From: Oikopleura dioica | Taxonomy: Eukaryota; Animalia; Chordata | Direction of reading: 5' to 3' | Assembly: GCA_907165135.1 (NCBI GenBank) | Contig: OU015568.1 | Span: forward strand, 6,448,001-6,512,000 | DNA: 64,000 nt | In this document: positions 1 through 64,000 of the stretch, one piece after another | Layout of the letters: each line of letters begins with the position of its first letter | Position numbering within the stretch: position 1 is the first letter of the stretch | Position numbers and translations under genes: made by a program | The notes under the pieces: generated by a model | The model's database searches: none | What the model was told of the DNA's origin: nothing | What the model saw: only the letters and a program-made list of their open reading frames with translations

Positions 1-1949
1 CAGGTTCGAACGTAGGCATCCATATCGCCAACAGCAGTGCAGACAGCAGTATCAAGATCACATCCGTCAGTGCTGCAGATGAAGTCTGAGAACTCAACGG
101 CAGTCATGCATTCGTATGATCCAACGTTGTTAACGCAAACATCACCAAGACCTGGGCAAGGGCTAGCCATCATGTCACATTCGTTCTGGTCAATGCAAGC
201 TCCGGTCAGATCAGCGGCGTATCCAACGTTGCAAGCGCAAGTTCGGCTGAGTTTGTCGTCAGAGACAAGGCAAGTAGCACCCTCTTGGCACTCGTAGTTC
301 TCACAAAGACCGTAAGGATCTGGGTGAGTGGGATCTCGGCATTCGTAAGTTCCAACAAGGTCAACGCAGAAAGAACCAACTGGGCAATTATGAGCACCAA
401 CAGCGCAGTTGTCTGGGTCAGAGCAAGTGTAGGAACCGTCAGTAACGACACAAGTAGTGAGTCCCATTGGATCGTCAGCACATGGATTGTCCTCGATGTT
501 GCAGACGTTATTGGGATCAGCGACACCGATGCAGTAGTGGCTACCAGCAGAATTAACGCAAGACTGGTGAACGGTGCAATCGTGGAGGCCAAGATCGCAC
601 TCGTTGTCATCAACGCAAGCGTAGAATGGCGAAGTAGATTGCTCGTAGCAGGAGTATCCAACTGGGCAGAGACCAGCAGCGGAGCAGACCTTTGGTGGCG
701 CAATCTCCAAGCAGAGGAATTTACCTTGGTTGGCGTGGACGTTGTGGCAAACTTCAGCTTCGGGGATACAGTTGTGAGTTCCTTTTTTGCATTCGTTCAC
801 GTCCTGGCAGCCCTTCTTGCCTCGTTGCTTATCACCAAAGAAGTCGTTGGCGGTCATCGAGTTACCATTGCCGACGAGACCGTCCTTGCAGATACAGTCG
901 TATCCTCGGAAAGCATCGCTGGGGACGCAGACAGCGTCGTGGTGACATTCGTGATTACCAGCGGCGCAATAGCTGTTTGGATCTGGCTCTGATGAGCAGT
1001 AGAATCCACCTGGCTGGTTAACGCAAGTTTGACCAACGCACTGGTGAGCTCCGGTCTTACACTCATCGATATCGACGCAACCCTTTGGTCCGTTTGGTCC
1101 GTAAGCGATCTCTTCGGAAGAGGTCAAGACCAAAGAACCGTCGGAGACGACGTACTGAGCATTTCCGTTACCCTTGTAGCCGCTGACGCACTCGCAGTCG
1201 TAACCTCGCTTTTTGGAAGCATCTGGGATGCAGATTGCCATCTCGTGGCATTCATGAGCACCAGCAGTGCAAACGTGGAAGGGATCTGGGAGAGCGGAGC
1301 AGACGAAGGAGCCGTAAGTGTTGACGCACTTCTGGCCGAGCTGGTTGCAAGTGTTGTAGACAGCGCACTCATCAACATCAGTACAGCCGGGCATGCCGAC
1401 TCCGGTGTCGTATTTGAAACCGTTGCCGCCGAAGCCTTCGAAGCACATGCAATCGTATCCTTTTTCGTTGTTGTCTGGGACGCAAGTAGCAGTGGAAACG
1501 CAAGCGTGAGTTCCATCGTAGCAAGCGGCCCCAATTGTTCGAGAACCGCCCTTGGTGGCCTTGCAGTGGTAGCTACCGACGGTGTTGATGCAAGCTTCGT
1601 TGTCGGTACAATCGTGTCGTCCAGTGAGACATTCGTTGACGTCCTCGCAGTGCTCGCCGTCACCGGTGTAACCGTTTCGGCAAGTACACTGGAAGCTGAA
1701 CGCTCCTCGTCGGAAAGTGCACACGGCATCTTCGTGGCAATTATGGGTACCAACGGCGCATCGTGAGGCTCGCTCAAAACCGAAGCTCAAATTCTGTATA
1801 CCAGCATTGGCACCGTTGCTGGCAGTCCCAGAGGCGCTTTGCCCCTAAATCAAGAAATTAGATTTCCGCTAAAGATTTATTCAATCTCTTAAAAATCTCT
1901 AACGAACCTGCACTCCTGCTAAAAATAGCAGTAAAGGGGAGGCCTTCAT
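1..1949 (-). CDS. Secreted calcium-binding EGF-repeat protein (fibrillin/fibulin-like), 3' end runs off the window
   Basis: ATG at 1949 gives signal peptide MKASPLLLFLAGVQ|GQ. A 63-nt GT-AG intron (1907-1845) follows, then one open exon to base 1 with repeated DVNEC/DIDEC...C.N..GS(Y/F).C motifs (more than 10 EGF modules). Confidence 0.9.
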
Positions 1950-2237
1950 GCGTGGAGTGGTTTTGCCTTGCTTCCGAGCTAGAGATCCGAGTTTATATGC
2001 GTTTTAGATAAGCGCCGTAGATTGCGATAGAGATGCGACTTGCTGCGATTTCTGCGGAAACCAACGTTAAGCTGACTAAAATCGCGGTTTTTGTTTAACA
2101 AACTTCGATTGGATTTTATTACTTAGTAAATATGACATTTCGAGTTGCTTTCTAGCGCATGTTATCCTTTTTAGATGTAATATTTACTCAATAAATGTAT
2201 AAAAACGAAACGCTTTTTGATAATTTTTGAAGGAAAA

Positions 2238-2940
2238 ATGATTTTTCTCTGGCTCATTCCATTCCTTGCCGCTCAGGTAATCGAAGAGAAAGAATGCATA
2301 ACTCCGCCGCTGATTACCGACTTTGATCTCGCCGCGTACTCTGGAATGTGGTGGAGCTTAGCGTCCTATCCTGCAAGATATCACATTGAGAATTCAAGAT
2401 GTGTGAGATTATTCTACGACTTGGAGGAGGACAGCGACCGGCTTTATGTTAATAACACTTCATTGAGGCCAGATGATGAGGGAAATTATTACTTAGGGTG
2501 GAGTCAAGGTGCCTGATTAATTATTTATTGGATGAAAATAAATGACTTACTTCAGGATACGGTTATCAACAGTACTCTCGACGGGCGCCGAATCTTCTTT
2601 ATGTGGACTTTAGAAACATTTTTGACCCCGATGAGCTGATCCGTCCAAATTACTGTAAGACGGTCTTACTAAGACCTCCATATTTTTTCCCGAATTTTTT
2701 TCTATTTCAGGGGTCTTGGAGACGGATTATGAAGAATACGTGTACGGAAGCAACTGTAACTACAATGGCACTCACAGCAGCAGATCATTTTGGTTCCTAG
2801 GACGAGAGAAGGATTTCGCCAATTCAGAGAAATTTCAAATGTTGCTGGAAAAAGCCACAAACGACTGGGGATTGAAAGAAGAGTTCCTTGAATATCGCAA
2901 TAATGACAACTGTACCTTTGACTACATACAGGATGAATAA
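2238..2940 (+). CDS. Apolipoprotein D-like lipocalin, 3 exons
   Basis: Signal peptide; SCR1 FDLAAYSGMWW; spliced NYWVLETDYEEY (SCR2); FWFLGR (SCR3). GT-AG introns at about 2510-2555 and 2655-2710. Confidence 0.88.
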
Positions 2941-3615
2941 ATTATCGTTAATGATCACGGAGGCCGAAAAAAAGGAGCAATTAAAACATTCCCCGTGCAT
3001 GTCCGATCTGCTGGCCCGTATTATCCGAGCGATTGATACAGATTTAAATATTTATAATTGAAAAACACTTAGGTCAGTGAGGCGCGATATCGGATTTTAA
3101 TAGCAAATATTCACATGATATCACAATGGCCCTGAAGTGTCCGTTCTTCTGCCTGAGTGGATTCAGTACAGTCGCTTGATATCGGTCAAACCAAGCCGCA
3201 AAAATAAGTTCCAGGGTTTCCTTGAATTTTTCATCTGAAAGAGATAAAGAAGGAGAGTTTCTAGACACCTGTTACTGTCAAAAAGAACCACGGTACCGTC
3301 CAAGCTTGAATGGTAGATAACCATCTAGCTAGTAGCTATACCAGAACGCACTGAAGCTTGACCGTAAATTGAACCGTATCCATGAACCGTAAACCATGAA
3401 AAACGAAGCCCAAATCTCCAAGTCATAAACACTACCTTGACCTCGAGAAAGAGAAAACAAAAATAAAACGAAGAGTAATTATTTTTCAAAACAAAAAGGA
3501 AGCCGGGCAAAATGGATAGAAGCTTGACGAGGACAATAAGGCGGGGATAATAAAAAAACTGTGTGTTTTTGTTGTTGAGGGAAGAAAATTATTCTTCCGA
3601 GATAATGCGCAGAGT

Positions 3616-5791
3616 ATGAATAGAGACGTACAATTATTATCCTGCTTGAGTTTGCTTCTCTTCTCGTTATTGATATTTTGTTATGTTGGATTATTTGAGC
3701 ATGCGGGTTCGTGGTCGAAAATAACCTTCAGGTAAGAATGATTTCAAACCACATTTCATTAAAATTTTCTAGCACTGGAAGATATCCAGCCCCAAATTTT
3801 CTCCGAAAAGCAAAAGTCGAAAGTCCAAAAACTCCAAAAACTACACAGCCCGAACCTCCATCTTTCTCGGAATCGAGTTACTCTGATAATGAACCAACAA
3901 TCCTCTCTTCTAAAAAATCTGTCTCAACGATTCATCTTCGCTCTCCACCACCGAAAAACCCAGATCCTCCAACCAAAAATGAAATTATTCAATTCCCAGT
4001 GAATTCGACGATTCAAGAAAACCACATTTATGAAACTTTTGAAAAAAGAAAAAAGCACCTGAATTTCGTCTGCAAGCGACTGCGACAAGTCGTGGATCTA
4101 AATCAAAATAAAGCGGACAATTTCGACGAGCTCCAACAATTTCAAAAAGATCTTCTTCAGTCAAAAGAAGACGATAAAGCTTGCAAACCGATAACTCACC
4201 CAGCCGGGCTGTTAGATAATTTATTCAAAAGCGAAGGTATTCTTTTTACCTGGACTCAGAAACCTGTGTAGAAAACCTGAGTCAGGGTCTGAAAGAGCGG
4301 CTTTTCATTTCAGCTCTTTCAGACCCTGACTCAGATTTTCTACACAGGTTGTCGAGCCCAGATTACTACTCTCAAATTCGGGGATTATTTCATTTTAGAT
4401 TATAAAATCCGAACTTGTCTACCGACCAAAACTGGGAGCACAAGCTGGTTGAGGACACTCATCTCGCTAGAAACGTACCATGGAAGCAAGAGCCCAGACC
4501 AGGTTCGCGAGTCCTGGGGTTCTTACAGCCAGAGAATGTGGAAAAACGCCTGGCTCCTGGAAGAGCAAGTCAAGACAAAGACAGGTGATCAGGGATGGAT
4601 GAGTTTGATGACTGTGAGGCATCCGATGGCGAGACTGTATTCGGCTTGGAAGGACAAGTTCAGAAAGGGGCAGCCTTGGTTGAAAGTCATTGAGAAGCAG
4701 TTTCAGGTAGGAACTACTCAACGAGGAGGAGTAGAAAAAGCTAAAATGTCTTGTTTTTAGTACTATCTTTTACGACTTGAACGGAACGACATGTCAAACG
4801 CAGCTTACGAGTACTCCTTCGAGGCATTCGTCGAGCTGGTTGCTTTGACAGACTTCGACGGGCAGCGAGATCGGCACTGGACGTCCATTCATACCTATTG
4901 CAACCCGTGCGCCATTCCTTACGATTTCATCGTCAAGCAAGAATACGGCTTTGAAGAAAATGACTATCTCCTGCAAATTTATGACCAAGAAGGAAAATAC
5001 CAAAATTTGAAAAGCATCCCGAAGCGTTCACAGTGGGGACATCAGCTTGACGAGAAACCAATCGAAGTTGAAGACATGCTGGAGCCGTGGAAAGACATCA
5101 GCAAGACGACAATCAAGCAGATTTACAAGACGTTTTATTTAGACTTTGTCTATTTCAACTACAGCATCGACGAATTCATAGCCGTCGGGAAAAACGGTAA
5201 GCGTCTATTCTCAGAATAACGAGTCTTCAATATTGACATCATTTTAAGATGACGGGGTTCTTGATGATGTCAAAAAGACAATGAAGACGAAGATAAACGC
5301 GCAGAGCTCTAAAGTCAAATGGATGGACACCAATCACTGCAGGGACAGTTTTAATGAAGCTTGTCAGTTCACGGAAATGACTGGATATAGGCTCAACTGC
5401 AAGGGTTACAAGCGGCTTTCTTTTTCTACTTACGAAGGTAAAAAAAGGTCTATTTTAGGAGTGTCGTCACGAATCGACAAAAAATACCGAAAAATTTTGC
5501 GTAGGCGGCTACTCGGCCGCTGATTGGCCGGCTAGCCAAATCCAGGCTTCTGATTGGCTGAAAATTTTCACGCAAATTTTTCGTAGTTTTTTGTCGATTC
5601 CTGACACCTCCTCCTATTTGAATGGTTTTTCTCGAAAATTTGCATTAAAATTATGCAATTAATCTTTCAGAAGCAGAAGCATTTGCGTGCGCAGACGAAG
5701 AAATTACTGGCATCGGCCTCTCAGCCGGCCAATACTGCGTCTCTTCGATAGAAGGATCTTTAACGAAGACAACCGAAAAAGGCCGGAGTAG
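3616..5791 (+). CDS. Golgi carbohydrate sulfotransferase (Sulfotransfer_2 / CHST8-14, HNK-1ST family) with a spliced C-terminal extension
   Basis: N-terminal signal anchor and stem; 5'-PSB CLPTKTGSTSW; 3'-PB TVRHPMARLYSAWKDKF; DRHW...YCNPCAIPYDFIVKQE. A GTAAG donor near 5198 joins two further in-frame exons ending at TAG 5789-5791. Confidence 0.85.
4250..4361. mobile_element. MITE family A copy (palindromic, CTGGG...CCCAG type) in a sulfotransferase intron
   Basis: aacctgtgtagaaaacctgagtcagggtctgaaagagc and its reverse complement form a hairpin; same family at 7211, 7959, 12189, 30030, 30908, 31153, 31873, 46703. Confidence 0.8.
5457..5614. mobile_element. Small imperfect inverted-repeat element (MITE-like) in an intron
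   Basis: ggagtgtc..gaatcgacaaaaaa..cgaaaaattttgcgt versus acgcaaatttttcg..ttttttgtcgattc..gacacctcc. Confidence 0.55.
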
Positions 5792-6374
5792 AAGCTGGAT
5801 TAAAAAGGAACACCCCGTTCTTATTTCTAAATAATTAATGCCCTTTTGAGCTGTATTTTGTATCTTTTTGTACAGAAAAGTCTACTTTTGACTGTATATA
5901 AAAATATAGATAAATTATTTTCCAAGTCTCTTTTCTGCGGTTGAATTTGTTTTCGATATTGAAAATAGTCGAGAAGAGAATTGAAGAGTTGAGGTGACGT
6001 CAGATGGTTCTGTAAAAGACAGGGCTTGCATATAGTTACTGACTCTTCGGCTGCTCAAATAATATAATTCAGACGTCAGAGTTCGACATTCACATTATTT
6101 AACGCAGCAAGAGTTGAGCCTTCGCGCAGTGCGAAAAAATCGTTTCTCAGAAGAATCAGATCACATTAGATTTTTTTTATATTCAGACAGATAGAGAGAG
6201 CATTTTGTCGGTCACATCTGCACATCGCGCATTACAGTAGATTACTGTACACGCGGCACAAAAAAAGGATAACTCAGATTATCGATATCATTTGCATCAG
6301 ATATTTTTGTTCAGAGAATGATTTAAAAAATCAGGTTGATTTGAGAAAAACAAACATGCGAAAAGCGATGTAAA

Positions 6375-7461
6375 ATGGGGACATGCTCCTGCTTCAAGAT
6401 CAAAATTACGTTCGAAATTGGAAGCCACTCGGTAAAAAAGTGAAAAAACACGGGATCTTAGGGTCTTTTTCAGCCTGTTCCAAGAAATAATGAAATATCA
6501 GTCACGGAAATCGAAGCAATTCAGCAAATAAACAACCATCTCATCGGTAAGTCGTTCTCCTTGTTGTCTCCAAAAAAGAGCATCATTAAGGAAATGAAAT
6601 TGAAAAGATCCGTAAGCTGCTCCCGTCAGAATATCGCAAGTCTCGCCAAAGGTTTAGCCGCATTTTCATTTCTTCCTCGATTCTGAAATTTATTCTTTAG
6701 CGAAATTGAGTCGCATCTGACGACGCTCAAGAAGATCGAATCCTTTATCCGTCAGGTATGGAAACGGCGAATACAGTACCTGGTAGTCACTTCGTACTTT
6801 TAAGACAAACGCGGAAAAAATGAGCTCTTTCTTTCCGAGCGCGCATCATAGCGTGAACAACAGCGAGCTTCCAAGGAGAGTAGCATCAATTTTAAATGAA
6901 CAAATCATGATTTTGGTTAGCTATCAAAAAAAAGCCCTCAAATCTCCACGACAAAATCACTTTGCGCATCGCCAAATAGAGAGCGCGGCAATACATCCAG
7001 CCGCCTGTTTTTCCATTACCCAAGGCCCGAAATTTTCAAGGAATGGGTGGAACGCCTGGCTGGTTTTATAATCGGAACAACGAGTAACCCATCCAGGTCG
7101 AGTGTAAAAGCTTCACGGCAGTTTCATCTGCGCCTTTTCTGATTTCACCGTCGACGCCAAAAACTTTGAAAAAATATCACTCTTCGTTTACTCCTGGACT
7201 TCGTAAGTGCCTGGACAACCTGTGTAATAACCTGAGTCAGGGTCTAGATTCTAGAATACATCAAACAAGAAGCCCCGCAGCTGCTTTTTCAAAAACAATG
7301 CCGAAAAGCAGCTTCGCTAGAATCAGTAAAAGGATTGGATGGGCAATTTCAGACCCTGACTCAGGTTTCTACACAGGTTTCCGATCTGATAACTCAGATC
7401 TTAATTTGAGAGGCCAGCCGTTTTTAAAACCATTTCAGAATCGACGCCAAAGAAGTGGTAA
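6375..7461 (+). CDS. Small multi-exon hypothetical protein with an MGTCSC N-terminus (possibly lipid-anchored)
   Basis: Chain of short exons with GT-AG boundaries in consistent phase (MGTCSCFKIK..|PVPRNNE..|GNEIEKIRK..|SEIESHL..|TNAEKMSSFF..|..GL|QSTPKKW*). One middle junction is unresolved; no family recognised. Confidence 0.55.
7211..7390. mobile_element. MITE family A copy (intronic, degenerate)
   Basis: aacctgtgtaataacctgagtcagggtct ... agaccctgactcaggtttctacacaggtt. Confidence 0.75.
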
Positions 7462-7596
7462 AAATATATTTACAACTCGTCCAATACAGTCTTCTCTCTT
7501 TACATACTTACAGTCATAAATACAGTAGTACTTATTCATTTGAATAAAGAGAGCCGCTATTCAAGAGCATTCTTCTCTTCGTTGATTTCAAACACA

Positions 7597-8671
7597 TCAG
7601 TCATCCAAATCAGCACCGCAATAAACGTACTCGTACAGAGAAAGAAGATAGAACAAGGATATTCCTGTTGATTTACTGTTGGGAATATAGAATAAGCAAT
7701 ATCCTTTTTTTTATTTCAAACATTCCAAGCACCAACAATGTTAATTATGCAAGCCAGGTCGGCCTTGTCCAAAGCCAAATGTTTTTTGTTCTCCTTCGAG
7801 TAGCGAATTGACTATCATAATGGCAATAAATTTATCAATCAAATATTTTTATGCTCACTTTTATCGACCAGTACAGGGCGATGGCTCCAGTGGGAGGGAA
7901 TAAAAGTAGAAGAAGTAAGGAATAAAGGCACTGAAAAGAATTGAAATATACTGACTATGCTCGGAAACCTGTGTAAAAACCTGAGTCAGGGTCTGGAAGG
8001 TCGAAAAAGCTCCGGACCTTCCTAATCTTTCAGACCCTGACTCAGGTTTTCCACACAGGAACTGGGCGAGCTTGAAAACCTTTGATTTGCTGATATGCTG
8101 GAATAAAGAAAGCTCTGGCGGGTTGATTTGAATGATTGAATTCGACTTCGTTCCGACTGATACTCTATTTGAGCAAGAGGTAGCTCCACATTGATCCGAA
8201 GAAACTCTTGAACTTCGTCCAGAAAGAGGAGCACTTTCTTGTTGTTTTCGCTTGATTTCTTCGTGAAGGCGAGAATGCTTGCTTTCCTGGGCATTTTCCG
8301 CGAAAGCTTTGTCGAGTTTCAAAGGAATAATCCTCGATCTACAGTAGTTACAGTGAAAAACTTTCCTCTACAGAACTTTGCCGCCATTCTTCCATCATCT
8401 GTGATTTCAATTTTCACTGAAGCTGTTTCTAGGAGCGGATCATCAGGTGCTGAATACATTCAATCAAACATAAAATATGCATAAACCGATTGAAGTGATC
8501 AAAAATACCTTCGACGCGCAGAGCTGGAGACTCGTTTTCAGATGCCATTGATGTCTCTATGGTCGATTGATCTGAAAAAATAAATCTCGGCGGCGATGCC
8601 AACGTGGAAACATGGCTAGAAGAGGCGCTTGAATTTTTCATTTTCAAGCACCGAGGTTCACTTCTCGACAA
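7597..8671 (-). CDS. CD225/dispanin-family (IFITM/PRRT-like) membrane protein
   Basis: Spliced C-terminus CLYSLLLLLLFPPTGAIALYWSIK|SIRYSKENKKHLALDKADLACIINIV|GISLFYLL.. fits the CD225 two-hydrophobic-segment pattern. Start codon and one 5' junction are uncertain. Confidence 0.55.
7959..8060. mobile_element. MITE family A copy (intronic, short)
   Basis: aacctgtgtaaaaacctgagtcagggtctg ... cagaccctgactcaggttttccacacagg. Confidence 0.75.
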
Positions 8672-9335
8672 GTGTTATTAGACTAAATACTTATACTATT
8701 GCTACATTTTTGGCTAGAAGACGGACTCTGTTAACAAGTCAAATGCGGACTGCTCGAAATACTCAACCCTCAGAACTCATCTTCCTATAATGATCGACTG
8801 AGGCGTTCCTGATTGGCTAAGAAGGGGGCGGGGAGAATTTAGAGCATTTCATTCGCTGAAATGAAAGAGCGCCACCTTTTTTTTGACAGCCAATCAGAAT
8901 ACGCAATTTATAATACGGTTTTTATGGGTCGATTGAAGTGTTTAGCCCAGTTTCAGATGCATTTTGACTTGCCTTGAATTTTCTCTGAAGGTTGTTTGTT
9001 TCCCATGCGGGTTGTCCCTGAGCGGATTTTGATGTCTCTCAAAAAACAGTTTTCGAATGAGGAACGACAGAGACCTGACAGGGGTCAGAATCATCGTTCA
9101 ACCTGTTGATGGTAACAGTAGAATAATTTATTCGCTGGAATAAATTATGCAGCCCAGGAGTGAAGATTTATCAAACCATCTGTGTTTGTCCTTTCTAGCT
9201 AAACAAGCCGCCCGCTCGCTCTTTTTTTTTATTTCGTTTTCTTACTAAATTTTAATTTTATCAGCGGACCGAATTTTGCTTTGAAACTGAGGCATTTTGT
9301 ATTTGCGAAAATTAACAGAAGCACAGAAAAAGTGA

Positions 9336-12300
9336 TTATTTACAGATAGCGCCTTCTTTCCCACATCGGCACTCATTTTTCCCAACACATTCATTCGGCC
9401 AGAAGCCCCGGACATTTCTCTCATTCTCGCAGTAGATCAAGCAGAGTCCCTTGCAAATCGGCTGCGCAAAGTTGAACTTGCTCGTTTCGCAACCGCAAGT
9501 CGACTCTGGCTTCAAGCCCTAAACAAGTGATAAAACAGTACCAACAAGATTAAGAAGCACTTACCATGCAGTTGCTGAAGCCCATTCCGCACTGATTTGT
9601 TCCTTGCCTATTATTATACGTTGAGCAAACTTTTTTCTGAATAAAAATGGTAAAAAATATATGAAAATTTAGATTACCGATAAGGGACTCCATTTTTCTT
9701 TGAATCTACCGATGATATTTCCTTGTGGCGTGTAGTGACAGACTGTATATGTGGACAAAAGAACCGGAGGGATTGTATTTGGAGGTTGTTTTACTGGAAA
9801 AACCTAGATAAAAATTTAGGGTGAGAAATCTTGGCGAACGAAACTAGCATTAAGTGACGCTATAAAGTTAAAATTGAGCTTACCGCAGTACCGCAGCCGA
9901 GCTCAACCGAGTCCGGCCAAAGCAGCTGTGTCAAGTGCCCTACGGGGTCATTACGTCTTCGGCCCCTTTGCGGCGTCCGCGGGTTGAAGTAAAAAAGTTC
10001 AGCGTACCAGCGAAATACCGATTCGCGACAAGGATGGCCATTTTCTGTAAGATCCCAGGCGATATTTTCTCCAACATTTTTCGCACGGAACACTAGGGAG
10101 AAAATTCATAAACTGTACATTTTTTTCCTTGATTACTTGTTGGGGAGTCAGAGTGTGGCCAATTTTTCGTCCTCTGTCTGGTGCTATTTGGCGTTTTTGG
10201 CGCGCGGGATTTCAATTCTGTCGCCCACTTTTGAGCAGTTGAGGCAATTTTCGTGTTCCACGTCATCGGTTTCAAATTATGAAGGGCTCGGAAAAAGTTG
10301 TGGTAGTCCAGACATTCCTGGTTGAAAAACGAAAGGTCGCCAGAGTTCAGTGATCGTGCCATTCCCATTTCATTCGTGGCCCCGAACTTCGATTGCCCGG
10401 GCTGACAAGATTGCTGATTGCACGGATCGCGCTGGAAATCTGGTCCGGGACATCCTTCAAATCCTGGCTTTCCAGTGGAACAGGTTCGCCTTCGTTCTTT
10501 CTTTCCTCCGCCGCAGTTGACGTTGCAAGCGCTCCATTCGCCCCAAGAATTCCATGCAGGACACCACTGACTCATCGTGCAAGGTCGCTGGTTGTAAGGA
10601 TAGCTGCTTTTTGGCTCGTTCTTGCAAGCGCCGGAAATGCACGTTTGATAGCTGAGTTGCATCCCTCTGCCGCATGTTTTTGAACAAGGACCCCAAGGAC
10701 CATATGATCCAAACTGCGATCTTTGACCAAATGGACATGGAAACCTGTTACAACCTCTCGGCTCTTGATGCCAGGATAGATATTGCCCGGTTCTCGCGTT
10801 TTTCTGACAGCCATCGTTGCAGCTTCTCTCTCGGTACTGATGACCGCCTCCACAAGAACGGGTGCAGCGGGACCACTGACTCCAAGGAGTCCAACCCTTG
10901 TGGTTTTTCGGGACTGGTCGTGTTGTCATTGGACGTCTGGTCGTTTGAGGCATGGTTCGGCGGGTTGTTGGAGGGCGACGGGTTGTCCTTGTTGTCTTCG
11001 GCCGAGGAGTAGTCAGCTTGAAGCTGGGAATTGGTACTTCTCGGACGCTGACTGGCCTAGAAAGAGCATAAATTTACGATACACCGCCGAATAAAATAAT
11101 CATGAGGGTAAAAAAGGCTGGCAATATTCAATAAGAAGGATTGAATATTAATATATAAAAATTGATAAGCATCAAGTATAATAATTGTATTATACTTTTT
11201 GTTTGACTGCTTTGGCGACTTCTTCGCATTCTTCTTTGGCGGTGGCGTTGCTACTTTCCTATTATCACAGCTTGGGCATTTTCGCTTTTCCATCCACGGC
11301 GTTTTGTTGCTCTTTGACCAGAAGACCTTGCAATCGCCCTTGTTTCCAAGACACAGTCGCTTTCGAATTTGTTCGCAAGAGTTGCTGCACTCTTGCCACT
11401 CTCCCCAGCCGGACCAACCGACTGGCATCGAGAATTTCCAAGGATACCATCTGTAATGACAGCATGGCTTGAAATCGATCAGATCGGCTCCACCCTGGCA
11501 GCAGATTTTGTCCTCGTCTTTCGTAAACACTCGCGTTCCAAAGGGCATTCCGAGCTTTCTGTTGTTCGCCACATTTACTTTTATCGACGGATAAGCAGGG
11601 TTGTTCAACTCTGAGCTTCCAACGTACAATTTGAATCCGAAAAACTGATTCTTTGACTCATTGCAAGGAGCACCAAGGATCGCCCATCGGTCGACGACAT
11701 CACGGAGTAAGCACAAATACACTTCGCGGACAAAGGGGCCGGTGGGTTTTTCGTAAAAGCTGATGAGCTCAGTTCGCATGTTTTCATGAACGGGTTCGAG
11801 TTTGTTGGTGATCGTGTAGATTGCGCGCCCTTTTACGGAAACTTCCACCATGTAAAAATACTAAAATCATGTCAACATGTTACTAAGTCATTAAAAAATT
11901 TCAAGTCACCTTTATCGGTCCATTTCCGAAGTAGTCCATCGAAGGCCCGAGATGTTTCTGTCCAGCGGACTTGACAAAAATCGACAAAAATCCTGCATCA
12001 ATTTCATATCCTTCCAAGTCTTCGTTAGCTTTGTCAGGCTTTCCTTTCTCTATTAGTTTCTTGACTCTCTCTTCCAGGCTGAAGACTTCTTCCGCAGAGA
12101 TGGCTTCAGTTTGATTCTGGAAGCACTGACTGCTCTCTTCATTTTCTTAAAAAAAAACGATACAATTTTAGATGGCTCAAAACTGAGGCTGAGCTCAACA
12201 ACCTGTGTCAGGGTTTGAAATGTCCTTAATGAAAAGCCGCGTAGCGGCTTTTTTAAAAACGAAGCCGCGAAGCGGCTTCGCAAAGTTACCAATCAAATCT

Positions 12301-12576
12301 TCCTCTAAATTCTTGCGACCTTTCAAACGCTGACTCAGATTTTTACACAGGCTGCTAAGCTCAGAACAGAGGACATTGAAATTTGAACATTTGAAATTTA
12401 CCATTGCAGTATTCTTCTTCTGATATATACAGTGGCTCTAAATGAATAGTATCTTGATATTCTCGGCAGCTAGTAGTAATGGGAGAATCTTCTGAGAACT
12501 CTTCATACTGTACTTCTGCTTGAATTTCTACAAAAAGCGCTAGAAAAAGGAAACTCAAACTCGCCCAAGCTGTCAT
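9336..12576 (-). CDS. Secreted protein: unknown N-terminal region, TSP1 repeats, Thr/Pro linker, CAP/SCP domain, Cys-rich tail
   Basis: Signal peptide MTAWASLSFLFLALFVEIQA; WSGWGEWQEC, WTPWSQWSRCTRSCGGG and WNSWGEWSACNVNCGGG TSP1 motifs; CAP motifs HNFFRALH, GENIAW, WYAE, GHLTQLLW..S..LGCG; final exon ends CK* at 9336. Confidence 0.8.
12189..12364. mobile_element. MITE family A copy with a 7/8-matching 8-bp TSD
   Basis: ctgagctc..aacctgtgt ... acacaggctgctaagctcag; flanks aactgagg (12181-12188) and aacagagg (12365-12372). Confidence 0.8.
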
Positions 12577-13046
12577 CGGGCGAACTGTCTGAGTTGTAGA
12601 ATGATCTGACTGAAAATTCGCGCAACGGCGGACTTGAGCCTGCGCCGCCGCTAATCCGACCGCAACGGCTCGACCAGCGGAATCGAGTTTAGTTCAACTG
12701 CTCGAACGTAACTACGCAGAATGTTCCCGACAGGTGCGGTCCGCCCTCAAGAAATCAGAGCCTTCTCTGTCTTCTTTTGTCTCTAGAAAACCACACGAAC
12801 TGATGTGATTGATTCAAGCGCCCCACCGAGCGAATGATAATGAGCAAACGAGCCTCAGAATTCTGGGTTTTATTATGAGCAGTTGTAGCTCGTGTATAAA
12901 TAGTTTCGGATCACGATGCAGTTTTTAGCCTATTTTTGGATATCTTCTTGGAAAATGATTTCTTGCTCCGAAAATATCATTTTAACCGCTTGGTTCAACC
13001 ATTATATTTGGCAAAATATGCAACTCATATTGAAGCTTACTATTAA

Positions 13047-13195
13047 GCTCGCGCTCTAATACAAGCTTTTGGTTGGACCCGCGCTCTAATTGAAGCTTCT
13101 GATTGGGCGTGCGCTCAGATTCAAGCTTCTGATTTGGCGCGCGCTCGAAAAGAAGATTTTGATTGGGCGCGCGCTCGATTTTAAGAACTCTTATT
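13047..13195. repeat. About 5 degenerate ~30-bp tandem units, most with GATTGG (reverse CCAAT) plus CGCGCTC
   Basis: aagcttctgattgggcgtgcgctcagattc-like unit repeated. Confidence 0.6.
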
Positions 13196-13891
13196 TTTAA
13201 GAATGATGAGTCTACTGTTTATTTATTTCATAATTATCAATTCATCAGAAGACTTTTGAAGAAAAATTATGCAACATTCAGCAGTTTGTAAAGATCGCTT
13301 TCCAACTTCTGAACTACTCAAGAAGATTAATTGAAGAACTTGAACTTTTTATTTGAAATCTTTCTCGTTCTCCACCAGTATTCAGTGGTGCACCCAGGCC
13401 AAAATCCCCAGGCTCGCTTTTTCGGATCTCCTTTTTGATATCGACTAACGCAGTTTGTTCTTGAGAGGATGCAACTTTCTATTCGATCATTCCACTCCTT
13501 GTTCCACTCATCAACACTTGTTAGAATACATTTCTTATTAAAAAAGAAAAAGCGCTTACGCTTTATCAGTAACCATGAAACAGTCTTTCCGTTCCTCAAG
13601 AAGCGCTTTGATGACATTTATTATAACTTGCAGCTGGCATTCTAAAAGAATATTTATTTGAAATAGCGATTCTTCCTTTCTACCGATCATAAATATCTCG
13701 GAATTGTGCCCTACTCCTGTCATCGGGCCTAATATATGGACAAGATTCGGCACCTTCTGATAAAATACTCCCCAAAAGGTCCTTTTCTCATTTCCTGGTT
13801 TCAGCATTTGAAGATGCGCATTGTCCTTAATGACAATGAATTCAAATTAAAGATTTTAGAAATACTTTTATCAGAAAATTAAGATTCGCGG

Positions 13892-14113
13892 CAGAGTTGG
13901 TAAAAAAGTATACTTCACTCGCCCTTCAGAATGAAGTATACTTCATGAAGTATACTTCAGGGCGTTGCAGGGCGTTGAAGGGCGTGAAGTGGAGGGAGGC
14001 GATTTTCTGGCAGTTAGATTTTCTGGCAGTTAGACTTTCTGGCAAAGGCGATTTTCTGGCAATGCCAGAAAATCTAATATGCCAGAAAGTCTAACTGCCA
14101 GAAAATCGCCTCT
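13892..14113. repeat. Left TIR of the MULE element: gaagtatacttc palindromes plus a hairpin of ~14-bp tandem ttttctggcagttag units
   Basis: Near-identical, apart from indels, to the reverse complement of the hairpin and outer end of 20957-21439. Confidence 0.85.
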
Positions 14114-14951
14114 TTTGATTTCACATCTATAGTTAATGATCCTGGAAGATAAAAAAACGGAGAGAAGAAGAGCTCGGAATTCATCTTCTGATTCTTCTGA
14201 GAAATAGTCAGGCGCGCGTGGGCGGCGCGCTCCTCCCTTATTCGCCGCGCTGTGCTCGCCTGAATTTAGTTGATAAATCAACGGTTTTTTTCAAGCGGAA
14301 ATGATGAAGATCAGAGAAGAATTAACTGCCAGAGGAATTAGAGAAGAATTAACTGCCTATAAAATTTTGCCCAATTCGCTTAAAACTTATGAACTGTGTT
14401 TCCGCTTTGTTTCGCCTCCAAACTTCAACCTTTCGTATTTAATGTATGATGCGTTTTCTTCTCTCTTTCGATGCACAAACCGTTGATAAGTTAAATGTTT
14501 CTATTTTTTTTCAATTTTTGACATTAAAGCTTTACGAGTTGCGAAACTAAAATACTGTCTATCATTTTTAAATTTTAATTCAGAATTTCAATTTCAGAAA
14601 GGACTCAGTGTTGAAAATTGACCATATAAAATAACAACGGGGAGAATATTGAACCCGTTATAATTGTGGGCCTCCAGAAGAATTTACCCGTTATAATTGT
14701 GCCCTTTCTTTAATTTAACATGATTTTGAACTCCTCGAAAGATATTGAAGAACTTCCTGCCAGTATTCTTCTCGCAGACAACAAAGAAAGCTTCCGAATT
14801 CTAGGAACTCGATGAATCAACAAAACGACGTGCTCGATTCCATCTTTAGGAGCTCCAACGAAGAAGAAAAATATATAGGAAAGGAGTTTCGAATTTTCTT
14901 TTGCAATCAATTTTTTCACTTATTGGTTTATTTTTCAGCGGCTTCAATTAA

Positions 14952-15208
14952 CTGAGACGTTACAAATTTACCGGTGCAAATGCGTCAAATACAGTGCTGT
15001 GATTGGCTGAATTAGGGACACGTAGTCCTTTGAAAAATGAAAAATCGCCATAAATCCGAAATTTTTTGAGATCTCGAAAATCTGAGATGATACTGGCATA
15101 GAGCTTGAGATTCTCCGTCGATACGTATAAAGATGTCTTGGGCTACAATGTAACCCTTAGGCGCTAGAGCAACAGCAAGTTTGCCCCGGTAATTTTGTAA
15201 CGGCTCTG
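14952..15208. mobile_element. Nested MITE with ~30-bp TIRs (CAGAG-like termini) inside the MULE element
   Basis: ctgagacgttacaaatttaccggtgcaaa versus tttgccccggtaattttgtaacggctctg; no TSD seen. Confidence 0.6.
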
Positions 15209-15278
15209 ACCTATGGAAATCGTCCGTAACGAATGTAACGAGTTTGATGAAAATGTAAGGAGCTTTTTTTATAGAACA

Positions 15279-18200
15279 TCAGAAGTCTTCTTCGTCGGAA
15301 GTGGCGAGTACTTCTTTTAATTGGCGCATCAAATCGTCATCGTCTTTTTATTATTTATCAAGTTATTCTAATTAAATACAATTAAATAAGAAACCATTAT
15401 ATACGTGTAAACAATCCTGGGATATCTGCTTTTCTCATTTCTTCGCGTTTTCGCAATTTCGCATTTTCCGCCTTCATTTTTTCCAGCTCTTCCCGTAACT
15501 CTGCGATCAACTCTTCATTTTGTTCTTTTTTTCTTTGAATGGTTTGACGCCGTTTATTTGCTATATCAGCATAGTAGCCCTAAATATTCTGCTATTTTCT
15601 TAAAGAAACATACAAGCATTACCTTAGGATCATTTTCTCTTTTTTTTCGATTTCTTTCTTTAAGAATTTTCTTTTCTTTCGCAATTTGGGCTGCCAAACG
15701 CACTTCGGCTTCAGTTTTCTTCTTTTTCTTTTTTGGTGGGGAATCATGCTCGCAATAGGTTGATTTTTTCGCATTCCGCTTCACTTTTGCGCACAAACTA
15801 CGCGTATTTTGCGAAGATTCGGGGCGCTCATCTAGAATAATTAACATTCTGCTTGATAAAACTAAACTTACGATCCGATTCAGAATCTGACAATGAAAGA
15901 TCCCGCGTTTTGCGCTGTTTTGCGGATTTTGCGCTGCGAATATACTTCCGTGGCTGCTTGGGTTCAGATAGAACCAGCTTTTCGGGACTAGTTCTGTCAT
16001 CAAAATTCCGGTAAGAATCAGATGTTGGACGAGAACGATTAGCTTGTCCGGCTTCGTCATTTTCTTAAATGAAAGTCATTTATTTTTTAAATATGGACAG
16101 TTACCTTGCTCCGATTCTGAAGACGAAGGACGATTTGGAAACTGTTTTCTGATCGTTTCATCTATCTCATCGGTTTTATCCAGAAGTCGTTCCCAATGTA
16201 TTGGAGATGGCGATTTTTCAACTAGAAATATTAAATTTTTGATATTTACATTTTTGATATATTACAGTTTTCAGGCTCACGATCCTCATTGTCCGACGGT
16301 AAAGAGTCCACTGGAGGTGGGTCGAACTCATGGATAACAGCTGGCACATCGACTTCATCATTGCTCGTCTCCTCATCGACTCTTCTTTCCACTCTTTGAA
16401 CTGGCTGAGCGATTGGCGCCGCAACTCTTCTCAAATCGAATTCTCCTCCTTGCTGAGCGAAAGGATCTGGGTCAACTTGCTCACCAGCTGTTTCTTGCTC
16501 ATCGCGAACTGGGGACATCACAGGCATTGCTTCTTGAAACTGGTATGACTAAATAATTTTTATTTTTGTATAAAAAATAGTAACTATACGTCAGCTGTTG
16601 ATTCTTTAATCAAATTTTGAAATACAGCAGTTTCTGGTTGCGTGGCGTTGTTGATAAAATGTCGGAGTTTCTGAGTAGATTTCAATGACTCGGCCTTTGA
16701 TCTGGCCCTCATCAAGCCGAAGCCGACAGAAACAATTGCTTCTTCGATTGAGCCATTTTCTGCGCATTTTTTGTCAAATCTTGCTAGCTGCTCGTAGCGT
16801 ACAACCGCAACTAAGGCGCACAATCTGTCATTTTTAGTACTTTGCTGGCTGTTGCTCTCAAGCTTAGCAATTTCCGTACTGAAGCTTTCACTTTTAAAGC
16901 CATTAGCAATGGAGATGACCGTAGATAGCTCTGTCGCATTGTTGATTCCTTGATCCACCAGGGATGAGTTCTAAACATTTAATTTTAGTTGGAATCGCAT
17001 CTTCACGAATTCGATGTTTTTACAAGATTTCCCATCGAAAAAAAGGTAACTTACCATGATTTCAAGACTGTTATTAGTCAAGAATTTTGAACCATTCCTC
17101 GCTCCTATCGATAATGCAAGGGCCCATGAACTAGGAGGGAATTTAGCATCGTCATTCAAGTACGTCGTAGAAAGATATCTGTAGAACTCATTAATCTCGT
17201 CTTTGATTAGTGGTGTAGACAGTTCATCAAGTGTTCGACGCAAAAGCTGCATAAATGTGTCGTAGAATGTAGGTTCGGTCAAGTGAATGAATGGGATCGC
17301 ATGGATGAGTGCTTGGAGTATCTTTCCATTTTTCTCCCAGAGTGCCAACAGTCCATGACTTTGTAAATATCTTCTAACACTCTGTAACCAATGAAAGTAG
17401 CACCCAACCATGCGTAGATTCTTCTCCGGCCATGTTTCGCGAATCGAATTTCTGAGCCCAGGTTCGAAATCGGACGAGACAGTTGTAAATTCAGAATCAG
17501 GACAAAGTTTCTTTTTGTAGATCAATTTACAGTTTTTTCAGGAAAATCGGCTGCTCTGCTATTCAAAACTACCGAACGGCCGATTGTGGTCCTCATCAAC
17601 GTTATTACACACGACAAATTCGCTGCCGAACCAAGTAAGTTCAAAATTTTCAATATTGATCATTTCCTTTAAAGCCTCAAAGACAATCTTGTAGCCTTCT
17701 TTAGACTGACCCTTGAGAATAATAAAGAATCTAGGATTAACACTATCATCTCGGTCTCTTGATCCAATAATGAGGAGTTGACGGTAGCCAAACTTCTTTT
17801 GCTGGCCTTTCGTAAAGAATTTACCGTCAACAAACCAGTGTTTTGAAGAGGTCAGCATGCGCAAATCGTGTTGAGTCGCAAAAGCTAGAGCTTCATCCCA
17901 TATCGGGCTTCGTTGTTCCGGCGAAAGAAACTCATTCATTAGAATCCATTTTGTTTCACCATCGCCTTTTCGTGATTTATTAATGAATTATTACTTTTCA
18001 ATGTTCGTTTCGTGAAACAAAAATGATGTCCTCGTTGTCTCCACCTTACCCCTCATCTTTCGAATCGTTTTTAATCAAGCTACATTTGGTTTAGGTTCCA
18101 TCCGACTAAAGACAGTAAAGTACAATGCAAAACACGAGCACGAATATGTCAATAACTTCAAAGTCTTGCAAAACTCGTTCAAAAAATGGGCGTAGATAAG

Positions 18201-20645
18201 GTTTGTCTTCATCAAAATTATAACTCTACACAGAAACAAGAAATTAGACTACGTTGACGCGCCACAAAGTTATGAAGCAGATTCTGAAACCTTCGCAAGA
18301 CACAATATTCTCTGCGAGAAGAAAGGACTCTGGACTCTGCCAGCTGATTATCCACAGGTAAAGCGTATCACTCAGAACTTTCTTTACAGTTATTCAGACA
18401 ATTCTTGAGTGCTTCCAGCGAGGAAGAGAGACCGCCAGTGATAATGCTATCATTTGAGGCACTCCGACGCCAGATTTGACAGATTACACGACCCGTACTT
18501 ATGGCGAGTTCGCTGCAACATCTCAATACCTGGCGAATTCACTGAAAAAGCACGGACTTATCAGTGGAGAAAGCAAAATTGCGATCTACTCGTCGAATTG
18601 CTACGAATACGACGCAGTAATCATTGGAGGATACTATCAAAATATATGCAATGTTTCGCTTTACGATACTTTTGGTGAACAAGCAGTCAAATACATTCTC
18701 GAGCACGTAAGTTTACAACTTCTTTACGAGATTATTTTTACTTTTTCTTCAGATTGAAGCTCCAATCTGCTTCGTTCAAAATCAAAAGAAACTTGACCTC
18801 ATTCTCAAAATCAAGCCTGCTCATCTTCAAACAATCGTTGTGTTTCGAAAATTCAAGAAGGTCAAGTCCTCCAATTATAAAATCATAAGTTTCGACGATT
18901 TTATTGCAATCGGAAAAGACAGCTCGTTTGATAATGTTCCGCCGACTTCTTCAGGTAAAAATGATAAAAATAGGGGCGATCATTTAATTTCATTATTCAG
19001 ACATTGCTACGATCAATTACACATCCGACACGACTGGCGATCCGAAAGGCGTCGTCTTGACTCACAAGAACATCTGCACCGTCTGCTGTGGCATTACAAT
19101 CTTCTCGGTTAAAGAGCCTTGGAAAACAAGCGACGTCTGGTTCAGCTATTTGCCGATGGCTAATATTTTTTTAAACTTGTTGACGTGCCCGACATGGATT
19201 ATTATGCGCGCGAAGGAAAAGGAGAAATCTGCTTCCGTGGCGACAACGTCATGCAAAGTAATTTCCTTTCACCACTGTCAAGTGTCTCACACTTCGTTCA
19301 ATGGTTTAAAAAGTTTTTCGACGCTAACTATCAGGTAAATCAAAAAGAACGCGAAATCCTTTTTCAATTCTGATTTCAAAGGGAGAACCTCTTGGTCCCG
19401 TTCATGCGAGAGCGAACGCTGGTGTGACTCCCGCTTCAAATTCGCTGCAGTTTCTACAACAGCAAAGAAAGCACCCGCTCGAGCTGGAGCTCCCGCTGCT
19501 CGGGTCCTCGAAGCCCCAAGAACTCCTGCATCGTAAGAGAAGCCGCTTGCGGCTTCGAATTTATGTTAGTTCAGGGAAAGACAAAGGAAAAAGAAGAACG
19601 CACGGCCTCTGCTTTTCTACCGTATCAAGGATGTCCCAAGCTCTAAAGGATAATTCAACTCAAGATTTAACTAAACTATATTCACTGTCATTTCTTTCGT
19701 GCATCTGTGCTCGGTCAAATAAATCACTTTCCTAGTACTGTCATCCAGTCTTCCAAGCGTCGAGGATCAGGAACTGTAGCGGCCTTTATTTTTCTTTCGT
19801 ACTTTCTGGAATTCTGAGCAAGACGTCTCATCTCCTTTTTCGTGAAAAGATTGCCTCTTTCCATGCTCGAAAGTTGTGAATCTTTTTGAACTTCTCCACG
19901 AATTGTCTGTTGACTTTTTGGGCGAATTTGGTTCCTGTTGAGCATGGACACAGTCGTTGCGTACTGTAATCGCTTCTTTTCGAGTGCATCGTTCTTCAGA
20001 CATTTATTCATGTGAATGTCTACTTTCGACTCTAGCTTTCCACATCGCCAATTGCTGAGCTCAAAAAAACGAGGAGATTCCATATCAACAACTTTTGCAA
20101 ACATCCAAATCTTCGTTGAACAGCGGAATGAAGCGTCTTTCGAATATGATTGATTTTCACACTCGACTCGCATCTTGAAACGGAAGTCAGGATCGTCGTT
20201 TTTAGAATGCAGAATCGTTTTCTTCGCTTTTCTTGCTTTGAAAGCAAATGATCTGGAAGCAACTTTGACGAGGAAGGATGCATTGTTTTTTGAGTTTCGT
20301 TGAATCGTTACCAAGGCAGGGTTTTCGACAGTACCACCAATGTTTTCTTACACGTTTTATAAAAATTCATTGACAAAGGCCACTTTTGACCCATTTATTC
20401 AAGATTAATAGCTGTAGCAAACATAAATCAGCTTCTTCCGGGAATTTCTGTGTTAATCACCCGGTGTTTGCATCTGATTTCGAGTACTTGGTCACAGTGA
20501 GCACCCACTGAGATAATGGCGCACGCAAATGCTTTTTGAAACTGAACTTGTTATAAAACTATCCTGAAAATTCTTCCTCAGAAGGTGGTGGAATCGGTGT
20601 CAGTTTCAACATTTTTCTATCCGCATTCTCTTCATCATCCTCCAT
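15279..20645 (-). CDS. MULE transposase (FLYWCH/WRKY-like N-terminal domain, DDE core, basic coiled-coil tail), predicted 11 exons
   Basis: Core: [42 protein letters not shown]. Exon 20346-19732 has C..C..H..C and joins in phase to 17965 (VLG|DGETKWIL). All junctions can be put in phase, four of them needing GA donors. Confidence 0.8.
18186..19260 (+). pseudogene. Long-chain acyl-CoA synthetase (ACSL-like) fragment lying in the transposase intron
   Basis: [38 protein letters not shown] (G to D in the AMP-binding loop), FSYLPMA jumps directly to [23 protein letters not shown] (large internal deletion). In-frame TGA near 18455; host-type introns retained; no C-terminus. Confidence 0.85.
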
Positions 20646-20956
20646 TTTCTCAGAAAAATCAAAATCTAACTTTTCAGCTGCCTGTTAACCCGTTTGTTAC
20701 TCCGAAAATAGCAAGAACGAACTGTGGATGCTGCCCTCATTCTATTTTTAGCGCAGAAATTTCAATTCCAAATTCGTCGTCTTTTTTAGCGCCCTGAATA
20801 GTCGGCTTTTAGATCAAACGCTCCCGTCGAAAGGTGCAAACTCCTGCTGAAACTGCTCCGGAATGAAATTTGTGTGATAATCACCAGTTTTTCGAATTTA
20901 TAAATGATTTTATTAAAAAGAGTTTTTTGCAGAGTTTCAAATAATATGCATACTAA

Positions 20957-21439
20957 AAAGGCGATTTTCTGGCAGTTAGACTTTCTGGCAGTTAGATTTT
21001 CTGGCAAAGGCGATTTTCTGGAAGTTAGATTTTCTGGCAGTGCCAGAAAATCGCCTTTGCCAGAAAGTCTAACTGCCAGAAAATCTAACTGCCAGAAAAT
21101 CGCCTCTCTCCGTGAAGTGTACTTCCGCCCTTCCCTCTACTTCAACCGCCCTTCCGCCCTTCACTCTACTTCAAATTGGTTCTGTCGGCCATCAGAATCC
21201 ATCCGCCAGAATTTTTTCAAATTTCGCGCTTATTGGCTCACAGGCGCCATGATTTAAATCACGCTGATTGTGGCAGATGAAGTGGCAGCTAAAGTTTTCG
21301 ATAAGAACCGATAGCTGAAGTATACTTCAGCGCGTGAAGTATACTTCAGAGCCTTTTCGTACTTCACCGCCCTTCAAGAATGAAGGGCGCCCTGCAGATT
21401 TTTGAAGGGCGGGGGGAAGTATACTTTTTTCCAGCTCTG
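20957..21439. repeat. Right TIR of the MULE element (longer, with an extra internal segment)
   Basis: Hairpin of gattttctggcagtta units followed by gcccttc and gaagtatacttc motifs to ctctg. Confidence 0.85.
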
Positions 21440-22047
21440 ATTCGCGGTCCAATCAAACCCTGTTGCAAAAATAATCACATCGAGTTCATGCTGAGTATCC
21501 TTCGTGACAATCCCATTTTCGCTCAGTTCAATAATTCCAGAGTTGTCCAATTCGTAGCATGGCTCATTGAGAGCCGAGTAAAACTCGTCAGAAATCATGA
21601 TCCTTTTGCAGCCAAGAAGAAAATCAGGAATCATCGCTTCTGCGACCCGTTCATCCTTGACTTCTTTTCTGACTCTCTGGGCATTCTGTTCACACATCCA
21701 GTTGTTGACTCCAAGTTTCCAGAAACGCAAGAGAAGGAAGTATCGGATCTCTCGGTAGATGAATTGAGACCATCTGTAAATTATTCCAAATGGGAATATC
21801 GCTAGAATGCTTTTAGCGAAGTATGAGTATGCAAATTGATCTCGAGGCAGAATAAATGCTGGGCTTCGCTGAAAATGAACAAGCTTTTTAACTTTTAAGC
21901 GACGGAGAATTGTGGGTAAAACTTGGACAGCGGATGCTCCAGAACCGATGATCCCAACACGTTTCTCTGTCAAATCAAGATCCTTTGGCCACTGGGATGT
22001 GTGAATCTTCAGTCCCTTGAAATTCTCGAAGCCTTGAATGTCTCCCC

Positions 22048-22206
22048 CAGGGTTTGAAAAGTCTGAGCATGAGCACTGAGCATGCTCAGCGTGCTCAAGC
22101 TCAACGAAAATTCCAGCGTGTCGTGCTCACCCGTGCTCAAGCTCAATTAAATCTGAGCATTCGCGGTCCATGCTCAGTCAAATTTTGTGACTTTTTTCAA
22201 ACCCTG
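22048..22206. mobile_element. 159-bp CAGGG-type (hAT-like) MITE inserted in BVMO coding sequence
   Basis: TIR cagggtttgaaaa / ttttcaaaccctg; 8-bp TSD gtctcccc (22040-22047) / gcctcccc (22207-22214). Confidence 0.85.
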
Positions 22207-22419
22207 GCCTCCCCAGTTTGGTCGATGAAGTCCCCCAGCGCACGAGATCAAGATATTGAACGTTTCTTCCGTTTTTTTGCCTTCTTTTACTTTTGTTATC
22301 TCCCAAAGTCGAGCTTTGTCATTCCAAAAAGCACGAGTTATTTCCGTCTCAAATTCTTTTCGCGGCTTTTATCAAAAGAAGTACTAAAAAAGTTATAAAA
22401 TAAAAATCTGATTTAGTTG

Positions 22420-33916: not shown

Positions 33917-35141
33917 ATGAAAAACCTCGAAGTTTTTTCGACTCTTTTGGCCTCGGCCGCTGCCCGAACTCATATAAAAAAGAGCATCATTGATAATCGA
34001 ATAAAATTCGACAGAGATGTGCTCTTTCACGGCGATGCCGAATTTTGGGAAGACTACGATGATTGGGATCCGTACACGGATCTTGATGAAGACGAAATTC
34101 ATGATATCATGAGACGAATTGCAGCGCACATGGACGCCAATAAGGACGGATACATCGATCAAGGGAGGGTTGAACTTTTTTTTATTGATATTTTCTTCTC
34201 TTTGAATTATGAAGCATACTTATGTTTAACTCGTAAAACAGAGGAGCTCACGATTTGGACTCTCTTCTCCATGCACAACATCAACGCCAAGTGGGCCCAT
34301 GAAGAGTGGGACGACATCGACAAGCATGGAAACAACATGGGCATGTCCTGGCAAGATGTCTGCAACGAAGAGTACGGCTTCCAGTTTGAACAGTCCGTCG
34401 ACCAATACGGACCTCGAGAAGTCGACGAGTTCGACCCCGACAACGAGGAGTACTACGAGTTCAACCGACGATACAATCGAAACCGAGCGAAATTCGAGGC
34501 CGCGGACCAGAACACCAACGGCTTCCTCAACCGAGACGAGTGGCTCCACTACAACAATCCCTTCAAAGTCCAGGAAGTCAAGGACAAAATGCTCGAAAAA
34601 GTCATGGAGAAGATCGACACGGATCGTGACGGAGCCATTTCTCTGCAAGAATACCTCAATGATTGGAAAATCAGAGTAAGTCGAATTGGAACATTGCCTT
34701 TTTGAACTTGCCTTGGGCGTATTTTACTGTAAATTAATCCTTTTTAAAGCCATCCGATGCTGATGACGACGCACTCGAATTCGATGTTGATGAATTTAAA
34801 GAAGACCTCGACCGAAACGGCGATGAGATTCTTGAGGGCGATGAGCTCATTTATTGGGTATTTTCAACTGCCACTTCGACTTTTATTTATTGAATTCTAC
34901 TAGCTTGATGCGGATCTCGCTGCTGATGCAAATGATGAAGCTCTTCATTTGATGGAAACCTGCGACGAAGATGGAGACGAGAGACTGACAGCTGAGGAGA
35001 TCGTCAACCACTACGTAAGATTCCATACGATTATACAGTAATTACGAGTATACCATTCAGGACTTCTTCATCGACCACGAAGTAATGGAGCACGGAGAAA
35101 CGCTGCGAGATTTCTACTACCACGACGAATTCCGAAAATAG
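33917..35141 (+). CDS. CREC-family ER calcium-binding protein (calumenin/reticulocalbin-like)
   Basis: Signal peptide; multiple EF-hands (DANKDGYIDQEE, DQNTNGFLNRDE, DTDRDGAISLQE, DRNGDEILEGDE, DEDGDERLTAEE); ends HDEFRK*. Confidence 0.88.
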
Positions 35142-35245
35142 ATCCGAATATTCCTGCCAAAATCGCCCAATCAATGTTATTTGCTAAAAACCTACTTTAC
35201 GCGCTTCCGCAGTTTTAATAAATTATTTTCAAGCTCAATTTCTTT

Positions 35246-37616
35246 TTATAAAAATTTAATCAAGATCAGGCAAATCATCGGGAAGTGGAGATTCCCGGGG
35301 AGTGTTGGAATCATGGAGGAGTTTGTCCACATGAGCGAGGAGTTTGTCAGTTTCGTTCTAAGAATAAAATATACGCGCACATCCAAAAGGTCAATCATGA
35401 CGTACGCTACTTCGAGAAAGCCGGAGTTTGCGTCTTTTCTCGGTTTCCATCTGCTTTCGCTCCTCTTCCTCTCGAGCCCGCTGGACATCCTCTTCGGTCA
35501 GACATGTACCATCCTTGAAGATCCAGGAGAAAAATTTATCATCGACCTTAAAAATTGACGTCAGCAGAGCAGGAGAAAATGGAAGATACCTGAATGTGTC
35601 CGAGCAAACACGTCGCCTGAATTTGCCGACACAATTTACATGGGTTCAAGAAGAACATCCTGCTCCGCGGCGGAGCCCTGGCACATTTCGGGCATTTTAC
35701 AGTCAGCCAGAAGATTCCCGTTTCCAACATGGTTTCCAATGAATCCAGTTTTCCAGCAGCCTTGTCGCGCAAAACTTGCTGTCGGTATTCGTGGAGATGC
35801 GGCTCTACCGGCAAAAGTAAACGAGGATGAAGTCAAAAAATAAATCGGCGAAGCATAATCTTACCGGCATCTTTGTCAAATGGCTGCAACACGTGTTTCG
35901 CCTTCTTTTCTTTCAGCATGGAAACTCTTCTTTCCTTTTCCTCCTCGCTCATGTCGTACGCCTCGGGCGAGCGCTTCTCCTCGTTGCCCCAGCATTCGTA
36001 ACGCCAGCCTACCATCGGCACATCCTTTTTCATCATTCTAATTGCATTGTCGAACATTTTTCGATTCTCAAGGCAGCGCGATTTCAGCCAGTTGAAGCTA
36101 CTATCCATTACTTTTTTGATCAATGTCTGTTCGAGCATCTCCGAACCTGCATATTTTTTGTTTTGCTCGATAACCTAAAGATCTATGGATTCATTAACCC
36201 GTTGAGTACTGCATTAGACCTTTTCCCACCAAGACATATTTTCAAACTGCATGATATAGTGCTCGGCTGCATCCCATTGTCCCCGTTCCAAATTAATGAA
36301 GCAATGATGCGCGTGGACGAATGAAAGAGTTTGGACGATGTAGTGGAGTCCGTAGTTGATTTGGTCCAAGGTAGACATTGACTCCATGAACTTAGGGCGC
36401 AGTTTTATCGAAAGCATCGAGTGTCTAAAAAAACAAGGTAGGGTCAAACAGTTCAATTTTTTTTCAACTTTCCAAATGTCAAAATTGACAATGCCAATTT
36501 CCAATGATTTTGGAATAGTCAATTGACATGAAAAATGATCGATATTTTAATAAAAAAATCGTCTTTAGTGACAAGTTTTCGATATTTCAGAAATGCAAGT
36601 CTACGATTTGTCGATATTTATCGCCCAAAAATTATGGGGACCTGGAAGATGGAATGTAAATAAAGGGAAAAGTGAGTCAGAAACTAGCTACTGTTGCTGG
36701 AACACGCAGCAGATTTAAATTTAGGCGGAGCAGATCGGCGGCCGATCTGGTCGTCTTTGCCTCCTAAGAATTTTGTCAAGAAACTGACCTGGAGATAATC
36801 GAAAGCGTTTTTTCTTCGTCCTCAAGTACGTTCCAAATATCAGCAATGGCATCATCCGTTTTTGTCAGCAACAAGTCCACATTCCCGCTAAACTTCACCT
36901 TGACATAATCAACAAATGCCTGAGCATGGTCGTTCCAAATGTATTCTGCGTATTTTGGCGCGTGGAAATTTGGCGTGTCATCCTCTTTTTCGGAATAACC
37001 GATTTTGTTCATCTCTTCTTAGAAAAAAAAAATTATGTTCCGGGCCTAAAAGTGTCTTTGGGAGTGTCACGGGCATTTCTCGGGTGAAAAAAAGGGATGA
37101 AAGAAATTTGGCTCGAACAGCTGTCTCCTTGCAGGACCTCGCGCTCTTTCACACGCCTCGGGCCCAATCAACGAGAAATGATTTCAAAAAATTCTTTTTT
37201 TTTCGATGAAATGAATCGATAAATTCATCATCTTCTTAACTAGACATCATTATGTATCTAACTTGTCCAGTTTCAGAAGTATCGAACAACAATAGTTAAA
37301 TTTATTATGTGAAACTGTACAGAGAATCGAATAAATTAAAATAATTGTTATCTTGCTGTCCACCTGCAGATCTTTCTACTTCATTCGTGAAGAAATTTTG
37401 GCTCGGAAGGGGGAGCATAAAACTCGCTCTATCAACCGGTTGTTCCATGAAAGGCACGGCTTTTGAAAATACGGAGCAGACGAGAAAAAGTACTGAATAT
37501 TTTATTGGTAAAAAATTAAGGGTGTCTTTCTCTTATGAAAAAAATTTTTCAAACAAAAAGTCAGCCGTTATCTCTTAAAAATGAATGAATAAAAACTTAC
37601 ATCTTGCTAGTAACAT
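35246..37616 (-). CDS. Secreted hypothetical protein, multi-exon
   Basis: Spliced signal peptide MLLAR|LLFLVCSVFSKA; open exons at 37012-36776, 36420-36214, 36138-35870, 35836-35560, 35520-35246; no family recognised. Confidence 0.55.
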
Positions 37617-38209
37617 CGTTTCGATTTTGCCTGAAAAGGAAGAAAAGCTCCAGCTTTTATAGCCAGAGTTTCGATCGCTCGAGCTTATCAATGAAAAACG
37701 GGCGCAATTTACCATTTCGAAGGGCGCCTTTGGTGAATAATTGACGAGAACGTGAATGTTAATTCGAAGTAATCTTATTCCTTTTCTGGATGCTCAGCTG
37801 ATTTTTTCTCGATTCTGACGGTGCATAATTTATGTCTCTTTTCTGATTTCAGATGTACTAACTAAGTACCTTTTTATTTTTCTTGGAAACAGCAGTTTCC
37901 AAAGTTTGATAGATGGAAGTTATTTCGATAAATCATTAATCAAACTTAGTCAGCCACGAACTCTTCTTACTGTAGTCCGTCGTACTGTAGGTTCGGAGAA
38001 GCCTCGATAAAAGACGTAAGTACCGAAAGACGTAGAAGCTACATTTTTAAACAAGTTCGAGCTTGAATCAGGTGTATCTTCAGACTTAAGTAAGGCTTCT
38101 TAACCTGACATTATGTCCTGTTAATAATTTGTGATACAGTCTGACTTTTGTCGTTGAAAGTCAGTCTTGCCGAAATCAATTATCAGCCAATTTCGGGTCA
38201 TTAGGTCTG

Positions 38210-38456
38210 TCGCTCAGCTCAGCTCAGCTCAATTATTTTCGAACAGGATCAGTTCTGCCCAGCTCAGCTCTGACAATTATCACTTAGCTCAGCTCAGTGA
38301 TTTTAATACAATTTTACTAATAAAAACACAGTAAAAAACCAGCTCAGCTCAGCCAGCTCAGCTCAGCTCTATTTTTGCTCAGCTCAGCTCAGAGAAATTT
38401 CGACTCAAGTCAGCTCAGCTCAGCTCAGCAAAAATAAAGCAAAATTCGAAACTCTG
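38210..38456. repeat. (CTCAG)n-containing partial copy of the 26226 MITE family, opposite orientation
   Basis: Reverse complement aatcagagtttcgaattttgctttatttttgctgagctgagc matches 26223-26265. Confidence 0.7.
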
Positions 38457-38737
38457 ATTACAGTAGTCTTTTCTGTTTCTTGACTAATTTTCTTCTTATC
38501 CATCAAAAGGTAATGCAAGAATTCTCCGTCAAAATATAAGAAAAAAGTTTAATCTCCAGGCAAAAACAATTACGATCAGTCTGATTAGTCAATTTATCCT
38601 GAGCGTAAATATTTTCCTTCCGAGGGTGATACCAGCGCATCCTTGTCCGGCATCGCTGGGGCGGGAACTTACGCGCGCGGAGCGAAAGACGACCGCGCGG
38701 TAACTCCGAACAGAGAAATTGAGAGAGGATATTTCCG

Positions 38738-41700
38738 ATGGATTGGCAAGGGCGAAAGCTTATGAGTGCTCCTGGGCCGACGCCTTATCGGCAGCCAATG
38801 ATGGCGAATCATCAACGAATGCCACAGCAAGTTCCGCAACAAAGCTTCGGAAACGACCTTGGTTTGAGAATAAACGACCTTGACCAGCGAGTAATCCTCA
38901 CTGAACACGCTAATCGCGCTGCTCTAGACGAGGTTTACGCGCTCAGGGACAGCATAAGAAAAGAAATTTCCGGCTCAGGAGATTTGTCAAAGCAAGTCAG
39001 GACGAATGTAGATTGCATTGCGGGAATCAATGTTCGCATGCGAGGAGTAGAAGAAAGGACAGATGACCTGATAAGAAGAGCTGATGAGTTTCAAGGTAAA
39101 GAAAAAACTTTTGTCTGGGCGATTGCGAATAATATTTTCTTTGACGAGTTTTCGAATAATCACATTGACATGAACTTATGAATAAATTAAGGCTCAATAA
39201 ATCGTCTTGAAGGGCAATTTCTTCGTAATGAAGGAACCGATGCAAAAAAGTCAGTCGCTCAGTTTTGCTTGTCAATAATACTGTAGTAGTCGATGGAATA
39301 TTTCTTAGAAAGAATGTCGATCAAGCATTCGAAGACATTATTTTTGTCTAGAAATTAATAGTAGATGTCAATAAGACTTTTTTCTGACGATATAGAATTC
39401 GCACTTTTTGCATCGATGAAAAAGGCGATAAAAGACTTGGCAATGATGCAGCCTTGCGAGAAGCCACTCAGGCCAGACAGCGAGTGGATGAACTCAGCAG
39501 AATTTTGGACCATCAGACGAGGATTACTGATGCTTTGAGCCACGAGATGAGCTCGATGAGAGGCAGAATCGACTTGTCGGATCTGCGTCAGCGGGATAAT
39601 TCCAGCTCAGCGGCTTCGTTTCATAATGAAAAGGTCGAGTTGAAGAACACCTTCCAAGAGTCAAGCCAAGAGTCTCGAGGCCTAATGGACTTGAAATTCA
39701 AAGAAATTCACAATCGAATATACACCATCGAGCAAGAAAATGCCGAAAAAACTGCAAAGATATCAGGCGTGTTCTTTAATTAAAAATGATCTTACAGAGT
39801 AGATCAGGTGATCTCCTTTGAAAACAGTCTAAGACTACGAAGGCATGAATAATTAAGAATTCTTAAAAGCATTGGAAGCAGAAAACAACCAGATCAGGAA
39901 TGAACTCCGAAATATGAAGCCAACGAGGGAAATCTCCATCACACAGCCGGGGTTCCAATTTTCGAGCGAGCGGCTGAGCGCTGGAGCGTCAAAATTCTTG
40001 AGCGGAGCGAGCGGTTGAGCGGCTAGTCAAAGTAGAGCCGTGAGCTGAGCGAGTTGACTTTGAGCGCTCAACCGCTCAAAGATCTCAAGTTGAGCGGAGC
40101 GAGCGGTTGAGCGGCTAGTCAAAAAAAGAGCCGTGAGCTGAGCGAGCGGACTTTGAGCGCTCAACCGCTCAATAATCTCAAGTTGAGCGAGCGAGCGGCT
40201 TAGCGGTCTTGAAAAAAGACAGTTGCGCTGAGCGAGCTGAGCGGCTGCTCATCGCTCGCTCACCGCTCAACAAAAATTGGAACCCTGGACTTAGCCATCT
40301 GAAGGTTCCAAGCGATCTTTGGAGAATCGTTTCGAGCAGCTGGTCAAAGAAGTCGACCAATGCTTTGGCGAACTTGGCCGACAATTGCAACGAGAAAGCT
40401 CGGCTAGGCAAGAACTTGCGACAAGGATGAAAAGCTCAGTTATCAGTGGCGAGTCCCCGGAGATCGAGGAGAAACTGTCGAAGATAGAACATTCAATTAA
40501 AGAGCATCAGAAGGTTCTCTATTCGCCCGGATTTAGGAAACGCATTTTAAATCGTTCTCTTTCGCAAATATTATTTTTTAGAAAAATTAAACGGTATTTT
40601 TAAAGCGTTCAAATCAGGGCCGGAAACTTCGCGAAAGTATCTGGCGACTTGGATTTATCAAAACTCTTTGAAGAGTTGGATAAACTGAATGGAAAATGGA
40701 ACACTCTAAATGGACGACTTGATGATTTTGGAACCAAACTGAGGAAAATAGACCAAATCGAAGAAAAATTCAATTCAGATGTTAAAATGATCAGGGCAAG
40801 AACTGTAACATTGGCGGAGGACATCGAAAACATTGTGGCAAACCAAGATGCCATTCAACCAAATGCACCACAAGAAAGCCACAAACAGGAGGACCACTCG
40901 GAACCGGTGGTCGAAGAAAGGCCAAGACAATTACGCTCAAAATCGATGATTCTTGAACAGCAAATGCTCGCAGAATCCCTCGGAGAATTGAAAGACAACG
41001 TCCACGTGATCGAAAACCAACTGGAAGAAAAACAAACGGATTTGAACATTTTCAAGGACCAGCAAAATCGACTCAAGGAAAATTTACAAGAAAAGATTCG
41101 AAGTTTGGAGGAAAAATTGACCGAAAGAATTGAAAATATTCTCTCGCAGCCGCCAAAAATGTCGAGAACTGTGAGCTTGGGACCCGACACGGGAGACATC
41201 AAGAAGATAAAAACGGATATTGGAGCTTTGGAGGAGAAACTGGAGCATTTTAAGAACTCGATGAAGCCGCTCGTTAACGAATTCCGAACAGGAAATCTGA
41301 TGAGCCCAGCAATGACCGCACTTCATGACCAATTAATTCAAGTCAAGGGCGAGACCGACAATTTGCGCAAAATGTCAGACAGCAATCGACAAAAAGCAGA
41401 TGCTCAATCGCATGAAGTCAAAATTCGTTTGAGGACGCTTCAAGATGAACTTGAACGAACTCAGAGCAGAATTGACGCAAGAAACTCGATCGAGGATGGA
41501 GATGACATCGATGTAATCATCACTGTTGATGGAAAAAAATCCAGCACAGAATCGACTCGTCAAAAGATGATTAACCAAAAGCTTGAGAGTCTCTCGGACT
41601 TGGAAAAGAAGCAAGAACGATTCGAAATTCTAGTGCTGAAAAAGCTCGACGAGCTGCAACGATCTGGCAAGCCTACTACCGGATCTCTACCGATTCAGCA

Positions 41701-44700
41701 GCGAGAGGAGAAGATCAAACAGCGAGAATACAAGGGAGAAATTGAAGAAATGTCGAACGAGCTTTCGAAAATTTGGAAAATTCTCGGCGACTTTAGAATC
41801 GAGCTCAAACGAAAAGAGCTGATCCACGAGGATCCATCAAATATTGGTGCTCTTGCTTCCGCGATAAATGAACAAATGAAGAGTGGGAAGAAGGGAATGG
41901 GTGGAATGAAACGAACGCAATCTACCGACTTCGACTTTACCGTCGACTTGAGCCAAAGAATCGAAATTGTGGAAAAGCAAATTCAAAAACTCGGCACTGG
42001 TAAAATCTGGAAAGCGGTTGAGGCGATGGAGGATGATCAAAATGACATCGATAAGCGACTGGCTCTGGTAGAAAGAAAACTCATCGAGGTAGAAGACCAG
42101 TCCGACGTGAGGAGCACTTTTTCCGCGAGCTCAAAAAAGTCTGAAAAGCGAACCAAAAAGCTCAAGGAGGAAGTCGAATCATTAAAGCACAAAACCATCA
42201 TCCTCGAAAACATGCTCACAGACCTCAAACACGCGAATGAAAACCTCGAAGACTCGATCAAAAAGGCAAAATCAGCAGCAACGAAGAACGAACTCAAGCG
42301 TCTCGCGACCGAGGTGAATGAGATCAAAACAAAAGTGATGGAACCGCTGACGGTGAAGTGCTCTAAGATGCTTGTGGAAATGGCGAGAAAAGACGACCTC
42401 AAATCGATCAAGAGCCAAATTAAAACGATGGCGGAAAGCGTCGAGAAAATATCTGAAAGAGAATCGGTCAATATTGACGGTCAACTAGCAAAGATTGATT
42501 CTTCGATCCGAAAAGAACTGGCTAAGTGCTTGACTCAATCAGATCTTGAGGAAGTAATTGATATAGCTACTTCTGCCCGAAAGTCTTCTGCAAATGTTCG
42601 CCAAGAACTCAACAACTTCACGAAACGAACCAAAACGCGTTTTGAAGATTTCACCCAAAAGATCGACGAAATTCAAGTAAAGACAAATGAAGAACTTGGA
42701 AACTTTTTCAAGAAAAACACCAATCTCGGTTTGATCAAATCAATCGACGAAGTGCGCCAATACTCAAGCGATCTTGCGGAAAAAATTGAAATCATAGAAG
42801 AGGCACTCGACGAATTGACGAGCAAGAACGATGGGGATCTCCCTAACATTTCAAGGACCAGTTCCAAGCTTTCTCGCCTCTCGCATTCTGACTCGAGGAC
42901 GGCTTTGAACGATGTCGCACCGTTTTTGGAAGATTTGGAAGGGCTGAAATCTCAATTTGCGGATCTAAAAGACAGCATTTCAAAAACATATGTCTCCAAC
43001 GTTTCTTTCTCCGAGAAAGTGAGGAACTTTGACGAAGCCATTGCGACTGTAGATGAGCTCAAACAGATACGAGATATCTTCGAGGCGCAATCCGCTTCAG
43101 TTCGATCAAACAAAGATAGCGTCAGCAAAGCGTTGAAGGATGTTGAAAATTTGACAAAAACCGTTCAAGTCTTGAACGATTTTGAAAAAGTCTTCGAAAA
43201 GGGGGTCGAAGAAAAGTTCAGTCGGGTGTTTGATCGACTCTGTACGATCGAAGACACTACTGTGAAAAAATCCGTTCACGATGATGTCCAAGAAATGATG
43301 GACATTCAAAGAACCGTTTCCCAGACGAGTCAGATTAACGAAGATTCGGTGAGGTTGATGATCAAGGATTACGTCGACTTGGAGATTGAAAACATACGAA
43401 ACAGTCTCAAAGAAGTCAAAGAAGAGGTCAAATCGCAGCATAATTTCCGCTCATCAAAGCAGGAAGAAGGAGAGTCGTTTGATATCAATCATGATCTGAT
43501 AGAAGCGATCGAAGGAGGAATGAGAGAGTACATCAATGGCAAACTGGATCTTTATGTCACCGTAGCGGAGCTAGAAACTGCTGTTGACGCGAGAATCGAG
43601 CGCGGTGGTCCTCCATCTGTCTTGACTCACAATTACGAAAGCAGTGATCAGACCGGCGCCCCGTCTAGAGATCAAATCGTTAACGCTGTCGAGGAGTGCG
43701 TCAACAAGCAAACCGACCAGCTTGTTTCACTCTTTGTTACGAAAGACAAGCTGCTCGATTTGCAAAGAAAATTAGATGAGTTAGATCTTCAAAGAAAGAG
43801 AGAAACGGTATCTGAGAGTTCAACGAGTTTGCGCTCTCCAAGCACTGCGTCAACAATCACCTCTTATGAGATTAGCGAAAAGTTGGACAGCAACATCAGG
43901 GATCACATCAAATCCCAAATGAAGCATTACATAACCACGTCGGATATGCATGGGCTTATTCATGAGGTTCAACGACTTACAGAATCGCACAAGATGTTGA
44001 CCGACTTCAAATACGACATCCAACGACAATTGAAACTAGACGAAAAGAAAATATCCCAACTGGAAAATGCTCTTCTCGACAAATCGGAACAGCGTCTTTT
44101 ATCTTCTTCAGCAACAGCTCTAGATCCGAGCATCTCGCTGAAAATTTCCAAGCTTTCGGAAAAAATTGACGACATAGAAGACTCACTCAAGAACCAAGCC
44201 CTCCTAAAGCCGAGAGATGACACTCTTTCGGATGATTTCCAAGACTTGAAATTGGAATTCTTGCGGCTGAAAAAACACGATATTTTTGAAAAGATCAATT
44301 CTTTCGTAACCATTAATGATATCCGTGGACTTGTGGTTGAGCTGTCAACGATTTCGAAAGATTTTAATGAGATGAAAGAGAGTATGAAAACATCCGAAAA
44401 TGCGACGGGGTCTGTCAATGTTCTCGATGACACGGATATTTTAGGAAAGGATGAACTGGATACTTCTCTTTATTGAAAACTTAATTATTCTTTATCTCGT
44501 GAAAAGACGACGTGGAAAACATGATCAACAGCAAGATCGAAGAAATCTGGCCTATCGTTGATGAGATCGTGGTCAAATCTATTCTCGAGTACAAGGAAAG
44601 GTTCTTTACTTCTTATCATTTTCCCATGATCATGAATTACGAACTAAAATAAGCCCTTTGAGAAATATTCTGACGACAGTATGCGAATCGTTGCTCACGA

Positions 44701-46425
44701 AGAAGTTCAAAAATTCGAGCCAGTGTTGGAGTCGATTGTTGAATCTATTGAGAGTTCTCGTCTTCAATCGCCTGTTCCTGACGAAGCTCCTCAGCGATTA
44801 AATTTATCAGATGAAGATCTTCTTGAGCTCACATCAAAAACGATCGTGTCGCAGGCACTTTTCAACGGGCAGCAACAAATCCGCCGCGAAGATTTCGAAG
44901 AAAACATGAACGCAGAACTGGCCCAAGTTCAGAGCGAACTTGCGCTCATCCGTCATCAGCTGGGCCAAGGTCAACCTGATGTGGTACCGCGGCCGGATAA
45001 CGAGGCCTTGAAAGGGCTATCAGATCGCCTCCAATCCGTCGAAACACGTATGACGGCCCTCGATGCGCTGTCTCAACGTGTTCACGATTTGGAATCAGAG
45101 CCGGTTCTCTCGGACCGTCACGGTTTCATCCAGAATCAAACGAACCCGTTTTCCGACTCGCCCGAGTCCGTTCAGAATCAAGCTCCGGGGTTGGGGGCTA
45201 ACGATACGATGGAAAGGAAAATAATCGCTTTGGAAAGACGTCTTGATGATGTTAAAATGCCAAATATAGAACAATGCCTCACGGAATTGAAGTCATATTT
45301 CGAATCAGAGCTCCAGAAAGTGGAAACAACAACGACCTCCCTTATTACTGAATTCCGCGCTTTTTCTCCACCAATTTCACCAGAACAGTCTGACAAGTCG
45401 CTGAATAACCAACTCCCTCAAGAGCAGCAGCAGCAGCCGCAAGATGCTCATAGAATAAAAGGAATCATCGATGAGTTCGAGCTCAATCAGTTCGAGTTCC
45501 AAAACTCGATTATCAAGAAGATCGCCGACGTGTCTGACGACTTGAATCAGAAGATAGACAAGGTGAAAGCACTCACGGAGCTTTCCAAATCATTGACCGA
45601 GGCGGAGAATAAGAACTTTACTCCGGAGCAATTCAGCGTCCGCAACATGGTCTACCAGACTGAAAGATCGCTCAAGGGCGAAATCAGCCAAAAAGTAAGC
45701 GTCCTCGGAAAGACCGTGCAATCGGACAACTTCGCGATCCGAGAATTGATCAGAGAAGAGCGCAAAAAGCATGTTCGCGACATGAACGACCTTGAAAAAC
45801 GACAGGCAGAAGTCAAAAAGGAATTCTTGGAGCTCATGTCGAAAGTCAACAAGGACAAGAGTAGCACAGTAAAAGCTACTGAAAAGTGCGAGAAGAAGAT
45901 CAAGGGATTCTCGTCGGAACTGAAGCAGACTATCAAAGCAACAAGGGCGAGTCTTGATGAAGTTGTTGAAGCCTTCCGGGATGAGCTTGGGCAAAATAAG
46001 ATCGAGCTCAAGAATTCCCTAAAAGGAAAAAGGTCTTATTCTCTTTAGGCGACTTTTTGTGGAAAAACAAAAAAAAACGGCTCTGAGAGATTATAGAACT
46101 AAGTTTGATCTACTCAAAGACCCTTTATGGTAAGCTCTAGTATTTACAGGCTCGGAGTTATTCAGGGCCAAAGTTGGGGAAATCGAAGGTAGTACCCTTA
46201 AGACCTTTTGAAAGATACGATCGAGCAAAGTCTTCAAGGAAAAATCGCCATAGACAGATTATTTGCTCGGCAATGCAAAGTTGAGACCAATTTTGACCGA
46301 TTCTCAAGAGAAGTGAAAGGTAAAAATTGAAAATGAGAATCGTGGTATATATTTACTTGGTTTAACTTTAATTCCTTTTAGCGACGATCAAGTTTTTCAC
46401 GGATCAACTCGAAGAATCCGAATAA
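38738..46425 (+). CDS. Very large coiled-coil protein (over 2000 aa); N-terminus weakly FAM81/CCDC154-like
   Basis: Long heptad-rich exons (40610-44448, 44660-46030) plus small flanking exons with GT-AG boundaries. The family resemblance is from memory only. Confidence 0.75.
39948..40287. mobile_element. 340-bp CAGGG-type MITE (GAGCG-rich, internal tandem duplication) separating two exons of the coiled-coil gene
   Basis: c(g)gggttccaatttt / aaaattggaaccctg TIR; degenerate 8-bp TSD cacacagc / gacttagc. Confidence 0.75.
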
Positions 46426-46702
46426 AAAACGCCTCTTTTACCAACATTCTGCTAATAAACAAAAATCTACCTTCTTGAAAAAATCAGTTAATTGGATAAT
46501 TAACGGATTCTATTCGCATTCCACATGAGAGCAATTTGGTTTATGTTGCCAATTGGAAAGTAAATCTCACGTAGAGAGTATTCCGAGGCTCTCAATTTTC
46601 TCAATGACGTTTTCTGCCGGTAAAGGGCGGCTTGGTGAGTTCATTTGTGTTGTGATTTCTTCTCCCTGGACGTAGTTCTTGAATGATACTGTAGTTTCTT
46701 CC

Positions 46703-46949
46703 CTGGGGTCGGCAACAGGAGTGGAAGACCTAAGCCAGGGTAACCCTGCCAGGGTTCTGAAAGAGCTTTGATGAAAGCCGCGTAGCGGCTTTTTTAGGAA
46801 CGAAGCCGCAACGCGGCTTCGCCTAATAATTATTCGAGTCCATTTTGAACTTCTGGCGAAGCCCCTTTGCGGCTTCGTTTCTAAAGAAGCCGCTACGCGG
46901 CTTTCATCAAAGCTCTTTCAGAACCCTTGACTCAGGTTTCCGTCTCTGG
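46703..46949. mobile_element. MITE family A variant, intergenic
   Basis: ctggggtcggcaac..gggttctgaaagagctttgatgaaagccgcgtagcggc ... gccgctacgcggctttcatcaaagctctttcagaaccc. Confidence 0.75.
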
Positions 46950-47035
46950 TTAGGATTCTAGAACACTTTATTACATGAAAAATGTTGTTTTTCCAGGAAA
47001 TGATAGCGGGCAATAATTTACTAAAAAATTAGAAA

Positions 47036-47725
47036 ATGGATAAGTTCAAAAAAATCGCCGAAAAAGTCATTGACGACTCTGCTCCAACGAATCCACAGCT
47101 AGTTGATATCGTAAATATGACAAAGATGCTCAAGGTAAGAAAAGAAAGCGACAATTATTGGCGAATAATGATTTTAGGAGAAAGAACAGTTCATGAAAAA
47201 CCTTGCGAATGACCAAAGAAAAAACATTGAGCCAATTATTCGCGAACAGCTTTATAAAGATGCAGGTTTGTCTGCTTGGAAAATGAAAGTCGTAATTTGT
47301 TCATAGTGGATATTTTAAAAAGAGTCGACGACGAGTACGAAAAAATCTACGGCAAAGGACTCATTGGAGCGATTTTCAAGCAGATATGCAAGATCTTCGG
47401 GTTTGGAGATTCTGAGGCTTACCAGAGCTTCAAACTTGACGCCAAGTGAGTAGCTTATTTTAACGAAAAAATGACCGGTCTCCATCTTAGAACGAAACTC
47501 TTGGAGTACAGCTCAAAAATAGCCAACCAAGAAATTGAAAATACAGAATACCTCGGTCGCAAAACGACGACACTGATGAGGGGAAGAGAAGACACCGACG
47601 ATTACCTAACCATGGACGGCTTCACGGGCGAAAGTTTCGATTCAAGAGGACGGAAACGAAAGACTGCAAATTTCACTGAAAACTTGCTGTCAAGCCTCAA
47701 TCTTCTGAACAGAAAAAGCAAATAA
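47036..47725 (+). CDS. Small hypothetical protein (~175 aa, 4 exons)
   Basis: MDKFKKIAEK..MLK|EKEQF..KDA|VDILKRVDDEY..DA|KTKLLEYSSK..RKSK* with phase-consistent GT-AG introns. Confidence 0.6.
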
Positions 47726-48649
47726 ATAAAAAGTTTTTCTCCGAAACTTAATTTTCTGCGAAAAAGCGCTTTTATGAGCTTTTTTTTTAATTGCCCATTA
47801 TCAGACATTAAAACTATCATAAAGACCGGATCATCAAATAATAACATCCTTCAGATACTTATTTCAAAGAGCAAAGTACCAGTGTTTTTTCGAGCCACGT
47901 GATTTGCTTTCGAAAAGGGAAAATCATCAACATTACGTCTGATGATTCCCGCCATTAGGTCATTTTTTTCGAGTATGTTTTCAAGTGCTCGAAACTATGG
48001 AAGATTCTGACGTGAGGAGCTTCGTCGAGAGTTTGAGTACACAAAGCGGGGACGTCATCTCTTAATCGCTGTCGTATTAACTTTATCAGATTCTTTGCTG
48101 GCTAGAGGCTACGTAAGGGAGTGTCCCAGCGTCAAATGTCGTTTTCGGGGGCGTATTTTTTGACGGAGCCTGCTTGCTGTAGTTCTTCTTTGAACTGTTC
48201 CTGCAAGGTTCTTTATTTAGCATCTTGAATGAGGTGCTAGTGCCCCGTTTCTTCGCTGGATGGAGTCCAGAGCTAATCCGTGCTAAGCTAACGCCACGCA
48301 GGGTACCTCAACCCTCTGCATAAAAGTACTCAGCAGTTGAGAGAACGGTCAAGGATCAGCAGTCAAACCTGACTTCCCCTCTGTCCAGTGGATCACAGAG
48401 AGAGAGTGGACATCAAAGCTCTAGTAGCGCTCCGTGACGCCACCACTCAGCGCCGATCCACGGTTCATAATCCAGCCGAAATTGCCCCCACTCCCTCACA
48501 GAGAGCCTCAGATAGGTATCTTCCGGATTTTCTGAAAAACGAAGTAATCAACCAACAATCCTTCAATCAATCCTTCAAGAGAATCCAGAAGAATCTTGAT
48601 CTCTTCGCTGAGCTGTAGTCAAAACCCTGAGAATCGAAGTCACGAAAAA

Positions 48650-49894
48650 ATGAACATGAAAATTTTAACGATGCTAGTTTTTACAAGTGCTGTTTCAAAT
48701 GCTTCTTATGATTTTACCGGGTAAGTTCAATTGCAGTAGGCTGTACCTTGGGGGCTAAAACCGATCGGTGAAGGGTTAGGGTTAGAGTTCGGGCCAAGAA
48801 TAAGGGGGTACTCACCATCAATTTAATTTGATCGAGAGTGTTGATAACACGATGAGGTTCAAGCCTCTGATAGTTGTTGATTTATTGGGCAGACATTTGG
48901 GATCGTAGCTCATTTTCGATGTCGCGATTATCGCTAAAAATAGTCTGTCGCGCTTCTTAAAATTATTTAATTGATAGTGGTCTTACCTATTAGGTGAATA
49001 AAACCGTTTTTAGAGGATCCAGTGGCAATTCTATCCCTTCGCAGCGCTCTGGAATGAAGCATGATGAGCATTCAGACCGGAGAATTCATCAATACGTGAA
49101 TAAAGCACAAACGAGAATGTTGAGGAGAAGTACTGACGTTCGCTTTCTCAATGCGACGATAGAAATCGACTACAAAAGTGACAAACGAACGCTGGAAATG
49201 TTCTTTGAATTCGTAAACGGGGAAATTCGAAGCCACAAGGAAGATCTGGAATCAGACGAAGACATCAAGAACATGAAGAAATACATCCAGCGACATGTCG
49301 ACAGCTACAAATGGAATTACATGAGCAACAACGACAGTATCGCCCGAGGAGTGCTCAAAGTATCACTGGACTTCGCGGACGCGCCTTACTTGTGCCACAA
49401 CGCCACGATCATCATCTTCAAAAATCGACTCTCGGAAGTTTCCGATGAAATTGATCGCATTCAACAGCGATATAACGAAACCTACCACAAGAATGTCGAG
49501 GAATACAACAAAATGCGGCTGTATATGCGCAGTCACTCGTTCAACTACAACTCCAATATTGCTCAGATCCCAAGGAGCGAGTCGCCAATTAATTTGGGAA
49601 GTTCGAATGTTCCTTCAGCTTCAGTTAGCGACTACGAAAATTTGGCAGATCCAGCTGATCCAGCTTCTGTTCAGGATGAGATTTGCAATGGTAAGAACTC
49701 TCAAGTTGAATCAACCGGTTTTAATGTCAACGTTTTTAGGGGAACTCAATAAGGCAGAAAACCAAGAAAAATGTTTCGATGCTCGTCGGAAATTCGGGCG
49801 CGTCAAGTGCTCCCTCGCCTGCAAATTCGCCGTCATCCCTAGAACGCGAGAGATAAAGCTAACAAGCGTTGAGTTTTCTTGGACTCGAGCTTGA
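48650..49894 (+). CDS. Secreted hypothetical protein (3 exons)
   Basis: Signal peptide MNMKILTMLVFTSAVSNA; GTAAGT donor near 48721 joins the 49017 exon; final exon GELNKAENQEKCF..TRA*. Confidence 0.6.
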
Positions 49895-50425
49895 GGCTCG
49901 TTGCCTTCGTAGTCTTGATTTGTCGCGATACCGCCAGAGCCCAATGCCATGTTCAAAACTCATTGTGTTACTTTCTGAAAGTTCATTCTTCTCATAAAAA
50001 ATTCTTCCTTTAAAAAAATACCCGTTCTAGGTCTCTTCTGTACAGATACAGTATCGCGCGACTAACAGCATAAAACAACGTTTTCCACGAGACCTAGCGC
50101 CTTAAAAATCCGAAATGCACAAAAGTTCAAAGTCGCTTGCTACTACCCTTTTGGAAAAAATTAATATTTATGTGATTATGATTGTTTTACTTCTTCTCAG
50201 ACGTTAATTATTGCCACTCAACTGCGTTTAATGGACCAGCTTTATTCTGAGCGTTGACATTTTGAGAGAGCGCCTATTTATAATTTCCCCTTCCGGAAAG
50301 ATCGTTTTCACACAGAATAAATCAACGCCCTTGTAAATAAAAAAAAATACGAGTTGTTTTTTCTCACAGTCGAACTTGTCCCGCAGGTTGAACTATTAAT
50401 TTTTTACTACAAGAGTTCTCAAATA

Positions 50426-50682
50426 GGACTAAACCAATTTATGGAAGTGCATTTTTGAAGAACCAATAAGAATGCTGTATTTGGCATACCGGCCAATCAA
50501 AATACTTATCCATAAAATCAAGTGCATATTTTGGTTTTGCCCCCAAAATAGAAGTCAAAAATTTTGGGTCGAACCAATTTTTGGAAGGGATTTTTATGGA
50601 AAGGGTTTTGATTGGCCGGTAGGCCAAATAGAGCAATTTTATTGGTAATCCAAAAATTCACTTCCAAAAATTGGTTTAGTCC
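50426..50682. mobile_element. Palindromic MITE upstream of MyBP-C
   Basis: ggactaaaccaattt / aaattggtttagtcc termini with inner arms ccggccaatcaaaa / ttttgattggccgg. Confidence 0.65.
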
Positions 50683-50936
50683 AAAATGTTCAGCAAGGAA
50701 GCTAAACTTCTATAGACTAAGTTACTGGAGTAGCAATTGAACTTCTCATTTGAAAGAAAGATCCTTCGCAAAGGTTCATCCTTTTGGATGAGCAAACTTC
50801 AGAGCCGGTACTATAAACTTTGCAAGAGATAGGCGCAAGTCGGAACTATAACCATGTGCTACATCCGAAAAGACCCCTGCCGAGCATCTTTGCATCGCAT
50901 AGAATCAGTCGAGAGATTCAATTCTACCAGTTCAAC

Positions 50937-53900
50937 ATGTCAGGTAAATCTATCCAAGAGCTATTTTCTTCTGAAAAAATAAAGATTCGGAGATCTGGCG
51001 AATCGTGGATATCCCACCTGTTGTGTCGTCTACTGAAGGCAAAGATGTGACAATAACCGCGAAAATCGCCGGTCCTAGCGAAGGGCCCCAGCCAACTGCT
51101 ACTTGGATCAAGGGAAAATTCTCTGAGCTGAAAAAGTCAGCGCGCCTTGCTCTTGGCATCAACGAGGAAAAGCAAGAAGCCTTTTTGACGATCAAAAAGG
51201 CAAAAATTTTCGACGAGGGGAAGTACACCCTCAAGCTCAAAACCGGCGATCAGGAGGTCCAGACAACTATCCAAGTCAATGTTGGAAAGCAAGAAGTTTC
51301 GAAGCCAGCAACGGTAACTTTTGTTATAAGCTTAGCTGCCAGCTAAAAATGCTTGCTTTTTAGGGCTCTTCAAAAAAGGTATCACGCGAGCTTAACTTAA
51401 TAAACCCGATTTTTATAGATGATGGAATCCATTGTCTAGTGATGATGAATATTTTTTGTAAAGCGCTTACAAAAAAGCTTTCATTTGCTTAGCATACTTA
51501 CAGAAATGTACAGTGGCTAATCAAGAATTGGACCCTGCGATTCTTCGCAAAGAAGGCCACTTTATGATTAGCCACTGTAATAACAGACTATAACTAAATG
51601 CATAGGAGGCTGCTGGAGACGCAGATTCATTCAAAAAGCGAATGCGTCGCTATATGAAATCGGCCAACAAGGCCATCGCTGGAGATCAAGGTGACGTCTG
51701 GATGGAGCTGACGAAAGCCTCACCAAAGGACTACGCTGAGATCGCCTTCAATCATGGAATCACTGGTAATTAATCGCGCGCACACGCAACGAGTCATTAA
51801 TATCTGTCGAATTGACACTATTCAGACCTCCGCGGAATGCTCAAACGTCTGGCTGCTGTCAAGAAGAAGAAGAAAGATGGCGAAAAGGACGATAAGGCGA
51901 GTATCTTTTTATAAACAAGTTTATTTTTAAATTTTGAGTCTTCCTTGATTTCAAAACGCGCTTCAGGAAAAATTAAATTCAAACGACTTGCAGCACCCCG
52001 TCCTAAAAAAGGCTCGACGACGAGGAACGCTCACTGGCGAAGATATGAGTCAACTGCCGTACGACATAAAACTCAAGTGTGGAAAAGCGAAGAAGGGCCA
52101 GGACAACAGCGCGGCGCTCGATTTCCGGTAATACTTCCTTTATGATTGCACTTCCGCGTCATTGACGTCAGCTTGTTTCGCTGAAAAATGATCGTTTAGA
52201 CAACAAGACGCTCGTTTATCATAAAAATTATTGAAAAACAAGTTTCCGAAACTTATTCTCTTAAGATCGCTTCTGAAACACGTCGGAGCATTCTCAAAGA
52301 AGATGGCTCATTCTCTTTCCTTCACCGTCGGCGACCGAATAATGCTAGAAGTTGAAACCTCAAACGAAGTCACCAAGGGCGAGTGGCAAAAGGCCGGAAA
52401 GAAGGTTTGCGAGAACAACCGAATCCGCATCATCCAACAGGGTTGCCGAAGAAGATTGATCATCGACAGCTGTATTTTGTCCGACGATGCGAATTTCTCC
52501 TACGTCTGTGGAACTGAACGCTCAGACTGCGAAGTCTTCGTTCGCGATCTTCCCTGCACCATCATCGTTCCTCTTGAAGACACGCAAATGATCGTCGGTC
52601 AGCAAGTCATCATGACCGCAAAGCTTTCCGTTGCTGGCGCAAAAGCGAGACTTTTCCACGAGGGCTCGGAAGTGAAGATGAGCAAAGACGTCACCTACTT
52701 CGTCAAAGATAAACTATTCGAGTTCCGAATCGACAAGCTCAAATACGACCACGCTGGTTTCTATCAATTGAAAACCAATGGCGATGAATGCCTAGCCGAG
52801 TTGATCGTAGAAGACAAGCCAATCGACTTCTCTTCTGGTTTTTCCGATCTTACTGTCAACTGCACCGAGTATGCGGAATTCAAATGCCAGGTTAATGATC
52901 CTGAAATCGAAGGAAGATGGTACAAAGATGGAATTCCAATCGTCGAAAGTGAGAGAATCAAGTTCGTAAACGACGGATGCTTGAGAAAAATCTGCATTTA
53001 CGATGTCCGAACCAGCGACATTGGCGAATACGAGTATCGATGCAAATCTGGCAAGACCGAACTTTCGATGACTGCTTGTTTGGATGCGATCGAACTTGTT
53101 GTTGAAAAACCAAAGGAACCACCGAAAATCTATTTGAACTTGAATGAGAATCGCGAGGTTTGTGTTAGAGCAGGTTGTAAACTCGTTGTTGATGTTCCGA
53201 TTACGCGGGACTTGCGAGGAAAAGATGAGCAAGTGGGAGTGAAGACGAACAAGATTGAAACTCACGTCGGTAAGCGAATTCAAGGCGGAATGGTTTACAT
53301 TAGGGTCGGAAATTTCAGGGCCATGATCACGGTAGGCGCCGATATTTTTTTGGGTGGACCTTTGGGAGGTACTCTTCAAGAAAAAACACATGGCCCCCGG
53401 TTAACCCATCATCGACAAGCAAATTTTAACCCGTTTTTGAAAATGTCTATTTTTCAATAAAATTACGTATTAATACTATTTTTAATGCTTTTTTATGCCT
53501 GTAAAATCAATAAATTTATATTAGAAAAAATTATTAACCCCTTTTCGACATGAAAAAATTAACCTATTTTTTCAAAAATAGTTTTTTCTTCAAAAATAAC
53601 ATATTAAGTAATCAAAAATGCATTTTTGTGCATAAAAATTCAATAAAAATAAAAAACACGCCCATTTCAAGGGCGAAAATTTAATAGAAATTCTAAAAAT
53701 CGCCCTTTGCCGACCTTTCATCCTCTCTTCTTCGTTTTTTCGCTCTCTTTTCTCCTTTTTCTCCTCTTCTTCCTCTTTTTTCGCCGGCGCGCAACGAGCG
53801 CGCCTCTTGGCCAATCAAAGCCGGGCAGAGCCTCGAGAGCTCGCTCTCAGCGCCTCGCTCGGCGGTCTGGACGGTGGTGGTGCAGCGGCTCGCAGCGCTG

Positions 53901-56900
53901 AGCGCGCGTTAGCGCGCTGCGCTGCGCAAGCGCTTTTGCGTTGGCGTAGGCGTTTTAGGCGTAGGTTCGCGCGTATAAGCGAGATTTTTTCTGCCGGCGA
54001 GCTCAGTCTCCGGACTCACGCCGCCCGTCTCCCCTAGTTTCCCCCCCTTTTTTTTAATAAACTCTTTGAGTTAATTATTAAAAGGGTTAATTATTTTTTT
54101 AACCGAGGTCAGTCCGGTGACCCGACTAATCTTTCGGCAGGCAGCCCCTTGAGCAAGGGTGCAGGAAGTAAATGCCCCCGATTGGACACCCCTAGGCCAC
54201 CCTCACCGGATAGATACTCCTGAAAGATGGAGGTGCGTGGGGGGTAGGGCACGAGCGAAATCTCGAATTTCGCAGTATTGCCCGCAACCCAAGCCCAAGT
54301 CCCACACTATTCCGGCAACCCCGACTCCTGATGCCACCGGACCTCTGGCATCAGGGCCCTAAGGGCCAGCAGAGGTATCTGCCCCCAGGCGAGGCCGCTG
54401 CCCTCTTGTGGAGTGAGGGCGTCCCCCCAGACAGGAGTCACACCACCTTCGGCATGGTGCCTGAACGCTGGGAAAAAGGGGAAACTACGCGGATAACCTG
54501 GGGGAGGGGGGATACTCTGGTTCTAAGGGTTCAAGTCGGGGGACAGGGTTCCGGGGAGACGGGTCATGACGTTTTATTTTTGAATCTTGTTTTTATGCGT
54601 TAATTTAGAGCATAAATATATAGTCGTTTATAAAGTGATTATATATTTAACTTTAATATGCATTTTAGCAAATCAAAAAATAATCGTCAGGGATTGTTTA
54701 GCTATTTATTTCGGTTGTTTAACCACTGAAATCGAATTTGAAGAGAGCCCGACTCTTGAAATTGTCGATGAAATAAATGGCTGGCATGACCAAATAGGCA
54801 ATCAATTCATTTTTCAAGAAGAATGATCGTTAGGTTAAGATTTTCTTTAGTTTAATTATCGATCATTCATAAAGACCAAAAGGAATGAGTTGATCAGTTG
54901 AAATTATTCTTAGTTTGAACGAACGATCACTTATTAAAAGACAGACGAAACAAGAAGACTTTCCAGGAGCTGATGTATTTCAAGATCTTTTTTTACAAAT
55001 CATCAGCATCAAAGGCTCATTTTTATTAATTTTACCGTAGAAGTTATTGTTATTTATGTGCATTCAGACAAAATTTTTTTCTTGTTAATTAACAAGTACT
55101 CTTTTCAGAATCTTTTCGCAATGTTCGTTGAATCCGCCTCGATTGAAGACTTCTCGGTTGTTGCTGTCGAACTCTCCGAAGAAATTCGATTTGAGTACAT
55201 TTGCGAGCTTGCCGACCGGTCGCTTGAACAACTTGCAGCTGATGTTGCAAAGAAAACTTGGGAAGAACTGCAATCAACCGCCCGGACCATTTGCAATTCA
55301 CTTGCTCAGGTTGCAACTGAAGGTAAAAGATCTTATAGAAATTTCTGTTAAGTAAACATCAAACTAGACCCTGATTTCGTTTTCCCGCAGAATCATTGGC
55401 ACGGCGAGAAGAAAAAGGCGTACGATCGAAATGTGGGTGTTCTTCGAAAAGCGCTTCGTAAACTTCCAGAAGATGGAGTTGTTAGACTCATTCGTGTGTC
55501 TGTCGACAAGGAACCTTCTCAATCAAGAAAGCGCAAAACAACAACGATTCGTGATCTGCCTGATGTTGACGAACTAACAATCGATTCATTCGCTTTCCTG
55601 GAAGACAAACTGAACAAACACCAGCTGAACGCGATTTTGATGATTGCGAACGCACAATCTTCTTCGTTTCGAGAACTTCAGCTGAGAAAAGTCGCGGAGA
55701 TTTGTAACGAGACGCCGCCTACCCTAACTGAAGAAGAGACCTTGTCATCTCAACTCGAGGAAGTTGTGATTTCTCAACCGACTTCATCATATTCTCAAGA
55801 GCTGCCAAAAGAAAAGGTGTCTTCAATCATCGACCGAGTTGATCTGAAAGAAAGTTGCCTGCTTCTGAGCACCGAGAAGAATATCGCGCCAGCGGTCATC
55901 AATGATGTAATCGTTGAAGTTTTCCAGAACATCCCTGATGCAATCATCGAGCCTTTTACTGATCGATCTTTGCGAAATCATCTCCCGCTCGTCCAGCCAC
56001 TTCAGCATCAACAAGAAATTGTTTTTATCGAAGAGGCAACAAGTTTATCGATTGGCCTCGACAGTACCACCATCAGTGGGATCGAGTACAGCAGCCTTAC
56101 GATTTTGTCAAGCGACGGAGACTCGCTGTTTTGGGATATCAAGAAGGTTGCTGACCATTCTGGCGCTACCGTTGCTGATCAGTTCAACTCGAAGATGAAA
56201 GAGTATCCGGAAGATATTCAACGACTGATCGCTGAAAAGACTCAAAGCCTTCACAGCGACAGGGCTCCAGCAGCGAAGAAAAGTGTGGAAATTATCAAAA
56301 AATCACTTGATAAAGTCTGCGCTCGAGATCGAGTCTACATACCTTGCAGCATGCACATCCCGTTGAACTGCGAAAAGGGTCTTCGAGCTTCGATGCCAAA
56401 GGATATCCTCGATCAAGTGGCCCTTCTAGAGAAAGTTTTATCATCCCATCGCCTGCATCAAACGAAATCCTCCAAGGGAGCTGACTTCTTGACATTCCTG
56501 AAAGCGAAGAAGCTAGGATCCGAAAATGTTCTTCTCGAATCTCTTGCACTCTACTCCAATGTCAGATTCTCCGTCTTCGCGAAAAACCTCGAAAACGTAC
56601 TGATCAATCTGCCTTACATTGAAGAGTTCTTGTCACGAGAAGGCCACAAAACAACTTCGAAGTTCATCACTGACAACAAACAAAGGTTCCAAGTCGAACT
56701 TCTCGCGGCGATCTTTGTCTACAAAAACGTCGTTGCTCCTTGGTGGGAAAAAGTTCGAGCGAAATCTGATGTCGAGTACTATGAAACGCTCAAACAAGAG
56801 CTTGACCTCACTTTCGAAGGCATCATCAGTGCTGCAAGTCCTTTCATCGTCGTGAGGAGCAAGAGCAAAAATCTGATGTTGCAGAATGACGGAGAAACCA

Positions 56901-59900
56901 CCTTGTTCAAGGCAGTTGCTGACTCCATTCAGAAGAACAACTTCAAAGAACTGAACGACGCGATCAAGTCGAAGGCAGAACTGGTGAAAAATGTGTTCCA
57001 CAGATTCCGTATCCAAGACGACACGACTCCTCTTATCGGTGAAGTGACATGGACAAATCAGCTTGCCGAAATGGTAATTGATAATAGAGAATTTCTTAAA
57101 TGATAACTAAATTAATTTAGTCAATGGGTGCTCTCAAAAGGATCTATGGAATCAGATTCAACCTGAATCATGAGAATCTTGCTCTTGCCGGCAAGTCGAG
57201 TTACAACCGACCGATCTCTTTCTGGCGCGAGCGCGATGCTTCGAAGATCGAGCAAGTTTTCAAACGCGGGACGCTCAAACGGCTTTCAGATGCGCGCAAA
57301 CGACGCAAAGAGTCCGCGGATGCAGCCCAAATTGAAGCTGAAATCAAAAGGCAGAAAAAGCACAAAGAGGAAACAGAGCGAGAAACAAAACTTCTTGCTG
57401 ACATTCACGATTACATCCCAATGAATCTTGATTCGGTAATTCATAGAAAGTGTTACAAATTTAACCAATTTATAAAGGCTCACTTCAAACAAATGAAAAA
57501 AGCATTTGACCGTAAAGCGAAAGTGACGACTTCAGCAAAAGAATTCCGCGCCCTTTGCATCATGAAAATGCGTGAATGCTTCGACTTACGACAGAATAAA
57601 GAAGCAGGCGCATGGGAAGACAAAAATCCTTCAAGCAAGGAGATTGATGCATACAACTCTTACTTGCTGATTTTTAGAAAATAAAGAAAGAGAACTAGAA
57701 TTATTTGATCTTTTCTTCTTTGTCAAGCTGTTTTTACATTTCAGGGCAGCGGTTAACGACTTAAATTCAATTTGTTCGGGAAAAAGAAGAAAAATATGAA
57801 TTGATATGTACAAAAACCATTGTAACAATTATTTATGAGTATTTTAGTAGAAATAAGTATTTTTTTGCAATAGGGTAAAATTTTACCTTCCGTTTATGGG
57901 TTCTGAATATATTTGTCTTAAAGTTTATTGTGTTTCTACGCATAAATAATAAGTTTAAACAATATAAAACATAATTTTTCGAGTAAAAAAAACAATTTTT
58001 TTGAAAAAAGGTTTAATTTTTGCTTCCGATTATAGGTTAAAAATAAATTTTTGGAAAAAAATTCTGATTTTTACGCATAAAAAAGGAGAATAAACAATAA
58101 AAAACATAAATTTAGCCTAAAAAAAGCCATTTTCCAAAACAGGTTAAAATTTGCTTGTCGATGATTGGTTAACCGGGGGCCATGTGTTTTTTCTTGAAGA
58201 GTACCTCCCAAAGGTCCACCCAAAAAAATATCGGCGCCTACCGTGATCATGGCCCTGAAATTTCCGACCCTAGTTTACATCGACGAAGAAAACGCCGAGA
58301 TAACTTGGTCAAGACAACTGCGGGGCGATCTCGATGGCGATGGAAAAGTTGACTTGAACGAATATCTCGAGCCAGAGGTGATTCCTGAAGATGGGAAGCA
58401 CGTCCACTCCGATAATATCCCGGACAAAACTTCGATGATTCTCCATGACGCGCTGCGAACTGATGCCGGTCGATACCAGCTCGAGGTGAAGACTGAAACT
58501 GGAGTCGACAAAATTCACTTTCTCGTCCGAGTCATTGATGTTCCCGGTCCACCAACGCAGCCGAGGATTTCCGAGCTTGTCGGCGAGTCTTGTCGGGTCG
58601 ATTGGGGCCCTCCTCTTGAAGATGGCGGCTGTCTTATTCGAGGTTATTTGATCGAAAGAAAGAAAACCTGCTCGACTCGCTGGATTCGACTTAACTCAAG
58701 TCTTCATGAATTTCATAACTTCTTTGCCGATCGAATGATGGAAGGCTCCGAATATGAAATCCGAGTAAGCGCGGTCAATGAGTGCGGAGTCGGCGAGCCC
58801 TCGATGAATTCCGAAAAATTTATTCCCATGGAACCAACCTCTGAAGTTCTCGACTTCTGCTCCTCTGACGTCACCGACGGAACAGTCAAGCTCAACTGGA
58901 TGGAACCCCTGGACATTGGATACGCTGGCCTTGACGGATACGAGCTCCAGCACCAAGTTCTCAAGGGCAAGAAACACGATGACGACGCACTAAGTGCCAC
59001 TGAATGGGTCGACTCAAACAACCAAAAACTCTTGGCTCCGGAGGCGATGGATTTTATCTGCAAAAATCTTGAAATCGGCAAGTACTACGCCTTCCGAATC
59101 CGAACTCGAAATATTGCTGGATCGTCGAAGTGGGTTTACTGTGGCCCAATTATTTGCGCCTTCGCTGTGATTGACCCAAAGTTGCTCATCCCGAAGGAAT
59201 ACAAAAATCCGGGAATTTTTGTTCGAAAAGGCGCTCGACTCAATGTCCTCATTCCATTCGAGGGACGACCGCTTCCTCAAATTTCCTGGAAAATGCTTGA
59301 GCCTCCAAAAGAAGGCTGGGAATTTCTCGAAGCATCGATGAAGCCGTTAGAGGACTATGTGACTATCAAGAACAATCAGACTTCCAGTCAGCTAACTATC
59401 AAAGAAACTCGCATGAGCGATACTGGAAAATACTTCATCAAACTCTCTGTCGGAGACGTAGAAGTCGAGTCCGAAATAAACGTCAACGTTGTCGACATTC
59501 CTGGAGAAGTGAAAGAGCTCAAGATTGTCGAAATCGTCGGAACAACTGCTGAGCTCTCTTGGAAACCGCCTTTGAGCTCTGGAAACTTGGACATCCTCGG
59601 CTACCGAGTTGAAAAGCGCGACAAAAGATCAGGAGCTGATTGTCCCTGGTTCATGTGCTTGGAAAAGACACGGCAGGAGAAGTGCTTCATTCATGGCTTG
59701 GTTCCAAACAACGATTACGCTTTCCGAGTTACTGCGATCAACGAAATCGGCCAAGGACCCCCTTCGAGTACTGATTACGGAAGAGTTGACGCAACGCCTT
59801 ACGATTTAAAGCTGAAGCCTTATATTTCCAAGTCATTGGAAAAAGCTCCAAAGTTCACGACTCCTCTGAACTCTCGATCGATGATCGTCAATTTCGAAAC

Positions 59901-60197
59901 AACTCTTTCCTGCAGCTTCGAAGCCTACCCGCCGCCGAAGATCACTTGGCTCTGGAATAAAGTTCCGATCGACAAGATGAATCCACACTTCATGATGATT
60001 TCCCAAGGCGGAATTTGTCAACTAAAACTTCGCCGAGTCAGATTTGGCGATGGCGGAATTTACTCCTGCGTGGCTGAGAATGAACTTGGAACAGGCAAAT
60101 TCTAGCGATTTTATGATGATAACTTTTCTGTTTAGACACAGTAACAACAAAAGTCGACGTTCAGGACCCAGAAGCGAGAATGATCAAAGCCGTCTGA
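50937..60197 (+). CDS. MYBPC: Myosin-binding protein C (C1-M-C2...C10, no C0), interrupted in C5 by a hAT element
   Basis: M-domain DVWMELTKASPKDYAEIAFNHGIT|DLRGMLKRL; Ig C2-C5; Fn3 C6, C7; Ig C8; Fn3 C9; Ig C10. The frame GGMVY-IDEENAEITW is restored by removing 53301-58280. Confidence 0.92.
51508..51579. repeat. Short intronic hairpin (15-bp inverted repeat)
   Basis: tacagtggctaatca / tgattagccactgta. Confidence 0.6.
53301..58272 (+). mobile_element. Complete hAT-like DNA transposon, 4972 bp, ~145-bp TIRs, 8-bp TSD
   Basis: tagggtcggaaatttcagggcc... / ...ggccctgaaatttccgacccta; TSD gtttacat at 53293-53300 and 58273-58280. Confidence 0.93.
55098..57684 (+). CDS. hAT-like DDE transposase (5' exons uncertain)
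   Basis: IGLDSTT (D1), LHSDRAP (D2), IPCSMH (CxxH), NVRFSVF, WTNQLAEM|SMGALKR (E); intron 57073-57120 is in phase. Confidence 0.75.
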
Positions 60198-60306
60198 TTT
60201 TTATTTATGCTGAATTTTCACTTAAAAATAAACATACTTAAAGTTTTGAGAATCTCAAATTGAGATCTTCCTTTTTTAAAATCATCGCAGAGCGGAAGTA
60301 GAGAAA

Positions 60307-62451
60307 ATGCGCCCAGTCTCGCAGGTAACAATTTTTTTCCCTATTTTTCATGAGGCTTTGTCTAGTCTTCTGCTGTGACGACCTCTTCGGTTGTGAGTTT
60401 CGAGCATTTTCTCAGTGAAACTATTCCTGATTCTGAATTGGATTCGATTCTTTCGAGACTAGGTGTTGCTCAGCAGTGCATGGACATTGTCGTCTGTCAG
60501 CTTCTTTTTGAAAAAGACGGAGAATGGGAAATTCAAGCTCAAGGAGCACTGATGCTTCTCAAAGACCACAAACGAAAGTCGTATTTTCTCATTTTGTCGT
60601 CGTCATCTGGCGAAGTTTTGTGGACGCAGGAGATTTACCACCGATGCAACTTTAGCCCTGTTGGGCCATTCATTCAGTTTTCTGGTGATGAGTGTCAAGT
60701 TGGGCTTAATTTTTCAGACGAGGAAGAGGCCATTCGTTTTGGTAACAAAATGGTGAAACGGTCCCATGGTCTGTTATCGTTATACTGTCGTAATTACAGA
60801 AATACTTAAGCAAAACGAAGGACCAAGAAGCGAAAGAGTCGCAGTAGGTCCAAACGGTTCAATGAAACAGGAAACAGTTTTGACAACACTTTTCTATGTA
60901 AAATGCGTCTTTACAAGTTTTACACTGCAAAAAAGTGCCCGAGATTGACGAAAGTACGGAAAGAAAGATCTCTCTTGGAGAAACCCAGAAACCGGAAAAG
61001 CCCAAGATGCAAGAGACTGAGAGTATCAATGATGAAGATGACAGTATGAAGCAGGAAACATCAGTCGTTGCCCTTTACGAGGCTCAAAAAGGCGTTGCTG
61101 TGTTCAAAGAGTCAGGCGAAAAGAAAAAGAAGAGGAAAGGTTTCTTCAGGGGAAAGTCTAAATCGAAGTCAAAGTCGAAAAGAAAACATCGTGGAAGATT
61201 AAAGCTGGACATTAGTGCCCCTACTGATATGAGAAGAACGGCTGGCTTGGCGATGAATCCGAACACTGGAAGAATGGAACTGTCCTGCGAAGATGAAAAA
61301 ATGGCGCAAATTCTTATTAATATGGGCATCGTTGGAGATGATCATGAAGCTATGACTGTAAGTAATGAAGTATGAAGACATGAAATTGTTGGCTCTCGAA
61401 TGACTGCAAAAACACGAACAGGGTCTAGCGTAGAAAAAGAACGAGTATATTTTGTAGTGCTCCGAGGAGCAAGGGAGAACGAAGTGAGTAAAAGTGGCAG
61501 CGCGCTCCGCATATATACGTTGCGCGAGAAAAACATGAAAATAAGATCGTATCATGATCGGCTTCTTCGAGAACCACGACAAAATGATGTTTTTAGCTTT
61601 TGAAAAACAAACGAAAAAGATCGAGAATTGATTCGGCTATCGAAGAAAGCGGTAAGATCAGTTAGGAAGAAACCTGTCTAAAAATATTAAGGTGGAATCG
61701 AAAAAGTTCTGATGGCAACACAGCAGCTCCCGCAGACCCCTCCAATTCTTGAAGAAGAGAAGGGACGCCTTGTCATTTCAGGTCCAGTCGCTGGAAGTGT
61801 GACGAAAAATGGCAGGGCGTTCAAATATGAACAGCCAATTGATATTCAGAAAAAGGTAAGTTATAAAAAGTAAATCAACTGGCATTTTCTTATTCAGAAA
61901 GTAGTGAAATCGAAAAGCCCCGGATTAATAAAGAAGGTCTTTTCCAGGCAAAAAAGTAAGACCCGTGCACCGGCACCACCAAAATGCACTGTGCCACCTC
62001 CACCCCCTCCGCCAGCACCGTCAGCTGCTCCGCCACCTCCAGCGATTCCATCAAAGCCAGCACCAACCGAGGAAAAGCCGACACTTCTCCGTGAGCTTGA
62101 AAGCTCGCAGTTGAATTTGATCCAAATGATTCAAGGTAAAAATTTTTACCAAGCCACGTATCTACAAAAAATATAGAAGGTCCGCAGCTCCGTCACGTGA
62201 GCGTCACCGACAGAGCTCCTCCTCCACTGAGTCCACGCTCTAAAGTCATGAAAAATCTCCTGGAGAATCCAAAATCAAATCTGAAGCATGTCCCGACCCC
62301 GCCTCCGAAACAGGCTCCAGTTTTCGGGGACTACTTTCTCTCGTCGCTAGAAAAGCAGCTTCAAGAGATCAAAAGAATGACCCACTCCGATAGCGAGTAT
62401 GAAAATGAAAATGAGCAAGATGATGCTTGGGATGAGGAAATTTTCTTTTAA
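60307..62451 (+). CDS. WASP-family actin nucleation-promoting factor
   Basis: WH1 domain (KSYFL..LWTQEIY..FSGDECQVGLNFSDEEEA), basic run KKKKRK, CRIB-like DISAPTD, polyproline, WH2 ..LIQMIQ|EGPQLRHV, acidic tail DDAWDEEIFF*. Confidence 0.85.
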
Positions 62452-62826
62452 ATCAATACCAATAAATAATAAACTAAGAATTCGAAATCGGGGAAAAATA
62501 CTCTTCCTTGATTTCAAAATTGATCATCTTTTTTCACGAAGGCAGTGTTTATTCTATCTCACTTTGATGGACAAGAATTTCACTAGAAAAAGAGAAAGAA
62601 ACAGAGAATTATCACTTCAGAAAGTATTTGTACAGGGAGTTTTTAAAAGGGAAAGAGCAGTAAAATTGACTTGAAGTCTAAAATTAGATGAATGAGAGAG
62701 ATAGAGTTAGGACTCCTAATTTAGGAGGAATTTCCAATTAACAGTAGTCGGAAAAAATAATTGAGAAAAGCAAAACATGATAAACGTTTCATAAACGAAA
62801 AAGGATCAAAACGAAATGGGCGTGAT

Positions 62827-64000
62827 TCATCTCTTGTCCTGAGACTTGAGAAACTCTTCGCGTCTTTTTAGCGCTTCAACAGCGGTGAGCTGGTATGGAA
62901 TATTTCCGTGGATTACTTCCAGTCTTGGGTCGCCGTTGACACCGATTGCCACGTCTTCGTATTCGATTATTGCGCTGTCAGCTTCTATTAGGGGAGTTAA
63001 TTCTTGAAGGGTTTGGAGACCGACCTTTTCCAGTTCTTCTCATGCTGTTTTCTAGCGCCGTTTGGGCCATGTAAATTGCGAATTGAGTCGCAGCGGCGCT
63101 GACGCACGAAGGAACCAGATTTCCTATCATCATTTCTGGGCTAGAAAAAGTACTTTAGTCGCTGAAAAAGAGGATTAAAACATACTTGGCTCTGTTTAAA
63201 ACAGCTCTGACGCTGCCAACAGAGAACTTCGACGTGCCGTCATCCATTTTTGGAATTTTCGATTTCACGGGCTCTTTTTGGCCGAGTTTTTCCAGCCGTT
63301 TGCCACCGGGGCTTCCAGCTTTTTTACCAGGCATTTTTCCAGAGGAGGAATTTTCTGTCACCGATTTCGCTGTCTTTTTGGGAGATTTTTTCAGCGGCTG
63401 ATCTGGATCTTCCACGGCGCTTTTGTTCGGCGTTTTCGCCTTCCAGAAGTCGGTGATTTTTCCCTGGTTTTTTGGCGACTCTTTTACAGCGCCATTTTTG
63501 GCCATCTGAAGAATTAAATCGTAAATTGGAGTATTTGTGGCAAGTTTTGCATACATTTGGTAAGTGAACTTTTCCAGGTTAATAAAAATAAGCTTCACGG
63601 TAGCTACTAGCGCTGAGTGCGTAAAAACAAGCGGCAGTGAAGAACTAGTGCATCTATTTTTGTGTTTCTGCTTGTGTTATTGCTCGTTCTTGGCTCTCGG
63701 CAAGGTTCATGCTCTTTTTGGCGAGCTCTGGGGCTTTTGGCGAGTTGAGTGAGTATTCTTTGAACGGGGGGCGAACAATATCGCCCTGCGATGGAACTTC
63801 TTGATTTCTAGCGAGCTCGAGGGTCGCTTTCCGGCCGTTTTCAAAGCTCAGCTGAACGTTTGTCCGCGACGGATCGCATAGCATCTCCACCAGACCCTTT
63901 GCAGTCTTTTGCTTGTCGGACAACGTCTCTTCTTTATTTTCACTTTCATTTGTCTCGATGCTCATTTGTTTCTGGACAGATGGTCGGTTTGTTTCTGTAT
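62827..64000 (-). CDS. Hypothetical nuclear protein, 5' end may lie outside the window; contains a PIP-box-like motif
   Basis: Open exons 63965-63654, 63598-63185, ~63140-63030, ~62990-62827; QGKITDFW; Lys/Ser-rich. The junction between the first two exons is unresolved. Confidence 0.5.

Follow-up and report, generated by a model that had tools for sequence, protein, structure and literature searches.

The window, a stretch of 64,000 nucleotides from Oikopleura dioica, contains a BVMO/FMO-like gene whose coding sequence is broken by an insert of 7,548 bp. On the minus strand, the upstream part of the interrupted exon (...DVIIFATGFDWTAN) occupies 21448-21973 and the final 18 nt of the exon, encoding LNFLIK, lie at 13866-13883, after which come a 40-nt GT-AG intron (13826-13865) and a further exon. 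The insert is bordered by two perfect copies of the octamer ATTCGCGG, at 13884-13891 and 21440-21447, and when the insert and one of these copies are dropped, the frame is restored as ...FATGFDWTAN|LNFLIK, both as stated in a preliminary description of this DNA; homologs read FATGFDLSSNFNFLxEV. The interrupted gene is a dispersed copy with 92-94% nucleotide identity to one gene of a three-gene cluster on chromosome 2, and this paralog, which carries a single uninterrupted octamer ATTCGCAG at the insertion point, represents the empty site. Homologs in metagenome assemblies likewise lack an interruption there, and the function of the interrupted copy has presumably been lost.

The insert, previously taken for one transposon, is two nested elements, a MULE inside a MITE of putative hAT type. 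In a genome search with the insert as query, positions 1-100 and 7220-7548 were found together and contiguous at many loci, and positions 100-7220 were found at four other loci without the outer arms. The outer element consists of a left arm of 100 bp (13892-13991, plus strand), which starts with CAGAGTTGGTAAAAAAGTATACTTC, and a right arm of 320 bp (21120-21439, plus strand), which ends in ...CCAGCTCTG; uninterrupted copies pass directly from the left arm (to 13991) into 21120 onward, and the 420-bp MITE stands alone at no fewer than 13 other sites with 8-bp TSDs. The inner element, a MULE of 7,119 bp (13992-21110), is flanked by its own 9-bp TSD, CGTGAAGTG, at 13983-13991 and 21111-21119. This 9-mer occurs once in uninterrupted MITE copies, and removal of the MULE in silico returns the MITE to 420 bp with a single CGTGAAGTG.

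The MITE belongs to a family of dozens of copies, 389-420 bp in length, with CAGAG...CTCTG termini. The pattern of its TIRs gave 44 matches genome-wide versus 0 for a reversed control pattern, and the window MITE has a perfect 8-bp TSD, as do 22 of 24 additional copies that were inspected. In the other copies, the second letter of the duplication is usually T and the seventh usually A; the target sites are mostly GTnnnnAC or nTnnnnAn, and many read GTnnnnAC. Target sites of the consensus nTnnnnAn and 5'-YARNG termini are typical of hAT elements. As the MITE combines an 8-bp TSD and nTnnnnAn targets with a CAGAG terminus of the latter type, its target sites and termini suggest that it is hAT-type. 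Domains for hAT dimerisation are present at nine places in the genome; an autonomous hAT sharing the TIR of the MITE was not identified.

The left TIR of the MULE (13992-14111, plus strand, 120 bp) has an internal palindrome and is made of 16-bp units (GATTTTCTGGCAGTTA), and the right TIR (20959-21110, minus strand, 152 bp) is a hairpin of such 16-bp units, where the transposase probably binds. The longest TIR arms reach 87 nt with 98% complementarity, and the predicted DNA hairpins have folding energies of -50.2 kcal/mol (z = -13) on the left and -71 kcal/mol (z = -17) on the right. The preliminary description was right about inverted ends with nested palindromes and short tandem repeats, but these are divided between two elements: the foldback repeats belong to the inner element rather than to the outermost ends, and the 14-bp tandem unit, which exists at 13931-13959, sits in the MITE arm, the unit of the MULE TIR being 16 bp.

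The count of related copies in the genome came to five full-length MULEs and at least ten deletion derivatives, most of which retain the subterminal region at 20318-20958 (minus strand). The four further full-length copies, which start and end with GAGGGAGG.../...CCTCTCTC, show 99.9% identity, with 0-1 substitutions across 7.1 kb among the five, and their 9-bp TSDs all differ. All 15 elements (5/5 full-length, 10/10 derivatives) are flanked by 9-bp duplications. The suggestion that the element is recent is thereby borne out, as five copies of 99.9% identity, each with its own TSD, make up a very young family; this family moved very recently in Okinawan O. dioica and may be active at present. 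The full-length MULEs share a short internal repeat of some 260 bp (14954-15214) whose inverted ends are 27 nt long, and which also stands by itself at no fewer than six sites (91-94% identity).

The transposase lies on the minus strand, and was searched exon by exon. The first D (WFVDGKF) is in an exon at 17613-17986, recognized by hhalign against 41 relatives, where similarity to a related element begins abruptly at a conserved ...AAAAG|G near 17986, probably a splice acceptor. The second D (SDFEP), the CxxH motif (GCYFHW) and the E (TNNSLE) are in an exon at 17055-17510, whose start is predicted. Between the two, a putative intron 1 (17511-17612, with an uncertain donor at 17600-17615) would remove two in-frame stops, and after the catalytic E (LEIM|NSSL) there is an 84-nt GT-AG intron (16971-17054; annotated models P0010 and P0159). 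The C-terminal exons (15282-17252; CAG5078757 and CAG5105060 in the OKI2018_I69 annotation) encode a long acidic/basic tail. Support for the introns thus comes in one case from an annotated gene model and in the other from comparison with the related element (L075), in which the two exons are in different frames and intron 1 is therefore required. The element was previously called intact; its intactness is presumptive, the transposase frame needing at least two introns.

The D, D, E and CxxH residues reported earlier (DGKF, DFE, NNSLE and GCYFHW) are present on this strand and fall in nearly invariant columns of the alignment of relatives. The second-D exon has 215 relatives at E<=1e-3, and the first-D exon matches the profile of the 41 relatives with a probability of 96.6% (E=6.8e-10). 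Among these 41 long relatives, 39 carry Pfam MULE (PF10551) and 19 carry FLYWCH (PF04500). For the element itself, the profile searches proposed in the preliminary description were only partly favorable: the MULE match on its own exon, at E=0.072, is below the cut-off, and FLYWCH was found neither by Pfam at E<=0.1 nor by hhalign of ORF1 against the relatives (probability 0.2%). Because of the sub-threshold match, assignment to the MULE superfamily rests on transitive homology. Even so, a 9-bp TSD, long TIRs and a DDE plus CxxH transposase, with PF10551 reached via homologs, uphold the view that a Mutator-superfamily element with foldback TIRs is present. Values of dN/dS versus the related element are 0.09-0.21 for ORF1 and the core. 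Three of the five full-length copies have single-base indels in the second-D exon, which could reflect either true frameshifts or homopolymer errors of Nanopore sequencing.

Upstream of the catalytic exons is ORF1 (19724-20314, minus strand), with 196 codons and a conserved C-x12-C-x35-H-x3-C pattern. A short ORF further upstream (20559-20645) is similar to the N-terminal end of an ORF1 paralog that stands alone. Under purifying selection with a dN/dS of 0.13 versus the related element, ORF1 is predicted to supply DNA binding, a role that it probably has, either as the N-terminal exon of the transposase or as a separate DNA-binding protein; it is presumably spliced to the catalytic core. It was detected only in Oikopleura-like sequences, and a word search gave just one relative. 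No named DNA-binding domain was detected in it by Pfam or hhalign, the ESM Atlas gave no usable match, and an AlphaFold model built on a three-sequence alignment was unusable (pLDDT 58.5). ORF1 also matches Pfam U3_assoc_6, but since the related ORF1 gives a weak match to it as well, this is probably a spurious hit.

Between ORF1 and the catalytic exons, in a spacer that is probably an intron, the MULE carries fragments of host genes in antisense to the transposase, with sharp breakpoints and 93-97% identity to parents on chromosome 2 (C5). On the plus strand, these are an EB1/MAPRE-like piece (17991-18231, 96% identical to C5:8788017-8788258), a fragment of a long-chain acyl-CoA synthetase (ACSL) with exons and introns (18232-19289, 96-97% identical to C5:11755755-11757347), and a second EB1-like piece (19293-19533, 93% identical to C5:8787661-8787902). 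The ACSL fragment has an internal 539-bp deletion at 19169/19171 and matches Pfam AMP-binding (E=6.7e-12). The EB1-like and ACSL pieces were captured at the DNA level into the spacer. In two metagenome assemblies, a related element of 70-78% identity holds a VPS28 fragment at the same position. It is conceivable, albeit rather doubtful, that this Oikopleura MULE lineage has a preferred capture site in the spacer, which would have taken in different host-gene fragments repeatedly and always in antisense. If this were true and the cargo were transcribed in the transposase pre-mRNA, antisense RNA against host genes would be made, which could alter host gene expression or transposon silencing. Derivatives of 2.77 kb were considered as further Pack-MULEs and rejected, their extra DNA being other MITE families and not host genes.

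Contig and read data were compared for 15700-21699 in three DNA runs and one RNA run. The contigs of X1 do not cover the BVMO flank, and the flank contig of X2 is the chromosome 2 paralog, with which it agrees at seven of seven listed differences. The X5 contig begins exactly at 21447, a start that a structural or a single-base junction variant would each give; because the two look alike there, it is no evidence for an empty allele. The RNA run, possibly from another lineage, has a single read over the 6 kb; the BVMO exon is without reads as well, which makes the run uninformative on transposase expression. The MULE has about 3.5 times the depth of contigs assumed to be the ACSL parent gene, a rough figure, contig depth being a poor measure, that gives a hint of hemizygosity for some of the five insertions.

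The site is best read as the product of two successive cut-and-paste insertions, MITE first and MULE second, with a probability of about 0.9. In the first step, the 420-bp non-autonomous hAT-type MITE would have entered the BVMO/FMO-like coding exon 18 nt upstream of its 3' end, duplicating ATTCGCGG. In the second, the 7,119-bp, autonomous-looking MULE would have entered the left part of the MITE, duplicating CGTGAAGTG. The BVMO exon is thus interrupted, as had been proposed, but not by a Mutator element, the target of the MULE having been a resident hAT-type MITE.

The preliminary description had instead seen one intact 7.5-kb Mutator/Phantom element, whose complex foldback TIRs would take in the outermost CAGAG...CTCTG ends, and which would have hit the BVMO exon itself and duplicated 8 bp, a TSD length inside the 8-11 bp range of MULEs (PMC6446971). 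The perfect duplication of ATTCGCGG and the inverted outermost ends are in keeping with this. However, ATTCGCGG belongs to the MITE, and the ends are composite, as the outermost 100 and 320 bp make up by themselves an element known with 8-bp TSDs from 13 or more sites; with a 9-bp duplication around the inner element within the MITE, and four full-length copies that have 9-bp TSDs and lack the outer arms, a single element is exceedingly improbable. A related possibility is that the MITE ends and the enclosed MULE move as a 7.5-kb unit via a hAT transposase, for which the MITE termini, intact on both sides of the MULE, and the hAT transposase genes of the genome would provide the means. Yet the assembly has a single composite copy, the only pair of MITE termini more than 1 kb apart, and the other pairs are separated by 162-870 bp, which makes joint movement very unlikely.

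About as slight is the chance that a repeat-induced mis-join in the assembly set a MULE copy into a MITE copy. Each element exists in several copies, Nanopore reads underlie the assembly (PMC8008620) and the junctions are unbridged by contig data, but a mis-join would not produce matching TSDs and is disfavored by the exact 9-bp and 8-bp duplications, together with the 420-bp MITE and lone CGTGAAGTG left after removal of the MULE. Finally, ORF1 and the core are under strong purifying selection, and the genome has stand-alone intact MULE-like ORFs elsewhere, which might indicate that the transposase-like gene has been domesticated by the host instead of belonging to an active transposon. Any active-transposon lineage is expected to be under purifying selection, though, and five nearly identical copies at unrelated sites, with TIRs, TSDs of their own and many deletion derivatives, render domestication extremely improbable. 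Two nested insertions are therefore the preferred reading, and such nesting serves as a caution for annotators, as a TSD and a transposase that occur together may come from different elements.

O. dioica, whose genome is among the smallest of animals, is usually said to have few DNA transposons. Of the repeats in the Okinawan assembly, 44% are unclassified (PMC8008620), and Pfam alone misses the intron-split transposase of the MULE, which helps explain the unclassified status of such families. No account of either MULEs or MITEs from Okinawan O. dioica was found in the literature. The locus documents a recently mobile Mutator family with five 7.1-kb copies at most one substitution apart, a hAT-type MITE family with dozens of copies, and insertions both into coding sequence and of one element into the other. 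Transduplication is known mainly from plants, and no report of gene capture by MULEs in animals was found in the literature. The host-gene fragments in a transposase-encoding chordate MULE would extend transduplication to animals, and the few near-identical copies offer a tractable system for studying gene capture.

Compared with known systems, the MITE resembles hAT-superfamily MITEs in its 8-bp TSD, GTnnnnAC / nTnnnnAn targets, CAGAG termini, size and copy number, and differs in termini from the other hAT-like element of the window (53293-58280), which has TAGGG.... MULE TSDs are 8-11 bp, typically 9 bp, and the Phantom group, including Tunicata, has TSDs of 8-10 bp, TIRs of 18-613 bp and one or two ORFs, with an N-terminal FLYWCH zinc finger that many members have but that is not obligatory (PMC6446971, Table 1). 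With the Phantom / Muta1 animal MULEs (group 20, Dupeyron et al. 2019, PMC6446971), the window MULE shares the 9-bp TSD, long TIRs and a DDE plus CxxH transposase, and about half of its long relatives bear FLYWCH; its closest named relatives are insect "MULE transposase domain-containing" proteins. In contrast, it has no detectable FLYWCH or SWIM, its ORF1 has a CCHC-like pattern of its own, its TIRs are self-complementary hairpins and its gene is split by small introns.

Measured against the recognition criteria of Pack-MULEs (PMC8616336), host-gene fragments are found between the MULE TIRs with their parents elsewhere, but a Pack-MULE lacks its own transposase, whereas this element encodes a DDE core and ORF1; since it retains the transposase, it is not a non-autonomous Pack-MULE. 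Like plant Pack-MULEs and cargo-carrying autonomous MULEs, it contains intron-bearing fragments of several unrelated genes, with sharp breakpoints, distant parent genes and a TSD around the whole unit. Unlike them, it resides in a chordate, carries its cargo in antisense between ORF1 and the catalytic exons, and has a relative with a different gene, VPS28, at the same place. Tm1 of root-knot nematodes is reportedly a foldback-type Mutator, with modular termini of short tandem units and a Mutator-type transposase. Modular, self-folding termini of short tandem units are common to such elements and the window MULE, whose termini, at 120-152 bp, are short rather than kilobase-scale repeat arrays.

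The octamer ATTCGCGG is present twice in the window, at 13884-13891 and 21440-21447, which confirms the perfect duplication reported in the preliminary description, and the 7,548 bp between the copies start with CAGAGTTGG... and end with ...CCAGCTCTG. Many inverted repeats, palindromes and short tandem units lie near both ends of this unit, and its minus-strand open frames carry WFVDGKF, SDFEP, GCYFHW and TNNSLE, the DDE and CxxH residues noted before. These features are real, but their grouping into one 7.5-kb element is wrong. When the unit was used as a query against the whole genome of O. dioica OKI2018_I69, its positions 1-100 and 7220-7548 were directly joined to each other at many loci, and positions ~100-7220 recurred with ~100% identity at four other loci, from which the outer parts were absent. 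The outer parts constitute a 420-bp MITE (100 bp, 13892-13991, plus 320 bp, 21120-21439) that is unbroken at thirteen other loci, each with a single copy of the 9-mer CGTGAAGTG. In the window, this 9-mer is found at both 13983-13991 and 21111-21119, where it is the target-site duplication (TSD) of an inner Mutator-like element, or MULE. The unit thus splits cleanly into two nested elements: the 420-bp MITE entered the exon first, with an 8-bp TSD, and the 7,119-bp MULE (13992-21110) then entered the MITE, with a 9-bp TSD.

The 25-nt terminus pattern of the MITE has 44 matches in the genome, and a reversed control pattern has none. The MITE copies fall into a 420-bp and a 389-bp subfamily, and perfect 8-bp duplications are present in 22 of the 24 further copies examined, mostly as GTnnnnAC, or at least nTnnnnAn (e.g., GTTGGAAC, GTCCTGAC, GTTTATAC, ATCCAGAC). 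The combination of an 8-bp TSD, such a target and a CAGAG terminus is the signature of hAT elements, and the MITE is presumably of the hAT type. hAT dimerisation domains occur at nine places in the genome. No autonomous element sharing the MITE termini was found, and a hAT-like element at 53293-58280 of the window has different ends.

In BLAST comparisons, the MULE is 99.87-99.93% identical over 7.1 kb to four other full-length loci, from which it differs by at most one substitution and by 3-7 indels of a single base. All full-length copies start with GAGGGAGGCGATTTTC and end with GAAAATCGCCTCTCTC, and the 9-bp direct repeat on their flanks differs from copy to copy; a 9-bp TSD is present in 15/15 elements, counting the five full-length copies together with ten derivatives of 1.2-2.8 kb that carry deletions. 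The terminal inverted repeats (TIRs), of 120 bp (13992-14111) and 152 bp (20959-21110), contain 16-bp units and form near-perfect hairpins (-50 kcal/mol, z = -13, and -71 kcal/mol, z = -17, respectively). Within the MULE, a ~260-bp repeat with 27-nt inverted ends at 14954-15214, also found solo at no fewer than six loci (91-94% identity), probably represents yet another nested MITE family, the third. In addition, 2.77-kb derivatives (L012:599-1362, L012:2006-2748; G000:C4:7908565-7911332, G000 being the O. dioica genome) hold two further MITE families, of 764 bp and ~570 bp, with at least 20 copies each. Nesting of transposable elements within one another is common in this genome.

The exon hit by the MITE is part of a BVMO/FMO-like flavin monooxygenase gene, and an uninterrupted form of the site was seen both in homologs from metagenome assemblies, which read FATGFDLSSNFNFLxEV unbroken, and in a paralog on chr2. 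This paralog, one of three BVMO/FMO-like genes in a tandem cluster (G000:C5:14182082-14188499), shares 91% protein and 92-94% DNA identity with the window gene, introns included, and reads ...aattaagATTCGCAGtccaatc... at the site, with one octamer and no insert. The window gene is a dispersed copy on the PAR contig, and its exon holds a second small MITE at ~22048-22206 (CAGGGTTTGAAAAGTC...CCCTG, TSD ~8 bp) that is absent from the chr2 paralog. This young duplicate has therefore been hit twice, and its reading frame is broken on the assembled haplotype unless the insert is spliced out.

When 1.84 billion representative proteins were searched with the D2 exon (17055-17510, minus strand), which encodes the second catalytic D, CxxH and E, 215 of them matched at E<=1e-3. 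The MULE and FLYWCH affiliation suggested earlier held in part: among the 41 longest matches, Pfam MULE is found in 39 and FLYWCH in 19, but the element's own exon reaches only E=0.072 with Pfam MULE, because an intron splits the domain, and FLYWCH was not found. A genome-wide PF10551 scan missed the family wholly. The residues agree with the relatives' consensus (DGTF ... DFExA ... GCxFH ... RTxNxxE), the D1 exon (17613-17986, minus strand), with the first catalytic D, aligns to their profile with 96.6% probability, and the closest named relatives are hemipteran 'MULE transposase domain-containing' proteins. An 84-nt intron at 16971-17054 (minus strand) is included in two deposited models, CAG5105060 and CAG5078757, whose coverage is limited to the C-terminal portion of the transposase gene, from 17252 down to 15282. 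Another intron is predicted between the D1 and D2 exons, where two in-frame stops can be removed by several in-frame GT-AG solutions; in a related metagenome element the two catalytic exons lie in different frames and therefore can be joined only by splicing. Elsewhere in the genome, two intact ORFs without introns, one of 571 aa (G000:C1:5820499-5822214, L054:2499-4214; Pfam MULE E=1.8e-5) and one of 572 aa (G000:C5:10116268-10117986, L055:2268-3986; E=9e-5), combine a MULE core with an N-terminal Cys/His-rich region, and could represent another MULE family or domesticated genes.

Upstream of the catalytic core lies ORF1 (19724-20314, minus strand; 196 codons), with a conserved C-x12-C-x35-H-x3-C pattern. 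Neither FLYWCH nor any other Pfam domain was found in ORF1, and its AlphaFold model was of too poor quality for use. Distant ORF1 copies adjoin distant MULE cores on contig C3, and a stand-alone paralog of 351 aa (G000:C4:5829793-5830848, L056:2794-3849; BLASTP E=1e-11) has no DDE core within the 6 kb examined. The related element, on two metagenome contigs that are 99.7% identical to each other (L075, ENA ERZ27264819 k141_32507; L076, ERZ23499026 scaffold_39381), has the same layout as the MULE, with nucleotide identities of 78% in ORF1 and 70% in the core. Between the two elements, dN/dS is 0.13 in ORF1, and the D1 and D2 exons give 0.21 and 0.09, respectively; both ORF1 and the core are therefore maintained by selection. 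ORF1 and the core may be joined in one spliced protein or act as two separate proteins. The ORF1 stop is conserved, as is ...AAAAG/GCGATGGTGAAACAAAATGG ahead of the D1 exon, whereas the ATG of that exon is not, which favours an upstream exon spliced to the core; however, no canonical donor that would keep the phase at this junction was found, and the two possibilities are about evenly balanced.

Between ORF1 and the catalytic core, on the opposite strand, the MULE carries fragments of two host genes. EB1-like pieces at 17991-18231 and 19293-19533 (96% and 93% identity to one chr2 locus), antisense to the transposase, are separated by an equally antisense ACSL piece at 18232-19289 (96-97% identity to another chr2 locus). 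The first parent gene is probably EB1/MAPRE, as its product starts with a CH domain of the EB1 type (E=1e-4) and ends in ...EEY; the second encodes an AMP-binding long-chain acyl-CoA synthetase. The captured pieces contain introns and meet at sharp breakpoints that show 0-3 nt of filler or microhomology, and 539 bp are deleted within the ACSL piece without regard to exon borders. Capture therefore took place at the DNA level and not by retroposition. As the cargo is common to all five full-length copies, its capture is older than the latest transposition burst. In the equivalent 1.0-kb spacer of the related element, an antisense VPS28 fragment (L075:932-1099, also in L076; PF03997 E=9.5e-13, above the cut-off) occupies the same place instead, and a weak similarity at ~19620-19700 of the window may be a faint VPS28-like remnant. 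In a DNA run of another individual, one assembled contig joins 18231 to 19293, and other contigs of this run match the MULE backbone and EB1 cargo at 96-98%; they could come from a variant without ACSL cargo, or just from the parent gene of the EB1 pieces.

Literature on MULE gene capture was found for plants and fungi only, and Tunicata appear in the MULE literature only as hosts of Phantom-group MULEs (PMC6446971). The MULE, the hAT MITE, the nested insertion and transduplication are each of an already known kind, and what is new is the family, the host and the layout: the MULE is apparently an autonomous chordate element with hairpin TIRs, its ORF1 is so far confined to Oikopleura-like sequences, and host-gene fragments lie antisense in the spacer between ORF1 and the core.

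Follow-up and report, generated by a model that had tools for sequence, protein, structure and literature searches.

How can a DNA transposon carry pieces of host genes between its ends and still encode its own transposase? This question is raised by a locus of Oikopleura dioica within a 64,000-nucleotide stretch of contig OU015568.1 (positions 6,448,001 to 6,512,000 of the forward strand; hereafter the window, whose numbering is used unless another contig is named), for which the original prediction proposed a broken ACSL gene lying antisense in an intron of a Mutator-type transposase. Mutator gene capture is a major exon-shuffling route in plants, tied to non-autonomous carriers, and the capture mechanism is debated. 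Here, we propose that the locus is probably a coding-competent Mutator DNA transposon holding a host mosaic inside a transposase intron, and that its loaded copies kept transposing.

Termini and genomic copies of the element

The locus comprises a Mutator-like element of 7119 bp (13992-21110) with foldback terminal inverted repeats (TIRs), flanked by a target site duplication (TSD).

13983..13991, strandless: left copy of the 9-bp TSD, CGTGAAGTG
13992..14126, plus strand: left foldback-type TIR, with GATTTTCTGGCAGTTAGA subrepeats and the terminus GAGGGAGGCG
20944..21110, minus strand: right TIR
21111..21119, strandless: right copy of the TSD, CGTGAAGTG

The two TIRs enclose the whole structure, as had been predicted. 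They measure ~120-135 bp including subrepeats, with arms of 87 nt at 98% identity, in line with the long TIRs of the Mutator superfamily; the same TIRs are also borne by many short MITE-like pairs. Five copies of the element exist in the genome, which are 99.87-99.93% identical across 7.1 kb and differ by one substitution and homopolymer indels, the latter shifting the frame in several copies and being either Nanopore errors or real. Each of the five is bounded by a perfect 9-bp TSD of distinct sequence, within the ~9-11 bp typical of Mutator elements. Between the N-terminal exon and the first exon of the DDE part, all five near-identical copies have the same 1.7-kb insert, and therefore the loaded element itself transposed. 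Altogether, this 7.1-kb Mutator-type element of O. dioica has been active very recently.

Exon organization of the transposase gene

The transposase gene lies on the minus strand and encodes ~900 residues. Its exons and three upstream introns are arranged as follows, with splice boundaries marked by a slash.

20564..20645, minus strand: exon 1, with the ATG
20347..20563, minus strand: first intron, GA-AG, CAG/GATAGT...GTAAG/AA, phase 1, with a 9-nt closing stem
19732..20346, minus strand: exon 2, N-terminal region, with an invariant C-x12-C-x35-H-x3-C pattern (putative DNA-binding zinc finger)
17966..19731, minus strand: cargo-holding GA-AG intron of 1766 nt, TAG/GAAAGT...GAAAAG/GC, phase 1
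17667..17965, minus strand: exon 3, GDGETKW...WFVDG...FEALK, with the first catalytic D of the MULE core
17511..17666, minus strand: GA-AG intron, AAG/GAAATG...AAAAAG/AAA, phase 0, with the closing stem GATCAAT and ATTGATC
17055..17510, minus strand: exon 4, KLCPDSEF...TNNSLEIM, with SDFE (second catalytic D), GCYFH (CxxH motif) and the glutamate of NNSLE
15515..17054, minus strand: transposase exons further downstream, separated by short GT-AG introns and corresponding to the database gene model P0002

All exon pieces are present and open. Compared to the related element L056, described below, the dN/dS values are 0.127 for exon 2, 0.183 for exon 3 and 0.111 for exon 4, at a dS of about 1-2. 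The open exons and these ratios support the view that the pieces of the coding region remain intact and evolve under purifying selection.

Domain and homolog searches were run exon by exon, each separately. The exon-4 ORF retrieved 215 homologs at E<=1e-3 using phmmer, and the Pfam MULE domain (PF10551) scored above threshold in the scanned homologs P0008, P0017, P0038, P0041, P0070 and P0026, whereas exon 4 of the window alone matches it weakly (E=0.07). Exons 3 and 4 adjoin in these homologs, aligning across the MULE domain through WFVDG, SDFE, GCYFH and NNSLE. The 9-bp TSDs, the long TIRs and the MULE-domain homologs support assignment of the element to the animal Mutator superfamily, as originally predicted for an animal Mutator element with intron-containing host fragments. 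No other sequence more than ~50% identical to its transposase was found in the genome.

No recognised domain was found in the N-terminal exon by Pfam at E<=10 or by the Atlas search. Comparison of this exon with the FLYWCH region of P0017, a homolog that combines FLYWCH and MULE, gave an hhalign probability of 0.5%, and its AlphaFold2 model has a pLDDT of 47. Neither Ulp1 nor any other Pfam domain was found in the downstream exons (15515..17054), to which the database gene model P0002 is limited, and the spliced form of the protein is absent from the databases searched.

GA-AG introns with closing stems

The N-terminal and DDE pieces had been proposed to join in phase over a 1766-nt GA-AG interval (19731-17966), and direct reading bears this out: the minus-strand ORF of exon 2 ends within a glycine codon split at 19732, and the next piece resumes with G/GC GAT GGT (GDGETKW) from 17965. 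The ORF predicted as the DDE exon does start its coding at 17965, but its part from EMINI onward belongs to the GA-AG intron 17511-17666. For the latter intron, a donor placed after EMINI was rejected, since it gives TG-AG in L056; the donor AAG/GAA suits all three lineages as well as the ALKxLxP spacing of the homologs. Similarly, the canonical donor GGAAA/GTGATT combined with the AAAAG/G acceptor would put the cargo intron out of frame, and the sole in-frame canonical pairing, with the acceptor CGAAG/C, would lose 20 conserved residues.

The gene thus opens with three GA-AG introns, each with a short closing stem that starts at intron position +5 or +6, and continues with short ordinary GT-AG introns. 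At the site of the first intron, the donor of the related element is GT. In the cargo intron, 19718-19727 pairs with 17972-17981 to form a 10-nt stem, which was equalled by just 5-7 of 2000 shuffles and contains one compensatory change from U-A to A-U. In both elements, the stem of the 17511-17666 intron appears in the minimum free energy structure as well as in the centroid. The interior of that intron is unlike that of the related element, and its segment 17581-17662 matches C1:10001927-10002010 at 84%.

GA-AG is the commonest non-canonical intron class of O. dioica, with an AG/GAA donor context (PMC7072748), and non-GT/AG introns make up 11% in O. dioica OKI2018_I69 (PMC8008620). The same context is present here, as TAG/GAAAGT at 19731 and AAG/GAAATG at 17666. 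Because GA-AG introns are ordinary in this tunicate, the splice site is not itself remarkable. The cargo intron shares with its counterparts the GA donor, the upstream AG, the downstream A and the AG acceptor, and differs from the usual ones in its length of 1766 nt against a genome median of 49 bp and in the foreign host DNA inside (PMC7072748; PMC8008620). Four RNA runs (three poly-A, one single-cell), in which the presence of this lineage was uncontrolled, gave one read over 15200-21150 at 98% likeness. Comparison with the related elements described below supports the interpretation that the host fragments occupy the site of a GA-AG transposase intron, which would be removed by splicing.

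Host origin of the cargo

The cargo maps to three unique, unlinked host loci at 93-97% identity, in the order EB1, ACSL, EB1 and a piece from upstream of NPRL2.

17991..18231, plus strand: cargo A1, derived from an intron of an EB1/CH-domain gene (C5:8788258-8788017), 95.9%
18231..19289, plus strand: cargo B, ACSL-like (AMP-binding) fragment (C5:11757347-11755755), ~96.5%
19293..19533, plus strand: cargo A2, in which the same EB1 gene resumes (C5:8787902-8787661), 93%
19569..19695, plus strand: cargo C, unique stretch ~400 bp upstream of an NPRL2-like gene (C2:9955755-9955629), 96.9%

The donors are ordinary host genes, and within the mosaic cargo B takes the place of 114 bp of the EB1 donor. 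The original description of the cargo as an ACSL fragment is therefore correct for one piece and incomplete for the whole, to which the EB1-type and NPRL2-upstream donors also contributed. The plus-strand segment 18476-18754 matches Pfam AMP-binding (6.7e-12). A genome search, the check suggested with the original prediction, located the ACSL parent on C5 (11.7557-11.7574 Mb; 96% identical) and the other copies of the element, all five copies being loaded. Alignment of cargo B against this parent showed that the fragment keeps its own introns, skips 538 bp at 19170, and carries an in-frame stop (TGT to TGA) and a G-to-D change (TSGTTG to TSDTTG), all as originally described; runs identical to the parent extend up to 218 nt. 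Where the cargo pieces meet, there is either microhomology of 0-1 nt or a 3-nt filler. The EB1 and ACSL pieces are both antisense to the transposase.

We propose that the intron 19731-17966 was filled with copies from the three unlinked host loci, most likely through serial template switching during gap repair or element replication. The transposase reading frame would survive once the cargo intron is spliced out, and the cargo would add no sense-strand exon signals because it is intronic and the identified gene pieces are antisense. The loaded element then went on transposing and yielded five essentially identical copies, a burst presumably driven by the encoded protein.

Different cargo at the same intron in related elements

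The related element L056/L063 occurs in two metagenomes and shares 65-76% amino acid identity with the element of the window. Its boundaries, ...VLG/GA...AG/GDGETKW, are the same as in the 13992-21110 element, phase included. The interior of its intron is a different 1 kb, for which at least five other G000 loci gave matches, VPS28 among them; the VPS28 piece is likewise antisense. Moreover, a distant in-genome relative, L036, shares the position of the GA-AG intron after ALK, and has a phase-1 acceptor at the cargo intron with a third host mosaic upstream of it, whose donors include C2:7093826 and C1:10886041. At the level of sequence, independent cargo at one and the same intron is thus demonstrated in two other lineages.

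Splice-motif counts were uninformative on cargo orientation, as a control region gave the same pattern, and a six-frame comparison fixed the orientation of the VPS28 piece only. The antisense orientation hence rests on three fragments, for which no significance is claimed.

It is close to, but somewhat short of, being probable that the GA-AG intron which directly precedes the DDE exon, and which is closed by a stem, serves as a standing "cargo bay" of this Oikopleura MULE clade, repeatedly filled from host DNA, the mosaics of the three lineages being unrelated. The stem would keep an intron with 1-2 kb of foreign DNA spliceable; the element would thereby remain autonomous and would spread host-gene fragments, along with their antisense transcripts, through the genome.

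Alternative explanations

The cargo might instead have broken the transposase, with an N-terminal ORF that stops at a TGA, a DDE part without a start codon, and five copies that moved in trans. This appears unlikely. Although an in-frame TGA immediately follows ...VLGK, the GA-AG site in its AG/GAA context is a normal donor in O. dioica. The DDE exon has no conserved ATG (the Met of MNEF is Ala in L056), yet a lineage at a dS of about 1 has the same interruption with the same boundaries and phase, and a dN/dS of 0.11-0.18 in all flanking pieces is unexpected for pieces long dead. Other MULE-type ORFs of 571-572 residues exist in the genome, but they are only ~24% identical, and the genome yielded no other source of a matching transposase. 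The four RNA runs, which had no positive control, contained no spliced transcript, as a broken gene would predict.

Even less probable, while compatible with an intact transposase, is that the cargo itself is functional, such that antisense ACSL and EB1 RNA from the transposase pre-mRNA feeds small-RNA pathways and alters expression. The antisense orientation of the EB1 and ACSL pieces and of the VPS28 piece in L056 fits this idea, as do the up to 218 identical nucleotides shared with the ACSL parent, but the orientation is established for these three fragments only, and the stop codon, the motif change and the 3-7% divergence resemble neutral decay. In addition, the cargo content is wholly different in related elements, a sign that cargo is tolerated and not that specific targets are selected. 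We consider it very improbable that the 1.7-kb block represents a small mobile element in its own right, nested in the MULE, or an assembly chimera. The 10-nt inverted repeat GTGATTTATT and AATAAATCAC and a GAAA direct repeat do flank the block; nevertheless, apart from the donor genes, the block and its flanks occur only in the five copies of the MULE, and L056 has the same ends around unrelated content. Local misassembly is ruled out because the structure recurs at five independent loci, each with a TSD of its own.

Comparison with known capture systems

The preferred reading, a coding-competent carrier with intronic cargo, places the element close to several known systems. Like plant Pack-MULEs (Jiang et al. 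2004, cited in PMC6446971), it has Mutator TIRs and 9-bp TSDs around chimeric, intron-containing fragments of unlinked host genes, and the loaded element was amplified by transposition. Pack-MULEs have lost the transposase, whereas here an apparently complete one is kept, the cargo is intronic and the host is a chordate. With host fragments between MULE TIRs, the element works like a Pack-MULE, but it is not one by definition because its transposase exons are present and open.

Animal Pack-TIRs, such as Drosophila Ssk-FB4 (Tan et al. 2021, PMC8277862), are likewise TIR transposons that capture host sequence, with multicopy spread, distinct 9-10-bp TSDs and template switching as the proposed mechanism. 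However, those carriers are non-autonomous, and neither cargo in a transposase intron nor recurrence at one site is described there. The element also resembles the Phantom subclass and Tm1 of root-knot nematodes (PMC3169594) in its animal MULE transposase, foldback-like subrepeat TIRs, 9-bp TSDs and MITE-like derivatives. Compared to Phantom, the defining FLYWCH finger was not detected here and only the CCHC pattern is present, while Tm1 carries a histone-hairpin motif rather than gene mosaics (PMC3169594). Turmoil-1 of C. elegans is another animal DNA transposon with pieces of protein-coding host genes, but its transduplicated pieces lie within the terminal repeats rather than inside an intron of the transposase gene (PMC2572040).

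Implications

With its five copies and its coding competence, the element represents a young carrier in a highly compact chordate genome of 64 Mb. Its identifiable donors, exact junctions and three independent fillings make the capture mechanism and the site preference directly testable, and it offers a natural test of whether closing stems enable O. dioica to splice long GA-AG introns. By placing cargo in an intron a transposon can keep its transposase, and the capture of genes does not have to come at the expense of coding capacity.

A young and mobile Mutator-like element

Direct reading of the minus strand revealed an open reading frame for the N-terminal part of a transposase, which stops and reopens 1766 nt further on, leading to ...WFVDG. 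It lies within a 7.1-kb element (window 13992-21110) with the following features:

13992-14126 and 20944-21110, terminal inverted repeats (TIRs), ~120-135 bp, with internal subrepeats
20563-20347, minus strand, predicted first intron
19731-17966, minus strand, predicted cargo intron between exons 2 and 3
17666-17511, minus strand, predicted small GA-AG intron between exons 3 and 4

The genome contains five copies, namely that in the window and those at C4:6.85 Mb, C1:12.45 Mb, C1:2.37 Mb and C5:13.20 Mb, with pairwise identities of 99.87-99.93% across 7.1 kb. Multiple alignment showed a single substitution among them; the remaining differences are in homopolymer length, as would be expected of a Nanopore-based assembly, such as the published one of O. 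dioica OKI2018_I69 (PMC8008620). All five are bordered by perfect 9-bp duplications that differ from copy to copy; the element is genuine, young and mobile. The complete 1766-nt stretch is present in all five copies, and no cargo-free copy was found. Moreover, the TIRs also occur as inverted pairs at dozens of short loci, representing MITE-like derivatives.

Downstream of the transposase gene, a ~260-bp unit (14954-15214) with 27-nt inverted ends (14954-14980/15180-15206) recurs at many other genomic loci with 87-95% identity, and is probably a nested MITE common to all five copies. From its flanks (13400-13991 and 21111-21973), the window copy sits within a minus-strand flavin/Baeyer-Villiger-type monooxygenase gene, bordered by exons that read ...GIIGSGASAVQ... 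upstream and ...GPMTGVGHNSE... downstream. Removal of the element and one copy of the duplication gave no single continuous frame across these flanks; an insertion into an intron or a repeat-rich spacer therefore seems likelier than a clean mid-exon one. Nearby, 23124-24548 is a long tandem array of two inverted blocks, with frames open on both strands and ~19-residue repeats (GPGLPFGSAWPRLRLNCVN and its complement).

The transposase and its relatives

All transposase exon pieces are open frames. A search among 1.84 billion representatives with the exon-4 frame yielded 215 protein matches at E<=1e-3, the longer of which contain a Pfam MULE domain above threshold, in one case FLYWCH plus MULE. 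Exons 3 and 4 map to adjoining parts of these homologs, with the motifs WFVDG, SDFE, GCYFH and NNSLE in the alignment. By its MULE homology, 9-bp duplications and long TIRs, the element belongs to the Mutator superfamily. An invariant C-x12-C-x35-H-x3-C pattern is present in the N-terminal exon; this exon gave no match to FLYWCH or anything else in Pfam, hhalign and Atlas comparisons, and its predicted structure was too poor in quality for use. No Pfam domain, Ulp1 included, was found in the downstream exons, which correspond to the database gene model P0002.

Several related sequences were seen in the genome assembly (G000). At C4:5828602-5832039, an intact 351-residue frame (1192-2247 of this locus) resembles the exon-1/exon-2 region with 26-28% identity and shares the PPxEEEF motif and the C..C..H..C pattern, without an adjoining DDE part; this frame may encode a DNA-binding module that was domesticated or orphaned. 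The locus C1:8409500-8412700 is a foldback-style non-autonomous relative, a ~1.3-kb TIR-flanked derivative with two inverted N-terminal-exon relics of 66-69% amino-acid identity. Two loci, C1:5818500-5823500 and C5:10114000-10119500, encode intact intron-less MULE-domain frames of 571-572 residues, which are alike to each other and ~24% identical to the element transposase, and either form a MULE family of their own or are domesticated genes.

The cargo is a mosaic of host sequences

Comparison with the fetched donor loci by blastn resolved the stretch into pieces from three donors.

Cargo pieces and their donors in the genome
17991-18231, piece 1, donor C5:8788258-8788017, 95.9% identity
18231-19169 and 19171-19289, piece 2, donor C5:11757347-11756412 and 11755873-11755755, 96.4-96.6% identity
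19293-19533, piece 3, donor C5:8787902-8787661, 93.0% identity
19569-19695, piece 4, donor C2:9955755-9955629, 96.9% identity

Pieces 1 and 3 come from a single gene, which has a CH domain and EB1-like sequence; they lie 114 bp apart in the donor, and in the element piece 2 replaces those 114 bp. Piece 2 derives from an AMP-binding (ACSL-like) gene, the other exons of which are intact at the donor locus; piece 4 comes from ~400 bp upstream of an NPRL2-like gene. The junctions show microhomology of 0-1 nt, or three filler bases.

The original prediction of a broken ACSL fragment, antisense to the transposase and enclosed by the TIRs, was borne out: the Pfam AMP-binding match (18476-18754, 6.7e-12) lies on the opposite strand, and the intact parent was found at C5:11757347-11755755. 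Residue-level alignment to this donor recovered the TGT to TGA change, the TSGTTG to TSDTTG (G-to-D) change, the kept introns and an internal deletion of 538 bp. The Pack-MULE-like reading was right in substance, and the earlier observation is confirmed and extended. It was also proposed that the element may be autonomous and that the cargo might act antisense on a lipid-metabolism gene.

The donors are complete single-copy genes and the cargo is truncated, decayed and chimeric; the transfer ran from host to element. The cargo differs from its donors by 3-7%, compared to ~0.003% between copies, indicating that capture long preceded the present burst and that the loaded lineage persisted.

The cargo stretch is probably a transposase intron

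Several independent lines of sequence comparison suggest that the 1766-nt stretch is probably an intron. Linking the first G of a Gly codon (19732) to 17965 joins the two frames in phase 1. The segment removed has the GA...AG ends originally read from the sequence, with the donor TAG/GAAAGT. GA-AG is the commonest non-canonical intron class in O. dioica, with AG before GA and A after (PMC7072748); in OKI2018_I69, 11% of introns are non-GT/AG and the median intron is 49 bp (PMC8008620).

Two marine metagenome assemblies (L056 and L063) contain the same related element, 99.7% identical to each other, with amino-acid identities to the window element of 75.5% (N-terminal exon), 65% (exon 3) and 70% (exon 4). 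The end of exon 2 (...VLG/GAAAGTGATTTA), the start of exon 3 (...TAAATCACAAAAAG/GCGATGG) and the phase are all identical in L056. At dS of ~1-2 between the two lineages, dN/dS is 0.127, 0.183 and 0.111 for the N-terminal exon, exon 3 and exon 4, respectively, indicating that all three coding pieces stayed functional while interrupted.

In addition, the intron is closed by a perfect 10-nt stem, in which +5 to +14 pairs with a site 6 nt before the acceptor, a length reached in 5-7 of 2000 shuffles. The stem arms, GTGATTTATT with AATAAATCAC in the window and GTGATTTAAT with ATTAAATCAC in L056, differ by a compensatory U-A to A-U change. Mapping of four RNA runs at 98% likeness placed one read on the element, no control showing that this lineage had been sampled, and the protein collections contain no spliced transposase. 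The predicted intron is well supported by comparative evidence.

Two other introns of the gene share this design. The first has GA-AG ends and a 9-nt stem in the window, and a GT donor at identical site and phase in L056. The third interruption (17666-17511) reads AAG/GAA...AAG/ in the window, L056 and L036, an in-genome relative with 27-33% identity to the element; its removal yields ALK/KLCP, which fits ALKSLSP of the homologs without an indel. Its closing stem appears in MFE and centroid folds of the window element and L056 alike, though the interiors differ; each interior has a short stretch that matches another genomic site. The downstream GT-AG introns are 40-80 nt and empty. Separately, 84 nt at C1:10001927-10002010, within a 96-codon open frame, match intron 17666-17511 at 84% identity over its 5' portion, stem arm included; the locus could be a donor, an element relic or a related stem-closed intron.

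Recurrent cargo at one predicted intron

The interior of the L056 cargo intron is an unrelated 1 kb with matches (81-96%) to at least five other unique loci in the O. dioica genome, including VPS28. L036 has, ahead of the phase-1 acceptor of its DDE exon, sequence matching C2:7093826 (92%), C5:10035652 (98%) and two neighboring pieces at C1:10.886 Mb (97% and 94%). A fourth relative, L037, gave two short matches only. Three lineages, those of the window element, L056 and L036, thus each have a different, unrelated host mosaic in this intron.

Discussion

Plant MULEs are the classic case of host-fragment capture. In animals, such capture by TIR elements has been catalogued (PMC8277862), Turmoil-1 being an early example (PMC2572040), and Phantom and Tm1 are animal MULEs with foldback TIRs and 9-bp duplications (PMC3169594). 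Our literature search found no description of intron cargo in a retained transposase gene combined with amplification of the loaded element and independent fillings of that intron in related elements, and no paper in the searchable literature ties Oikopleura to Mutator elements in such a manner.

The A-B-B'-A-C pattern, the minimal microhomology and the filler would fit serial template switching in the course of gap repair or stalled replication; a template switching model has been proposed for Pack-MULEs and animal Pack-TIRs (PMC8277862). All three fragments of certain orientation (EB1, ACSL and VPS28) are antisense, which would avoid new sense-strand splice signals, three cases being too few to test this. 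Between lineages, homology ceases no more than a few bases from the stem arms, suggesting that the hairpin-prone ends may be the points of synthesis exit and re-entry. In a coding-competent element, insertions would survive only where they are spliced out.
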